A DNA stretch of 64,000 bases, taken from contig CM114271.1 in assembly GCA_050084515.1 (NCBI GenBank), positions 31,372,001 through 31,436,000 of the forward strand, in the 5' to 3' direction. This DNA is from Blasia pusilla. Its lineage: Eukaryota. The notes under the pieces are model-generated. The model was not told the DNA's origin and ran no database searches. It was given only the letters and a program-made list of their open reading frames with translations. The position numbers were made by a program, and so were the translations under genes. Positions 1 through 64,000 of this stretch are shown piece after piece (within the stretch, counting starts at the first letter, position 1; the number at the start of each line of letters is the position of its first letter).

Positions 1-427
1 AGAGGCCATACCTTATGTAGGGCCGCAGTGTCTAGGTAGAGATGCAATTTCATACATAGGGTTGGGGGTTACTTGATTGAGGGTGACTTTTCCAGTAGGG
101 ACCGCTCTTAGGTTGGAGGATATAAGGTGGAGTGCACTCAAAGAACAGTTAGTTCTTTGAGTTGAGCCTGTTGCGTTGGGAGTTAGCCTTGGTAGTGAGT
201 AGAGCTCTTGGCTATGGTGTTTCCCGCAAGCTTCGACCTCGATTCTCCCATCGTGGAATGGATTTGGCTCGATTGTATGTGATTCTATACGTGTTTTATG
301 ACAGTAGGTTCACGGATTTCAGTTGTGGTACACTTGTGTTTGTGGATGCTCTCGTCTATGTTATGTATGTATATGAGTATGGTATGTCAGCGATGTATGT
401 TGTATGACGATGTAAATTCGCACGACA
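1..427 (+). mobile_element. Probable 3' part of an LTR (retrotransposon remnant), cut by the window start
   Basis: TATAA-like box at ~121, then a GT-rich U5-like tract (tgtatgttgtat) ending in ...CACGACA, where composition changes abruptly. It resembles the other LTR-like ends in the window. No coding evidence. Confidence 0.35.
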
Positions 428-1249
428 TTTTTTCTAATTGGATTTTAGATTGTGTCACCCCTTGCTTACATACCAGTGAAAATTTGGGGAAAAAAAAAAA
501 CCCTATCTTAGCAGTCAATACTTCCAAAATTTGGCCATTTTTTAATAAAAGTGCCCCTATCTTTGCTTGCACGGGGGCAAGTAATCCAATGAAGGGTAAA
601 GTCCCCGAGCCCCCCTCGGCCAACACCTATGGAGTCAACGAGCAAGCTATCCAATTTGGATCTTCACACATTTATGAATTCCCACTCAAGATTACTGCAA
701 CAACGATCGGAGCAAAATCAATGAGAAAAATCATTGATGTGGAGGGAGAGAAATTTTGGAATCTCAGTCATTTGTCTAGTTGGTTTGTTTGATATCATCT
801 CTTCTTCGCTTTCTTCACACATCGTCTCCCCTCCGCTTTCTCCACAAAGTTGCTCTTCCTCAAATTACCTACTCGTTCCTTCCTTTATCTTGTTACTTTA
901 CTTTTTTGACCTGAAATTGAGTACACCATCCAATTAAGCAGAGTTGGGTGGATAGGAGTTACTTTGATTTGAAAGAACAAGTCTCAAGTTTCATAAAAAA
1001 AAATGTATGGATAAAAATAATTACCCATGTGAATAAAGGTAACCCTCTTCCAACCACCAATAAAGGCATGGCATGAGTTTGCTAGATTCAATCTCCAGAA
1101 AAAGTAGTCCAAAATGACAATTAATAGTAGAGTGCTTCACTTGGCCCATGGAAATAATACTTAATTATAATTATTCTTTAGAGAGCTTCACTTCTTATAG
1201 AAGGCAATTTCTTTCCCCTTTTAGTAATCCCCCATGCTCCATAAATAGT

Positions 1250-1900
1250 ATAGATTCCTCCATGAAAATTTGAACAATATCTTTTCTTCTCCTTCTATTT
1301 TTCCCACCCAAATAACATTGACTTTTAAATTTTTTTGTTAATTTTAATTAATTAAAATTTTCCCTTTTGAATTCGAATTCATTTTCCCTCCCAAAATATC
1401 ACATGCCAATAATTTGAAAAAAAAATTAAAAATCATTTCAAATTTTATTTTATTTTATTTAACCCTAAAAGAATAATGAAATTCCACTCTTCTAAATGAT
1501 TCCACTCTTCAATTAAAATTTAAATGATATCCCAAACCCCTAAATAAATATATCTTTCAATAAAATTTAAACAAAATTTATTCTTTCTCCACTAGAATTC
1601 ATTTCCGCTTCCCCTTAAATATAAATTAAGAAAAACATTTATTCATTTTTCTAATTATCACACTTTATTATCATTTAAGAGCACCCATTATAATACTAAT
1701 TAGTTAAATCATAAGGTATGAAGTAATAGAAAATAGAAAATTATTTTCCTCTTCCATTCAAATTCGTTGTAACCTCCTCTTCTGATTCATTTTTACCCAT
1801 CTAGTGACCTTGTGACTCAAAATTCTGACATGTTGCACTTTTGTTTTATTAATTTGTTATTTTTTTATTTTCCTTGTGTGGTCCCCCATTATAATATAAA
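1250..1900. repeat. AT-rich dispersed repeat, probably non-autonomous Helitron-derived
   Basis: The motifs cccaaaatatcacatg and attccactcttcaattaaaatttaaatgatatccc recur at ~42480-42840, ~43080-43520 and ~44940-45480, among Helitron termini. Confidence 0.5.
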
Positions 1901-4809
1901 TAGATAACTCGTCATCTTAAGCCAGTTTTTTCTCAACTGAAAATTTTAATTTCAACTAGCTACGATTACTCTTAACCTCGGATTTCCACGACCATTCATT
2001 CGAGAATAAGGGAGGGTTTTCCTTAACCACATAAGGTAAAAAACCTTGCTACTTATCTTTTTAAATGATATATTATTGAAAAATATTACTAATTATCTCA
2101 TAGATATTTTTCTTATTAAGGAAAAACCCCTTGAAATCTTCTCCTTTTTTTTTCAAAAATAAAGTTCAAGGTACCTTTTTTTCCTACTAATAGGAATCTT
2201 GGGTCCACTCCCGTTGAGGTTCTAATAGTGAGAGATTTTTTAACATGCTTTTTACTCCTTTTTTTATAATTTCCTCCAATTTTAAAAATAATAAAGACAC
2301 CATAAAGAAAAAAAATTCATATCTTTTCCAAAATGATTCGTTTTTATTTTTTCAATTTTTAAATAGATGAGAGTAAAATCCACTTTCCTACAAAAATAAA
2401 CCTCAAAATAAGGACAAAGAAAGACAATAAAATCCCAAGAAGCAATGTAATGCCACCAAGATGCATTATTGAAAAATAAGTAGTGATAACAAAGAGAGAA
2501 TGAAGACGGGGCGAGTTGATGATTTATTGATTGAGGAGAGAATACAGAGCAAATGGTTTGATGAGATAATTAAACATTCGAATACTACATATAGATTGGC
2601 GACTCATCTTATTTCATTTCCATAAGAAAAAACATAAAAAATATTTCCATCCCCTTTTAAGAAAATTTCCATTTCCTTCACAAAAAACTTCCTTATATAA
2701 TAAACCTTCTTATATAATATAGATGAAAAGAAAAAATATGAGTCACTAAATTGCATATAACTATCTATAAGTGGATCCTTCAAAGATTTCATTTAGTAAT
2801 ATAGTATTATTGAGTTTATTCTTCATGGAAATAATTCTAAATTAAATTGAACCTCGATCATAACACACTAATGAGGTATCATAAATCGTTTCTACTTCTT
2901 GCGTGATATCTTTGAGAATTGGAAAATAATTATTTCTTTCTTCTTTTGGATACTATTTTATCTATTTATATTATCTAAAAATTATTATTGATGTATTAAA
3001 ATTTCACTATTATGCATGTATTAATATATTTCTTAGATCATTACTTGTGTAGAAGATGAGGTTCCTCAATCAATCTTATCTATTTTCAATTATGATCCTT
3101 GCATTTTGAATGAATTAAGTAACATCAAATTTTAATTAAGAAAATAGTTAAAATCTTAAGGTGTTTCAATTTCTTTTGATTGTCAACATGGGACCCATAA
3201 TTCAAGTAATTTTATTTAATCATATTCAAGAATAATAGAAGATAAAAAAAATTTTGGAGAATATAATGAGTAGGTGATATTAGGGGGACCTTCACTCTTC
3301 CTACTTTGTCAAGTCCATTGATAAGGAATTAATTGTGATGCATATAGGTCTTTGGCGATGTTTTAGGTTTAATATAAGAAAACATTCGAGAAGCACCTTG
3401 AGAAATGATCAACAAGCTTTAATTTAGGTGAGCGATTTGGGAAGATTAGTCAAGGCTTGGGGGAAGAGGCTTCTTTGGGAAACAATATGGAGCTTTAGAG
3501 ACTTAGAAGTAGTTAGAGTTTGGCGGCTTCCCGACTAGTGATGGATGCCCAATCAATTGGGTCTTTGAGACTTAACCCAAGACTTTCATTTGTAAACCTC
3601 AAGGCCAAGAATGATTTGTAATAGAACAAGGAGGAGTAGATGTTGAAATCTACGACGATATAGAGGTGTGTTCAATTAGTTTTTCAATCCATAGGACCAA
3701 GTTTTTCAATCCATAAGATTTGGAATATGCTTATAATACAAATGATTTAGTTAAAGTGGATGTAGCTTCTATATAATATCTCGTGATAAGGATTGCACAT
3801 TTTTAATTTTTAAATCCACAAAAATTCTACTGCATTTACATCCTCATGCAAAGTTTATATTAGATGAACATATAAGGTGATTAGAATGTCAAGTATTACA
3901 TTGTAATACTTGAGGTTCTAATCACCTTATATGTTCAAGTTGTCCAGTGTTTCTTTCTTGTCAAGTAAAAGCCCTTTTATCTTATGATTTTTTCTTCTTC
4001 TAATACAAATATGGTATTCCAACTCACCTAAAAAAACACTCCAAGAAGTTCTTTTATCTACATAAGGCTTTTTTTTCTTCTTTCAATACAAATCTGATAT
4101 TTCAAACCACATGCAACATTACTACATTTGGAGCGACTTTGCAAGTCTCAAGAGCCGCATCAAAACTACTAAGCCCAAGCTCTCTCATCAAAGACCTAAG
4201 CAAAAAAAAAAAAAACCTATCAACCCTAGCCTATCACATTAGATCAAGATGCTCTTTCCAAAATGGAAAGTCAACTAACTTAAGGCCCAAAAACCAAGGA
4301 ATTTGAACCAAAATTATTATTGCTTCCTCAATGAGTCCAAAATAGGGGGTAATCTACACACTTAGGTTGACCACCTTCTCCGGAGCTCATCCTCAACCTT
4401 TCAACTTCAACATCTTGCCTCCCAAATTATGTCACATGGATACTCTCTACTCTACAAAGAACATTACATATCTTTCCAAGGGGTACAGTGGATGGACTCC
4501 AAGAAGTTACTCTTGAATTGTAGAGAGTGTAGGACCCTAAGAGGCTACAATGGTGTTTAAAAAGGAATTTATTGAATCAATGCAAATGAGTCCAAAAGGT
4601 TTATTTTCACTAAGGTGGCAATGTGGAGACTCGTGGTAAGAGGGTATCAAGACTTCAAAACGTTGCAGATCAAGTAGTTTGTAGTTGGAGAGATTTCTCT
4701 GTTGGAAAGTTTCCATGAAGAGTTGAAATTACAAAACCTTTACACATGATATAGCATTATTGGAGAAGCATGTATTGGAGTGAGGGTTGGGAAAATGAGA
4801 GGTTCCATC

Positions 4810-5345
4810 TGATCATTGTAGATTTAAGGGTTGGAGATCAGAATCTTGCGAAGGCTGTATCTCTCTGGTGGGTTGTGATGATGTGATTTCAAGCTGAAAT
4901 TTGTAGGGCACTTAAATTTGCTAAGACACTCTAGTCGTGAAAAGCATAATTGAGCACAATTGAGTTACAGAGAAGAAGTTGTGTGGTGTTGGAGATTCTG
5001 CTCTTTTAGATTTGAGGATTGGAGATCAGAATCTTGTAGAGGCTATATCTTTTGGATAGGTTGTTATCTCAAGCTGAAATTTGCAAGACACTTGCACATT
5101 GCCAAGGTGCACTACTCCTGGAAATTTCAAGTACAATAAAGTTACGAAAAAGAAGTTGTGTGGTGTTGAAGATTCTAATCTTGTAGATTTGAGGGTTGGA
5201 GATCAGAATCTTGCGGAAGTTGTATCTTTGTGGTGGATTGTGATCTCAAGATGAAATATCTAGGAAACTTGGATGTTGCCAAGACACACTACTCCTGAAA
5301 ATTTCAAGCACAACCAAGTAACAGAGAAGAAGTTGTGTGATGACA
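4810..5345. repeat. Three diverged tandem copies of a ~180-bp unit
   Basis: ttggagatcagaatcttg recurs at ~4831, ~5019 and ~5196; agaagttgtgtg recurs at ~4974, ~5151 and ~5328. Confidence 0.8.
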
Positions 5346-5421
5346 TGTTGTTTTAGCTTCTCCCAAGTTTCACTTAGATCCTCGTAAAAAATATCTTCAC
5401 ATGGTAGATTTATAAGAACAC

Positions 5422-6280
5422 TTGACTCACAATGTATGGAGCCATGACCCAAAGATGACAAGTTTGCAAGTAACCCAATTGCTCAAGAACATTGCATCCA
5501 AGTTCTTTTCTCGAAATCAGGATAAATGTGCTAGAAGGCTACCTTGTAATGGGTGGTTTTACTCCGACTTTAAGCATGCAAGGTTAAAATCAGTGGATAA
5601 ATCTTTGGATATCCTAAATCGGATTGTCATGACAAGCCTTTACAAAAATTTGGTGAAATCTAAGAAACAAGCATTCTTGCGGCGCAAGGAGGAGTCTCTC
5701 ACAAGGAAACTCCACAACAATCCCAAATCATTTTGGAAACGGTTAGTGGTACAATCATGAAAATCTACTTTTGATCCCAAGTCGTTGATATCTTTTGCCG
5801 CAAAGCTTTATTTCTTCCCCCATGCTGTATCTACGCCTCGTTGTGAAGGCATACCAGGATTATTCTCTGAAGCTAAGGTAATGACTCAACTTAGAAAACT
5901 AGCAAATGGAAGATGCAAAGATTTGGATGGTCTTTTTGTTGAAATTTTTCAAGTAGGGAGGAGATTCTATCATGCCGATCCTCACCAAAGTATTGGGAGA
6001 TACTATTATCTATGATTTTCCTACTACTTGGTCACCACAGGAGATTATTCCTATTCACAAATTAGGAAGGAAGGATTTGGTGACAAACTATCGTACAATC
6101 ATGGTGGATAGTGTTTTTGTCAAAAAATTTGGGAAATTGGTGGAGTCAAAGTTGAGCACATGGACACAGTCTTCCCAAAAGAGAGCACGAGTCCAAGCTA
6201 GTTTTTGGCCAACATACAACACCATCACCATATCTTGGACTTACGTGTTCTATGGGAGAATTCTAAGAGCAATTATCACA
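5422..6280 (+). pseudogene. LINE (non-LTR retrotransposon) ORF2, 5' half: pre-RT region and RT domains 0-2, degraded
   Basis: NNPKSFWK; KLANGRCKDLDGL; IIPIHKLGRKDLVTNYRTIMV; QASF(W)P. Frameshifted, and interrupted at ~6280. Confidence 0.85.
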
Positions 6281-6346
6281 TCTTAGTAGCCGATAGGTAG
6301 AGATCTATCATGGCGACGGCATAGAGAGCCAACGGACTGTCTTGAG

Positions 6347-6727
6347 TGTAACTTCGTCCTGAGGTATGAGATGAGGTTGAGGATAGGTCCATTATGCCAG
6401 GAATGTTGTTTCTGACGACTTTCTTGTTGGGTTCTTTCACACCCGGGTGACTTGTTCAGCAGGTCACCCGCCCCTGGTAACCTGTGCGCGTAGGTTACAA
6501 GGGGGTTGCTATTTTTCCACACCTATATAAGGAAGCAAGATGGCTTTTCCAAGCCATCTTTCTCATGTTGGGCCGTTGGAGCACCATTCTTGCTCGTGTG
6601 TGTGAGTAAGGACCAGGGTGTTAGCGTACGGATTCCCTGACAGCATAGGATGGACGAGGCTTGATATGCCGATGTAGACTAAGGAGTGGAGTTTTAGGCC
6701 GGGTATGCCGTTTTTACTCTTATTTTT
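6347..6727 (+). repeat. LTR copy 1 (5' LTR, interrupted by later insertions)
   Basis: Begins TGTAACTTCGTCC and aligns by eye with 17334-17686 (gaggttgaggataggtcc, ggttctttcac, tcacccgccc, ggaccagggtgttagcgt). Confidence 0.75.
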
Positions 6728-7266
6728 ACATGAGAAATATGCGAGGGAGCAAGGGGAATTTTTTGTTTGCAAGTAGGCAAGCGAGTTGCCTCGATGGTGA
6801 GCCTCTAGAGACGCTGGTTGGCGTTGCGTGAAGCAATTGTCGTTTCAGGTGTTTGTATTTTGAGTTGAAAGGTCGGGCGTAGAAGCACTGTTCATTTCTT
6901 CAGGAGATTCACTAGAGTGAATTGACGGAGAGAACTTCCTAGTGTAGCGGTCGAAATTCCAGGAGAAGGGTTGTCAATTATCTGGAGGTGGAGCTGGAGG
7001 TAGGGCATCCGAGGCAAGAGTGTAGCGTTTTAGCCGACGTTGGAGCAGAGAAAAAGACGCAGCCTGGGGAGTTAGAGGGTGAAGCGCAAGAGTGCCTTAG
7101 AGATTGGAAGCCGGGAGCGGAAGAAGAAGAAAAAATAATGAGGCCGCTCATGAAGGCCATGGGGGGTAGCATCGCATTAAGCCCCACCAAGAGTGCCGCA
7201 GGCTCATAGGGCATTGTGCCTAGAGTGCTGCAAGGGCGCCACATAGGACAAAAAGTGGAGAGTAGG

Positions 7267-7564
7267 CAAGATTGCATGCGTACAAAGTCCGTGTCCGTCC
7301 TATAGAAGGACTTGTCCGTATGGACCCCACCTTTCCCTTCTTTCTCATTCCCCTTACTTGCCTTCTTGTTCCACACTCCCCCATTTCTTCCTCCCTCCAC
7401 CACCACTCCCTCCTCCCTCATTGCTCCTCTTATTCTTGCCTTGCCTTCCATCATGGACTAAAAGTGTGGGTCCCACCTCTTGGAACCCATGTCTGTGGAC
7501 ATGTCCAAAATTGTCCGTCTATGTCCGTCCTAAGGAAGGACTTGTCCATTTTTATGCAACCATG
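7267..7564. mobile_element. hAT-type MITE (~298 bp)
   Basis: Perfect 8-bp TSD AGAGTAGG (7259-7266 and 7565-7572). TIRs CAAGATTGCAT / CATGGTTGCAT match 9 of 11. Subterminal tgtccgtcc repeats. A related end occurs at ~56313-56393. Confidence 0.8.
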
Positions 7565-8199
7565 AGAGTAGGAGGAAGGCGGGGCTAGCAAAAGGGAGCG
7601 GGAGTTCAAGAGGCATCCTAGAGGTAGACCTATGTATGGCTGCGTGCCAGGGAGTTAAGGCACGGTATGAAGAGAGCATGCCATAAAGTCGGGCGGCTGA
7701 GCGTGAACGGGGAGTAAGAGTTCAGAGCCGTAAAAGTAGGGTGTAGCTGCCACGCAGCTAAGAAAAGAGGTGCGAAGACATGAGGACAGGGCCGTAGCCA
7801 CATAGGGTGGCGTGTTGTATAATGAAATAGCCGCGCCTAAAACAATGTATGGGCTAGTCGAAGGTGAAACAACAATGCATAAGGGCATGTGCCCAAATGC
7901 AGTGACCAAGTAGAGGCATAGTGGGCGGGAGAAGTCGGGAGGAAGATATGATTGGGCACCACGCAGCTATGTTGGTAGGATGTGTCATAGGGACGCGTGC
8001 CAGAGGGACATAAAGACAGCTATGGAAGGAAGATGTTGTGGACAGAAAGAGCGACGGATGGGAGGTGTACACAGGGCCATGGGGGTTGGAGCAACATGTA
8101 AAGAGAGGACGGAGGTAACGATGTTAACAAAGGCAATGAGACACGCGTGTGGTTGTACGTAATGGGGCGCATAGTTGGAGGTCTGAGGCCATGGGAAGT

Positions 8200-8929
8200 A
8201 GAGAATACAAAAACTTTAATAGAAACTAGGATGGAAAACCCATCGGGATACAAAGAAGGGGGGGCATAGAGAGCCAAAAAATTCGCATGCCGAAACCAGC
8301 CCCGAAGAGACAAAAGGGGGCCTCCCCCCCTAACGATCAAAATCACCAACAACAGAGACAATATCAGCAACACCTTTAGAACTATGGCTACTACTAAGTG
8401 GGCCTCTAGCATTGGTGTTTCCAACCGCCTCAGCCCGTCGCAAAAGCCCATTTTCTTGGGCACGCTGCAAAACTATGGAGACCCGTTGCCTACAATAAAG
8501 TATCGCAATGGCTAAGGACAACCCATTTCTTGACTGGAGATGATGGGCGCAATCCCTAAGGAACGAGTCAAACTTCTCCCCCATAGCCCCATGGGAACTG
8601 CTGGATGGGAGTGTAGGAGTCGACGTCGGAAGGAGTTTGGAAGGAGAGAAAGTACATGGGTGGAGGAGACGGACTTGGGAGTTAGTGAGAAGGATTGTAC
8701 AAAGCAGGACTAGAGTCACTAGACAAGGGCTGCTGCATAGGGTTTAGGGCCGCATAGAGTTAATGCGTAAGGGGGGAGGTAGCTCAAAGTCTCGGACGGA
8801 GTCACGCAGGGCTAGACAAGGACGCGAGAGAGGGAGCCACGGTTTGGGAAAGGATGAAGGAGCTCCGAGAAGCTTGGGAGCTGCATAGGGACGCACATCA
8901 GGAGAAGGGGGTCCAACGTCCGGGGAGAA
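8200..8929 (-). pseudogene. CRE/R2-like non-LTR retrotransposon, C-terminal REL-endonuclease region and 3' UTR
   Basis: ORF 8330-8719 contains SHGAMGEKFDSFLRD...RQRVSIVLQRAQ, typical of the C-terminus of REL-clade elements. Confidence 0.65.
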
Positions 8930-9368
8930 CCGGCAAATAGTGTAAAGCTGGCCGGTTAGAATCCGAAATTGACAAAAATTAGCTGGCTGAGATTCCAACG
9001 GCATCAAGGGATATTCTGGCAATTGGATGGCCGGGATTTCTTCAGCCGGAAATGTGCCATTTTCCGGGATGACTACGCCGGAATATTTCATCTCCCGGTC
9101 ACTTCCCCCGGATTCCTTCCGGATTGCATTTTACGGAGGTCAGAATTTTGCTGGACCACTTTCAAGTGGTCGGAATACCAGATAGAAGGTGGGAACCATT
9201 AGATCTTGGTCGTCTGAGGTAGGGCAGCCACAACGTTAGGACCCAAGGGAACGTCACTGAGTGATCGAAGGCTGGAACGGGTCCATTCCCCAAACTCCAT
9301 CCTGTGTGCTCGAGCGGGTCGAGCGACTCGAGCCTGGATTCTGGAATCATTTGCGTTTGCACTAGCTC

Positions 9369-9771
9369 ACTCTGCTGCGAGTCCCGAGTCCCATGCGCAT
9401 TATGCTCGTCAAAACTTTGAAGTGCCAAATTTTTCAGAGACCCACATCTTTGATTCCTCACTCTGAGTCCCTTACGCAGCAACTACGGTGAAGCCGCACT
9501 AGAGAGTCAAGAGCTCGCGAGTTGGCTTCTTTGGACCAGTTAAGCTAGTTGTTCTATTGTTTTTTCAGCACTCTGCTGCGAGTCCCTAGTCCCATGCGCA
9601 TTATGCTCGTCAAAACTTTGAAGTGCCAAATTTTTCAGAGACCCACATCTTTGATTCCTCACTCTGAGTCCCTTACGCGGCTACTGCGGTGAAGCCGCGC
9701 TAGAGAGTCAAGTGCTCGCTAGTTGGCTTCTTTGGACTAGTTAAGCCAGCTATTCTATTGTTTTTTCAGCA
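9369..9771. repeat. Tandem duplication of a ~200-bp unit inside the hAT element
   Basis: ctctgctgcgagtccc...ttctattgttttttcagca occurs twice with few substitutions. Confidence 0.9.
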
Positions 9772-10699
9772 CGAGCTTTGAACCTCATTTGCGTTTGCAG
9801 TGTCTTCCGAGTCCTGTGCACACTGTAGTGTGCGAAGTGCTCTTCTGAAGTTTCGAGTCTCTTCAACATTTTCAGTCTTGTTTGATTCCTCACCTTGGTT
9901 CCCTGACGCGGCTGCGGCGAAGCCCTGGTCGAGGGACGAGTTTTGGGGAGTCGGGAGTAGTCGTCCTCGGGCTTTTCGGTTGTTGTCTAGGTTTTTGCTC
10001 GAGTGCTCAAGAGTGGTCCCGACTCTTGGGGCCTTCTCTGTTGTTATCCTTTTTATGCTCGAGCATTGGGAACTTGGGACTCGGTATGCTGGGGCCTTTC
10101 TAGGCTGTTCTTGCTTTTTTCTGCCTTGAGTTTCTACACTAATTAGTGCATGGAAGTCCGCGTGTTCGGGCCAGCTCGGCTCTTTTTCCCTTCTTCTCAC
10201 GCACCGACAACAGGCTCTTCCCTTTTTCGGCGGCAACGCTGTGTTTCTCTTGCATTTTTCTTGTCTGAATTTGTTCTTTCCGCAATCGCCGTTCCTCTCC
10301 GGGCTTCAGATTGCACTCACTGCTTAGAATTTTTGATCTATCTCTCCTCTCGACCTTAGCTTTGCTCTACTCTGGAGAGTCAGAGGCCCTATTTTTCGTT
10401 CTTGATCTTGGTTTGGGGTCTGCTTTGCTCTCGGGTTTGGCAGTAGAAAGTGATTTCGCTTAGAGTCTTGGTTTTCCTAACTTCCGCCTTTTACTCTTAG
10501 TCTCTAAGTCTTGGACTCTTGGCTGCCACCTTTCTTTTGCTGTCAACGAGTTTTGCTCTTGTCTAGAAGATGAGGCCTTGGGCCCCCCTCTCGTTTAGAC
10601 CAAAACCTTTGTTAACCCTTCATTGTCTCAGATATGGCTAAGAGACAGCAAACCATGAGCGAGATGTTGGCCAAAGCCAAGACTTTCCAGAGAACTCAA

Positions 10700-12836
10700 G
10701 CCGGTCAGGGTCCTCAGATGGGAGGGAAAATGGGAATTCGGGTACTCCTTCCAATAGTCTAATTGAGAAGAATCAACTGGCTTGGAAGGATGTCTGGTAT
10801 AGCTTATTTGACTGGACAGAGTTTCATGCAAAATTTGGTAGAATATTTTGTAAGGTTTGCAAACAAGGAAAGGGTAAGAATTCCTTTGCAAGGGATGGTG
10901 CCATAAATTGTAAGGTTTCAGCCTTTACAGATCATGGCAAATCGATTGAGCATATGAAACTTTCTTGGGATGCTAATATAGGACACAGGTCAATGGCCAA
11001 GGCCATTGCCACTACTAATCGGACTTGTGACAAAGCCTTGTTAACATTGTTCAAGTGTGCATACTTCATCGCCAAGGAATCATTGGCTTTTGCCAAATTC
11101 CCGAATTTGTGTAAGTTGTTACTTTCAATGTATGCACCAATTACCCGAGATTTATACCAAGATGAGAAGACTTGTGCTGATATGTGTTATTATATTAGTC
11201 AGGTAGTCCATAGAAGGACACTTTTAAAAGTTCAACAATCTCGTTTCTTTGGGATCATGATTGATGAGTCCACTGATATTTCAGTAACGGGCCATCTCAT
11301 TGTATTTGCAACTTACTTATAAGAAGGGCAGGTTGAGAATTCGTTCTTAGGATTGTTGCAATGTCCAGAGAAATGTTCAAATGCCATTACTAATAATCTT
11401 TTGGAGTTGATCAAGGACTCGGGACTAGAGAGTTCAAAGATGGTGGCTTTTGGATCAGACGGAGCCTCAACTATGGTAGGTAGTCAGAATGGAGTAGCAT
11501 CTCAGTTGAAGTTGAAGGCAAACCCGTTTTTGCTCTCTGTACATTGTGTTGCACATAGGACCAATCTTGCTTCTTTGACAGCAGCCAAAGGACCAGGTTG
11601 TAAAGATGTATCTATAGAGATTGATTCCATCTTGAATTCTATAGCTAGATACTTTAGAAGGTCCTCAAAGAGGAAGTGTGCTCTTGCAACTTTCCAAGAG
11701 AAGTTGAATGACTCTCAGAAGGTCATGAAGAGATATCATAAAATTTGTTGGTTGTCTCGATGGCAAGCCGTGACTACTTTGTGTGACTCCTTGGAATCTG
11801 TCCTCGCCTATTTCAGGGATATTCCCCACTGTGAAGATGATGGTAACGCTACTAACATGTACAACAAGTTGAGATCATTTGAAATGATCTATCAGTTGTA
11901 CTTTTTGGCAGACATATTGTTCATCCTTGCTAATTTGAGTAAGGTTTTCCAATATAAATTTGTAGATGTCAGTACTATTGGTAGTATTGTAAATTCTGAG
12001 ATTGCCTCTATTACAATGAACTTTGTAATGGAGAATCATGACTTGAATGCTTCTACATTCTCTGAAGAAACAGGTTATCATCTCTTACCTGATTTTGGAC
12101 CCCTTGGTGGATACTTGAAACGATTGCAATCTGAGATTAGGGGTAGAAAGTTCCATAGCATTTAAATGTTGAGAGATCGTACGGTAAAGGATTTGCAAGC
12201 TGCTCTAACTTTCCAGAAGAACTTTGCTGAGAATGTATGTGTAGCCTTACATGATAGATTTATGGACAATGAAATAGTTTGATAGGTGCAATGAAAATTA
12301 TGAATCCTCTTCACATGCCCTCAAGGTTAGTAGGATTGAATAGTTGGGGTTGCAAGGAAGTGGATGATCTTTGCGAACATTTTGGAAGGGAAAAGCCTTT
12401 GAGGGGTCACTTGCAACCACCTCTTGTGAATTCAGCAAGTGTGAAGTCAGAGTTTCAATCATTTAAGCTCGTGGCCATCACATAATGGAAAGATAGAAAC
12501 TTTCGAGATTTGTGGGCAATGGTAAGTTGGAGCCCATCTCTGCAATGTAAGTTCTCTAATTTTCTTGTATTAGCTAACATTGCTAGGGTACAATGTGTGA
12601 GTACAACAATATGTGAGAGAGCCTTCTCTATGCGGAATTTGATCAAGACAAAAAGTCGTAATCGATTGACAACTAAGCATTTAGATGTTGTTCTCAGGAT
12701 AGCTCTAGAAGGTAAGATACTTGGTTATGAGGATTTTTTGGTAGAATCAATAATCCTGTGGAAAAATTCTGCTAACTTTAGATATGTGTATTCTAATCCA
12801 CAGAGATATGTGATGGTAAGGATGATACTCCACTAG
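10700..12836 (+). pseudogene. hAT transposase, ZNF862-like (DUF4371 plus hATC dimerisation domain), with stops and frameshifts
   Basis: FCKVC zinc-finger remnant; IMIDESTDIS; FGSDGASTMVG; HCVAHRTNL; WLSRW; STTICERAFS..NLIKTKSRNRL. Confidence 0.9.
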
Positions 12837-13351
12837 AGGTTGCAAATGTAGAGGATTCTCCAAGTGCACCAATTTCAAATGTTTAGTTGGTGGGAAGAGA
12901 GATGTGAGAGGTCCCTTTCATAATGTATTGAAGATTTGTTCTAAATCTTCAATGTATTAGGAAGGGGTAGGATACTTGGCTCCCGGTTGGGTGGAGGCCT
13001 AGCCAGGTTCAATTCGTGCCAAGGATGTTAAATGTGGGTTATAGCAAGGGAGGAAAGAGTTTAGGGACCCAAGGAGATGGAACCGGGAATTAGAAGAATT
13101 GAACATGGAGTGAACCGCTATGAGCAAGAAATAGCAAAGGTGAAAATTTTGAGTGGGAATTTCTTTTTATCCGGTTGAAATTTTGGCTGCCAGAAATTTT
13201 AAAAAAAAATTTTCGGGGAATTTTTAAAAAAATCGGATAATCACTGGAAAATAAATAAAATGTCATAAATTTTCCGTCTGGAAAAATAGTAGCCTTTTTT
13301 TGCCGACCTACTTTTCCCAAAAACCGTCATACTTAAAAGCCTACAGGCAAC

Positions 13352-13760
13352 CAGCGGGTTTCCGCCAAAAAGCTCCCCGGACCTTGAGGGGGTCACATCA
13401 GGCAGGAAGGGAGAGGGTGAGGGAGCCATCATGGCTCCAAAGATAGAGGAGTTAGGGAGGCCACGCGCGGGCCAAGGCCTCCCATGCAGTTAAGGAAGGT
13501 TGAGATCCGAGAGGAGGAAGGGAGAGCGGGCAATGTAAACATAACGGGCCGTGGGTCAAGACATAAGAGGGGAGAGTCCCTCCATAGGGACGCATGCACG
13601 TAGAGGGCTGGAAGGTGTGAGTTTGGAGAAGGGAGGTCGGTAGCAGGAGGGAGAGAAAGAAAAGGAGCCAGAAGCCGCACTAGCGGGAGAGAGGACGCAT
13701 GCCAAAGAAGGCGACATGTAGCTAGCTGAAGCCCACTGGGTTGGGGTTGGATATGGTTAA
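13352..13760 (-). pseudogene. Upstream (post-RT) part of the same CRE-like element, split off by the hAT insertion
   Basis: MGGLG motif of REL-clade elements, and continuity with 8929 across the hAT TSD. Confidence 0.5.
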
Positions 13761-14649
13761 TCATAGCTACGTGGTAGGAAAGTCAAACATGGTGTCATCA
13801 CTACATAGTTGATTGGGCGTGTGTTGGAGTTTTTGGAGTTGCGAGTGGGAGGTGTTCCACAACTCATGATATAGGGACGTGATGCTTGTAGCCTTGATTG
13901 GTGGTGAGATTGTAATCCGTGCTGACATTTGGTGATGGAGTGTTGGTAGTGGAGACATTGGTGTTGATGCCTACGGGTAGTCCGCATATGCTGACTGGAG
14001 GTTTGACGTGTTGTTCAAGGAGGGTGTTGTGTAGCGGAGGTTGCCGCACCACATGGAGGAGTCAGTGTTGATGGTGGAGTAGATTGAGGGCCGGCGTGAT
14101 CAGGTTACCCATAAGGTTTGAGTCCCTTTTCCCACACTTATCTTATGTGATTGAGAGTGTTGAGTATCGAGTAGTTGCTGGTGCTAGAGGGGTTTAGCGA
14201 TGGTGACGAGTTTAGACTCCTTTCATGTGTAGCATGCTCGTGGATATATGATGGTTGTCGAGTAGGGGTTGCGTGTATGACCCGAGAGTGTTAGTAGTTT
14301 AGGTGAGTTAGTTTGGGAGGCTCATGGTGAGCCCCAATGTTGAGTGTGGGTGAGGCCGCGCGTGTCCATACGGGGTTACTATAGCATAAGTGAGCTAGTG
14401 AGGAGTGTGGGAAACTTTTGGTGAGTCTGAGTGTTTGAGCGGGTGAGATTGGGTTATCACAACGGCGTTCTTCCAAGGTTTGGAAGAACGGGGTAGTGCG
14501 AGTAGTGGTGGTGTGACACGGAGTGGAGTGAAATACTGAGGGGTTTCGAGTGAGGAGCCATCTGGACTTCCATCTGTGGCTGGATTGTTATCTCTAGAGA
14601 GCGGGTCTGGTGATGAGATTGCAGACAAAGGCGGTGTGACTTGGCAAGA

Positions 14650-16094
14650 GATGGACAACATGGGCCATCAAGGCAAACGTCATTTCTCGGATGCGATGGG
14701 CATCATCAACTTAGATGACTTCATCATGGAGTTCAACACGTGGTGCGACTTCCAAGAGATACGCACCCCTGTGCGGTTCAACCCTTTTATGGCATGGAAG
14801 GGTTTGTTCCAACACTTGGAGGGTCCTCCAATTTATAATAACATGGAGTTCCGATTGTTATATTTACTAGAGATCAATGCATGGAGGATGTTTTGGGCTT
14901 GAAGGTATGTATCCACTAGTGGTCGCGAAGTGTATGATGGAATAGTGAGGGCGAAGAGGCCTATACCATCAACTCGGGGACTAGATGGAGAGGAAGACAG
15001 TAAGATGGGTGAGATGGGAGAGACCTCTCGTAGTAGAGGGCCATCTAGTTTCAGTCTTACGATGGAGTTCTTCTGACAGTTGGGGAGGAGCTACCAAGGC
15101 ATGTGGACCAACAAGCTAAAGAGTCTACAGGATTTTTTATGACGATCAGGTGAGAGTCTGAGAGAGGCGTTCATGCGCATGCAACAGTTGATCGTTTCCT
15201 GATATGGGGTGATTGAGGCGTAGTCTGTGCAGTATTGGTACAGGGTGTTGGACGAGGAGCTACGGAGGAGAGTTTGGGATGCGATGTTGCTTCACACGGC
15301 ATAGCCCACATTTAAGGTGGTCTTCGAGTTGTTTGAGCGGGTAGAGCTCAACATGAGCGAGGATCAGGTGGTGACCACGGGGTTTTTTCTGGATTCAAAA
15401 ACTAGGAGTAGACCCAAAAGTGCCTTAGCATGCACTAGTACCACGAGAGCGGGCTAGTGGGCCTAGAGAGCAGGACGGTTATCGTGAGCTGATGAGGCAA
15501 CATCCCGTACTAACATATGTTTCCCAGTAGGGACCAGGGTTGGCTTGTTGGACGTGTGGTGGGCCACATAGGGAGAGGGATTGCCCACAGCATGGGCAAG
15601 GGGCACGGGTGCCTCCGATTGCTTAGGAGCCACAGAGGATAGCCCCACCACACTTGTAGTGTGATCATTGTCACCGATATGGTCACACTAGGGATAGGTG
15701 TTATGATCTTTGCCAAGACGTACGTCCAGAGGTAGGCAGAGGACTTGGGGGTGAGAGAATTGGTGGAGATTGAGTAGTGGATGATCGTGGTGGTAGAGTG
15801 CCATCACCGGTCATAGGAGATGGAGGACATGCACCTAATGCAACTCTCCTTACGCGCATCGATCAGTTGGAGCATAGGATTGCTACCATGACGATGATGC
15901 AACTACATGCATGCCCAGAGCTGAGAGTAGCTAGTGTGGCGCCAACCACCATATCTTACCACAATGCTGGTGAAGATTCTACGGGGATGGGATTTATGTG
16001 TAGTGCGGCTCAGGTTGAGGCTTTTGCGGTGGTGACTTGGGGTGGTACCAGAGGTACCAAGCCATTGCGAGGTGTGATTGAGATTGACCCATAA
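14650..16094 (+). pseudogene. Gypsy gag remnant with a CCHC zinc knuckle
   Basis: LDDFIMEFNTWCD...AWKGLFQHLEG capsid-like region; CDHCHRYGHTRDRC encoded at 15660-15701. Confidence 0.75.
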
Positions 16095-16559
16095 GAGGGG
16101 ACCGATGGGCGTCAGACCAGGGTTCCCCAATCGTTCACATTATCGGAAGCACTATATACACCGACGATGGTGCCTCGACAACCGTTAGTACCCACGGGTG
16201 TGGCAGGTGCGTCGACGTCATGAGGAGTTAGAGAGACGACCCCTATGCGGCTTGAGAGGAGCCAGTGTCGACCACGTTGTTGGAGGTGGCCACTAGGGTG
16301 AGCTAGACTCTGTTGTTTTCTGCCATGGAGTTGGCGACATTGGGAGTTGGACCAACGGAGGTGTTCTGGTTGGCTGCCACGTTGTGTAAGCGTAGAGAGG
16401 TAAGTACCTCTCATTCAGAGGTAGTTGATGAGGTGGTGGACCCGTCCTCAAAGCAGATGCTTGGGATGTCCCCCACTAAGTCATGGCATGCGGTGGCGGC
16501 AAAGTTGGTAGATATGCCACCTCGACCGGCCATAGAGCGAGCCATGATCACATCAGGTA

Positions 16560-16963
16560 TGGTGTTTTTGGATAACCGAGCAAGATTTTTTCACTTGGTT
16601 AGTCCCTCATGTATAGTCTACCACCCGGAGCGCATTCTACTTGATTCGAGAGCGTAGCCCTTGATGTTAGGGAGGGCGGCGTGTTTGGAATTGGGATTAC
16701 AGAAAGACGACATCAAGCATTGTCCCTTTCAAATACACACCTCTGTGGGGGGATTATTACCCATGCATTACCTGACTCGACATGAGTTGGTGGTTAGACT
16801 CCAGACAGAGCATGAGTCAAATAGTGCGATGGTGCGTACATGGGGGATTACGACACCGGCAGTGTCGTATGATATGTTGGTAGGGAGTATAGTGTTGTAT
16901 CCCCTTGGGTTCATTCTGGATTTTTGGGAGGAGACGGTTTCTTATCGGCCAGGGTGGCAATGA
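16560..16963 (+). pseudogene. Gypsy aspartic protease remnant
   Basis: ILLDSRA*PLMLG (degenerate D-S-G) followed by SYDMLVGSIVLYPLGFILDF. Confidence 0.75.
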
Positions 16964-17271
16964 GACGATGGACGGGTAATCCATCTACGGGTATTGTTTG
17001 GAGGGAGTAGTGGTGGTCGACCACGTGAGGATATAGTGACCATCTTGGCAGCATTCACAGGTGGTGTTAGCTGATTAGGAGGGTTTGGGGAGAGGAGCAC
17101 ACATGCGGAGGACATTCCCATAGCGGATAGTCTCACGGAGAGACATGTCAGGATGGATGTCTCTTCCCATGGTGCAGAGCTTCGTTATTATTGTTGGGGA
17201 TAAGCGTTGAGATGCGTAGAGTGCAAACAAGCTCGTGAGACAGGCATAGAGCCGTGCCTATGTTTGGAGTA

Positions 17272-17325
17272 GGGTACGAGAGTGTTAGATCTCTTTGGAG
17301 GGATCAACACGACAGGTTGCTGCAT
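17272..17325 (+). pseudogene. C5 cytosine methyltransferase motif I remnant, truncated by the LTR
   Basis: ggt acg aga gtg tta gat ctc ttt gga ggg atc translates to GTRVLDLFGGI, the SAM-binding motif I. It lies ~310 bp downstream of the protease on the same strand. Confidence 0.65.
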
Positions 17326-17333
17326 TGTGGCAA

Positions 17334-17815
17334 TGTTACTTCGTCCCAAGGTGTCGGATGAGGTTGAGGATAGGTCCGTTGTGTCAGCAACGTCATTTTT
17401 TACGACTTTCTTGTTAGGTTCTTTCACAACCGAGTGACTTATTTAGCAAGTCACCCGCCCTTGGTAACATGTGCGCGTAGGTTACTGAGGGGTTGCTATT
17501 TTTAGGGGAAGTGCCTTTTGACTCTTTGTTGGGCAGTTAGAGCACCATTCTTGCTCATGTGTATGAATTAGGACCAGGGTGTTAGCGTCCGGATTCCCTG
17601 ACAACACAGGGTGGAGAAGGCTCGATATGCCGATGTAGATTGAGGAGTGGATTTTAAGGCCGGGCGTGCCATTTTTACTCTTATTTTGTTGTATGTCTCG
17701 ATGTATATGTGTGAGTTGTTTGGTTTATGGATGGATGGACTCGTGTGTTGGAAAGATCGGTGATGTGTGGTGTGTAGATGTGACCAGCAATGTGGGTCTT
17801 GTAGCGATGCGTATG
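17334..17815 (+). repeat. LTR copy 2 (3' LTR)
   Basis: Begins TGTTACTTCGTCC, is homologous to 6347-6727, and has a GT-rich tail up to the LINE junction. Confidence 0.75.
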
Positions 17816-19200
17816 CACAAAGCTTTGTTTTGTGGTTTCATCGATTTCAAGAAAGCTTTTGATATAGTCCCTTGTAAGCTCTTATGGGATAGGTTGCAAA
17901 CCATTAGAGTTCCACAAAATCTCCTAGTTGCCATGGCCACATTACACCAATTTGTTTGGGCCAAAATCAAAGATTTACAAACTTAAGAGATCTTGAGTAC
18001 TATTGGAATCATTTAAGGTTGCCCTCTCTCCCCTACTCTATTTGGAGGTTTCATAGATGACATTGAAAAGTGGTTGGAGGAATGTGAAAGTGAAGGTATG
18101 AAGCTTGAAGACTTTATTATCAAAGCTTTATTATATGCAAATTATATCATATTACTAGCACGGGATACCATTAATTTACAAAAATACCTTGATACTTTGG
18201 AAAAATATTTCATGAAGAATCAGATGGAGATTAACATAGAGAAGTCTAAAGTGATTATAATGGATACTAGATCCAAGTTCTCGTTCTTTTACAAAGGTCT
18301 ACAATTAGAACAAGTGACGAGTTATAAGTATTTAGGCATTAATTTCTCTCATAACTATAGAAGCATAGTTGGGCACTTTGCCTTCAAACGAGAGAAGAAG
18401 CACGTTACAAAGCTCTATATTCACTTTTAAATTGGTGTTGAAAAGCTAATCTTGTATCTTGGAGTCTTATGAAGTTCTTATTTAGAAGCTTAGTTTTCCT
18501 TATGGTCTTGTATGGGACCCAAGTTTCGGGCCCGACTTGCAAGAAGATAGGTTAAGAGCACGTGGAGAAGGTGGAATAGATCTTTCTACAAGAAGAATTG
18601 GGCGTGAGAAACCAAACTCCTTATGCTATTTTTCTTGCGGAAACAGGTTGTTTTCCTCTTGAGGCGAAAGCTCTCTACTTGACCATCACTTATATTGCAA
18701 GGGTGAGATCTCTTGATATTTCTCGCTTGCCTCATCACGCTTTACAAACCACACGCTCCATAGGATGGATTACTTATGTGGTGAATTGGTCTACAAAATG
18801 GAATGTGGCTGAACGGGATTGGGACTTGAAACCGGTATCACTCCATGAACATTTACACAAGAAATTTCTCAACAGTCTTTGGAGCATCCCACACACAAAA
18901 CTGGAGTATTATCAACTTCATGTTAATCCTATGCTTGTATATTATGAACAAGGGTACCTACTTGCCGGGATCTCCACTTTCTTACGTCATATTATCACAC
19001 GGTATCAAACAGCTATGATCTCATAGACTAGGAATTGAGGAAGGATGATGGCTCAACATTCATAGAAGCAAACAAATATGTAGATTATCTGATGTATGAA
19101 GTATTTAGGATGAAGAGCATGTGTTTGTTATGTTTCTTAGGTATAAAGAGAGTAGACTAGCTCATAAAATAGATGTGGAGAATTTTTATTCTTTACTACA
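17816..19200 (+). pseudogene. LINE ORF2, 3' half: RT domains 3-7 and C-terminal region
   Basis: LFCGFIDFKKAFD; GCPLSPTLF; LLYANY (decayed YADD); INIEKSK; YKYLGI; degenerate DEEHV zinc-knuckle region near 19110. Confidence 0.9.
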
Positions 19201-19749
19201 TCTAGTGCCTTAAGATTTAGGTTGTTATATTAGGGATATCATTATTCATCCCTCAAGTGCTCTAGGCTTTGGTTAGGACAAGGCTTTTAGGATCTTTTCC
19301 TGATTCGATATATTATTTCTAATGTGCTTTTTAGCCTTTTGACCCTTTGGGTCTCACATGCTTGATTTAGTTACCATTTACCATTACAACGATGAAGATA
19401 TTGGTAGTTCCATATGGACTTATGTGGATATAGTTGTAGCACATGATCAATTGGACATTTTGAGGTTGGGTTACATGGTATTTTGTAACATTGTAAAATC
19501 AATCTGATCCATAGATTTAGTGAAGAAATTTACTCTCGCATGAAGATGTTCAAGAGAGAATCTAAATAAAATAATCGGCAATCGATAATGTCAAAAGAGA
19601 TGTCTTTTGTTTAGTTACATTGCAAGATTTTTCCAATTGTAGGAAGGTTGGTGGAAAATCCTCCATGTGTAATCTATCCATATCGGAATGGTGGTTTTTC
19701 TTAGTATTATTCCATATGTTATGTATTCTATATATCATGGAACAAAGAT

Positions 19750-20152
19750 GTGTAGTCATGGGCAAAGCCCGTCTTCTCACTACCCCAATGAGGGGTCCAA
19801 AGGTGGTGAAGACACCTTGCTAGCCACCCTTTACGCGTGGATGTCAGGGCAATTTTCTCACAACTAAATGTTGTTTCATTTTAGGGTTTATTAGTGCTCT
19901 CTTTGAGTAGTTTTATGTGCAACTTTTAGAAGACAATGTTTACGATATATTTATTTCCATGCAAGATATCAATAGAGAAAACTAACTAGAAGTTCTCCTA
20001 TAGACGTGGACGTAGCTTCCATATTGGAAGTGAATCACATACATTTATTTAGAATGTATAAATTTTCTATTGTAGTATAGATTTTGTACATATCAAAACC
20101 TTCGTTATTTCTTTATTTCTTTGTTTTTTCTTCCTCAAGGAAATCATTTACA
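19750..20152 (+). mobile_element. Possible Copia-type solo LTR fragment
   Basis: A gtggacgtagc...gaatcac motif, and a T-rich end finishing ...ttaCA followed by agtg, as in plant Copia LTR/PBS junctions. Confidence 0.35.
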
Positions 20153-22539
20153 AGTGAGAACTATAAGAATATTTCAATTCATTTTGGACTTTAATTATTA
20201 AAAAAAAACCTACCATGGAGTTGGAGATGAGGGAAAAGCCTAGGAGTGACTAGCGTTCAAAGAGGCTTCCTAAGTGGTGGCCCCATCAAGACGGAATCTC
20301 ACGAAGACATGAGTCCTCGTGATGATAGGTGATGAAAAACAGGAAGAGGTACCTTGATTGTGCAAACATCTTCCATAGACCAGAAATAGGTGATTCTAAC
20401 AAAACCACCAACCAAAGATTGAACATTGAGCAAGGATGTTCTTCTTGAGGCTCATAATATGAAATCGATGCCACCGATGCACGGGATTATAAGTGATTGG
20501 GAAATGTGAAGTACTCATCATTATTGTATGATTAAATTATTTAATCCTGTAAATCAATTTCGAACGACTTACTCGTCTTACTGTTTGAAAAAATCAACAA
20601 TTCTATTGACCTAGAAGTAAAGCGTCCAAAGGAGAAGTTAAAATGAGCACCACCCCATAGACATGATAATTATCTGCAACCCGGCACCATGATACCGAAA
20701 TGAAAACCTCGTTCTTACCCTGTCTACCAAGAGGACAAATCTCTAAGTTCGCGTATCTTTGATCGCACGCATCAACTTGACTAAGTCTCATGTACTGTGG
20801 GTGTGATTCAGAGTCACCCGCTTCGAGTTCGGTAGCTCCTCGGATCGAGCGCGACAGGCGACGGATTGGCATCGGTGGATGCTGAGCACTGGGATAATCG
20901 GTAGATTTCCAAAGCACTTGCACCTTGAATAATTCAAAAAAGATCGATTTTAGGTGTAGCTGTGGAATCATACACAGTGCCTCGCGCACGTGCCTGAAAA
21001 CCCGTAAATTTTCGGGCTTGAACAGTTGATGAAAACAGGAGTGTTTTCGAACTGGAATGGCGTGTTTCTTCTTTGGAGAATGTATGGGAGCTGGGGAGGT
21101 CCCATTTCTGGACCATAAATATGTTTCAAGATTTGGTCCTGATGTTTTAAATATGAAGATTCCTTTCGTGATGCGAGCACGAGGCAATGGTGACTTCAGG
21201 TCACGCATGCCGTTCTTTTTGTTCTTCTTATATTGTAATCAACATTGCGTCACTCCATCCGCATCCGAGACTGATTCGATCCGTTACCACTCTTTTAAGT
21301 TTTCCACCAGACTATATAAAACTAAAGAAACAAACGGTGAGGAGATGCCCGATGTACATGAGATCTCATCGGCTAAGGCCGAGGAGCACTTCAAGCCTTC
21401 AAGGGTTCTAGTAATCAAGGTCGCATGCAGCATCGATCGGCTCACCATGCGACCACAGATCTCATGTTAAATTCTAGAAGAAATCTCGTCGCTGTTCCGT
21501 AGGTTATTGAGATTTTCCAGTATTTTATTCCGTATTTCTCCCTCTAGATTGGCACAGATGGAACATTATTCTTGTATTTCGGAGCTCCCCCAGCGACTGA
21601 ACCTTACAGAAGAGCGTGAAGCACATTACCATGTGCTTACAGGCCCGTCTAGGAAAATCGTCTTCAATCGTATCTTCTGATGAAGAAGTCACCCTCTATC
21701 CGCCTTGATTATAGACAGAAAGAGAAACTACGAAGGATCTCGACGCAACGCTTCTTGCGCATGACCAAAGTACTCCATCAAACGGGACTTTCTGCTTTTA
21801 GAGATATAAACAATGCCCTTCCTGACGCGAACCAGATATGTGGCTCTCGAATCACAGGTGCCTAGGCCAGACGATGTGAGAGATGTAAGGGATACCAGAA
21901 GATTGGAGTACTCGGTGGGTGTCGTAGAGATCGAAACCAAAGCCTATCTAATCGGAGTGATCACGAGAATTTTCGGTAGACTTGTGTTTGTGGAGTCCTG
22001 TTCAAGCGTACATCAAGTGTCTCCTGGCCAGAAGCTTTTAGGAAGTCAAACGAAGCCGGAGACTCGCTTCCGCGTGAGGCTGTACTCTAAAAGTTACGTA
22101 TGTACTCGTTTGCTATCAGGTTGTCTCCAAATTGCAGTGTCTGAAGTGTCAGCAATAATGTATCCTCATGAATTCTTGTTCAAAATGGGTGGATACTTCC
22201 ATTATAGGTTTTTGAAAGGCGGAAAAACGGGAAAAAAAAAAACAATGCCCAACGATAGTATGTATTAAACTTTTTTGACCCTCGCTATGCCTCGGCCCCA
22301 TAGTCTAGTGGTTACGACATTGGACTTTGAATCCAAGAAGTCCCAAGGCCACCACCACCGAATCTCGGTGGGGCCTGATTTGTTGTGGAGCGATGGCCGA
22401 ATGATTCTTTGCCGCGGATAGCAGGTAAACCTACAAGTTCCCCCCTCCAGGAAGGGCGATAGGTTATGCTTCCGTGAGGCATTTGCATGCATCACGGCAA
22501 GTTTTGAACTCCGGCTCTCTTTCATGAAAACTCATTTCC

Positions 22540-23127
22540 AAAATGGATTTAGGTCTGCTTACATTTGCTATCAAGACTCATCTCCAAAATGGATTTAGGG
22601 TACGCATACATTTGCATGGATTCATTTAACAATTATTTTTATTTTCTTTCGTAATTTTATTTTTTATATGTAATTAGTATTTGTTGAATTAAAATTATTA
22701 TAAAGTTTTTAATTGTCTATTCAAAATTTACAATTGAATTCGAATTATTTTATTGATTTAGATAATAAGAGATTCTATTTTTTTAAAAGGACATATGTTG
22801 AAAGGAGAGGTGATCTCAAAATGAACAGTCACTCTCCAATAATAATGGAGATTAGTTACCACACCAAAATTATTTCTAAAATGGATTTAGGTATGCATAC
22901 ATTTGCTCCGCATGGATTAATTTTAGAACTTTTTTTTTTCATACTTTTATTTTCTTATATCTAATCAGTATTTGTCAGATTAAAAGTATTATGTAGTTTT
23001 GAATTATCCATTCAAAATTTACAATTGAATTCGAATGACCTTATTGACTTAGACAAAAAAGCGATTCTATTTGTTAAAAAAGACATATGTTATAAGGAGA
23101 GGTGATTTTAAAATGAAGAGGCACTCT
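22540..23127 (-). repeat. Two tandem ~290-bp AT-rich units with Helitron-like 5' ends
   Basis: aaatggatttagg...ttcaaaatttacaattgaattcgaat...ggagaggtgat...cactctc occurs twice. Each unit ends in the reverse complement of the mini-Helitron 5' motif. Confidence 0.65.
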
Positions 23128-23155
23128 CAATAATAATAATAATAATAATAATAAT
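23128..23155. repeat. (AAT)n microsatellite
   Basis: About 9 AAT units. Confidence 0.95.
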
Positions 23156-23160
23156 AGAGA

Positions 23161-23384
23161 CTAGTAAGGTGCCTCTGCGATGCACGAGATTGAAAAAAGT
23201 GTTTTGAAGAGTTTTTGTTAATTTGTATAGCCCATGAAAGGAAGAGATTAATCATATCACACACAAATTCAAAAAAAAATCTTGTTGCCGGTAACATGTG
23301 AAACATTTTCTTGTTGCCTAGTTGCCACGCGTCAAACAAATAAGTGTTGCAAATCAAGAAGGCACTCTCCCATAATACTATAGA
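23161..23384 (-). mobile_element. Mini-Helitron unit (~224 bp)
   Basis: Minus strand reads A|TCTATAGTATTATGGGAGAGTGCC...CTCGTGCATCGCAGAGG (hairpin) CACCTTACTAG|T: 5' TC, 3' CTAG, AT target and no TSD. Confidence 0.85.
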
Positions 23385-23392
23385 TTTTTATT

Positions 23393-24450
23393 TCAGTCGA
23401 GTATTTCTTTATACACTACATTTCGTGTGTAGTTACCTTCCTTATTTGAATGTTCATCACTTCCAATCGTGATGTGGATGGAAGTCCTTTTCCCTACCCT
23501 AGATAATGCTACGTACAATTGACCATGAGAAAAAATGGGAGTGGGAAAATAAATTCCTACCTTTTGTAGAGTTTGACCTTGAGATTTATTAATAGTCATT
23601 GCAAAGGCTGGACGAATAGGGAATTGAAACCTACGTAGATCAAATGGCAAACCGCAATTGGATGCAATCGATGGGATAAGTGGAATAAAAACTCAATCTC
23701 CAATATTCTTCCTGGTGATGATTTCTACATCTATACAATGTTGCATAAATCCACGAATTACCAATCTTGTCCCGTTTGCTTGTCCTTGTGATCCATTCAT
23801 GTTCCGCAAGAGCATGAATGTGGAGGTAGCCCAAAAGGTAAGCACGTGTTCAAAAATTCAGTCGGATATATATGGCTTATCTCCTCATTCGCAATAGAGT
23901 TGACACTAAGGTATGTATCTTCCTGTACCAATTAGTTATAAAGAATTAGTGAGGAATAAATTTTTATTAGTATCCAAAAGTAAATAAAAAAAAAGAAAAT
24001 TCTTAAAGAAATGTGCAAAATTAGTATTACCTATCCAAAAAATCGTAACATGACATTTGTATTAATGTCATCAATATCTCTATTCCTTGGTGTCAAAATA
24101 GCCGTATCTCTCAAGAAGTTAATGTCATGGAATTGGTTGGGAGATATTCCATAGATAATATCAATAAGATCACATATATTTTTACTCTTAATAACCACTT
24201 CAGACAATAATGTTATATAGTCTTCTCCCAAATGAGGTTGCAAAGGTACACAAACAAAACCCTCTCCCACCTCTAGTAACCAATCATCAAAAGCTTGTTG
24301 TTCAACACGCAAATGACCTTCAAACCTTTGCACTCGCATGTTTGGGTGATGAAATTGACGACAATACAAAGACCATAGAGATGATCTTTTTATTGTGGCT
24401 TGAATGATTTGTGGACGATCCCCATGGCAAACAACAGACAAAACTTGGTG
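23393..24450 (-). pseudogene. Helitron PIF1-like helicase, C-terminal half
   Basis: AILTPRN; RFQFPIRPAFAMTINKSQGQTL; FSHGQLYVALSRV; TRNVVYKEIL*. Intron-like AT-rich gap at ~23860-24030. Confidence 0.92.
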
Positions 24451-24639
24451 TTTTAAAAAATGATACTTTTAAATTAAAAAAATATATATAGAAGTTTAAT
24501 TTTTTGGTAGACTTTAAAAAAATTTATTAGAGATCCTTCCTCTCTATTATCCTTCCAATTTCTAACTAACTCTATTTTTTCTTCTTAACACTTTTCTGCG
24601 TTTCCTAGTTATATTCTTTGATCTTTCTCGCCTGTTATG

Positions 24640-27600
24640 TAGATGGCGAGTGGGAGTCACATATTTGTAGAAAGATATCCGCTCGTTGTTATCACAAATA
24701 CAAGAGTTCCAATACAAAGTTCAACAAGACCAATTGGCGAATTGAAGAATACTTCTCTAATGTAAGACCAATTGATTGGTGCCATATCTTTGAATTTTGG
24801 ATTTCTTTGATGAGAATGTCATATCGACCCTCCATTATTGAGTGGGTGCATTGCATGATGATTACTATTGAATTCCTCCTTTAATATTTCATTCGCAGAC
24901 TTCCTTTGCCATCAAATCCTACGGATTTGCGTGACTTCATAAAATTGATGCACACAAAGGCTCAACAAAGAAGGCGTGCCTATTGTAAGGGTAGTTTAGA
25001 ACAACATAGAAGCGTAGGAGATGGAGTCATCACCGTAACATCTCCAAGGTAAGTCCATTCCATTCATCATAATTGAACATGTTGATCTCCACACTTCATA
25101 TTATTGTTCCCTAATTTCATTTTTATGTTTCTAAAAAAATTTTCTTCCAGACTTCTGATCCCAGGCCTTCCATTGAGGATGAAGTAATGGCCGAAGCAAA
25201 TAACATCGTTCATGATGAAGGCAGAGAAGATGAAAGGATTCAGAATGATGATACTTTTATTGGGGTACAAGTTGCCACTTATATGGAGCCAAGAATTGAG
25301 TTACCCACCAATGGAGTCCATGAAGTTATTGAGAACGCATCTACAACATGGCCAACTACTATTGTCATACCAAGAGTTGAGTTACCGATGACTTTTCCTG
25401 TCTTGAATGAGGTACTCCCATCTGTATTTGACGTCGTCAATAATTCGCCGATACATTGCAATGTTGAAGATAATGTAATGTCAAGAGTGGATTGTGTGGT
25501 ATCTACAGTTAACGAAGTTGTGTTCCAACCACAAACAACTACTGTAACAAATGCTTCTATGATTCGGCCGTCCCCTATTATTGATAGAGTTGTTAAAGTA
25601 AATACATTGCTCAATCTTGCAAGAAAGCCAAACTTCCAAGAAAGTGATATTAGGAAGCTGCGACTTCAAAGGAGTTTGAATCGTACCAGCACTCGTCATA
25701 CATTGGGTTCTATGACGAAAACATGTCCCTCATGCCGTGCTCTACGTTGGAAATGTGAAATGGTCAAAGGTGAGAAGTTTCGCGACTCACCATTTGGTAT
25801 ATGTTGTGATCATGGGAGAGTAAATTTTCCCCTCTTTAAAACTTCTCCTCCATTCTTGAAATCATTGCTATTGGGTGTGGGTCCTAGAAGTCTTCATTTT
25901 CTTACTCATGCTCGAGCTTACAACTTGGCACTTCAACTAGCATCTACTGGAGTGCATGTAAGTGAACAAGTTGGTGGCGTTGGACACTTTAGGGTCGAAG
26001 GTGGAGTCTATCATTCTATTGGATCCCTAGATCCTGCTATAGGGGCACATCTCCAATTTGCCCAACTCTATATTCATGATAATCGTGGAAGAGTTATGTC
26101 TAGATCTTCTGATCTTAATCTAGACATCTTGACAGGGCTACAAGAGATACTACACGAATGCAATCCATATGTCAAGATCTTTCGGCATCTAGCATATGAA
26201 GCAAGTGATCTTAATATGCGGATCATCCTAAAGGCAAGTAAGAGAGGTCTTGATGCCAAGCATTATAACTAACCATATGCTTCTCACATTGCTGCTATTT
26301 TACTAGGAGATGGAAGTGAGCATGTTGACCATCGTGCTATAATAGTACAACTACATGGAGGAGCAGTGAGGTGGATATCCGACCTCAATGAAGCATACAT
26401 TCAATTGCACTTTATTTTGTTATTTGTCTATGGTGAAGTACGTTGGCATCCTGGAATATCTTTCGGAAGATTCCAAGGCCATACATCACAACATCCCACA
26501 AGGGAAAATCATGGGGAGGAGGGAGATACTGAACTGATGCTCCAGATGATTGTAGGGATGAGTATAGACTTGATGGTGATATTATTGAGGAAAGGAGGAT
26601 GAAGAATGTTACTGCCTTGCAATTTGCATTTTTTTGACTTCAAACGCGAATTAGAGGCGAAGACGATAATCGATAATCAAGAATATATGGTTGACCTCTA
26701 TGCAACTGTAGAGATGCAACGATATAAAGGTGTAAAGGATGTCATGCATGGACATGATAATGATTGCTGAAGGTTCGGAGGCGTATTGTTTTTCCTTCTT
26801 CTTTTACTCGAGGTCCACGTCATATGCATCAATTATATCAAGATTCAATGGCAATTGTGAGCCATTTGGGGAAACCATATTACTTTTTGACCATGAAATG
26901 CAATCCTAAGTGGAAGGAGATTATATTTGCGTTATTACCTTGTCAATCGGCTGCAGACCGACCAGATTTGGTGGTTAGGGTTTTTGAGAAGAAAAAGAAG
27001 GAATTGTTACGACTTCTTATCAACAAGTAAATATTGCAAAATGCAATATTTACTTGTTGTAGAATGCATCCATGTGATGGAATTCCAAAAGAGGGGTCTT
27101 CCGCATGTGCATGTACTTATTGTTTTATGTCATGAGGATAAACCACGTACCACAGCAGATTACAACCGTATTATTTCAGCAGAAAACCTTGATCAGTCTA
27201 GATCAGTCTTCCCATCCAAGGCTTTATTCTAATGTGGCTAATTGCATGATTCACGGACCATGCAAACCATAAAATCCAAATGCTCCCTATATGGACAAGG
27301 AAACTAAAAAATGTACAAAGGGCTACCATAAAGCTTTTGCAGCCAACACTACAGAGACGGAAGATGGTTATCCAATCTATCAGAGGTAAGAATATTATCC
27401 TTCTTTCTTGGCAATCTTCACTTATTCCATACCATATAAAATCATGTATTCATGAATTCTTATTGTGTTTTTGGTAGATCGGAGAAAGGGGGAGCAATAA
27501 TTAAGCGAGAGCATTCATTGGATAATCGTTGGGTGGTGCCGTACAATCCTATGTTGTGCACCCTCTTCGATTGTCATATTAATATTTGGAGATCACAAGT

Positions 27601-28960
27601 AGTGTGTCTGCAGTCAAGTACTTATACAAATATGTATATAAGGGATTTGATGTTGTGTCATTTAAGCTGTCAAAGAATATGAAGACATCAACCGTAATTG
27701 ATGTTATTGATGAGACAACATCATATCTGGATGAGAGATATGCTCCTTTGTTTAATTTCTATCATGCTATATATCTGTCTATTTTTGGACTTAACACATC
27801 TTAGTTCCTACTTCTTACTTTGATTATTGGAATTCTTATTCCAAATATATCTCTTCTTCATAGGCGTGTTGGCGACTATTCAATTTTAGTCTACATGCAG
27901 AATCTCTGAGTATTGGGCGATTAGCGGTTCATCTTATGGAGAAAAAATTTGTTTACTTCAATGATCTTGACGTTGTTGGGGATGTTTTGCAACAAAATAG
28001 AGAGACAACTCTAACTTAATGGTTTGCAACGAATAGATATGACTCTAATGCTTGACAATATCTTTATATCGATTTGCCTTTGTTTTATCGTTGGAGTAAT
28101 AAGATATGGATACGTAGGGTACAAAGAAGAAATGGTTGTGGCCATCCTATTGGTCGGTTATACCTTACTCATCTAGGTATATACTTTGTCTCCTTTTACC
28201 TATTATTACTTTCAACTCTTGCATATCACTTTTAAAATGAGGAATCTATTGTGGAAATAAAATGGACTAATTTATTTCATGTCTTTTCTTCAAAGGTGAA
28301 GGAGAACCTCATTAGTTAAGATTACTCCTTCATCATATTCGAGGAGCAACTACATTTGAATGCATAAGGATTGTTAATGGAATATTGTGTCCTACATTTA
28401 AGGAGACCGCTATCCAATTGGGACTCCTTGAAGATGATAGGGAAGTGTTTTGTTGTTTTGAAGAAGCTTCTACAATCCACATGGGTTCTTCACTTTGTCG
28501 TTTATTTGCAATCATTTTAGCTTACAACACTCATGCTCAACCTGCAACACTATGGAATCAATTCTTGGTTCCACTAATTAAGGATCTCTTATATAAACGA
28601 CGTCAGGTAAGCCTTAATTTTTAAAACTCCTTACATAATTCCTTGCTTCTTTATTGAGCACTATCTTCTATTGAGGATGAAAAAAACTAATCATGATTTC
28701 TACATATGTTTGGACGTTTCCATTGTAGAAAACAGGAATTCCTAATCTTCATGTTGATGATGGTATCCTTAATAATGCATTGTTGGAAGTGCATTATTAT
28801 TTGCAAGATCAAGGAAAGAGATTATCAAATTTTCCACATATGCCTCAAGCTAATTTCCAAAGCCTACACTCATATTCATATTTAGAGGAACAAGAGCTCT
28901 TATATGATACCGAGGAGTTGTATGAACAGTTATAATTTGGAGAAGCGTATTTGAAACAAG
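24640..28960 (+). pseudogene. Helitron RepHel N-terminal zinc-binding region and HUH Rep domain, intron-containing and degraded
   Basis: CPSCRALRW..CCDHG; FAQLYIHD; PSSFTRGPRHMHQLYQDSMA; FLTMKCNPKW (motif 1); EFQKRGLPHVH (HUH); KYLYKYVYKG (motif 3). GT-AG introns at ~25049-25150, ~27385-27477, ~28177-28295 and ~28606-28736. Confidence 0.92.
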
Positions 28961-30129
28961 AAAATAATACATCCTTAATTTAGAAAAGAATTACACGTTT
29001 GTATTATTTTCTTGTTTCCTTAATTTAGAAAAGAATCAAATCAAAAAATATGCAATTTTCCATCCTAGTTTTTTAATTGAAAATATTTCTCAATGTTGAA
29101 AATTTTCTCATAAATATGTACTTTCACATAATAATGTACATAGATATATAAATATATAGATACACATTAGTATTGACAAAAATTCAGTGTCCTTTCTTGT
29201 TGCAAGGTGAAACAAAAGCCCCACCCGCTTCAAATTCTTATTTCGGAAAATCTATTTTTCTCCCTCCATTAATATCCTTCTTAACTACTAATGTGTGACT
29301 CTTGTCTTCGTTAATTGAAAACAAATCCTTCCCCAAAATTTTCCCACTTCCTCTTTTTTAAATTTGGAGAAATAAAATTGAATCATTTTCCCCATTTTAC
29401 CATCCTCCCATCCTCATCTCCTTATTTTTAAAGGAGATATTTCCTTCTTAAACCCCCTCATGATAATTTACATATTTTCTAGTAATACACACATTTACCC
29501 ATTAAAATGGAGATAAAATAAACTTAGTTAATGGACGAAATTATTTGAAGCTAGTGGCCACGTGATAGGAATCATAGGATAAATGTCGTGCAATGAGCTC
29601 ACTATCACAAAGGGGTACATTTTGTAAGCAAAATAGATCATAAATAAATAGAAACTTGTGGAACACATTTGGATCAAGATGTCGCAAAGAGAGCCACAAA
29701 ATAGGGGACTAAAAATCCACCACCACGTTGAAATTTAATATCCATTTTCTCAATGAAAATTTCTTCCAATCATGTCATTCCCAATATAATTTCCCAGATC
29801 CATTTTCTATCAATGATATATCTTTCATATTTCTATGTCATTCTGAATCCTCCTAAGGAAAACTCAAATTACTTTCTTTTCCCATCGCCAAATTACTCCT
29901 TGCTCATTTTCTCAATTTTTTTTGTGGTGGGAAGTTTCAAATTTAGATCCATAAAGTGATCCATTGTCTATTGGAACCACATAGTTTTGTGATTACTGAT
30001 AAAAGTCAAACTAATTTAATAACAAAATTTAAGACATCCATCTTACTATCTTTATCTGACACCATGTTAAATACTTATAATTCAAATTTTAAATTATATC
30101 GCACGTCTATGGGTTTAACAAAGGCAGTC

Positions 30130-30162
30130 ATACCCAATTGCATCCCACGAGCATCTACCTAG
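30130..30162 (+). mobile_element. Helitron-type 3' terminus
   Basis: Degenerate hairpin (cccaattgcatcccacgag) followed by catctacCTAG|T, resembling the other termini in the window. Confidence 0.5.
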
Positions 30163-32554
30163 TTTATATTTATGCTATGTGGCATTATGTGACCCCACTC
30201 TATGTTTTAAGAAGTCAGACCAATTATTAAATGGGGTTATAAGGAAAAGACCCTCGCAAGCAATGATATTAGTAAGGTCCGCGTAGACCTTATTAAATAA
30301 ATTTTCTTTAAAAAAAGATTGGGATTATTAAATACGACGAAGAGGGATTTTATGATGAACTAGGGGAGACCTACTGAGATGAACCTCCAAATTCTGCGTT
30401 TAATTCTGCTGTGCCGTGAAATTAAATTTGGAGTAACGGCGGTTCACTGTAGTAGCGAAGCGTGCCCTAGTTGAAGTCAGAGCAGAGGAGTAACTAACTA
30501 GTTTGGAGCGAACTTAAAATTAGCAGCGATTCCTGAGCGCTTGAAAGCCTTGGTGATAATTAACGGGAGCCGCACCCGGAACGCTGGACCTGACCTGACC
30601 GAGCGAGAGGATTTCCTACTGTAATGTCCCCGCAACGAACGGGTCGTAGAGAACGTTTGACGAGGGAGTGGATAGAGACGGGACGGGCGCATCGATGCAT
30701 CCGTTTGAATCCAGCTCTCTAGAATCCCAGATGTCCAACAGGCGTGCGACCTTCACAATCCAAGGCGCGCTCGTCTTTTCCTGCGCCCGGCGCTGATGCC
30801 ACCGCTTTTCCCTTCACATCTCAGTCTATTAACTACTCCCGAGACCCGGCTGGATCTGTGACGATCTTATTTGCGAGGCTCGGCAATTTTAGCTGATTTT
30901 AGCGAGACGGAGTTTGGGTTTCGGGTTTATGAGAATGTCATTGTGATTGAATTGCTTTCTTTCTAGTTCACTTCCTGAAGAGCCCTCTAAATCTCGCGAA
31001 TCCTTGCGTTGTCTCTCGCTCCTGTGGACGGACCAGCTGCGTTCTTCCATCGGTGCATTTGGTAGCTTAATCGCTACACACGATGTTTAGTCTCGCTCGC
31101 ATATCACATCGTATGTAAGCGCTGATTTGAAGTTCCCTTCTTCCGTGCAACTCATCGTATCCCTATCTCCGAGAGTTGAGTTTGAGCTGTACATGCATGC
31201 ATGGCCGCACTAAAATAAGAAATTGTTCTAGAAGTTGTAGCAGTGAATTTCTTTCAAAGCTTTTGAATTTGATTGAGACGCCACAGGTGAGCTTACCTGT
31301 TTCCGACCCACTCTGTCACCCCCTCCCGCGTTTTATGTTCTTGTTTAAGCATTATGTGGGAGTAGTGGCGTCCGAGAGGAAATAGGCTTCTGTCCATGTC
31401 TCGCCTCGTCCCCATGACCACATTTTGATAGATTCGCGCTCCAAATCGATTCCACGTTATTGCCTTCCCTTCACTACTCCCGCCTTCGCCGTTCACGGAG
31501 CTTTCCTTCCCTTCAGAAAGCTACCGATTGTGGCTTTTCCTGCACCCGAGTTGTCAGCAAACACACCTCTCCGCTTCTTGGACCGACCATTCCTTCTACC
31601 GCCACTCTCCCTCGCAATGCGGTGGCGGCTGTCTCTGGATCTATGGGCAAATCGTGCAGATTTCTTCTAGTGTCCTGCAATCGTGTGAGTTCCTTTATCC
31701 CACGTGATGAATTAACGAATGGAAGGCTTCGTTCATCCCTACGTTCCTTGTTCGTATCGATGATCCAAGTTCCAGTAACACCCATTTTTCTGACTGTCAT
31801 GATGAAAGACCTCTCGTGTGGGGGTTGAATTCTACCTGAGCCAAGGTCGCTCCAAAGAATGCAATTTATTCCTGTGGAAGCTTTTGTACTCCAGCCAGCG
31901 AGAGTAGTGTGGTAAGTGCACTCGGTGGGTTTCAGCACGGGGCTCATCCTACTGACATTACGGCCATCCCCAGTTCATTCACAGATTCTACATTTCTGGA
32001 TCGACTCCAGCACTAAAGCGTGTCGGAGCTTGCAGCATACCTCGACTGAGGTCGGCAGTCATCCACTCCTGATAGGCTCCTAGGTGAACGACCCTATTCC
32101 TCCGATTCCCATCAAGAGACACGACTAGGTCCGTTTGTGGTAGAGAGTCCGCAGATTTAAGAACCGTGGTTGCTGAGTTGACGGCATCCAGTTTAGTGTT
32201 GAAGATGTAACATCACTGCGCTGCAGTAATCAGAGTGGAAGATAAATGGAATCGATCTTCCCATTACATCACAAGCGCGAGACTTCAGAAACACTCATAG
32301 ATCTGCTCGTTTGTGATATTAATACTGTCTCGTCTAACCTCACCTTTTGTTTCTCATGGATTAGTAACCTCTCAAGAAGTTCATTGCATTTGTAAAACGT
32401 AAACTCGTGACGATCATGAAATCGGTCGGAGTTCCGCTGCTCAAGTCTTCCTGATTTATCATCCCTATGAGAAATCAGGAATCAGTCCTTAGCCTCGGCA
32501 CCTACATGTGCGGATCGGTAACTCACCTTTATGTTCATGATCTTTGCACAGAAG

Positions 32555-35500
32555 ATGGAACCCTATTTCAGAGACAAGACCCCAGGCCCCGGAACTTACA
32601 ATGTTGATCCAGCGTCAAGAACAGTCAGTCCCTCCCCACCTGCCTATTCCATGGCTGTCAAGTTCAGAGCGAGAGACACTTCAGACCAACCTGGGCCAGG
32701 AGCTTACACTCCACGCGTAGGAGGCCGGGGACCTGCATATACAATTCCAGGTCGAGGCGATCAGCACAGAGGCCCCGATGGACCTGGGCCAGGTGCTTAT
32801 ACACCTGGTGTTGATGGCACGACACCGAGTTCACCTGCTTATACGATGCCCGGTCGATACAAAGCTGGTACTGGCGCAAAAAGCCCAGGTCCCGGTGCAT
32901 ATAACGTCAGAGCGAAAGCGGCAGGTCCCCACTATACTATAGCAGGAAGGAGGGCAAGCTCGCTGAGCGACAAGACTCCAGGGCCAGGTGCCTACGATGC
33001 TGGATCCAGTTCAGGTGCGCCCGCTTACACAATAGCTGGGCGATTTCATGAAGGTACCTCAGACAGAGGACCTGGACCAGGGACCTACAATGTGAAGATT
33101 AGATCATCAGCCCCAGCATACACCCTCCCCAAGCGACTGGGCAATCTGAGACTCAATGATACACCAGGGCCAGGAGCTTACTCAGGAAATGCGAGACTCG
33201 TTCACCCAAGAGAACCCGCATATACACTAGCGGCCAGGCAACATGACCCCACTGGGCCAGCTGGTCCAGGTCCTGGAGAGTATTCGCCAAATCCACGAGA
33301 CAAAGGTCCAGCTTTCTCCATCGCAGGGAGACCAGATGACAGAAACCGTGAAAACTTTCCTGGACCTGGAGCGTACAATGCAGATGACAGACCCACAAGC
33401 CCGTGTTACACAATTGCTGGCAAGGCACCTGCCAGTAATTTGGAGAAAGGTCCAGGGCCAGGAGCGTATGATCCCCGAGACAAGTCGGGAGCTCCAGCAT
33501 TTAGCATGGCAGGCAGATACATAGTCGGACTTGGGGAGAACGTTCCAGGTCCTGGAGCTTACAATCTTCCAGGTGGATCAGCTCCTGCTTTCACAATAGC
33601 TGGGCGACTGGGTAAAGAAGACCCATTTCCAAATCCAGGACCAGGGGCATACAATCCTGACTTGAGATCGGGCGCACCTTCTTACACTATCGCAGGGAGA
33701 CGAGATGAGCACTACGATCCAAGAGCCCCGGGTCCTGGTACATACAATCCAGAGTTGAAGTCGGGAGCTCCCGCGTACAGCATGGCCGGGCATCACCCTG
33801 ATGGACCAAGTTTTCAGGGTCCAGGTCCTGGTACTTATAACGTCCGGTCAGGACCAGACGGTCCGGCCTACAGCATGCCCGGCAGGAACGAAAGAAAAGC
33901 AGTAGACGAAGCTCCCGGCCCCGGTGCTTATTCAGCTAATCTTCCAGGAGGTACGCCCGCTTACACCATCGCTGGAAGGTATAAAGCAACCCTTGGCCCC
34001 AAAACACCTGGGCCTGGTGAATACTCAGTGAGAATCAAGTCAGGCGCTCCTGCATTCAGTATGGCGGGAAAACATGCGGCCGGAATCGGTGACAACGTCC
34101 CAGGTCCCGGGGCTTACAATCTTCCAGGTGGGTCAGCTCCTGCTTTCACAATAGCTGGGCGATTGGAAAAAGAGGATCCCTTTTCAAACCCTGGACCAGG
34201 GACTTATAATCCAGACGTGAGATCGGGTTCACCTTCTTATACCATAGCAGGGAGACGAGAGGAGCACTACGACCCAAGTGCCCCAGGTCCTGGTACATAC
34301 AATCCACTACTCAAATCAGGAGCTCCAGCTTACAGTATAGCAGGCCATCACTCTGATGGACCCAGTTTCCAGGGTCCAGGCCCAGGTGCTTACGATGTTC
34401 GAGCGAGGGATGATGGCCCAGCCTACACCATTGCTGGCAGGCCACAGGATAGTGTAAACGACAATTCACCGGGACCCGGAGCTTACTCACCTGATGGGAA
34501 GAATTACACACCAGCATACACGATGGGCAGTCGAAACGCAGTTTTACCCGGAGACGGTCCCAAACCTGGGCCAGGAGCTTACAACCCTAGAGACAAATCC
34601 TCGGCCCCCGCATATACAATTGCAGGAAGAACTCAGGCTGGCAGAGGAGATAACAATCCAGGGCCCGGGACCTACAATCTCCCGGATGGTTCAGCACCAG
34701 CTTTCACAATTGCTGGTCGACATGAAATCGTGGATCCGTTTGCAGGTCCTGGACCTGGAACATATAATCCTGCGATTGGAGGACATGGACCAGCTTACAC
34801 CATGGCAGGAAGGCACGATATGTCTGGACGAGACGGACCACCAGGTCCTGGGGCGTACACTGCAGCCCAAGGGGGTGGCGGGCCAGCTTTTACAATTGCT
34901 GGTCGACATGAAGATCATTCTCCAGATTCAAACCCTGGGCCAGGTACATACACCGTAGCTGGTGCTGCCGGCGGACCTGCATACACAATTGCGGGAAAGC
35001 CTCAAGTCAATACTTCTTCCGCAAGTCCAGGTCCAGCAGCGTACTCTCCCATCTTGAATTACACGCTCTACACCGCTCCAGCTTACACCATACCAGGTCG
35101 TGATCATGCATCGAAGATAGACCAGAGTCCTGGCCCTGGGCAGTACAATGCACCCCAATCACCAAGAGGACCGGCATACACATTGGCAGCGCGAGTACGC
35201 GAATCGACTTTAGAAAAGGTTCCAGGCCCAGGGGCCTACGAGAATGTCCATCGTTCGGCTTCACCAGCGTACACCATTGCTACCAAGCTTGCCTACAAGG
35301 AGAATGAAATAAGCCCTGGACCCGGAACGTATACTATTAGGCCAGATCCAGGAGGCCCTGCTTTCCACATTGCTCATAGGTATGAGTACAAACACGGCCC
35401 TGATGCACCCGGTCCAGGCGCCTACAACCCTGATAAGAGAAGTGGATCTCCTGCTTACACAATTGCGAAGAAATGGCGGACAGAACCGCAGGACTCAAGC

Positions 35501-38500
35501 CCAGGTCCCGCAGATTATAATGTCCACATACATTCCGGCGTTCCCGCTTACAGCATTGCAGGTCGACCCATAGGTCCGCAGGGAGACCAAGGTCCTGGTC
35601 CAGGCGCATACATGTGTTACGTGAAGAGCTCAGCACCAGCTTTTAGTATGGCAGGGCGGTACATACCTTCTCATGCTCCCCCCTATCCAGGACCAGGGCA
35701 TTATGAGAACAGACCTAAGAGTGCTGCTCCAGCCTACACAATTGCCGGTAGACAGCACATTATTGTTGCTGTTCGTACGCCAGGGCCGGGAGCCTACAAT
35801 CTTCCAGAAGGTTCGGCACCAGCTTTTTCGATTGCGACTAGGTTTAAGCGAGGCTCAGAAGAGGCATCTCCGGGTCCAGGTGCTTACCTCGTAATCAAAA
35901 AATCAGGTGCGCCCGCTTACACAATCTCCAGACGCTATAAAATAAGAGTTGGTGAAGACACTCCAGGACCTGGTGCCTATGTTGCACCGGCCAGTCCCTA
36001 CACCCCTGCTTTCTCGATCGCAGGACGCTTTAAGGATCCACATAACTTTATGGTTCCTGGACCAGGCACCTACAACATCATTGCCAAAATTGGGGGTCCT
36101 GCATTCACTATTCCAGGGCGCCCATTTGATAGTAAGGGTGATCAAACTCCAGGGCCCGGGGCATACACTCTTGGCTTTCTTGGAGGCCCCCCAGCCTACA
36201 CTATCGCTGGAAAAGACAAGGATTTGAGGATAGAGAAAGGACCCGGGCCTGGAGCCTACAATGTGTCTCGTGCACTTTGTGGACCTGCCTATACAATTGC
36301 GGCGAGATGGGCAGAATCATTGGCGGAGAGAACACCAGGACCCGGTACTTACAATGCTCTTGATGCAAAATCTCCAGCTTTCAGCATTGGCATCCATCTA
36401 AACAACAGAGCAATTGAGCAGACGCCAGGGCCAGGAACCTACACCCTGGCAAAAATTTTGGCTGGACCTTCCTACACTATTGCTGGGAGACATCCGTATG
36501 GACCCGAAGACAAAACACCAGGACCAGGAGAATATAAGATTGACCCCAAATTGTTTGGTTACAGACCCCCTGCCTTCTCTTTAGGTGCTCATCTTGGAAA
36601 GAGAGCGCTTGATGAAGGGCCAGGACCAGGAGCATACAGCCCACGCCACGGCCCAGCCGGTCCAGCTTTCTCAATACCTGGGAGACCTCTAGATCCGCAA
36701 GGTGAGAGGGGCCCAGGACCAGGAGCATACTCACCTGATAAGCCATCCGGTGCCCCAGCTTACACAATTGCAAGTAAGGCGGTGCCAGATCTAATTCCGA
36801 AGACACCCGGACCAGGCCACTACAACAACTTGCCCCCATCTGGTGCTTCGGCCTACACAATAGCGGCAAGATGGCATGATTCCTTTCAAGAGAAGACGCC
36901 AGGACCAGGAGCATACCAGCTGCCAGATTACAACGCTCCAGCTTTCTCAATAGCAGGTAGGCATGACGTTGCGGATCCACACCCATCGCCAGGTCCCGGC
37001 ACGTACAATAATTTGCCTGCATCAGATGCACCTGCTTACTCTATGGCTGCGCGAAACGATCGAGTAGACCCTGCTCCAGGACCAGGCCCAGGAGCGTACA
37101 GCCCTGAACAAAGGAGTGGGTTCCCCGCTTACACAATTGCTGCGAAATGGAAACTCGGTTTAGAAGTGGAAAGCCCTGGACCTGGGGCTTACAACGTAAG
37201 GCTTCCAGCTCCAGGCCCAGCTTACACCATCGCAGGAAGAGCAGATGACGGCCGTGGAGACCAGAACCCAGGCCCAGGGGCTTATAATCCTGACCCAGGT
37301 TCAGTGGCACCAGCCTTCTCCATGGCAGGTAGATATCTACCCAGCCATGAGCCAAAAACCCCTGGCCCTGGTGCATACAAGATAGTTTTACCGAAGGGGC
37401 TGGCGTACACAATTGCTGGTAAACATAAAGACTCCTTGGCTGCAAACACTCCAGGGCCTGGAGCATATGAGGACTTAAGGCCATCGAGTGCACCAGCGTT
37501 CACAATACCAATACGGTTCAAATACAAAGAAGATGTGGTCGGCCCGGGACCCGGAACATATTCCCCTCGAAAAGATCTTGGGGGCCCGGCCTTCTCTATG
37601 CCGGGAAGACCAATTGAAAGCTATGAAGGCAACAGCCCAGGTCCTTGTGCTTATAACCTTCCAAAAGTTGGTGGTGCTCCAGCGTTCAGCATGGCCAGAA
37701 GATATGATGCGCACCTGAATCCTGACACTCCTGGGCCTGGAGCGTACCAGCCACGCCCAGATGGTACGGGACCTGCTTACACGATTGCAGCCAGAGACAT
37801 TGACCCGAAGAAGGACGATATCCCTGGACCTGGAGCTTACAGCCCTGACCCACATGGAGCCGCTCCAGCTTTCACTATGGGCTCCAGATACCTCGAGTCA
37901 CACGCACCAAAAACACCCGGTCCAGGCCAATATGATAATTTGCCCCCATCCGGTACTCCAGCTTACACAATTGCTGCTAGACCCCACGAATCAGGGTTGG
38001 AGAAGTCTCCAGGTCCAGGAGCATACGCACCACAGGATATGCACACGAGGCCTCCAGCTTTCACAATTGCTATTAGGTTACCTTATTTTGACCAAGAAAA
38101 GACGCCAGGTCCTGGCGCTTACTCTCCAGTGAAACGGTCAGATGCACCTGCCTACACCATACCTGGTAGGAATGAACCCAAGTATCCCCAGATTGTCCCA
38201 GGACCAGGTGCATACTCACCTGAAAGCACGAGCCCACGCGCTCCTGCATACACGATTGCTGCAAAATGGAGGCACGGATTGGAAGGTGAAGGTCCAGGAC
38301 CAGGAACTTACAACGTTCAGCTTCAGCCAAGTAGCCCAGCATATAGCATTCCAGGACGAGATAACGCTCCTAAATCGGACATGACGCCGGGTCCAGGGGC
38401 CTATGAAGCTGAACCAAATCCTTACACTCCTGCCTTCTCGATTGCAGGACGTTTTGACGCTCATAAACCGGATAAAACTCCCGGCCCTGGGCAATATAAT

Positions 38501-39316
38501 GTTAACACAAAGTCGGACGCACCGGCTTATACAATGCCCGGAAAACTAGCGCCTTCCCTGCAAGAGAAGACTCCAGGTCCAGGGGCTTATAATGCCGACG
38601 AGAGACCTCACAGTCCTGCTTTCACAATCGCTCAGAAGTTGAAGTATTTTGACAAGGAAGTGAATCCAGGTCCAGGCACATATTCTCCAAATGGACCTGG
38701 TAAAGGCCCGGCCTACAGCATGGCTTTCAGGCATGAAGAAGTCGTGGATCCACGGGCACCTGGTCCGGGTACTTACGACATCAGACCTGAACGAGGCCAA
38801 GGAGTAAGCATGGGCCAGAGGTATAAAGATGTAGCTGATTGGGAGAGGCCTGGTCCAGGATCTTACGACCCTAGAGGCAGATCGGCAGCTCCCGCCTACA
38901 CTATCGCTGGCAGACCCGTAGAAAGTGCAGATCAAGGACCGCCTGGCCCCGGAGCGTACACTCCTGGTCCACAAGATGGAGCACCTGCATACACGATAGC
39001 AGGGAGATGGCAGGAGTCCAAGATAGAGAAAGGACCAGGACCAGGTGCTTACAATCCGGATGACAAGTCTGGAGCACCAGCTTACACAATTGCTGGGCGG
39101 CATTTGTATGAAGGAGATACATCTGGGCCGGGGCCAGGTGCGTATGAAGCGCCACCAGCAACTGCCCCCGCCTTCTCTATCGCCCAACGTTTCAAAAACA
39201 AACTGCTGGAGAAGACACCGGGACCAGGGACGTACAAGCCCGACGTTAATCCCACAAAAACCAAATCCCCTGCTTTCAGTATGAGGAAACGACCCTTTTG
39301 GTTTTACTTGAAGTAA
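32555..39316 (+). CDS. Giant sperm-tail PG-rich (SHIPPO/ODF3/STPG) repeat protein, ~2253 aa, 72 PGPGxY repeats; probable axonemal or microtubule-associated protein
   Basis: Uninterrupted 6.8-kb ORF of ~31-aa units PGPG(A/T)Y-x8-PA(Y/F)(T/S)(I/M)AGR. A splice-acceptor-like tttgcacAG at 32550-32551 precedes ATG 32555, so the ORF-track start (32531) probably lies in an intron. GC-richer upstream DNA (30400-32500) with GT donors suggests 5' UTR exons. Confidence 0.93.
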   Translation: MEPYFRDKTPGPGTYNVDPASRTVSPSPPAYSMAVKFRARDTSDQPGPGAYTPRVGGRGPAYTIPGRGDQHRGPDGPGPGAYTPGVDGTTPSSPAYTMPGRYKAGTGAKSPGPGAYNVRAKAAGPHYTIAGRRASSLSDKTPGPGAYDAGSSSGAPAYTIAGRFHEGTSDRGPGPGTYNVKIRSSAPAYTLPKRLGNLRLNDTPGPGAYSGNARLVHPREPAYTLAARQHDPTGPAGPGPGEYSPNPRDKGPAFSIAGRPDDRNRENFPGPGAYNADDRPTSPCYTIAGKAPASNLEKGPGPGAYDPRDKSGAPAFSMAGRYIVGLGENVPGPGAYNLPGGSAPAFTIAGRLGKEDPFPNPGPGAYNPDLRSGAPSYTIAGRRDEHYDPRAPGPGTYNPELKSGAPAYSMAGHHPDGPSFQGPGPGTYNVRSGPDGPAYSMPGRNERKAVDEAPGPGAYSANLPGGTPAYTIAGRYKATLGPKTPGPGEYSVRIKSGAPAFSMAGKHAAGIGDNVPGPGAYNLPGGSAPAFTIAGRLEKEDPFSNPGPGTYNPDVRSGSPSYTIAGRREEHYDPSAPGPGTYNPLLKSGAPAYSIAGHHSDGPSFQGPGPGAYDVRARDDGPAYTIAGRPQDSVNDNSPGPGAYSPDGKNYTPAYTMGSRNAVLPGDGPKPGPGAYNPRDKSSAPAYTIAGRTQAGRGDNNPGPGTYNLPDGSAPAFTIAGRHEIVDPFAGPGPGTYNPAIGGHGPAYTMAGRHDMSGRDGPPGPGAYTAAQGGGGPAFTIAGRHEDHSPDSNPGPGTYTVAGAAGGPAYTIAGKPQVNTSSASPGPAAYSPILNYTLYTAPAYTIPGRDHASKIDQSPGPGQYNAPQSPRGPAYTLAARVRESTLEKVPGPGAYENVHRSASPAYTIATKLAYKENEISPGPGTYTIRPDPGGPAFHIAHRYEYKHGPDAPGPGAYNPDKRSGSPAYTIAKKWRTEPQDSSPGPADYNVHIHSGVPAYSIAGRPIGPQGDQGPGPGAYMCYVKSSAPAFSMAGRYIPSHAPPYPGPGHYENRPKSAAPAYTIAGRQHIIVAVRTPGPGAYNLPEGSAPAFSIATRFKRGSEEASPGPGAYLVIKKSGAPAYTISRRYKIRVGEDTPGPGAYVAPASPYTPAFSIAGRFKDPHNFMVPGPGTYNIIAKIGGPAFTIPGRPFDSKGDQTPGPGAYTLGFLGGPPAYTIAGKDKDLRIEKGPGPGAYNVSRALCGPAYTIAARWAESLAERTPGPGTYNALDAKSPAFSIGIHLNNRAIEQTPGPGTYTLAKILAGPSYTIAGRHPYGPEDKTPGPGEYKIDPKLFGYRPPAFSLGAHLGKRALDEGPGPGAYSPRHGPAGPAFSIPGRPLDPQGERGPGPGAYSPDKPSGAPAYTIASKAVPDLIPKTPGPGHYNNLPPSGASAYTIAARWHDSFQEKTPGPGAYQLPDYNAPAFSIAGRHDVADPHPSPGPGTYNNLPASDAPAYSMAARNDRVDPAPGPGPGAYSPEQRSGFPAYTIAAKWKLGLEVESPGPGAYNVRLPAPGPAYTIAGRADDGRGDQNPGPGAYNPDPGSVAPAFSMAGRYLPSHEPKTPGPGAYKIVLPKGLAYTIAGKHKDSLAANTPGPGAYEDLRPSSAPAFTIPIRFKYKEDVVGPGPGTYSPRKDLGGPAFSMPGRPIESYEGNSPGPCAYNLPKVGGAPAFSMARRYDAHLNPDTPGPGAYQPRPDGTGPAYTIAARDIDPKKDDIPGPGAYSPDPHGAAPAFTMGSRYLESHAPKTPGPGQYDNLPPSGTPAYTIAARPHESGLEKSPGPGAYAPQDMHTRPPAFTIAIRLPYFDQEKTPGPGAYSPVKRSDAPAYTIPGRNEPKYPQIVPGPGAYSPESTSPRAPAYTIAAKWRHGLEGEGPGPGTYNVQLQPSSPAYSIPGRDNAPKSDMTPGPGAYEAEPNPYTPAFSIAGRFDAHKPDKTPGPGQYNVNTKSDAPAYTMPGKLAPSLQEKTPGPGAYNADERPHSPAFTIAQKLKYFDKEVNPGPGTYSPNGPGKGPAYSMAFRHEEVVDPRAPGPGTYDIRPERGQGVSMGQRYKDVADWERPGPGSYDPRGRSAAPAYTIAGRPVESADQGPPGPGAYTPGPQDGAPAYTIAGRWQESKIEKGPGPGAYNPDDKSGAPAYTIAGRHLYEGDTSGPGPGAYEAPPATAPAFSIAQRFKNKLLEKTPGPGTYKPDVNPTKTKSPAFSMRKRPFWFYLK

Positions 39317-41930
39317 ACTTGTAAGGGATCGCTTGTCCATACGAAGACCTGATGGTGAGCGTCTGGAGCTTGGATATCACCTTACAACGGTGATTGTTGA
39401 TCCCTGTTTCTGGAATGATCCACATCTCTGGGTAAATCTAGAGACGATTGCTCCAGCTGAAAGCGACCAGTACGAAATGTGACCCAGACCCATTGTACAA
39501 GGGACCACATCCGGACTCTCTGGAGGTACTCCCTTCAAACTGTTCCCCTAATTTCTGTCAAAGTAGCGTTACTATGATCCATGGATATGTACATCCGTGT
39601 AGAGGAATTCCATCAAAGCTCATGTACGCTCAAATCTGATTCAAAACAATCCAGAATTAGAAAAGTGTGAAACGCAGAGGTCTCACCTTTTCATGGAAGA
39701 CAAAAGATTGTGAAAGCAAACCTCGCAGGAAAATACTGTCACTCCAACCGCGGGATAACCCACATTGCAATACACTGCTAGAATTTGTATCTTGATCACT
39801 GTTTGTGCCGCAGATACAACTTTCCGACCTACATGGACATACATGAGCGGAGCATTCTAATTACCCTTGAACAATAGCTTGAAAACTTTCAACATTATTG
39901 CATGTCGTTATTGATCTTACCATTACAAAAGGTCAGCAACTATAACCATCGTAACATTTTTACTGCCTCGAACCTCTGTACAGCTGCTCCAAACCTGCAA
40001 TAGCTGAGCAAAATCTCTCAGATGTGAGTGTTTCCTTGCTCACATTAAGGAAAAAGTGTCTTGGAAGCTTGAGCCCCTAAAATGGGGCCATGATAACTTC
40101 AAAGCCAGATTTCTGACACATCCCATCTCATTTGGAGACTGATACTCCATACAGATGTAAATAACTCATCCAGGCAACAAAATGAAATCTCCAACACAAA
40201 CTTGACAAGAAAGTTCCATACACCCTCCATCTACTCGCTTCGCCTTCAAGCAGTGAATCACATAATCAAGAAGAGGGTATTGTATACCATCCCTGCTGCT
40301 GTTGAACTCTTACAGTTCGTTGGAGTTCGCCTGCTGGCAGTGCGGCAATATCATTATAGGACATAAACATGACGGTTCTTCCACTAATTGTCAGCGCATG
40401 GCAAGTGAAAAAATAGCAACCGGAAATGGCCAACAAAAAGTATGAATTGTCCAATTTTAAAATTTCTAGCTTTTGCCTTGAAAATTTCCGTCTCATTTGG
40501 ATAAGTTATGAGAATTCGATATTCCCAACTGTATTGTGATGAAACCTACAAAATGGTGTCAAACTTACTGGGAACGAAGAGTTTGGCAATCGAGCCCTTA
40601 CAGTGAACTAAGTGAAGCTCTTTGTAAGGTCAAACCATTTTCCACTGTTTGTGGAGCACCGTAAAAACGTTAGCGACCAGAATCGAGTAGAGAATGAAGC
40701 AAAATGATCCTCAAACTTGCAGAGAGCCAATGAAACATAGATTCAGAGAGAAACACATCAATCAAGAGTTCGAGACTCGACCAAGGAAATCAAACATTAC
40801 GGCCGAAGACATTCCAATATTACAATTGTCAGCTTCCGCTTGCGAAACAAGCGCGAGTAGGACTATGAAGAATATAGAGACCTTTGTTGCCCTCTGCCCA
40901 ACCCAGTGTATGATACCACTGTGAACACGTCACAAAGCCAAGCTGAAAGGTTGAGAATGCGCAGATAACGAAAATGGTCCGAATTTGTCCAGAGTCAGAC
41001 TAATTTGCCTTCGCATAATGAAATTTACATTCTCAAGCTGTGAAGTTTACTAATGAAACGTCCAATGGTGTTTACCTGAGTTTCTTGTGAGATTTGAGGA
41101 ACCATTACTCCTTAGAAGCGGAGCCCTAAATAATAGTCTACCCAAATGTCCTTCAATTTTAATGCACATCAACCATGAACACCGGTGTTACAATCCCCTT
41201 TCTCAATAATTCAGTGGCCGAAAATGAGATGGTAAGTCGCAACGGTAACGCCCATGCTCAAACGTGACACTTTTCGGAGATTTTCTCATAGAATCCAAAT
41301 GCCCAATATTACGACATTTCAGACAGCTCGTGTAGGCACCTCGATTCGCACACTCAGTACCATCATCCAAACTTGTTAAACCCAGGAGTTGCGAAATAAA
41401 CATCCTAACCTAAAAACAGGGCCTCCTGTGGATAGAACCAATCGCAGATGACCAAAGTGTCATGGACGCATCTCATCTTCTTCTATCTTTCGGACATTCC
41501 CAAAGATGAAAAGAGAGAAAACTCTGGGAAGGTCCTTCTTTCCGGCTAAAATCGTTGCGACGCGGATGAGCTCGATTACGGAGAGCTTATATTTGTCCTC
41601 GCTACAATTCCATTGTTAGTCAACCTCCTCGGCGTTTACTGGGCAAATTTTCCGCCTGCCGTAACCCGCAAACTCCTCGGCGTGATGCGTACAACGGAAT
41701 GCTTTGAACCACTGCAGACAACCATAGACTGCCACTAAGTGAGTGGATTCGAGTCTTGGAAGGGTCACTGGAAACTATGAGAAAGAACGGGGTTACGCGG
41801 CAAGAAATAAAAAAGTTTTTGCTAGTGTAGAGTCGAGGAAGGTATTAATGATGTTGTATACAAATTTTCTTGTTGCCCCTATTTTAGTGAAGTGTTTGCG
41901 CATTAAGAAGGTACTCTCCTTTCATAGATA

Positions 41931-44900
41931 CTAGTAAGGTGTATGTGCCTATATGCTAGGAAATGAAAAAACGTTTGAAGAATTACTGGATAATTCGTGT
42001 AGGGAAAATATTAATGATGATGTACACAAATTCGGAATTTTTTTTATTGTCCGTAACATGTGAAAAATTTTCTCGTTGCCCAGTTATCATGTGTCAAACT
42101 TAGAAGTGTTTGCAAATCAAGAATACACTCTTCCATGAGCTGCTCGTACGATGCAATGAAAATAAAACATTCTTTGAAAAATTAGTACATAACTCATGGA
42201 GGGAAGCGATTAATGATGTTGTGCATAAATTCAAATATTTTTCTTGTTGCCCGTAGCATGTGAAACATAACATGTGCGGTGTAACAATTTTTGAAATTTT
42301 CTTTTAAGAAAAAAAAATCTCTTCGTCCAACTTATTCACATGTCCTCTATACTTGTTTACCAATTAATTTTCTTCCCCTTTCTCTTTACATTATAGTTGT
42401 GTGACATAGTTTTCTTTTTCCTAGATAGAAAGGGCTAAAAAACAGGTGTTAGAGACAAGAGGATTTTAAAATTATACTAAAATTTTGAAATTGTATTTAA
42501 TTCCAATTTTTCCATTTAATTCCCACCTTTTTAAAATCTTAAAAGAGTAAGACGATTTCACCTATGAATAATACCCATCTCCTCTAAATAATTTCACCCC
42601 TTCATACAAGTTAGAACATTAACTATTCTTCCCCTTCCACTCTTCCTACCAAAATAATATTAAATAATTAAATTCTTAGTTAATTTTAATTAATGAAATA
42701 ATATTTTATTTTTATTCAAATTTATTTTTCTTTCCCAAAATATCACATGTGAATTAACATGATTATTTTACAAATTAGTCACATTATTCATCTCAAATTT
42801 TAAACATAAATTTTATTTTCTAAAATCTTCGAAGAGTAATCATAATAATCTATATTATTATGGGAGAGTGCCTTTTTGATTTGCAAACACCTCTCTGTTT
42901 GACGTGTGACAACTCGGAAGCAAGAAAATGTTTCACATGATACGGGCAGCAAGAAAAAAAATTTATGCGCAACATCATTATTCGCTTCCCTCCATGGGTA
43001 TACACTTATTCTTCAAACAAATTTTTATTTCCCTTTCATCGCACGGGCATCTCATCTATATTATTATGGAAGAGTGTCATAATAATTAACTATTAACATC
43101 TTAACTATTAACTAATCTTCCCCTTCCATTCTTCTTACCAAAATTTAATTGAATTATTTAATTTTTAGTTAATTTTAATTAATGAATTAATTTTTCTTTT
43201 TTACTCAAAAAATTTTCTTCCCCAAAATATCACATGTGAATTAACATTATTAGTTTTAAAAATAAGAAAAATCTTCCTTTCAAATTTTAAATAAAATTTA
43301 TATTTTCTAAAATCTTACCAGAATAATCATTACTTTGCACTCTAATAACATTCCATTCTTCTAAGTAATTACACTCCTCCATTAAAATTTAAATGATCTC
43401 CCAATCCCCTATGCAATTTTACCCTTCCATAAATTTTAAACAAGATCTATTCCTTTTCCATTAAAATTCATTTTCTCTTCCTATTAAATATGAATTAAGA
43501 TATAAATTATAATTTTTGGGTTATCTATATTATTATGGGTACGTGTCTTCTTGATTTGCAAACACCTCTCTGCTTGACACGTGGCAACGAAGCAACAAGA
43601 AATCGTTTCACATGCTACAGGCAACCAAACAAAATTTGAATTTATGTGCATCATCATTAATCTCTTCCCTTCACGGGCTATAACTAGCTCTTCAAACACT
43701 CTTTTATTGCCCGTGCATCGCACATGCATCATATCTATATTATTATGGGAAAGTGCATTTTTTATTTGCAAACACCTCTTTGCTTGACACATGGCAACCA
43801 AGGAGCAAGAAATTGTTTCACATGCTACAGGCAGCCAAAAATAAATTGAATTTATGTGCAACATGATTGATCTTTTCCCTTCACGGCCTGTACACTAGCT
43901 CTTCAAACACTTGCACGGGTACCTTATCTATATTATTATGGGAGAATGCTTTCTTGATTTGCAAAAACCTCTTCGCTTGACACGTGGCAACTAAGCAGCA
44001 AATAAATGTTTCACATGCTATGTGCTGCAAGAAAACAATTGGAACTTATATGAAGCATCATTAATCTCTTCCTTTCACAAGCTATACACTAGCTCTTTCA
44101 CGGGCTATACACTAGCTCTTTCATGGGCTATACACTAGCTCTTCAAACACTCTTTTAATTCCTATGCATTGCACGGATACCTTAGCTATATTATTATGGG
44201 AGAGTGCCTTCTTGATTTGTAAACACTTCTATGCTTGACACATGACAACTGGGCAGCAAGAAAATGTTTCACAAGCTACGAGCGGCAAGAAACAAATTTG
44301 AATTTATGTGGAATATCATTAATCTCTTCCCTTCATCAGATGTACACTAGCTCTTCAAACACTTTTTTATTTCCCGTGCATCTTACTAGTTTATCATAAT
44401 AACTCCATCCTATTTATATTTAGGATCACCCATTATAATATTAATTAAATCATTGATTGATTAAAAAACCTTTTTCTATTTCGCCCAAATCACTATCCTT
44501 TCTCTCTATACATCTATCTCTATCCATCTAAAATGACTCAAACAACAAAATTAATACATGTTGCCTATTTTATCTTGTTATCTCACTATCTTATCGTATT
44601 ATACTTGTAGCGTCGTCCATTATAATATAAACAGATAAATAGATAGGATAGTCAAAAGAAAAGGTCATCTCAAAATGAAATCATCTTTATTTTTAGCAAA
44701 TAGAGTATATGGTTCTTGTCGAATAGTTGGAATTCAATTGTACTCCGAGGATAGGTGATTCAAAATTATACATTTGTGCCTAATACGAGTATGAGCTAGT
44801 TTAATTTAATTCTCTCCTCTTAACTATGACAAATTTTAGGGATTCTCCATATCCATCTTCTCTTTAAAGGTAATACTAGTTGTATGCTTGTGCTTACGCA

Positions 44901-45480
44901 TGAAAAATATTTTTTTATAATTCAAAAATATTTTTTATTCCAACATTCAAGTACAACTTTCAATTTTTAAAATCTTAAAAAAATAAAATTATTTAAATTT
45001 TAAATAATATCCAATCTCCCTAAATAAATTCACTCCTCCATAAAAGTTTGAACAACACATACTCTTCCCCTTCCATTCTTCCCACCAAAATAATCTCCAC
45101 AAATTAAATTATTCGTTAATTTTTTAATGAAAATATTTTATTTTTCCATTAAAATTAATTTTCCTTCCCAAAATATCAAATGTGGGTTACTTTTATTATT
45201 TTAAAAAATAATCATATTCTATATTTGAAAATTTAAAAGTAACTTTTTTTTAAATCTTATAAGAGTAATAACATTCCATTCTTCTAGATAATTCCACTCT
45301 TCAATTAAAATTTAAATGATATCCCAATCCCCTAAATAATTCCATCCTTCAATAAAATTTAAACAATATATGCTCCATCTCCCTTAAAATTTATTTTTCC
45401 CTCCCATCAAATATGAATTAAGGAAGAAATTTGTAATTTTTTTGTTATTTTTTCTATTTATCCCACCTTAATATCATCTA
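41931..45480. mobile_element. Cluster of non-autonomous Helitron fragments in both orientations
   Basis: CTAG 3' ends at 41931 (-), 44386 (+) and ~44877 (-); repeated TCTATATTATTATGGGAGAGTG 5' ends (~42850, ~43055, 43524 onward); AT-rich family shared with 1250-1900. Confidence 0.8.
43524..44389 (+). repeat. Head-to-tail array of four ~210-bp mini-Helitron units
   Basis: Units start at 43524, 43734, 43927 and ~44185, each with a cccgtgcatcgcacggg-type hairpin. Only the last ends in CTAG|T. Confidence 0.88.
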
Positions 45481-45941
45481 GCATAGTGACTACATCACAG
45501 GCAAAGCGATACAACATACAACGTAAGCCTGCATGAACTACTACTAAGTTTGGATTAACTGTACCGTCAATGTTACGAAGGTTACACATGGCAAAACCTC
45601 ACGCACTCTCAAAATGGTGCACCCTACAGTCGCATCCAACGTCATGGGTGTCGTCTGCTGCAAGTAGACATAGTCTCCCTGATGAAACCTTCGGATGGTA
45701 AGTCGATAACCACCTCCGCAAATAGTCTCATACCTCAACGCATCCCGATATTGCGCAATTGCTAAGTTCTCAAACGCCATGGACATCACTCTCCAAAATA
45801 ACTGGATTCTCTAAGAACATGCTCACATCCATACATCAAGATCATCAAGGTTCAACACCTCACCAGTATCTCGACGAATGGCCACTTGTAAATGTGGTTG
45901 TCGGTCGCAAAGAAACAAATATATTGAGAAAGATGTGGTCG

Positions 45942-47213
45942 TGTCGAGAGCCTTTCTTTCAGTAAGGGTGGACCAGCTAGTTGCGGCAAACGTGGTTGAT
46001 GCAAAGTGAATTCTATAAGAATTTCTCCTTTCTCAGTACAGAATTATTATATAAACCCTCCATTATCTCACGATAGGAATCACGAATGGTAGTGACGATC
46101 ACTTCTTCATAACATTGAATCCCAAACTTCCGAACTATGAAGTCCTTGTAAAGTACTTTACACTGGTACACAAGAAAAATAGCACAACTAGTGTTAAATC
46201 CTACTCGAGCAGGTTTGTTACCATCCATGGATCGCTATATAAGAACATATAACGTACAATCCCATGTTCTCCCATACGTGATAATAGGAAGAATGATCGG
46301 AGTTGAAGATTGCATGACTTGGTTCATAAATGCCTCCCCAAAGTGATAAACTAGGTAGCAAGTAAACCAATGTCTATCTACAAAGAGAACCTTCACGTAG
46401 TACGGGTTAAGGAAAGGAAAATCATGTACAACTCCTGCTCCATCCCTATCCATACTTCATGGACATTCTCTATCCTCCTCAAGAATGGGTTTTGGCGGAG
46501 TTGCTCTCCCAAGAAGCGTAATTCACTTTCATTGGGAAGATAACAAGTCAAAATCATCCACTATCTCTAGTATGACTAAAATTCCCTAAGATGATAAGTC
46601 TCTCATCTCCACACATACCACATTCTAGAAAACCTCTCGAAGAATAGACCATGATCAAGTTACTCTCCCAAGAAAGGTAATCCACTCTCATTGGAAGAGC
46701 AAGCAAGCCCAACGCCATCCACTCAAGAGTGACGCGAGAGCTCAAGAAATGAAGTAGAAGGTGGTAAACCCTTGAAGGTCCCTCCTCTTTATATACTCAC
46801 AAGGGATCGACAACAGTACGAAATAGGGCTAATCTTATCTTGTGCCACATGGCCTCCTCTCAAGGCTTAGCCAATCACATTTTGACACAAGTAGATTATC
46901 TCTTATCTATTCCAAAATATCCTCCTTTACTCACTTCATATCTTCCAAACTACTCCAACTACCCTAGCAACCAACCAAGACTACTTTTGCTTTTGTTTCA
47001 TTAATACACCAACCCCATTACTTTACTTTTATAATCCCGTGTCTCATTTATTACCTCTTTTCCTAAAGTTGGGCCCCCATAAAAGAGGCACCATAAAGAG
47101 ATTTAAACATGAATATTTTGTTTTCCTAAGCTAATTAACTTAATACTAATAAAACTCTCTCTAACGATTAATGAGAGAGGAATTTATATAGTGGGTGATT
47201 TTACTAAACGACA
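45942..47213 (-). mobile_element. ~1.27-kb solo-LTR-like insertion inside the Gypsy integrase
   Basis: TGTCG...CGACA termini and a TATATAAA box (~46790). The integrase frame resumes on both sides (RKASL | SFSIYLFL). A homologous copy starts at 63629. No clean TSD was seen. Confidence 0.65.
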
Positions 47214-50200
47214 ACGGTAAGGAGGCCTTCCTGTTGAATCTGTATCCCATCGCCAACCACGGAAACCCGAGCTCTTAATCTCCTAAGTGACCTCTTTGTA
47301 AGCCATACTTGCGTAAACCTCTCTTCACCGTCTGCATAACCCTCATCGCTTGTCCATCCGCCTCAAGATGATCTCGAAAAATGGTGCGGTGGTCGATCAA
47401 CGCCTGCTCATACAAGCCTTGAAACTCCTCGTGAAAGTTCGTACCCTAGTATTTCAACATCTCATCTAGTGCACCATAATGACTCAACACTCTATCTAGG
47501 AAGGCAAACTGTGAGAAAACATAAAGTGACAAAATCACTTAAATCTATTACAGAATTTGGAGAAACAAAATGGCTAGATTCTATGAGCGTGCTCTCACAA
47601 AAGAGCTTTGATGGAACCTGAACATAAAGATAACTTAACATACAAGAATACATTGCTGTTGCGGCTCTCGACTATTTCACTACTCATAAAACTCAGGTTT
47701 TTTACATGTTTTTTTTTTCTATTAATAGATTTTTTTATCGAGGGTTGCGACTTCGGACCCCCGCGTCACATCAAGGTGTCCTGCACCCCGATGCAATATA
47801 GGGTTAGATAATCCTAGTAACGCTACTCCATAAACCACCTACGTCATATTACTATGAATCCTCCGACGTCTAAGTTGGAACCATAATTCTAGGCTTCTCC
47901 TCATAGAAGGGGGTCGATCAAATTAATGATGCTTAGAGAAGTGGATGTTGAGAATCCAACATATACGCTACTCCCTCACTCGCTTTGTCATGCAATGCAA
48001 CCAACTCTATCCACTTCGAGAAGTGTTTAACCATCACCAACACATAACCACTATGGCGCTTTGTCAAGCGTAAGGTCCTGCTAAAACCAAACTCTATCTA
48101 TAGCCTAAACCTATGATCGAAAGTGGATGCAACTGTGGAGTCGGAGCATTGAACGATATCCGGACCCGATCACACACCATACACTTAGCAACAAACTACA
48201 AAATGTCAATGTGCATGGCTCGCCATCAATATTGTATCTAGAGCAAGTTGTCCATCCGCTTCACTAAAAAATGGCCCAACTCCTCATACCAAACGTACTC
48301 TCACTGAAGGATGAGGCACTACACGTACTTTACCATCCTCCCAAACTCGCAGCAATGTGTCCTCTCCCACCGGAACCGTTTGGCTCGTTGTAGGATCCGA
48401 TCCCGCTCTTTAGCACCCAATGTGCTCGCGACGCTGTGAGTACCCAGTCACTCCAAGACTACTCCATCCTCGTGAATATCTTGTTGTCTTCTCACCGGCC
48501 TCTAGATCTAAGGACTCTCCATCAGACCTCGCCATCAAAATCTCAACCCTCTGGCTCTCAAGAGCTAACAAGCCCAAATAGGCTGATGCGTGTTATCTTG
48601 GCACTCACTTCTCATCACTCTCTCGATGCCGTCGAGCTCAAGTTTCATCTCGTTGACTTGGGCCTGGGTTACGGCTCAAACCATCTACATCTTGGTTGAG
48701 CGTTCAAGGTCTATGTACTACCTGGAAGTCATACTTTTGCAACAACAGAGCCCACCTCGCAAGCTTCCTTGTAAGATTATTGGACTCCATCAACCACTTA
48801 AGTGATTGATGATCATAAAGGATGGTAAAGGGGTTGCTAAATAAGTAACATCGCAAATGCGCGAGAGCCCACACTGCAACCAAACACTCACCCTTATACA
48901 ACCTATACTTCGCCTCTACAACGTTGTTTGAGCGACTAGCACAAGCCACCACGAACTCTCTATCCTCATCGTCATGTTTGGTGAGCACCACTCCAAGCCC
49001 CAACATGCTCCAATCTGTATGCAACTGGAAAGGACTCGCCCTGATCAGTCTCCTCAATATGGGCACGGACGTCGATCTATCCTTAAGCAGTTGAAATGCT
49101 CTGTCGTGCTCATCCCCCCAGTGCCACTTGTGATCCACCTTTGCAATCAAACTAAAACCCTTCTCATACCATTGATAGAAGTTCACCTACCCTATAAATA
49201 CACGAACTCGACTCACATATACATCTTTAAGGCGTGGAATACGTGAAATAGCCTCTATCTTTGTCTGCTGCACACCAGGGCCACCTAGGTATATTGTGTG
49301 ACCCAAGTACTCAATCTGGTCGTACAAGCACTTGCACTTGTCTGGATGTAGCTTTAGCCCATCTTACTGTAATCGTCAAAATACCTCTCCAAATGTCGCT
49401 CATGCTTCTCAACCATGGCGCTATAAACTACGATGTCATTAATATAACACCTAACAAAATCCAAACCTGCCAAAATCCTATCCATGATCCTCTAAAACTC
49501 TGCCGAAGCATTCTTTAACCCAAATGGAAAGAACCGCCAGTGGTACAAACGATCCTTCTTGTGAGGATCGATGCCCCAAAATGTCATCTACTTTTTGTCT
49601 TCCAATGTGATAGGCAACTAATGGTATCCGGCTCGAAGATCTAATGAACTAAAGACCTTTGCATGCCCAATAGCATCAAAAATCTCGTCAGATGTGGGCA
49701 TGGTATACCTATCAAACTTCGTCTACTGATTGATAGGCCGGAAATCTCCACACATCCGCCTATCCATCCAATTTCCTTGCACATCCTTCTTGGAGGGCAT
49801 GATATTGGCAAATGCATACTCACTACACGACATCTCCACTAGCCCTGCTCCAACTAAGTCATGGCTCTTACTCTAAATCAGAGCCCTCTCCATATCACTA
49901 TACCTATATGGTCATTGAAAGATTGGTGTGTTGCTATACAACTCAATGCGGATCCATGGACCCTTTTGCGTACCCAAATCATGCATACTAAATGCAAAAT
50001 AACTCATGTAACTCATAAGGAACTGATGTATCCAACGTCGTTCTCCTCCAATCAACTTAGGGCCCATATCTAGCTCCCAAGTCTCCATCGTGACAATAGT
50101 AGGGCTCTCAAGCGTGTGTATCAATGGTTGCTATGATGCAACCCCATCTTGGACAATATAACTCAATTGCTCCCCTTCATCCAACTGCAAACTCTCATCT

Positions 50201-50440
50201 CCTCCATGTGTAGTATCCGAAACCACGCTCGATGTTATGGTTGTTATCTCTCAACGTACCTGCAAAACATCCCAATAAGTCCAAGGATGTCTCTCTCGAT
50301 CACCCCTAGCATGTCGATCTCCTCGGGTCCCGCCCCTAGCCACTACCTCAACCGTCTCGATAGGCATGGGGCTCACCAAGACAACACTTGTATGTAACAT
50401 GTCGCAACCCCATCCGATGCTGCTCAGCTACTCCTAAGTT

Positions 50441-50655
50441 GATTATCCATATCAAGCAATTTGGGTCCATCGCCTGACCTCAGCCATGACGTTGTGATAC
50501 CTCAACTAGTGACGGTACTATCGTCACTCCTATGGGAAATCCCATCGCTCGCTCTTGCTCATCAACATTGGGCTTCACCACCCACTGCAGCTGATTATCC
50601 CAAACCAAGCCAAGCACGGCTTCCTTGTATGCATAGGAAGTAGAAAACTCAATAT
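50441..50655 (-). pseudogene. DNMT3-like C5 methyltransferase C-terminus (motifs IX-X) directly upstream of the Gypsy RT
   Basis: Minus-strand translation TSYAYKEAVLGLVWDNQLQWVVKPNVDEQERAMGFPIGVTIVPSLVEVSQRHG*GQAMDPNCLIWI matches the DNMT3 pattern E.ER.FGFP..YT....S...R..LLG.SW. Confidence 0.8.
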
Positions 50656-53600
50656 CTTGCTCTTGTCTGCTCTAATTGAGAGGTGTTGGTACCAACATCA
50701 AAGAAGCATAGTTGGTAGCGTTTGGATCCATTGCATTGTCCATGCTACACGTACTGCAGGCCTACAAATTGTCAATAGGATCATATCAACCTCTTTCACG
50801 AGACGACCCTAGTGTAGTCCTGGGGTGAGTTCTCCCACGTTGCCCCTTGCTCTCCATCGTAGTAGTTCATCCATTTCTTTTTGTCGTCTTGCCATGATGG
50901 ATTCATATGCCCTCCTCCATTGCTCCGTATGGTCTACCATTATAGCTCATTGTCTTATGTGGAGCTCATGTCTGGCAATTGATCCATTCACGATCCTCTC
51001 CATCTCTCTCTTTAGTCTCTCGTGCTCCTCACATAATTCTTGGTGTTTCCCCTTCAAAGCTGAGATATAACCTCGATATATCTCGTCTATCACCTAAGAA
51101 TAGCGCCGCTATCTAGAAGGCGATCAAAAATCTCTCTAGGCCCATCAAATCTCATATTACCACCTACAATATTGAGGTCATTCAAAATACCTCTTAGGTC
51201 CTCAAAAGTCTCCTCCTCCAACTGAACTCGCCCTTCATTTTCATTTTCGTGATGTATCTCCTCTTGAGTTCGCGAATTTCTTCATTGCCCATCCAAATAA
51301 GATAGTAGGCCTCTAAGGCTTCTTGACAATCCACCACGCTGGTCTTGGCCAAATGACTCGTTTTGGTAAAAGTGCTCCTTGCTATCCTCCATCGGGCCGA
51401 GAAGATAATGGTTGATGTTCATATCGTGGGTATAGGCCTATATTTCCAATTTTGGTGGACTATGAATCCATAGTCTTTTTTATTCCATTGGTGGGGATAT
51501 TTCATCTTGTGCACTCGGTCTCTTATCTCTTCTCAAATACCTATCCTCCACATCACTATAATGAACCTCCATGCCCTTTCATCAACTTGAGGACTTTGAG
51601 CTTGACAAATACCTTGCTCACTAACTTGTGTTTTCTTGTTCACCTTCGTGGACGTTGGCCATCTCAATGTATTGTGGGATTCTTCCATTCTTTCTTCACC
51701 CTTTGCGTCAAGAGGACTATAGTCTTCATGAGGAAATAACTTCATCTCCAACTTGTCTTCTACCAAATTCCGAAAAAAAAAGGTTGTTACAAACAAAATT
51801 CAATAGTAGTGACATAATGACACATAATACATCCATGGAGCATACATCTATGATCATTTACAATCATTCAGAGTCACACATTCATATTTTTCAATCATTT
51901 CTTATATTTCTCGTGAAAAATATACAATCCTCAAAAAAATTACAATCACACTATGTTCCTTAATCATCACTCAACGAGCACATTGAGATGGTCTAAATCC
52001 GGAATCTATATCGTCTAAACCTTTTTTTTTGCATTTGCTCTCATTTATGCAATAAGATAGTCTAGGCTTTTATAATCAGAGAGGTTCAGAGCTAATGCCT
52101 ACTTTTGAGCCCTTTTCAAAGAATTCCATTTAACATTCGCGTAGGCATCCCTCAAAGTAAGGTTGTATCTTACATAATTCATTTTTTCACAATCATTCAT
52201 AGGGCATAGATTTGTGTGGCTATGCTAAAAGGAAGATTCTTAGGCCCTACTGTTAACTCCGATGCTATATACCCAACATGCTTGTTTTGTTCATGGGGCC
52301 ACCATCTCTGAGCCAAGACTAAGCACTCATCCTCCCATAAAGCATTTCCCCAATCTCTAACCCTGATGTATGGCTCAAAGTTGGATCCAAAATGGTGAAA
52401 AAGCATGAAGGTTGGTATGAAAAACTCCATGCTTGTGGGTTGTCTTGTTAGTAACTTACAAGGAAACCACATGCTAGATCACATTTGATGCCATTGCGAG
52501 ACATCTAATTTTGTGCAACTCTCCTAAGATTTCCCCTATGTTCTTCAAGGTATGGCATGCTTACATGGCATTTCCAAGATACCAAATATTTCATGAATAG
52601 ATGGTACGCGGTACGTGGATTCTTGATCTATCTTCCCACCATGGGAACCATCCCTTGATGTAAAATAGTTGTAAATATCTCCTCACGCATCATTGATTGT
52701 CTTGAATACAACTAAGATGCTTCCTTGAACACCTTCATGCAATAGTAAACATCGTCACTAAAGCCAAGGGTTTTGTTTATTTTACACTGATACACAATTC
52801 TGTGTAAACATGACCCCAGACAAAGTATCCTCAAGATCATGTCCTACTTTTATATCTTTGAAAAAATCCACATACATCCAAGTGGAACGACCAATGTCTT
52901 CCCTACGAGAGAATTAACACCCTTTAAAATAAGTTGAGTATTTTTTAAATCTACACTAAATCTCTCTAGTAGGGTTGTCTCTACAATGATCAGCTTCTCC
53001 TTCTCGTATGTCTTGAGATCGACATACACTCTCTCCAAGTTAACACCTTGTTGGACACAAAATGCACTTAACCTCTTGGCCTCTTTGACATCGACTTCCT
53101 AGTTCCATCCCTTCTAAACTCTCATAGAAAATCTATGGAATTCCAAGGAGTAGTCTTGGAAACCGTCTATATCCCTCAAAATGTAGGATCGTCTCTTCTC
53201 TAATGTAAGTTGGAAAAACCAATCTAGCCATGCCTCTTTCATACCCATGTTAAAGTCATTCCTAGAATTGACTCTTTGCCCCTTGGCACCATCACTACAC
53301 TCCATTCAATTATCTTCTACTCTCGATGATTGAGCCATACTAAACATGTAGCTCAGAGGAATAAGATAGGAAGATTTCCTCCTAAACCAACGAAAGAAAT
53401 CTAAAGGTGGAGATTATGAAGTATCAAAAGTTTTAGAACTTATGATGTTATAAAAATGGCTTGTTCAATGTATATAAGTGTGAATGATGAAATAAGGGAT
53501 TTAGGTTTAGGGTTTAGCACTTAAAGGGAATACATGATCGCTCAATTAAGTTTTCTTGATCACCTCCACATCCTTGATGTGTTAAGGAAAGGCAATGAAA

Positions 53601-53989
53601 AAAAATATAAACTCAAGACCGTTAACCAAAAATCTCAAAATTACCAAAAAAGTTCAATGACACAAGAGAATTCCACACTCATAGCCTCTCACCTAATGTG
53701 GAATAAATTAGAGTTGGTTTAAGACACAACACGCTCAAGGAGTGTAAATATCCAAGTTGGTCACCGAAAATCTAACTATCCCCAAAGGCATGCAACGGAT
53801 ATCCCCACAATTCCTAGCAACCTTGAAAGTCCTTAACTCTCAAGGCAACAATGAAATTTGGGACCTAATCCAAAACTAATCCTACTCTCAAAAGAAAATG
53901 AGTAAAGATATGGAAAATAGAGAGAAAATGTTAGTAACTTAGTCCCTAATCACCCACTTATGATCGGTTTAGGCCCCAATTGTAGACCC

Positions 53990-54390
53990 TTTGGTGACAC
54001 TCGATCCAGGTTGTTTTGGGAGATGATGAGGATTTTCCAACACTTGCAAGAGTATCAATCCCGTTCTGGAGCATACACTCTAGAGATTATGCCTATTTTG
54101 GGCGATTGGCGGTCCCTTGTGGTGATGAGTGCACGTCAGCTATGCGCATGGATTGGCCCGACAATGTTTTTGGATGCGGCGAGTGTAGGTTCACAAGCAC
54201 ATTGGCTGCATCTATGGTGGACCAACTTTGTGCCACATAAGATGTTGCGGAGGCATATGCTCGAGTGGAGCGCCCCTCCCATTTTTTGTGGATTCCATTC
54301 TCGATCCGAGTCGATCACATGCAATGAGGCATGATGATCAACCGCCGTTGATTATGGTCAACAAGGTTGGCTTGCCATCGGCAACCTTTG
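53990..54390 (+). pseudogene. DNMT3-like C5 methyltransferase central fragment (post-motif IV, VI, VIII)
   Basis: GDTRSRLFWEMMRIFQHL ... YTLEIM (decayed ENV) ... IGPTMFLDAASVGSQAHWLHLWWTN, comparable to DNMT3 GRLFFEFYRLL ... FENV ... [21 protein letters not shown]. Confidence 0.8.
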
Positions 54391-55262
54391 GAGGACGACT
54401 ATAAAATAGCCATGTGGCGAGCTAGGATTTTAGGATTGGACGTACACAGACTTGACGCGGGCCTTGAACCTCCGCGCATGCTAGGCACGAGCCTCTTGTG
54501 GGCTTGTCGTGATTAATCGGGATCATCCGGCATGCAAGTCATGTTTGGGCCCAACTTGTCCACGATGCAAGAGCCAACATGCTCGACATGGGCTAGAAAT
54601 CAGGCAACAAATTGGGCATCGGGTTTTTGGAAAGAGATGGGGGGCTACCCGAGCAAGGGCGTAATGTTTGGTTGGCGTAGGATCACATGCGGACCGCGGG
54701 TACCCGGGCCCAATCCCCCTCAAACATGTTCGCGGACACAAACATTGTCCGTATATAACCTTGATTGGAAGATATGGTGGACCTCCATCACCATATCCTA
54801 GTGAGGCATGGCCTCCTAGTGGGATATAAATGGAATCCCACACGCGGTGGGTGGTTCTCCTTTGGACCATCGCCTCAAGGCAATGGTTCTTGGCCTTATC
54901 CAGTGGGAGAAAAACATAAGTGGGCCTCTAGTAGTGTCTCCTCACAATCCCTATGGGCTTCCTTTGTAAGTATCTCATGTGGACGTATTTATGAGATTCT
55001 ATTGGAGAAATAAGAACGACTTGGAAAATATATTATGGTGATGGAAAGCTTTCATTATTCAACTATCCATTACATCGTGAACTAGTTTGTAAATTATATA
55101 TGAACAGGGTGGATGAATAGAAGGACAAGATACATTTCATATAGGTCAAACCTCTTGTCATTATAAAGTTGGGGATGAGGTACCTCCGAGTGCAAATTAG
55201 TCTTGTCCATCACCATGCATAACTTAGAGTCTGAAAGATGGGGTACTACCTGTTGGTAACAA

Positions 55263-55403
<141 letters not shown>

Positions 55404-55655
55404 AGAAGAACGAGCAAAAGTATCTCCCTGTATAAATTTGTGAACCAAAATCAACTAATCTATCTAAGATTTGAGCATGTACACAATCAAGATGTTAATT
55501 TATGTCACTATTTTCTAATCAGAGCTTCACCATGATATGACTTCACTTATTATCAAAAATTACACATATTTCATTATTTATTTATTTCCAAGCAAAGATA
55601 AATTTTGGTTCAATTCACTTCAAAATTTTGGAAGCTCCTTCAACACTAGTACAAA

Positions 55656-55830
55656 TCTATATTATTTATTGGAGGGTACCTTCTTGATTTTCAAGCACAT
55701 GTATGCTTGACATGTGGCAATTGGGCAATAAGAAAATATTTCTCAAACTACGTGCAATAATCAAAATAATAATAGTTTGTTTCATGAATAAGTCCCTTCA
55801 CTCATGTGCATGGCACGCGTTGTATACTAG
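55656..55830 (+). mobile_element. Mini-Helitron copy
   Basis: A|TCTATATTATT...atgtgcatggcacgcg hairpin...CTAG|T, homologous to the 43524 unit. Confidence 0.75.
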
Positions 55831-57119
55831 TTTGCATTAAAAAAGTGTACCAGCTTGCAGATTTCCTTGCACTTAACTAAAACTAGCATTTAGCATATAC
55901 ACAACGAGGATGTCTATTTCTAACTCTTTTGACTAATCAAGTACAAAGAATGAGTTCACTGAGGTTTTATAATTTGCATGGATATCCACAAAGAGAGGGG
56001 AGTCAATAAATCTCCTATTGTGTTAGCGCATGTAAAGGGGTTTTCCTTTTTGTATTCCTATTGTAAGTATTTGGTAGAAAGATTAAGTAATACTTGTCTC
56101 TTTCAATGTTGTGGATGTATGAGCTAAATTGCATTGTATATTTGGTTGCAAAATGAATCACTTGCAATGTATCTCCTCTGTAGCTGCGGTGGTAGTGGAC
56201 ATAGAGATCTTGCAAAAGATCAAGAATAAGAGGAAGTCGATTAGTGAGGTGAGTTATTCCCTTGCCATGCCTTCGACCGTGAACTATAAAGTGTAGGCCC
56301 CATCTCTTACAATCCATGTCTGTGGACATGTCGAAACTTGTCCGTCCATGTTTGTCCCAGGGACAAACTTGTCAATTTGTTTTTGCAACTGTGAGTTTCA
56401 GGTTTGAGCGGTCGAGGCAAGTTTCATGGGAAAGAGATTGCTCTTGGGATAGTAAGGGTGGACCTTAGGGATACCATCCATCATGAGTACCAATTATGGG
56501 AGCCAAATACAAATGATGATCCTCCCCACTACACTTTTCGAGATGCAGATGGATTTGCGATCATTTGGCGAGAGTTGAACTTAAAGAAAGTAGTTCATTA
56601 GTGCATATTTTACATTCAATAACTTTTGTCTTCTTGTTGTTCTCCATGTTTGCCAAACTTCAACTTATGAAATGTTCTAAAACTCTTGTTTGATTAGGAA
56701 GCAAATGTTATGAATTTTTCTTCTTGTCTCTATAAATACATTCATATGTTTTTTTGAATTGTTCTCCAATATTGACCAAAGTAGCCATATCCCAAAAATG
56801 GGCTTGAGTGCAAGTTACATGTTCGAGTAGATATGAGAACCTAATGCCTTACACTTCAAAGTGCATTTCACCTTAGTGTGAGCTTTTCTCCTAATGTTTT
56901 GTGATTTATTTGGATGGAGAGTATGAATTAATGAATGTACTCTTAAAGAAAAAAATGTACGTAACTCTTTAAGTCATTCAAAGCATTATTCAAGTTAGCT
57001 ATCCTACCACCTCAGTTATTCTCACGACCATGAGAGTCAAATATCGTATGCATGTAGTTGCGAATTTCAACTCTTATGACCATATATATGACTATCCAAT
57101 GAGATCTATATAAGTGTAT

Positions 57120-57310
57120 GATTGAAGCAGTCATATTCATGTCCATGACTACGAAAGTTACGGAAATGATTGACAGAGTTATGCACATGATTGACAGAGG
57201 TATACTTGTGACTACTAGAGTCATGCATATGACTAATATAGTTATGCATATGACTACCATAATTATGCATATAACTAAAAGAGTTATACGTATGACTTTA
57301 CAACTTACGA
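57120..57310. repeat. Degenerate 21-bp minisatellite
   Basis: Variants of gagttatgcatatgactac repeated about 9 times. Confidence 0.7.
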
Positions 57311-59699
57311 ATATAATCAGCTAGAAACAAATATTAGAAAAGTACACTTTTGGAATAATTCCTCGTCTGCACATATGAATTAGTCATTTACTCCACGTGG
57401 TATATAGTAATTTGAAAAATCCACTTGGAAATTTGTAGGTTTTCATGAGAATTCTCGTAATCATATGACATAGAATATAGGATAGAGTCATTTAATCCAA
57501 ATGAAAAATATGCATGGAGTCATGTGTAGGTTGTCACGTCTTTTAGGATAGATCGGCGAGATCTAGTAGAGTGCCTTCAGAGATACTGGAGGGCAGCCTC
57601 TGGAGGTTGAGGATGACTTGCTCACGCCATGGGTAACTTGAGAGAGTCCGTTTCACCTTCGTTTCGGCTCATTTGGAGCCATATATAGAAACTCATTATT
57701 TTAGGCAAGTTGCCATTTAGATTATAATTGACTGTCTACTTTGGGAAGTGAGCCAAGGAGGTGACCTGCGAGCATAGATTACCAATGAGAGAGCTTGGGA
57801 GAGGGAAGGGGGTATACCTCCAAGAGAGAGAGTTTGAGAGTTCATTCTCTTTTTGTTGAACCTCTTGGCATGAGGCAGTAGAGCTATGGTCCTTCTTTCC
57901 TTGTGTGTGTAACCCAAGCCTCTCACTAGGAGAGTGGGTTTGGTTTGACATGAGAGAGAGTGCACACCAAGGAGATCTTGGTGTGAGATGTTGAGAGAGA
58001 TATGATCGATTTTCCGAAGAGAGAATGAGAGAGCTTCAATGGAGGAGCTCGCTGGTCACTCGCTATTTTCGCAGGTTGGGGACTATGTTCCCTATTCAGC
58101 GGCTCATGGGAGTGCTCATCGGAGCAAGAGCTGCTTGATTTTTCTGCTTTCTTTGCCATTTTTTCGTACAAGAAAGTGGAGCGCGGAAGCGTTGCCCAAT
58201 TTGTGTTAGAAATTGAGTATGGGGGCGGTTTGCCCCATGCTAGTGCTCTCGAGGATACCTTGTAGCTTGCTTGTTCATGTGTTTATAGGTTTGAAGTTTT
58301 TTTTTGGAGAAATCAACGCGGAAGCGGTGCCAAATTTTTCGTAGGAGTGCAGATTGAAGGGATGCATGACAGTCCCTATCACTTTCTATTGGAAGGTTGA
58401 ATGGAGAAACCAATTTGAGGAGGTCGTGTATTGGAAAGCTGTGTACGTTGTGGAAGAAAGGATGCAAATTAAATTTTTTGAGCAGGAAATTACGATTATT
58501 TTTGTGTGGCTGCCATAACCACCATTCCAAGGTGTGAGTGAAATTTCCAAAATCCTTGGGTAGAAATCTTTTTGAGGGGTAGAAAAGTAAAAAAAAATTA
58601 TGATTGAGTGGATAGGACAAGGAAAAATGTGTTTGGGAGTAGAAGTTGAGTGAATTTTTTTTTCTTGGGGGAGTTGATCCACCACTTGTGGAGTTAGTGG
58701 GCAAATGTCGGTGTAGATCCGGATTTTAGGGGGATGTTTTAGTAAAATCCCACCAAAAAAAAACCAAATGGGGGACGGACGTCCGCCATCTGCCAGAGTA
58801 CGGGGTCACTACGTGGCGCCACGTCCCGGTGCCGTCCGCGCTCTGACCACGTCGCGGGACTGCCCCATTGCGCCATTGGCCTTTCCCGTGAGCCTGTAGT
58901 TTGTAGTCGGCCGCTGGTTGATGCAGTTCCCGTCGCTGAACTTTGGGTCCAATTGCCCTTGCCGCGACACCAACCTGATTTTCCGCCAAATCTTCGCCCA
59001 ATGTTGCTGCCAGCCCTGCCAACTCCCGCCGTCAGCGCTCCCGCGGCCGCCTGGTCTGGCCGCATTACCAGCGCGGAGCCTTTTGTAGGCTGCCGCCGAC
59101 TCCTCTTGCGTCGTTGCTGCAGGCCCTGCATCGCCGCGACTACTGTAGTTGCCACGCCTTGGGCGCCGCTTGACCGTTTCCTGCCTCTTACTTGTTGCGT
59201 TAGCCTCACGATAGTCCGAGAGATCATAGGTGTTATTGCTGCCTCGTGGGCCGTGTCTGAGTGACGGCTCGTAATCGGGATCGTCTCTAGTAATGCCCGT
59301 GCTAAAACTTGCCGGCGGCGGCACTACTCACGGTCGGCACCAGATATCCGAAGATGGATATCCCATTTTATGTGGATGGCAGGGTCTCATACACATGTAA
59401 ATGGCATGCGGATGGTGAGTGCATGCCATCGCACCGTGTCAGATTTGAAATTCAAATGTAGTACGCTATAAATCAGCAGCAAGACTGGGCTGGGCAAATC
59501 TCATTCCAGCCTTCCACGCTGGAAACCATGTGAGGGAGTGATGTTGCAACGGTGGCGCATTGGAGAGGTAGTGACCCCGCCTGCCCTAAGGGATTTTGTC
59601 TGCAATTCTTTCGTTGAGGCCTGAGGGAGCTTGTTTGCAATTCATTTGTCGTCATGTTGCCTCAACCTGCTCCGTATTTGCTTTTTCAATCTACTTTGG

Positions 59700-62460
59700 T
59701 CCAACAGGCGCTGATTTCTGAACGTTTTGGCTTCTTCATCGTTCATGCTCCTGTTAGCTCTGTATTGTTGATCCTGCTTCGTTCGTGGTCCTATTCCTTA
59801 TTGGCTTGAGTGGGATTGTTCGTATTGGCTTCAAATGTATTGTTGAATCTCCTGTATCCGTCCGTGAAGGTGAGGTTTGTGTACATTTTATGAACATGAG
59901 AACAAGAGGAAGGGTTCAATCATTGCGCAGGTGTATTAGGTACCTCCTGTGATAAACCCACGAAGATTTTGGCCCGATGTTGACATCCGCGTCTCCAATA
60001 CTTACTGCGAGTTTGGAATGCCTTCCATAAGCACATTTGGCAGCGCACGAATTTAGGGTCAATTTGCGTGCATATCTTAAGGGGATTTGGAGCAACTGTT
60101 TTATTCATCCGATTCTCGTCCAAGTGTAATAGGTTCCGTGCATTAGCATATTATTTAGAGATGTAGCCATTGGTGTTTTCTTTTCTATTATGCATGTTCA
60201 TCGGTCAAATTCGAAATGCCACTTCTTCGTTCATGGTCATGTTGGCTCTGTATTGCTGATCCTGCTTCCTTCCGTTCATGGTCCTATTCCTTCTTGGCAT
60301 GAGTGGGATTGCTTCGTATTGGCTTCAAATGTATTGTTGAATCTCCTCTTTCTGTCTCAACGTGAAGGTAAGGTTTGTGTACATTTTATGAACATGTTTG
60401 TCATTGCATAGACTGTATGAGGTGGGTAACTAGATGGGTTCAATCATTGCGCTGGTGTATTACGTACCTCCTGTGATAAACCCACGAAGATTTGCGGCCC
60501 GATGTTGACATCTACGGCTCCAATACTTACTGCAAGTCCGGAATGCCTCCCATAAGCACAATTGGCAACGCACGAATTTAGGGTCAATTTGCGTGCCTAT
60601 CTTAAGGGGATTGGAGCAGCAGTTCTATTGATCCGATACTGGTCCAAGTGTAATCGGTTGGGCGCGTCAGCATATTATTTAGAGATGTGGGCATTGGTGT
60701 TTGCTTTTGTAATATGCATGTTTAGGTCAAATTCGAAATGCCACTTCTTCATTTGAACATCACATCAAGAGGAACGCGTGTATGAACACGTTCACTTCTC
60801 CCCACCGATGTGTATGAACACGTTCATTAGACAATGTCGGAATGCTTGCGAGTATCCCATTAGACAATGTCGGAATGCTTTCCATGAAAATTTACAAGTA
60901 ATGGGTTCAATACATTTGTGAACATCAGATCAAGACGAACGTTCATTAGACAATGTCGGAATGTTTTCCATGAAAGTTTACAAGTAATGGGTTCAATACA
61001 TTTGTGAACATCAGATCAAGACGAACGTATGTATGAACACGTTCATTTCTCCCCACCGATGCGTATTACCCATGGACGGGTTCAATCATTGCACATGTGT
61101 ATAAGGTACCTCATGTGATAAACCCATGAAGATTTTTTTGGCCGGATGTTGACATCCGGGGCTCCAATACTTACTGCGAGTCCGGAATGCCTACCATAAG
61201 CACAATTGGCAGCATTTAATTTAGGGTCAATTGAGGCGCTGTTTGTTTTGACAGAGTTAGAATGCTTTCCATTTTCAAGGTTGGCATGCGATGGGCTTTT
61301 CTATTCATTGGGTGCCATTGTGCATGGTCTAGTCCATATTCATTCCTTCAACCTTGTGAATGTAATCATTATCCTGGTATGTCGTGGAGAGATTTTGGTT
61401 CATAGTTAATTTGAAGTGCAAAGCCTTGCGAGTATCCCATTAGACAATGTCGGAATGCTTTCCATGAAAGTTTACAAGTAATAGGTTCAATACATTTGTG
61501 AACATCAGATCAAGACGAACGTATGTATGAACACGTTCATTTCTCCCCACCGATGCGTATTACCCATAGACGGGTCCAATCATTGCACAGGTGTATAAGG
61601 TACCTCATGTAATAAACCCACGAAGATTTTTTTGGCCCGATGTTTTCATCTGAGGCTCCAATACTTACTGCGAGTCCGGAATGCCTTCCATAAGCACAAT
61701 TGGCAGCGCACGAATTTAGAGTCAATTTGCGTGCCTATCTTTAGGGGATTTGGAGCAATTGTTTTATTCATCCGATTCTCGTACAAGTGTAATAGGTTCC
61801 GCGCGTCAGCATATTATTTAGAGATGTGGCCATTAGTGTTTGTTTTTGTAATATGCATGTTCATCGGTCAAATTCAAAATGCCACTCCTTCATTTGTACT
61901 CTTTGTTCTCTATTGTCTCATGGATTCTACCGTGTACACATATTAGGTGTTGTAAGTAACTACTTGAAGCCATGGGAAGCCGTTGGTATGTGTTTGTTGA
62001 AAGCTGAGGCCGTGTTTGTTTTGACAGAGTTAGAATGCTTTCTATTTTCAAGGTTGGCATGCGATGGGCTTTTATATTCATTGGGTGTCATTGTGCATGG
62101 TCTAGTCCATATTCATTTCCTCAACCCTGTGAATGGAATCATTATCGTGGTATGTCGTGGTATGTCGTGGAGAGATTTCGGTTCATAGTTAATTTGAAGT
62201 GCAAAGCCTTAGGAGTATCCTATTAGACAATGTCGGAATGCTTTCCATGTAAATTTACAAGTCATGGGTTCAATACATTTGTGAATATCAGATTAAGACA
62301 AACGTTTTTATGAACATGTTGATCCCTCCCCACCGATGCGTATACAAGTCATGGGTTCAATACATTTGTGAACATCAGATCAAGACGAACATTTTTATGA
62401 ACATGTTGATCCCTCCCCACCGATGCGTATACAAGTCATGGGTTCAATAAATTTATCATG
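59700..62460. repeat. Complex mosaic tandem repeat built from shuffled modules
   Basis: Module A (gggttcaatcattgc...aaacccacgaagattt...ccataagcacaattggc) at ~59912, ~60436, ~61078 and ~61572. Module B (cattagacaatgtcggaatgctttccatg...gaacatcagatcaagacgaac) at ~60825, 60858, 60944, 61438 and 62221. Confidence 0.9.
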
Positions 62461-63628
62461 TTACTTTCGTTGTAAGCTGAGTTTTTTCATCACGGGAAGT
62501 TCAAGAGCCACTGTATAGGATCTCACCTTATGTTATCTGTTGAGTTGTTTGGGTTGGGTGTGGATGCCAAAAGTGACCATGTTGCGGGAGGTGTGCTTTT
62601 TGATCTATCGGAATTTGGGGCTATCATAATGCTTTCGATTTCATGAGAGAGGATTGTCTGAATGGTAGATTCTTATGCGTATTAAGCTATAATGTGTGAT
62701 GTTTGAATAAAATGATCTATATATATGTAACGTACAATTGAGTGAATATTGTAAATGTTATATATCATTTTTTATGAGAAGGCAAAGCCACTTTGGAAAG
62801 AATGTGTTGACAAACACATTCGTCCGGTATGATCAAGCAGGTTGAGATATATTATCTCAAATACTAGATTTTACTTGATATGTTCTCATAAGAAAGAGAA
62901 GCACTCACAAAAAATACAATGTCCGTGAATGAGGAGATAGCCCTCATATGACGACCATATGAGAAGGTTATTTTGAGTGAACAATCACTTAGATAGATGG
63001 AATGTATTCCTTGTGATGATGTAGATACTATTGAGGCAAATGTAATTTATTAGAAGTGGACTAGTTTATAATCAAACCATTTTCTATACACCACCAGTGT
63101 TGTTGATGAAGTCAAAATTGATCATCCTATTATTTGTTCTCTTGATAATTGCTTCAAATACATTCTAGACCTTGAAACTTGCTTTAACTGAGTAGTGGTG
63201 ATATTTTAACTTGTGTTGTTTATGTTGTGAATGAAGGGTACGTACTGAAGGCGTATGGCTCCAAGTGAATCAGTTGAAAAAAGTTTGGCTACAAAGTCCC
63301 CCTAGTCAGAATTAGAAGAGCTAGTATAGAGGAAGAGATAGAGCTAGAAAAAATTGAGGAAGTGGAATAAGAGTTAAAACAATTTGCAGAGGAAGTTGCC
63401 AAGTTCTACATCGAATGTGCAATTGATGAGGAAGAGGAGAAAGAGAGGCTAAAGCTCTAGCATGGTTTATGGAAAATCAGTGGGAAGAACAACTTTCCAG
63501 ATACAAGAAGAAAATTGACGAGGAGGAGGAAAGGTGGCGGAATATTAAGGTTTGGTCGCCAAAATGAGGCATATTACAAGCAATTGTAGATTTTTTTCAG
63601 TGTAGTCTAGCAGAATGATGTAGTACGT

Positions 63629-64000
63629 TGTCGTATAGTAAAATCAACCAGTGTGTAAACTCCTTCGTCATTAAGTGTTAGATAGAGTTTCATTAGTATT
63701 AAGTAAATTGGCTTAGAAAAAGGAGATTCTTATGTTTAAACCTCTTTATGGTGCCTCTTTTATGCGGGCCCAACTTTAGGAAAAGGAGGTAATAAATAAA
63801 AGATGACTTTATAAAAGTAAAGTAGTTGCTTTAATGAAAAGCAAAAGTAGTCTTGGTTGGTGGCTAGGTTAGTTGGGGTAATTTGGAAAATATCATGTGG
63901 ATAAAAGAGGATATTTTGGAAGAGATAAGAGGAAATCTACTTGTGTCAAAATGTGATTGGCTAAGCCTTGAGAGGAAGCCATGTGACACAAGATAAGATA
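63629..64000 (+). mobile_element. Start of a second copy of the LTR-like repeat found at 45942-47213, in the opposite orientation and cut by the window end
   Basis: 63629-64000 aligns with the reverse complement of ~46833-47213 (tgtcgt.tagtaaaatca, ggtgcctcttttatg, cttgtgtcaaaatgtgattggctaagccttgagagga). Confidence 0.8.

Follow-up and report, generated by a model that had tools for sequence, protein, structure and literature searches.

A short minus-strand sequence at 50441-50655 of a 64,000-nucleotide stretch of Blasia pusilla DNA (contig CM114271.1, positions 31,372,001 to 31,436,000; the window) raises the question of whether a Ty3/Gypsy retrotransposon has built a DNMT3-like cytosine methyltransferase (methylase) into its pol, upstream of the reverse transcriptase (RT). 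Judged from homology, the sequence very probably represents what is left of the C-terminus of a DNMT3-like C5 cytosine methyltransferase inside a Ty3/Gypsy pol, in a copy that is dead. The features recognized in the window were:

14639..17158, plus strand: gag (CCHC region) and protease (PR) of the same element family (P0025 residues 1-805, 38-48%; family profile 60-878)
17273..17311, plus strand: weak candidate for a motif I remnant (G..VLDLFGGI.T), in line with the gag-PR piece (13 aa at 69%, tblastn E 0.018 when a 1.1-kb stretch was searched)
48160..48486, minus strand: start of the integrase, H2C2 zinc domain (Integrase_H2C2; P0038 residues 1144-1187, E 6.8e-10)
48674..49378, minus strand: RT-RNaseH-type RNase H carrying four stops, one at the first residue (RT_RNaseH; family profile 1496-1679, E 4.5e-29)
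49357..50079, minus strand: RT with six in-frame stops in the frame read (RVT_1; P0038 residues 696-897, 52%; family profile 1314-1501, E 5.1e-43)
50263..50397, minus strand: methylase tail and linker around the HPW..W motif, read in another frame and matched weakly (tblastn, 25.8 bits to P0009 residues 452-492, chained to the main piece)
50393..50653, minus strand: the flagged fragment, C-terminal part of a DNMT3-like methylase with motifs IX and X (tblastn and domain profile)
50654..54389, no strand: probable inverted segment of 3.7 kb, inferred from the complementarity of the two methylase pieces
53990..54389, plus strand: central part of a methylase (the portion beyond motif IV, with motifs VI and VIII plus the loop behind them; profile 175-272, E 7.2e-26, and 277-311, E 4.8e-4)

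The flagged fragment and its setting in pol

Translation of the minus strand from 50671 to 50431 gave ...IEFSTSYAYKEAVLGLVWDNQLQWVVKPNVDEQERAMGFPIGVTIVPSLVEVSQRHG[TGA]GQAMDPNCLIWIINLG with a single in-frame TGA at 50482-50480, reproducing the frame and the stop quoted in the preliminary description. Searched against 5.8 billion proteins, the 80-residue fragment returned six of 32 candidates at E<=0.01 (best E 7.5e-19, 58% identity), with 58% identity to P0009 over 81 residues, and Marchantia P0025 residues 1124-1204 matched it at 52% (tblastn). A methylase-domain profile built from 177 related domains matched 50647-50393 on the minus strand at profile positions 318-402 (E 1.1e-21), and weak homology in another frame exceeded the interval first noted, reaching about 50263. 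The fragment alone had no match in Pfam or PDB at E<=10 and none of its six closest database matches reached the curated PF00145 cut-off of 22 bits (best 12.5 bits), so the methylase assignment proceeds by transitive homology. Two of four cluster mates tested passed PF00145 (P0022, 54.6 bits, E 1.5e-14; P0019, 56.7 bits, E 3.5e-15), as did four of five proteins scanned (P0075 at 46.1 bits, P0095, P0268, and P0059), and a streptophyte PF00145 cluster was the nearest in the protein atlas. A chance likeness in a non-coding frame would fit the stop codon and the blank Pfam and PDB searches but is hardly credible against the database and profile E values and the identity to P0009.

Downstream of the fragment on the same strand, Pfam identified RVT_1 at about 49749-49357 (E 8.3e-13), RT_RNaseH at about 49120-48731 (E 3.8e-27) and, further on, Integrase_H2C2 at about 48279-48160 (E 6.3e-5, under its 25.5-bit cut-off), in agreement with the earlier observation that the fragment runs into Gypsy RT, RNase H, and integrase. 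The RNase H region holds an open stretch of 160 aa (48704-49186), the integrase core domain was not scored, and element homology is gone below about 47.9 kb.

The layout gag-PR-DNMT-RT-RH-INT, previously proposed from remnants, was found intact in P0075 (2188 aa), which encodes zf-CCHC (530-547), Asp_protease_2 (796-888), DNA_methylase (978-1226), RVT_1 (1421-1575), RT_RNaseH (1664-1766), Integrase_H2C2 (1895-1949), and rve (1967-2061). A PR-DNMT-RT-type layout also occurs in Marchantia P0035 and P0038, the latter reading DNMT, RVT_1, and RNase H in that order, while P0027 reads protease then DNMT, and the metagenome contig L001 carries the end of PR, DNMT, RT, and RNase H in a single frame. 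The metagenome scan yielded 42 stretches fitting a search pattern and two loci that passed, L001 and L002; the latter was rejected as a family member, being an unrelated multi-methyltransferase adjoining a D5-type primase. The methylase lay between PR and RT in 83 of the 327 collected proteins. The refuting condition that other copies of this RT family lack the segment is contradicted by Marchantia P0038, the nearest relative of the window RT (56%) and RNase H (62%; next best 40-42%), which carries the methylase, and the closest RT relatives of the window element all have a methylase upstream.

The methylase tree takes in element-borne domains only and groups both window pieces with Marchantia and Calypogeia, at 98% support, among 16 rows (12 type A, two methylase-only, and the two window pieces). 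A second layout among the relatives, RT-RH-DNMT-INT-PHD, separates cleanly from the first on this tree. The view of the methylase domain as an integral part of pol in a Ty3/Gypsy family organized as gag(CCHC)-protease-DNMT-RT-RNase H-integrase is essentially right. A fragment of a host DNMT3 or DRM gene, or of an unrelated element, beside an ordinary Gypsy RT could account for the missing Pfam match of the flagged piece alone, and host DNMT3 genes are kept in plants outside the angiosperms (PMC6453930). This explanation is very improbable given that the sequences most similar to the flagged piece belong to polyproteins that have protease upstream and RT downstream in the same frame, that the match to these polyproteins extends past the end of the methylase and, with no change of strand, into RT, that a methylase is present in the closest RT relative, and that the motif order is linear, unlike that of DRM.

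The split domain, the outlying pieces, and the state of the copy

The central fragment announced at 54 kb is a methylase piece by its profile match, but it lies on the plus strand, opposite to the flagged piece and not collinear with it. It is decayed, with the Asn of ENV and both RxR arginines gone, and Pfam searches of the three plus-strand frames of 50600-58000 found nothing relevant and did not detect it. On the domain profile the plus-strand piece stops at 311 and the minus-strand piece begins at 318, with no overlap and a gap of at most six positions, and on the family profile (1729 positions) the respective limits are 1189 and 1197. Since the pieces meet within six profile positions on opposite strands, one methylase copy was probably split by a 3.7-kb inversion that left its central part 3.3 kb off on the other strand. 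One breakpoint would fall inside the methylase domain (profile 311/318) and the other in unrelated AT-rich sequence. An exact 333-base contig spans 50526-50858 and another contig links 50640 on one strand with 54357 on the other; among the contigs listed, none has at least 31 letters on both sides of the right-hand junction, and positions 54416-54562 have no contig cover.

Separate head-to-head insertions of two family members, without any inversion, would explain the same arrangement and would suit a family that looks highly repeated in this organism (summed contig depth about 560-2400 on the methylase pieces vs. about 0-76 on much of the intervening sequence in runs X1 and X3), as well as the third family piece at 14.6-17.3 kb, the lack of element homology in the sequence between the two pieces, and the string NAMDPNATN upstream of the flagged piece, which faintly recalls motif X. 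Against this, the profile coordinates do not overlap, two independent truncations coinciding this closely at about 1 in 100 on a rough estimate, and the NAMDPNATN-like extra match is not significant, being equaled in 26 of 300 shuffles. Independent insertion is accordingly an unlikely reading, if one of some weight, and a single copy split by inversion is preferred. Two candidate extensions were rejected. Extending the flagged piece upstream of 50653 by eye gave a best profile match of -2.4 bits, with 26 of 300 shuffles as high, and a third copy on the minus strand at 54.5-55.5 kb consisted of three weak tblastn matches in collinear order (E 0.24-3) that neither profile confirmed and that are attributed to chance.

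The gag-PR piece matched the family profile with E values of 5.5e-36, 1.6e-19, and 8.6e-58. Lying 33 kb off on the other strand, it may come from a further copy or may have been moved away from the copy described here. The motif I remnant claimed at 17.3 kb kept its weak tblastn match but gained no profile match and lies on the plus strand with the gag-PR piece; both it and the other weak candidate, at 50712-50807 (E 0.36), were absent from the domain and family profile searches. The pieces at 14.6-17.3, 54, and 50.6-47.9 kb may be remains of a single element broken up by two inversions, one nested in the other, as their family-profile coordinates do not overlap (60-878, 1058-1189, and 1197-1679), but the inverted LTR pair expected between 12.2-14.7 and 44.5-48.4 kb is absent.

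The window copy contains at least 11 in-frame stops, of which the methylase piece has one and RT plus RNase H have 10 or more, and its frame changes three times or more. Motif IV is deleted or unreadable, motif VI reads L-E-I-M-P, and the integrase is truncated. No LTR pair, primer-binding site, or target-site duplication was found for it, the missing LTR pair being expected because the copy is rearranged and truncated; the only repeat pair nearby is inverted (46832-47216 and 63626-63999, 84%). The window copy is an old, dead insertion with nothing at the locus able to act as an enzyme and, as a pseudogene, it therefore performs no methylation. Separately, run X4 contributed four short contigs that resemble the two methylase pieces at 90-99%; the RNA nature of this run is a guess and the contigs are no evidence of expression.

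Class of the methylase and comparison with known systems

Across the 177 diverged domains, motifs I (F-x-G-x-G, for S-adenosylmethionine binding), IV, VI, VIII, IX, and X are kept, including Cys-Gln of the catalytic Pro-Cys-Gln in motif IV, Glu-Asn of the Glu-Asn-Val (ENV) in motif VI, and the RxR arginines. Among 42 aligned sequences C167, Q168, E210, and R252 never vary and N211 hardly does. Against PDB, P0022 matched DNMT3A (5.4e-14), DNMT3B (9e-12), M.HhaI (7e-8), and DRM (1.8e-7), with DNMT1 absent at E<=1, and the family profile scored DNMT3A (3.9e-26) ahead of tobacco DRM (5.8e-15), Arabidopsis DRM2 (4.2e-10), and M.HhaI (2.3e-9); DNMT3 also ranked ahead of DNMT2 among the solved methylases. 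A predicted model of the domain (pLDDT 84, pTM 0.82) submitted to Foldseek listed only DNMT3A/B/C at ranks 1-50 (best E 1.3e-19, TM 0.81 on the target), and a continuous DNMT3A alignment through motifs I-VIII and then IX-X revealed a linear motif order. By sequence and predicted fold, the methylase family is nearest to DNMT3 among the solved methylases, a set in which PDB has no DNMT4; some other green-algal transposon methylases have been placed beside DNMT4 in a 2026 preprint. The original assignment of the fragment to motifs IX-X of a DNMT3-type C5 methyltransferase is supported by the fragment's best database match, the PF00145 scores of its relatives, and DNMT3A/B/C as the nearest solved structures.

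Plant DNMT3 carries a C-terminal DUF3444, and in DRM the motifs are circularly permuted. Host DNMT3, represented by animal DNMT3A/B/C, matches the family best in both sequence and fold and has in common with it the linear order I-IV-VI-VIII-IX-X and little sequence for target recognition between VIII and IX. In contrast to host DNMT3, the family domain forms one in-frame fusion with protease and RT, its identity to DNMT3A is about 22% in structural alignment, and Pfam found no PWWP, ADD, or DUF3444 in the relatives scanned. Plant DRM is the second-best class of solved relatives, but the family lacks its permuted order.

Retrotransposon-encoded methylases have been reported in dinoflagellates and charophyte algae, as the preliminary description correctly stated (de Mendoza et al., 2018; PMC5890265). 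The closest published counterpart by description is KnitGypsy-Dnmt3 of the charophyte alga Klebsormidium nitens, a Gypsy-type element with a Dnmt3-type methylase in Pol whose copies, as described in the available sections of that paper, are intronless and keep the key catalytic residues (PMC5890265). Set beside the window element by its published description, as far as this is accessible, it has in common a non-rearranged Dnmt3-type domain inside Gypsy Pol and a streptophyte host, but differs in having DIRS-like repeats (PMC5890265), whereas the window element has no definable terminal repeats. The named relatives of the window element come from the liverworts Marchantia and Calypogeia, the moss Sphagnum, and Closterium; K. 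nitens is absent from the named matches, and Marchantia is absent from the text of PMC5890265. SymbioDIRS-Dnmt3 and SymbioLINE-Dnmt of dinoflagellates and EpiLTR of Cymbomonas and Euglena are likewise retrotransposons with a captured C5 methylase, on different backbones (DIRS, LINE, and chromovirus, respectively), in the accessible parts of their descriptions. EpiLTR is described there as bearing its methylase at the 3' end of pol together with an adenine methylase and a chromodomain, the methylase being sister to DNMT4 (bioRxiv 10.64898/2026.05.21.726589), whereas the Cymbomonas relative P0110 has its methylase before the integrase and no adenine methylase by Pfam.

Proposed workings and significance for bryophytes

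In intact members of the family, the methylase would be made within Gag-Pol, in frame with PR and RT, and would be carried in the particle, still attached in front of RT or cut free by the protease. By analogy, the predicted enzyme would use S-adenosylmethionine to methylate cytosines of the element's new DNA or of the integration site, as has been proposed for such elements by de Mendoza et al. (2018; PMC5890265). The Klebsormidium Gypsy methylase is reported to have shown no activity in yeast, a result its authors deem inconclusive.

The kind of element is already published as the Gypsy-Dnmt3 of Klebsormidium (de Mendoza et al., 2018), and later papers, in their accessible portions, speak of "streptophytes (Gypsy-DNMT3)". 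The presence in land plants (Marchantia, Calypogeia, and Sphagnum) and the RT-RH-DNMT-INT-PHD layout seem undescribed. In line with the earlier remark that no well-described land-plant family was known, no description of a land-plant Gypsy methylase was found in the accessible literature, where supplements of later papers may list such copies, and the Marchantia loci are named in no paper found. One paper gives Marchantia five host DNA methyltransferases without DNMT3 and another names MpDNMT3b; the accessible text of neither mentions the methylase-bearing open frames. Bryophyte PF00145 matches may be transposon-borne rather than host genes, which is a warning for annotation.

Marchantia polymorpha has long open frames with methylase domains nearly identical to each other, and recent activity in land plants is suggested on that ground. 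A land-plant Gypsy lineage with a catalytically intact DNMT3-like enzyme between protease and RT, recently active and self-methylating, whose two layouts derive from one ancient capture in a larger green-lineage radiation, is a tentative and somewhat doubtful proposal; if true, Marchantia would make the role of transposon-borne methylases directly testable.

Transposons are the usual targets of DNA methylation, and a transposon with its own de novo methyltransferase inverts this picture. To our knowledge, published cases of methylase-bearing transposons are few. The domain is strongly conserved over hundreds of diverged copies, and its occurrence in bryophytes, including the genetically tractable Marchantia, offers a route to test marking of the element's DNA vs. 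disturbance of the host methylome.

The flagged methylase fragment and the element around it

Translation of the minus strand from 50671 to 50431 gave ...IEFSTSYAYKEAVLGLVWDNQLQWVVKPNVDEQERAMGFPIGVTIVPSLVEVSQRHG-stop-GQAMDPNCLIWIINLG, the same reading as in the preliminary description, with a sole in-frame TGA at 50482-50480. The 80-residue reading matched neither Pfam nor PDB at E<=10, whereas a search of 5.8 billion proteins produced 32 candidates, six of them at E<=0.01 (best match 7.5e-19; 51-58% identity across 74-93% of the query). None of these six reached the PF00145 cut-off of 22 bits (best 12.5 bits), and two of four longer mates from their 90% clusters passed it, namely P0022 (455 aa, 54.6 bits) and P0019 (352 aa, 56.7 bits), with P0009 below the cut-off at 20.1 bits and P0013 lacking a match. 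The lack of a DNA_methylase match, named beforehand as evidence against the assignment, applied to the fragment itself but not to P0022 and P0019. The motif set of the cluster mates was complete and linear, comprising FGGIG, PCQ, ENV, an Arg-x-Arg block followed by WWTNL, ERERAMGFP..T, and GQAMDLN, and the flagged piece was the counterpart of the final two.

The same-strand reverse transcriptase, RNase H, and integrase described downstream of the methylase were recovered with Pfam:

Pfam matches following the flagged piece
About 49749-49357, minus strand, RVT_1 (E 8.3e-13)
About 49120-48731, minus strand, RT_RNaseH (E 3.8e-27)
About 48279-48160, minus strand, Integrase_H2C2 (E 6.3e-5, under its cut-off)

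Of 8000 candidates scored in a search for longer relatives of P0022, 25 proteins fell at E<=1e-3, including 19 with a precomputed PF00145 assignment and eight named Marchantia polymorpha proteins. The order gag-PR-DNMT-RT-RH-INT, previously deduced from fragments, was present in the 2188-aa relative P0075 (zf-CCHC 530-547, Asp_protease_2 796-888, DNA_methylase 978-1226, RVT_1 1421-1575, RT_RNaseH 1664-1766, Integrase_H2C2 1895-1949, and rve 1967-2061). Parts of it were found in P0027 (protease 685-726 then DNMT 918-1060), in Marchantia P0035, where a single open frame runs from gag through PR and DNMT into the beginning of RT, and in the 3.6-kb metagenome contig L001, where one frame, broken by a few stops, leads from the end of PR through the whole methylase to RT and RNase H. 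The window RT and RNase H were nearest to Marchantia P0038 (56% and 62% identity; runners-up 40-42%), which itself carries the methylase (DNMT 460-529, RVT_1 833-919, RNase H 974-1098), so the alternative of an unrelated insertion missing from other copies of this RT family was not borne out. The window gag and PR pieces were also closest to Marchantia proteins.

Six-frame searches of the whole window with a family profile (29 polyproteins of the PR-DNMT-RT layout, 1729 positions) and a methylase-only profile (439 positions) identified four pieces and no further family match:

Family pieces in the window (methylase-only coordinates in parentheses)
14639-17158, plus strand, gag, CCHC region, and protease; family profile 60-878, methylase-only none
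53993-54383 (53990-54386), plus strand, central methylase; family profile 1058-1189, methylase-only 175-311
50647-50369 (50647-50393), minus strand, flagged methylase piece; family profile 1197-1281, methylase-only 318-402
50025-48674, minus strand, RT and RNase H; family profile 1314-1679, methylase-only none

The central fragment reported at 54 kb was a real methylase piece, although on the strand opposite to the flagged one. The two did not overlap and were separated by at most six profile positions, and the chance of two unrelated truncations meeting so closely was roughly estimated at about 1 in 100. The simplest reading is that an inversion spanning about 50654-54389 divided a single minus-strand copy. 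The left junction was crossed by an exact 333-base contig (50526-50858) from the public sequencing run X1, which may be the assembly's own sample, and another X1 contig linked 50640 with 54357 on opposite strands, as an un-rearranged copy or un-inverted allele would look. No contig among those listed had at least 31 letters on both sides of the right junction. The window diverged from same-organism copies upstream of 53995, where 18-20 contigs each in X1 and a second public run, X3, shared a different, mutually consistent continuation, and a further break or insertion in the window copy is therefore indicated there. The motif I remnant proposed at 17.3 kb (17273-17311) was collinear with the gag-PR piece, matched over 13 residues when the search was confined to 1.1 kb (E 0.018), and was missed by both profiles; a rival weak candidate lay at 50712-50807 on the plus strand (E 0.36).

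The window copy is a fossil incapable of methylating, and the locus is not functional. In-frame stops interrupted the flagged methylase piece (one), RT (six), and RNase H (four), and at least three frame changes were required over 50653-48355. The ENV motif of the central piece had decayed to L-E-I-M-P, both arginines of the RxR block were substituted, and integrase homology stopped near 47.9 kb. No flanking pair of direct repeats was found around the copy. CpG observed/expected was 0.64-0.75 in the element pieces versus 0.64 in the whole window, much the same and with no special composition signal. On their coding strand the family pieces were rich in G and poor in C, with G 0.32 and C 0.19 for gag-PR (14639-17158, plus strand) and, read in the sense direction, G 0.29 and C 0.17 for the RT piece (48355-50653, minus strand). 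This explains the strong, opposite-sign GC-skew blocks at 12-18 kb and 42-54 kb.

Further features were observed in the window:

Other features
32522-39316, plus strand, highest GC in the window (0.53-0.54), unbroken 2264-aa open frame consisting nearly throughout of SHIPPO (sperm-tail PG-rich) repeats (PF07004, E 4.8e-211), its DNA containing internal repeats of 555 bp
46832-47216 and 63626-63999, inverted repeat pair (84% identity, 386 bp) enclosing the entire rearranged element region, second arm reaching the window edge; candidate LTR, TIR, or other repeat
6347-6726 and 17334-17687, direct repeat (80% identity over 380 bp, 11 kb apart)
10642-12165, plus strand, mobile-element debris, two adjoining open frames, the first putatively transposase-like and bearing a zf-C17orf113 finger (E 1.5e-10)
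18017-18427, plus strand, mobile-element debris, RVT_1 fragment (E 1.3e-9)
24034-24468, minus strand, mobile-element debris, PIF1 helicase fragment (E 2e-7), putatively Helitron-type
25115-26272, plus strand, mobile-element debris, 385-aa open frame without a Pfam match
42500-45500, 1200-1700, 23150-23390; 59700-62450; 55246-55400, dispersed and tandem repeat families (160-490 bp, 70-95% identity) and a long (GA)n microsatellite

The SHIPPO frame is probably a host flagellar gene, and the host therefore likely makes flagellated cells. The second direct-repeat copy began 23 bp past the possible motif I remnant, at the end of Gypsy-family homology, suggesting that another element inserted or recombined there.

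Class of the methylase domain

The DNMT3-type assignment agreed with sequence, profile, and structural comparisons. Against all PDB sequences, P0022 ranked DNMT3A (5.4e-14), DNMT3B (9e-12), and DNMT3C (5.5e-11) ahead of M.HhaI (7e-8), tobacco DRM (1.8e-7), Arabidopsis DRM2 (1.3e-5), and DNMT2 (0.13), with DNMT1 absent at E<=1. A 42-member family profile gave DNMT3A 3.9e-26, DNMT3C 3.4e-23, DNMT3B 1.9e-22, tobacco DRM 5.8e-15, and M.HhaI 2.3e-9. The AlphaFold model from the same alignment (mean pLDDT 84, pTM 0.82) showed a DNMT3-like predicted fold; among the Foldseek matches listed against PDB, ranks 1-50 were DNMT3A/B/C catalytic domains throughout, the top one at E 1.3e-19, TM 0.81 normalized to the target, and about 22% identity. 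C167, Q168, E210, R252, N257, T314, and G353 were invariant in the 42 sequences, N211, R250, and others were conserved at >=90%, and motifs I, IV, VI, VIII, IX, and X formed conserved blocks over 177 whole-domain sequences. The family is a C5 methyltransferase that looks catalytically competent, with DNMT3 as the nearest class among solved enzymes, a label based on similarity ranking and the published analysis of the Klebsormidium elements.

Two layouts within a wider family

When P0022 was compared exhaustively with 1.84 billion representative proteins, 4821 matched at E<=1e-3, of which 821 passed E<=1e-10 and 246 passed E<=1e-30. Many of the best 150 were 1000-3456 aa. The 327 domain-bearing proteins collected were sorted by layout through local searches with pieces of PR, RT, and integrase:

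Layouts of 327 proteins (M, methylase; IN, integrase)
Methylase only, 143
PR-M, 73
PR-M-RT, 4
M-RT, 3
PR-M-RT-IN, 3
RT-M-IN, 61
M-IN, 23
RT-M, 17

The methylase thus lay between PR and RT in 83 of the 327 and between RNase H and integrase in 101. The second layout often had a PHD finger C-terminal of integrase (P0044, E 2.2e-13; P0062, E 2e-10; P0072, E 6.1e-8), occupying in this RT-RH-DNMT-INT sister lineage the place of the chromodomain in chromoviruses.

A FastTree of 135 rows combined both window pieces with 133 of the 177 full domains (rows >=70% identical to a kept row dropped). Together with 21 methylase-only rows, the 75 second-layout rows (12 provisionally assigned) all grouped in one clade (97% local support), with 25 of 27 first-layout rows on the opposite side. 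A group of 16 rows with 98% support contained both window pieces alongside Marchantia, Calypogeia, P0009, P0024, and P0264; the terminal branches of the two pieces were long (0.94 and 0.78), as decayed copies should show. The eight Marchantia rows were separated by branch lengths of only 0.003-0.07, suggestive of recent amplification in Marchantia. Named sources of relatives were M. polymorpha, Calypogeia fissa, Sphagnum troendelagicum, three Closterium strains, and Cymbomonas tetramitiformis. P0269, labeled as from a cyanobacterial metagenome-assembled genome, nested among plant element methylases and is therefore probably from a mis-binned eukaryotic contig. The unrelated contig L002 encoded a 1738-aa multi-methyltransferase adjoining a D5-type primase. 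Summed depth of same-organism contigs (>=90% identity) was far higher over the methylase pieces (1014 and 1700 in X1) than over much of the intervening sequence (about 2-76), which roughly indicates a high copy number of the family in this organism.

Possible role and relation to published elements

Intact members hold the methylase in frame between PR and RT, and its catalytic residues are kept over deep divergence. The enzyme would be translated within Gag-Pol, be present in the particle or pre-integration complex, and act on the new DNA of the element or the neighborhood of its insertion. Such methylation might benefit the element by resembling that of host gene bodies, by directing silencing, or by tagging copies. 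Self-methylation of retrotranscribed DNA has been proposed, with CG methylation by Symbiodinium DIRS enzymes demonstrated in yeast and no activity obtained there for the Klebsormidium Gypsy enzyme, a result its authors call inconclusive (De Mendoza et al., 2018; PMC5890265).

The streptophyte Gypsy element of Klebsormidium nitens, with a Dnmt3-type methylase in Pol, is of the same kind (PMC5890265), and the window locus is a dead member of an already published kind of element. Later papers, in the relevant passages, speak of 'streptophytes (Gypsy-DNMT3)' and name no land plants. Full-text searching of main articles found no account of such elements in bryophytes, of their PR-DNMT-RT order, or of the second layout, and no paper naming the Marchantia loci; supplements may list them. 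One Marchantia methylation paper lists five host methyltransferases, DNMT3 not among them, and another names host MpDNMT3b; the element open frames are unmentioned in the relevant passages of both. The reach into land plants, the size of the radiation, and its two-layout structure are possibly undescribed by-products of this analysis.

What the first reader, a model, noticed from the sequence alone, without database searches (positions are those of the whole stretch)
53990..54390. Central DNMT fragment (post-IV, VI, VIII) inactivated largely by CpG-type transitions
Seen: RSRLFWEMMRIFQHL...LEIM...LDAASVGSQAHWLHLWWTN. The motif VIII arginines (H-R-x-R) appear as TGG and CAT, each one CpG transition away from CGG and CGT. 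Gln codons (CAA) at probable Arg positions in the motif IX/X fragment fit the same pattern. Inference: the methylase gene was itself CG-methylated and decayed by 5mC deamination.
Basis: partly seen in the sequence, partly recalled or inferred. Interest (0 to 1): 0.7.

Follow-up and report, generated by a model that had tools for sequence, protein, structure and literature searches.

The report
Decayed methyltransferase piece of liverwort retrotransposon
This is a broken piece of a very abundant liverwort jumping gene that carries its own DNA methyltransferase, and it has decayed the way other silenced jumping genes in this genome do, so the decay is ordinary while the element extends a rare algal type into land plants.

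Summary
53991-54389 (+) is the middle of a DNMT3-like domain inside the pol frame of a Gypsy retrotransposon (gag-PR-DNMT-RT-RH-INT-PHD, repeats A-coding-B-A-B, thousands of candidate places) in a liverwort-like genome. It is built like KnitGypsy-Dnmt3 of Klebsormidium; the scan noted this kind before in a peat moss. The peptide is there, and four adjacent CpGs around motif VIII are all mutated, but the kin codon under TGG is CGC, never CGG (0 of 84). 'Inactivated largely by CpG transitions' fails: CpG transitions are 10 of 54 differences and alone explain 5 of 22 amino-acid changes. CAG/CTG sites mutate as fast or faster; the CpG rate is the same (18%) in RT-RH-INT; a Copia family without a methyltransferase shows the same spectrum. 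The copy also lacks motifs I and IV, has two frameshifts, an A>T change in ENV, and its continuation lies on the other strand at 50651. Best reading: a dead copy eroded by host CG plus CHG methylation (MET1- and CMT-like genes are present). Unexplained lead: transversions at CWG run 2.4-4.3 times those at CG in both families.

The parts
53991..54389 (+). Middle of the DNMT3-like domain of a Gypsy pol (after motif IV, through VI and VIII, into the target-recognition region); motifs I and IV are absent upstream
   Evidence: 76-83% identical to the same stretch of whole copies; kin hit PF00145 and DNMT3A; tblastn finds no upstream DNMT part here
54083..54091 (+). Motif VI, reading E-I-M where kin read E-N-V; N>I is an A>T transversion, V>M a CHH-context transition
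   Evidence: AAT in 28 of 29 nearest copies, window ATT; classes
54194..54211 (+). Motif VIII region, Q-A-H-W-L-H where kin read R-A-H-R-P-R; four adjacent CpGs carry transitions, plus one C>G transversion at 54205
54250..54309 (+). Two one-base deletions (near 54250 and 54279-54284) and a three-base deletion (near 54308) relative to most copies
50400..50651 (-). C-terminal part of the same DNMT domain (motif IX/X region); begins about 10 bases further on in the element than 54389 ends, on the opposite strand
45478..50399 (-). Linker, RT, RNase H, integrase and PHD remnants of the same copy, interrupted by insertions at about 47510-47962 and 45934-47213; 3' repeats not found
   Evidence: blastn and tblastn maps; Pfam order in whole copy L067
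50652..53990 (-). Sequence not from this element lying between the two DNMT pieces; 50652-51700 belongs to another repeat family that is cut at 50652
   Evidence: 77 matches in own genome; 6 of 6 fetched copies match up to 50652 and continue; no Pfam family on the minus strand
57531..58459 (+). 5' repeat A (starting TGTCACG) plus part of the leader of the same family, not collinear with the fragment

Best explanation
The stretch is a piece of one dead, rearranged copy of a high-copy Gypsy retrotransposon whose polyprotein carries a DNMT3-like cytosine methyltransferase between protease and reverse transcriptase (shown). While the family was moving, the domain was kept under purifying selection (shown by dN/dS between subfamilies); it probably methylated the element's own new cDNA (inferred from the Symbiodinium precedent, untested). 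After insertion the host silenced the copy with CG and CHG methylation by MET1- and CMT-type enzymes (inferred from spectrum and gene presence; no methylome seen). 5mC deamination then eroded CG and CAG/CTG sites along the whole copy at like rates, while truncation, deletions and a strand-switching rearrangement broke it. The motif VIII arginine codons fell because CGN codons contain CpG, as in half of the sister copies.
For: Domain order and repeats in whole copies. DNMT3A is the best solved match. dN/dS 0.089 over 263 DNMT codons, against 0.064 for RT. Window copy vs 17 older copies: transitions at CG 71 of 397, CWG 69 of 257, CCG 18 of 82, CHH 118 of 1209, A/T 55 of 1737; fragment CG rate equals RT-RH-INT rate. 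In 20 younger copies the DNMT region (CG 5.7%, CWG 8.4%) resembles RT (4.4, 7.6) and INT (5.4, 7.2). A 16-copy Copia family gives CG 5.99%, CWG 7.35%, CHH 1.49%, A/T 0.49% against 6.02, 7.85, 1.41, 0.78 for the DNMT element; no DNMT in those Copia stretches. 15 of 29 nearest copies lost one or both motif VIII arginines. A MET1-like exon and a BAH exon best matching entries 9mvy, 4fsx, 7ubu (that these are maize ZMET2/CMT3 is recalled) are in the genome.
Against: No methylation data were seen. Ancestral states come from site tallies of copies only 75-83% identical to the window, chosen by likeness to it, so some differences may be subfamily variants; the window copy is more diverged (0.132) than any of the 17 comparison copies (0.057-0.095). 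The youngest Copia family (10 copies) has CG above CWG (1.83% vs 0.50%, few events). In the older subfamily CG and CWG rates are equal when only isolated changes are counted (14.6% each). CMT rests on one 41-residue exon. The order of the lesions is unknown, so a CpG change could have come first.
Confidence: 0.85

Rival explanations
1. One reading: a methylase gene knocked out mainly by CpG deamination, possibly at CGs that it methylated itself.
For: Four adjacent CpGs at motif VIII and two CGA>CAA codons in the C-terminal piece are changed; CG transitions exceed CHH (P=0.006); transposon DNMT3s of Symbiodinium methylate CG in yeast (PMC5890265, Results read).
Against: 10 of 54 differences; 5 of 22 amino-acid changes by CpG transition alone, 15 of 22 with none; same rate outside the DNMT; same spectrum in Copia; the element is not CpG-poor (observed/expected 0.65-0.77, against 0.59 and 0.16 for two Copia copies).
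Confidence: 0.07
2. The transposon enzymes, made from many copies, act in trans and lay part of the CWG or CG methylation on all transposons, so the shared spectrum is partly their work.
For: Thousands of candidate places; catalytic motifs present in most younger copies (DLFGG 26, GWPCQG 21, ENV 29, HRxRxWW 25 of 29); plant and animal DNMT3s prefer CW (PMC6453930, passages).
Against: In Physcomitrella CWG methylation is controlled solely by CMT (PMC6453930, passage) and a CMT-like exon is present; the longest stop-free frame among 138 scored copies is 877 residues; the Klebsormidium enzyme gave no methylation in yeast, which the authors call inconclusive (PMC5890265).
Confidence: 0.06
3. A pseudogene or retrocopy of a host DNMT3 gene.
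For: DNMT3A-like sequence.
Against: Collinear with protease upstream and RT-RH-INT downstream in sister copies; no introns; groups with Marchantia, Calypogeia and Sphagnum polyprotein domains at 100/99.
Confidence: 0.02

Closest known systems
KnitGypsy-Dnmt3 of Klebsormidium nitens (de Mendoza et al. 2018, PMC5890265; Abstract to start of Methods read, passages of supplements 1 and 3; figures and the main supplementary PDF not seen)
   Same: Intronless DNMT3-like domain inside a Gypsy pol frame; DIRS-like repeats A-coding-B-A-B; purifying selection on the DNMT; silent copies carrying CG and non-CG methylation.
   Different: Here in a land plant, with thousands of candidate places against 33 DNMT genes in Klebsormidium. 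The position of the DNMT in the Klebsormidium pol is in a figure I could not see, and no named Klebsormidium sequence came up, so common descent is untested.
SymbioDIRS-Dnmt3 and SymbioLINE-Dnmt (same paper)
   Same: Methyltransferase captured by a retrotransposon; split repeats in the DIRS type.
   Different: Those use a tyrosine recombinase or are LINEs; this has a DDE integrase (rve), TGTC...GACA ends and 4-base target duplications. SymbioLINE-Dnmt is CpG-depleted; this element is not.
Methylation-driven decay of plant transposons (wheat, PMC2996936, passages)
   Same: Transitions concentrated at CG and CHG over CHH.
   Different: That study found no rise in transversions in transposons against introns and, in the passages read, did not split transversions by context; here CWG carries a transversion excess.
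Unannotated relatives in Marchantia polymorpha, Calypogeia fissa and Sphagnum troendelagicum
   Same: 49-65% identity over most of the domain for the best hits; some Marchantia records join DNMT and RT.
   Different: Deposited as hypothetical or unnamed proteins, not described as transposons in the papers I searched.

Membership tests
C5 DNA methyltransferase, DNMT3-like | Motifs I, IV, VI, VIII, X in unpermuted order in family copies | tested here: met
   DLFGG 26, GWPCQG 21, ENV 29, HRxRxWW 25, GQAMD 25 of 29 younger copies; order
C5 DNA methyltransferase, DNMT3-like | Closer to DNMT3A/B than to DRM2, DNMT2 or bacterial enzymes | tested here: met
   DNMT3A E=1e-7 and 8e-11; HaeIII 7e-6 and 4e-4; Arabidopsis-type DRM2 entries 0.06 and 2e-4. 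Sequence ranking only, no tree with host DNMT3
C5 DNA methyltransferase, DNMT3-like | Catalytic motifs intact in the window copy | tested here: not met
   Motifs I and IV absent, ENV reads EIM, HRxR reads HWxH, frameshifts
C5 DNA methyltransferase, DNMT3-like | Methyl transfer to cytosine | not testable with these tools
   Needs an assay
Ty3/Gypsy retrotransposon | Order PR-RT-RH-INT | tested here: met
   RVT_1, RT_RNaseH, Integrase_H2C2, rve, PHD in order in L067; weak protease hits upstream of the DNMT
Ty3/Gypsy retrotransposon | TG...CA ends and short target-site duplication | tested here: met
   TGTC...GACA; 4-base duplication in 4 of 5 copies with both ends read
Ty3/Gypsy retrotransposon | Two full matching LTRs with a tRNA primer site after the first | tested here: not met
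   Repeats are split A-coding-B-A-B; the 5' A is followed by a purine-rich run, not a TGG-type primer site (read by eye)
KnitGypsy-Dnmt3 type | DNMT3-like domain in Gypsy pol | tested here: met
KnitGypsy-Dnmt3 type | DIRS-like repeat layout | tested here: met
   B-B repeat in 17 of 20 younger stretches, A-A in 6 of 20 (most stretches did not reach the 5' end)
KnitGypsy-Dnmt3 type | Purifying selection on the DNMT | tested here: met
   dN/dS 0.089 between subfamilies
KnitGypsy-Dnmt3 type | Common descent with the Klebsormidium elements | tested here: inconclusive
   No named Klebsormidium row among hits; the tree holds only bryophyte and unnamed rows
DIRS/Ngaro tyrosine-recombinase elements | Tyrosine recombinase | tested here: not met
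   None in six frames of L067 1700-8901; one copy scanned

The most novel reading that the evidence does not exclude
Two bolder readings are not excluded. First, bryophytes carry a large, old clade of DNMT3-bearing Gypsy elements that replicate unlike ordinary LTR elements: both integrase ends are regenerated from an internal GACA-NN-TGTC joint in the 3' B-A-B block, by trimming or through a circle, and are then inserted by a DDE integrase with a 4-base duplication. Second, CMT-type methylation of CAG/CTG is itself a transversion mutagen in this lineage (C>A and C>G alike, and the middle base too), a signature distinct from deamination, perhaps from repair of closely opposed lesions or from methyltransferase side-damage.
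Probability: 0.3. Interest if true: 0.7.

Novelty: new member of a known kind. Interest (0 to 1): 0.35.

Why it matters
The decay itself is the normal fate of a silenced plant transposon and matters little. The family matters more: methyltransferase-bearing Gypsy elements were described from one alga with a few dozen genes, and here they are abundant in a land plant with relatives in Marchantia, a tractable model, which makes it testable why a transposon keeps a silencing enzyme. It also warns that counts of 'DNMT genes' in bryophytes are inflated by transposons. The CWG transversion excess, if general, would change how CHG methylation is thought to shape plant genomes and would bias transposon dating.

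Tried and rejected
Pfam on the window fragment alone found nothing; identity came from sister copies. The 29 least-decayed copies were rejected as the polarising set because they are another subfamily (78% to the window). A search on the downstream 952 bases gave an independent set, but only 7 of the 26 copies holding the fragment were of the older subfamily; it gave the same answer (10 of 54). A single clean inversion of 50652-54389 was tested: the cut repeat should resume at 54390. Only 1 of 6 copies gave a weak, misplaced match, so the rearrangement is described, not explained. 54390-54763 found no match elsewhere among 40 scored. The four-copy Copia group was too small to use; one of its loci (L160) has a DNMT match in its flank. 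PF00145 over the genome did not isolate host genes; nearly all of the 123 listed rows have the short match pattern of the transposon copies, and four rows on small contigs were not examined. A CGG ancestor at 54203 was rejected (0 of 84). Self-methylation as cause of the spectrum was rejected by the Copia control. Look-ups of earlier scan notes by sequence and by place were empty. No structure prediction, read mapping or methylome look-up was run.

Full report
Observation. The quoted peptide lies in a stop-free + frame at 53921-54334. Alone it hits no Pfam family. In the window's own genome (390 Mb, 26 contigs) it drew 8584 first-look candidates, of which the 150 scored all matched at E below 1e-31; these are not copy numbers. 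Sister copies hit PF00145.

What it is. Around the same stretch, whole copies show protease upstream and RT, RNase H, integrase and PHD downstream, the DNMT to PHD domains in one frame of copy L067. No tyrosine recombinase was found in six frames of that copy. The repeats are split: a 130-base B repeat occurs twice near the 3' end in 17 of 20 stretches, and a 500-base A repeat at the 5' end and between the two Bs in 6 of 20, most stretches not reaching the 5' end. Ends read TGTC...GACA, 4 of 5 copies with both ends read have a 4-base target duplication, and 20 of 30 A starts follow a B end at a spacing of two bases while the other 10 border unrelated flank. De Mendoza et al. (PMC5890265; Abstract through the start of Methods read, figures not seen) describe this combination, Gypsy domains with a DNMT3 in pol and DIRS-like repeats, as KnitGypsy-Dnmt3 of Klebsormidium. 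Named relatives are in Calypogeia (65%), Marchantia (62%) and Sphagnum (49%), and a copy from this genome groups with them at 100/99 (61 rows, being the fetched proteins that aligned over more than 220 residues of the domain plus one own-genome frame). A host MET1 exon is closest to Calypogeia (61%, next 54%), so the host is probably a liverwort (inference). Between the older and younger subfamilies the DNMT has dN/dS 0.089 over 263 codons, near RT at 0.064: it was kept while the family moved.

State of the window copy. It belongs to an older subfamily (nearest copies 80-83%; starred clade, longest end branch 0.23). Motifs I and IV are missing: homology starts at 53991. The fragment ends at 54389, and the element resumes about 10 bases further on at 50651 on the minus strand, running through the DNMT C-terminus, RT, RNase H and integrase to about 45478 with two insertions. 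Between the pieces lies other sequence, in part another repeat cut at 50652. An inversion is the simplest account, but the test at the far breakpoint gave only 1 weak match in 6. There are one-base deletions near 54250 and 54280 and a three-base deletion near 54308.

The CpG claim. Among the 29 nearest copies, 54194 is CGA in 14 and AGA in 9 (window CAA), 54203 CGC in 15 and TGC in 8 (window TGG), 54206 CCG in 19 (window CTG), 54209 CGT in 16 and CAT in 10 (window CAT). So four neighbouring CpGs are hit, but CGG occurs in 0 of 84 copies at 54203. Such a run has P=0.19 by permutation, and 15 of 29 sisters have lost one or both arginines. The two CAA codons at 50557 and 50494 do stand against CGA (12 of 17, 9 of 16). 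Against 17 older copies the fragment has transitions at 10 of 55 CG sites, 7 of 19 CWG, 1 of 12 CCG, 5 of 120 CHH and 5 of 179 A/T, and 26 transversions: CpG transitions are 10 of 54 differences. Two other comparison sets gave 10 of 57 and 10 of 54. Of 22 amino-acid changes in the 86 in-frame codons, 5 come from a CpG transition alone, 2 from one plus another change, and 15 from none; N>I in ENV is an A>T change. The CG rate in RT-RH-INT of the same copy is also 18% (56 of 314, P=1.0), and over the whole copy CWG exceeds CG (27% vs 18%, P=0.008).

Controls. In 20 younger copies, transition rates are CG 6.0%, CWG 7.9%, CCG 4.6%, CHH 1.4%, A/T 0.8%, similar across gag, protease, DNMT, RT, RNase H and integrase. 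Of 30 Copia loci, a 16-copy family of like divergence gives 5.99, 7.35, 6.00, 1.49 and 0.49; a 10-copy, much younger, CpG-poor family gives CG 1.83 and CWG 0.50 on few events; 4 loci were too few to use. Neither family used shows a DNMT in its loci or in three 9.9-kb stretches. The spectrum is therefore a property of silenced transposons in this genome and not of carrying a methyltransferase. The host has a MET1-like gene and a BAH exon whose best solved matches are 9mvy, 4fsx and 7ubu, which I recall as maize ZMET2, a chromomethylase. In Physcomitrella CWG methylation is controlled by CMT and CCG depends on MET1 (PMC6453930, passages); Marchantia has MET, CMT and CHG methylation (PMC5784723, passages); wheat transposons show transitions at CG and CHG (PMC2996936, passages).

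How it works. Shown: architecture, past selection on the DNMT, the lesions, and a CG plus CWG footprint shared with Copia. Inferred: host MET1 and CMT methylated the inserted copy and deamination eroded it; structural breaks removed the catalytic half. Inferred and untested: the active element's DNMT methylated its own cDNA, as proposed for SymbioDIRS-Dnmt3, which methylates CG in yeast; the Klebsormidium enzyme showed no activity there (PMC5890265). Limits: no methylome, ancestral states from tallies of 75-83% kin, order of lesions unknown.

Unexplained. Counting only isolated substitutions, transversions at CWG cytosines are 3.16% against 0.73% at CG and 0.38% at A/T in the younger subfamily (CWG above CG in 20 of 20 copies), 3.11, 1.18 and 0.38 in Copia (15 of 16) and 6.56, 2.78 and 1.01 in the older subfamily (17 of 17); the mirror context GWC gives 0.87, 0.67 and 2.27. 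C>A and C>G are about equal. The youngest Copia family does not show CWG above CG. Deamination does not explain this. Two literature searches gave listings in which I saw no such report; I read passages of only one listed paper.

Novelty. Six searches bear on the family; only the 2018 paper and a 2026 preprint (10.64898/2026.05.21.726589, passages) name it, the latter as 'streptophytes (Gypsy-DNMT3)' with no hit for Marchantia or bryophyte in its main text. PMC12344493 (passages) mentions DNMT3s inside retrotransposons of streptophytes. The 2018 survey table has no Marchantia or Sphagnum row. The main supplementary PDF of that paper, the preprint's supplements and subscription journals could not be read and may list bryophyte members. 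The ancestral-chromatin preprint 10.1101/2022.10.21.513199 (passages) did not mention such elements in what I saw. Verdict: a new member of a known kind; the finding as worded is partly right and mostly ordinary. Interest 0.35.

Noticed in passing
L061-L080, L141-L163, L183-L199 (own genome): Cytosines in CAG/CTG carry 2.4 to 4.3 times more transversions than those in CG, in both the DNMT-Gypsy and a Copia family; the middle base of CWG is also raised.
   Followed up: partly
L067:1224-9743 and sister copies: Ends TGTC...GACA with 4-base target duplications; the internal B-A joint is GACA, two variable bases, TGTC; a purine tract precedes the first B; the A-to-second-B joint varies by a few bases; no obvious primer site after the 5' A. 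Within-copy A repeats are 96.7-98.9% alike, between copies 91.6-98.0%.
   Followed up: partly
window 14651-17310 (+): A second, more distant member of the family (about 65% at DNA level): gag and protease, ending at the start of the DNMT.
   Followed up: no
window 32522-39316 (+): A 2264-residue open frame made of SHIPPO (sperm-tail PG-rich) repeats, 36 matched stretches; very long and in a single frame.
   Followed up: no
P0032, P0033, P0061-P0070, P0076 and others (unnamed records): Related polyproteins hold the DNMT either before RT or after it; most with the DNMT after RT fall in one supported clade, pointing to domain shuffling or repeated capture.
   Followed up: partly
L152, L158, L161, L164-L170: A very young Copia family (98.7% identity; LTRs of L201 identical) that is strongly CpG-poor (observed/expected 0.16) and CWG-rich (1.56).
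   Followed up: no
G000 contigs C20 and C23: The four strongest PF00145 matches of the assembly lie on these contigs and cover motif I onward, unlike the transposon copies; possibly foreign or viral DNA.
   Followed up: no
window 10642-11322 (+): Open frame with a C17orf113-type zinc finger, as found in some DNA transposons (recalled).
   Followed up: no
window 55265-55400; 42847-44355; 59966-62429: A long CT microsatellite, a cluster of 90-200-base dispersed repeats, and a tandem-like block of 87-270-base repeats.
   Followed up: no
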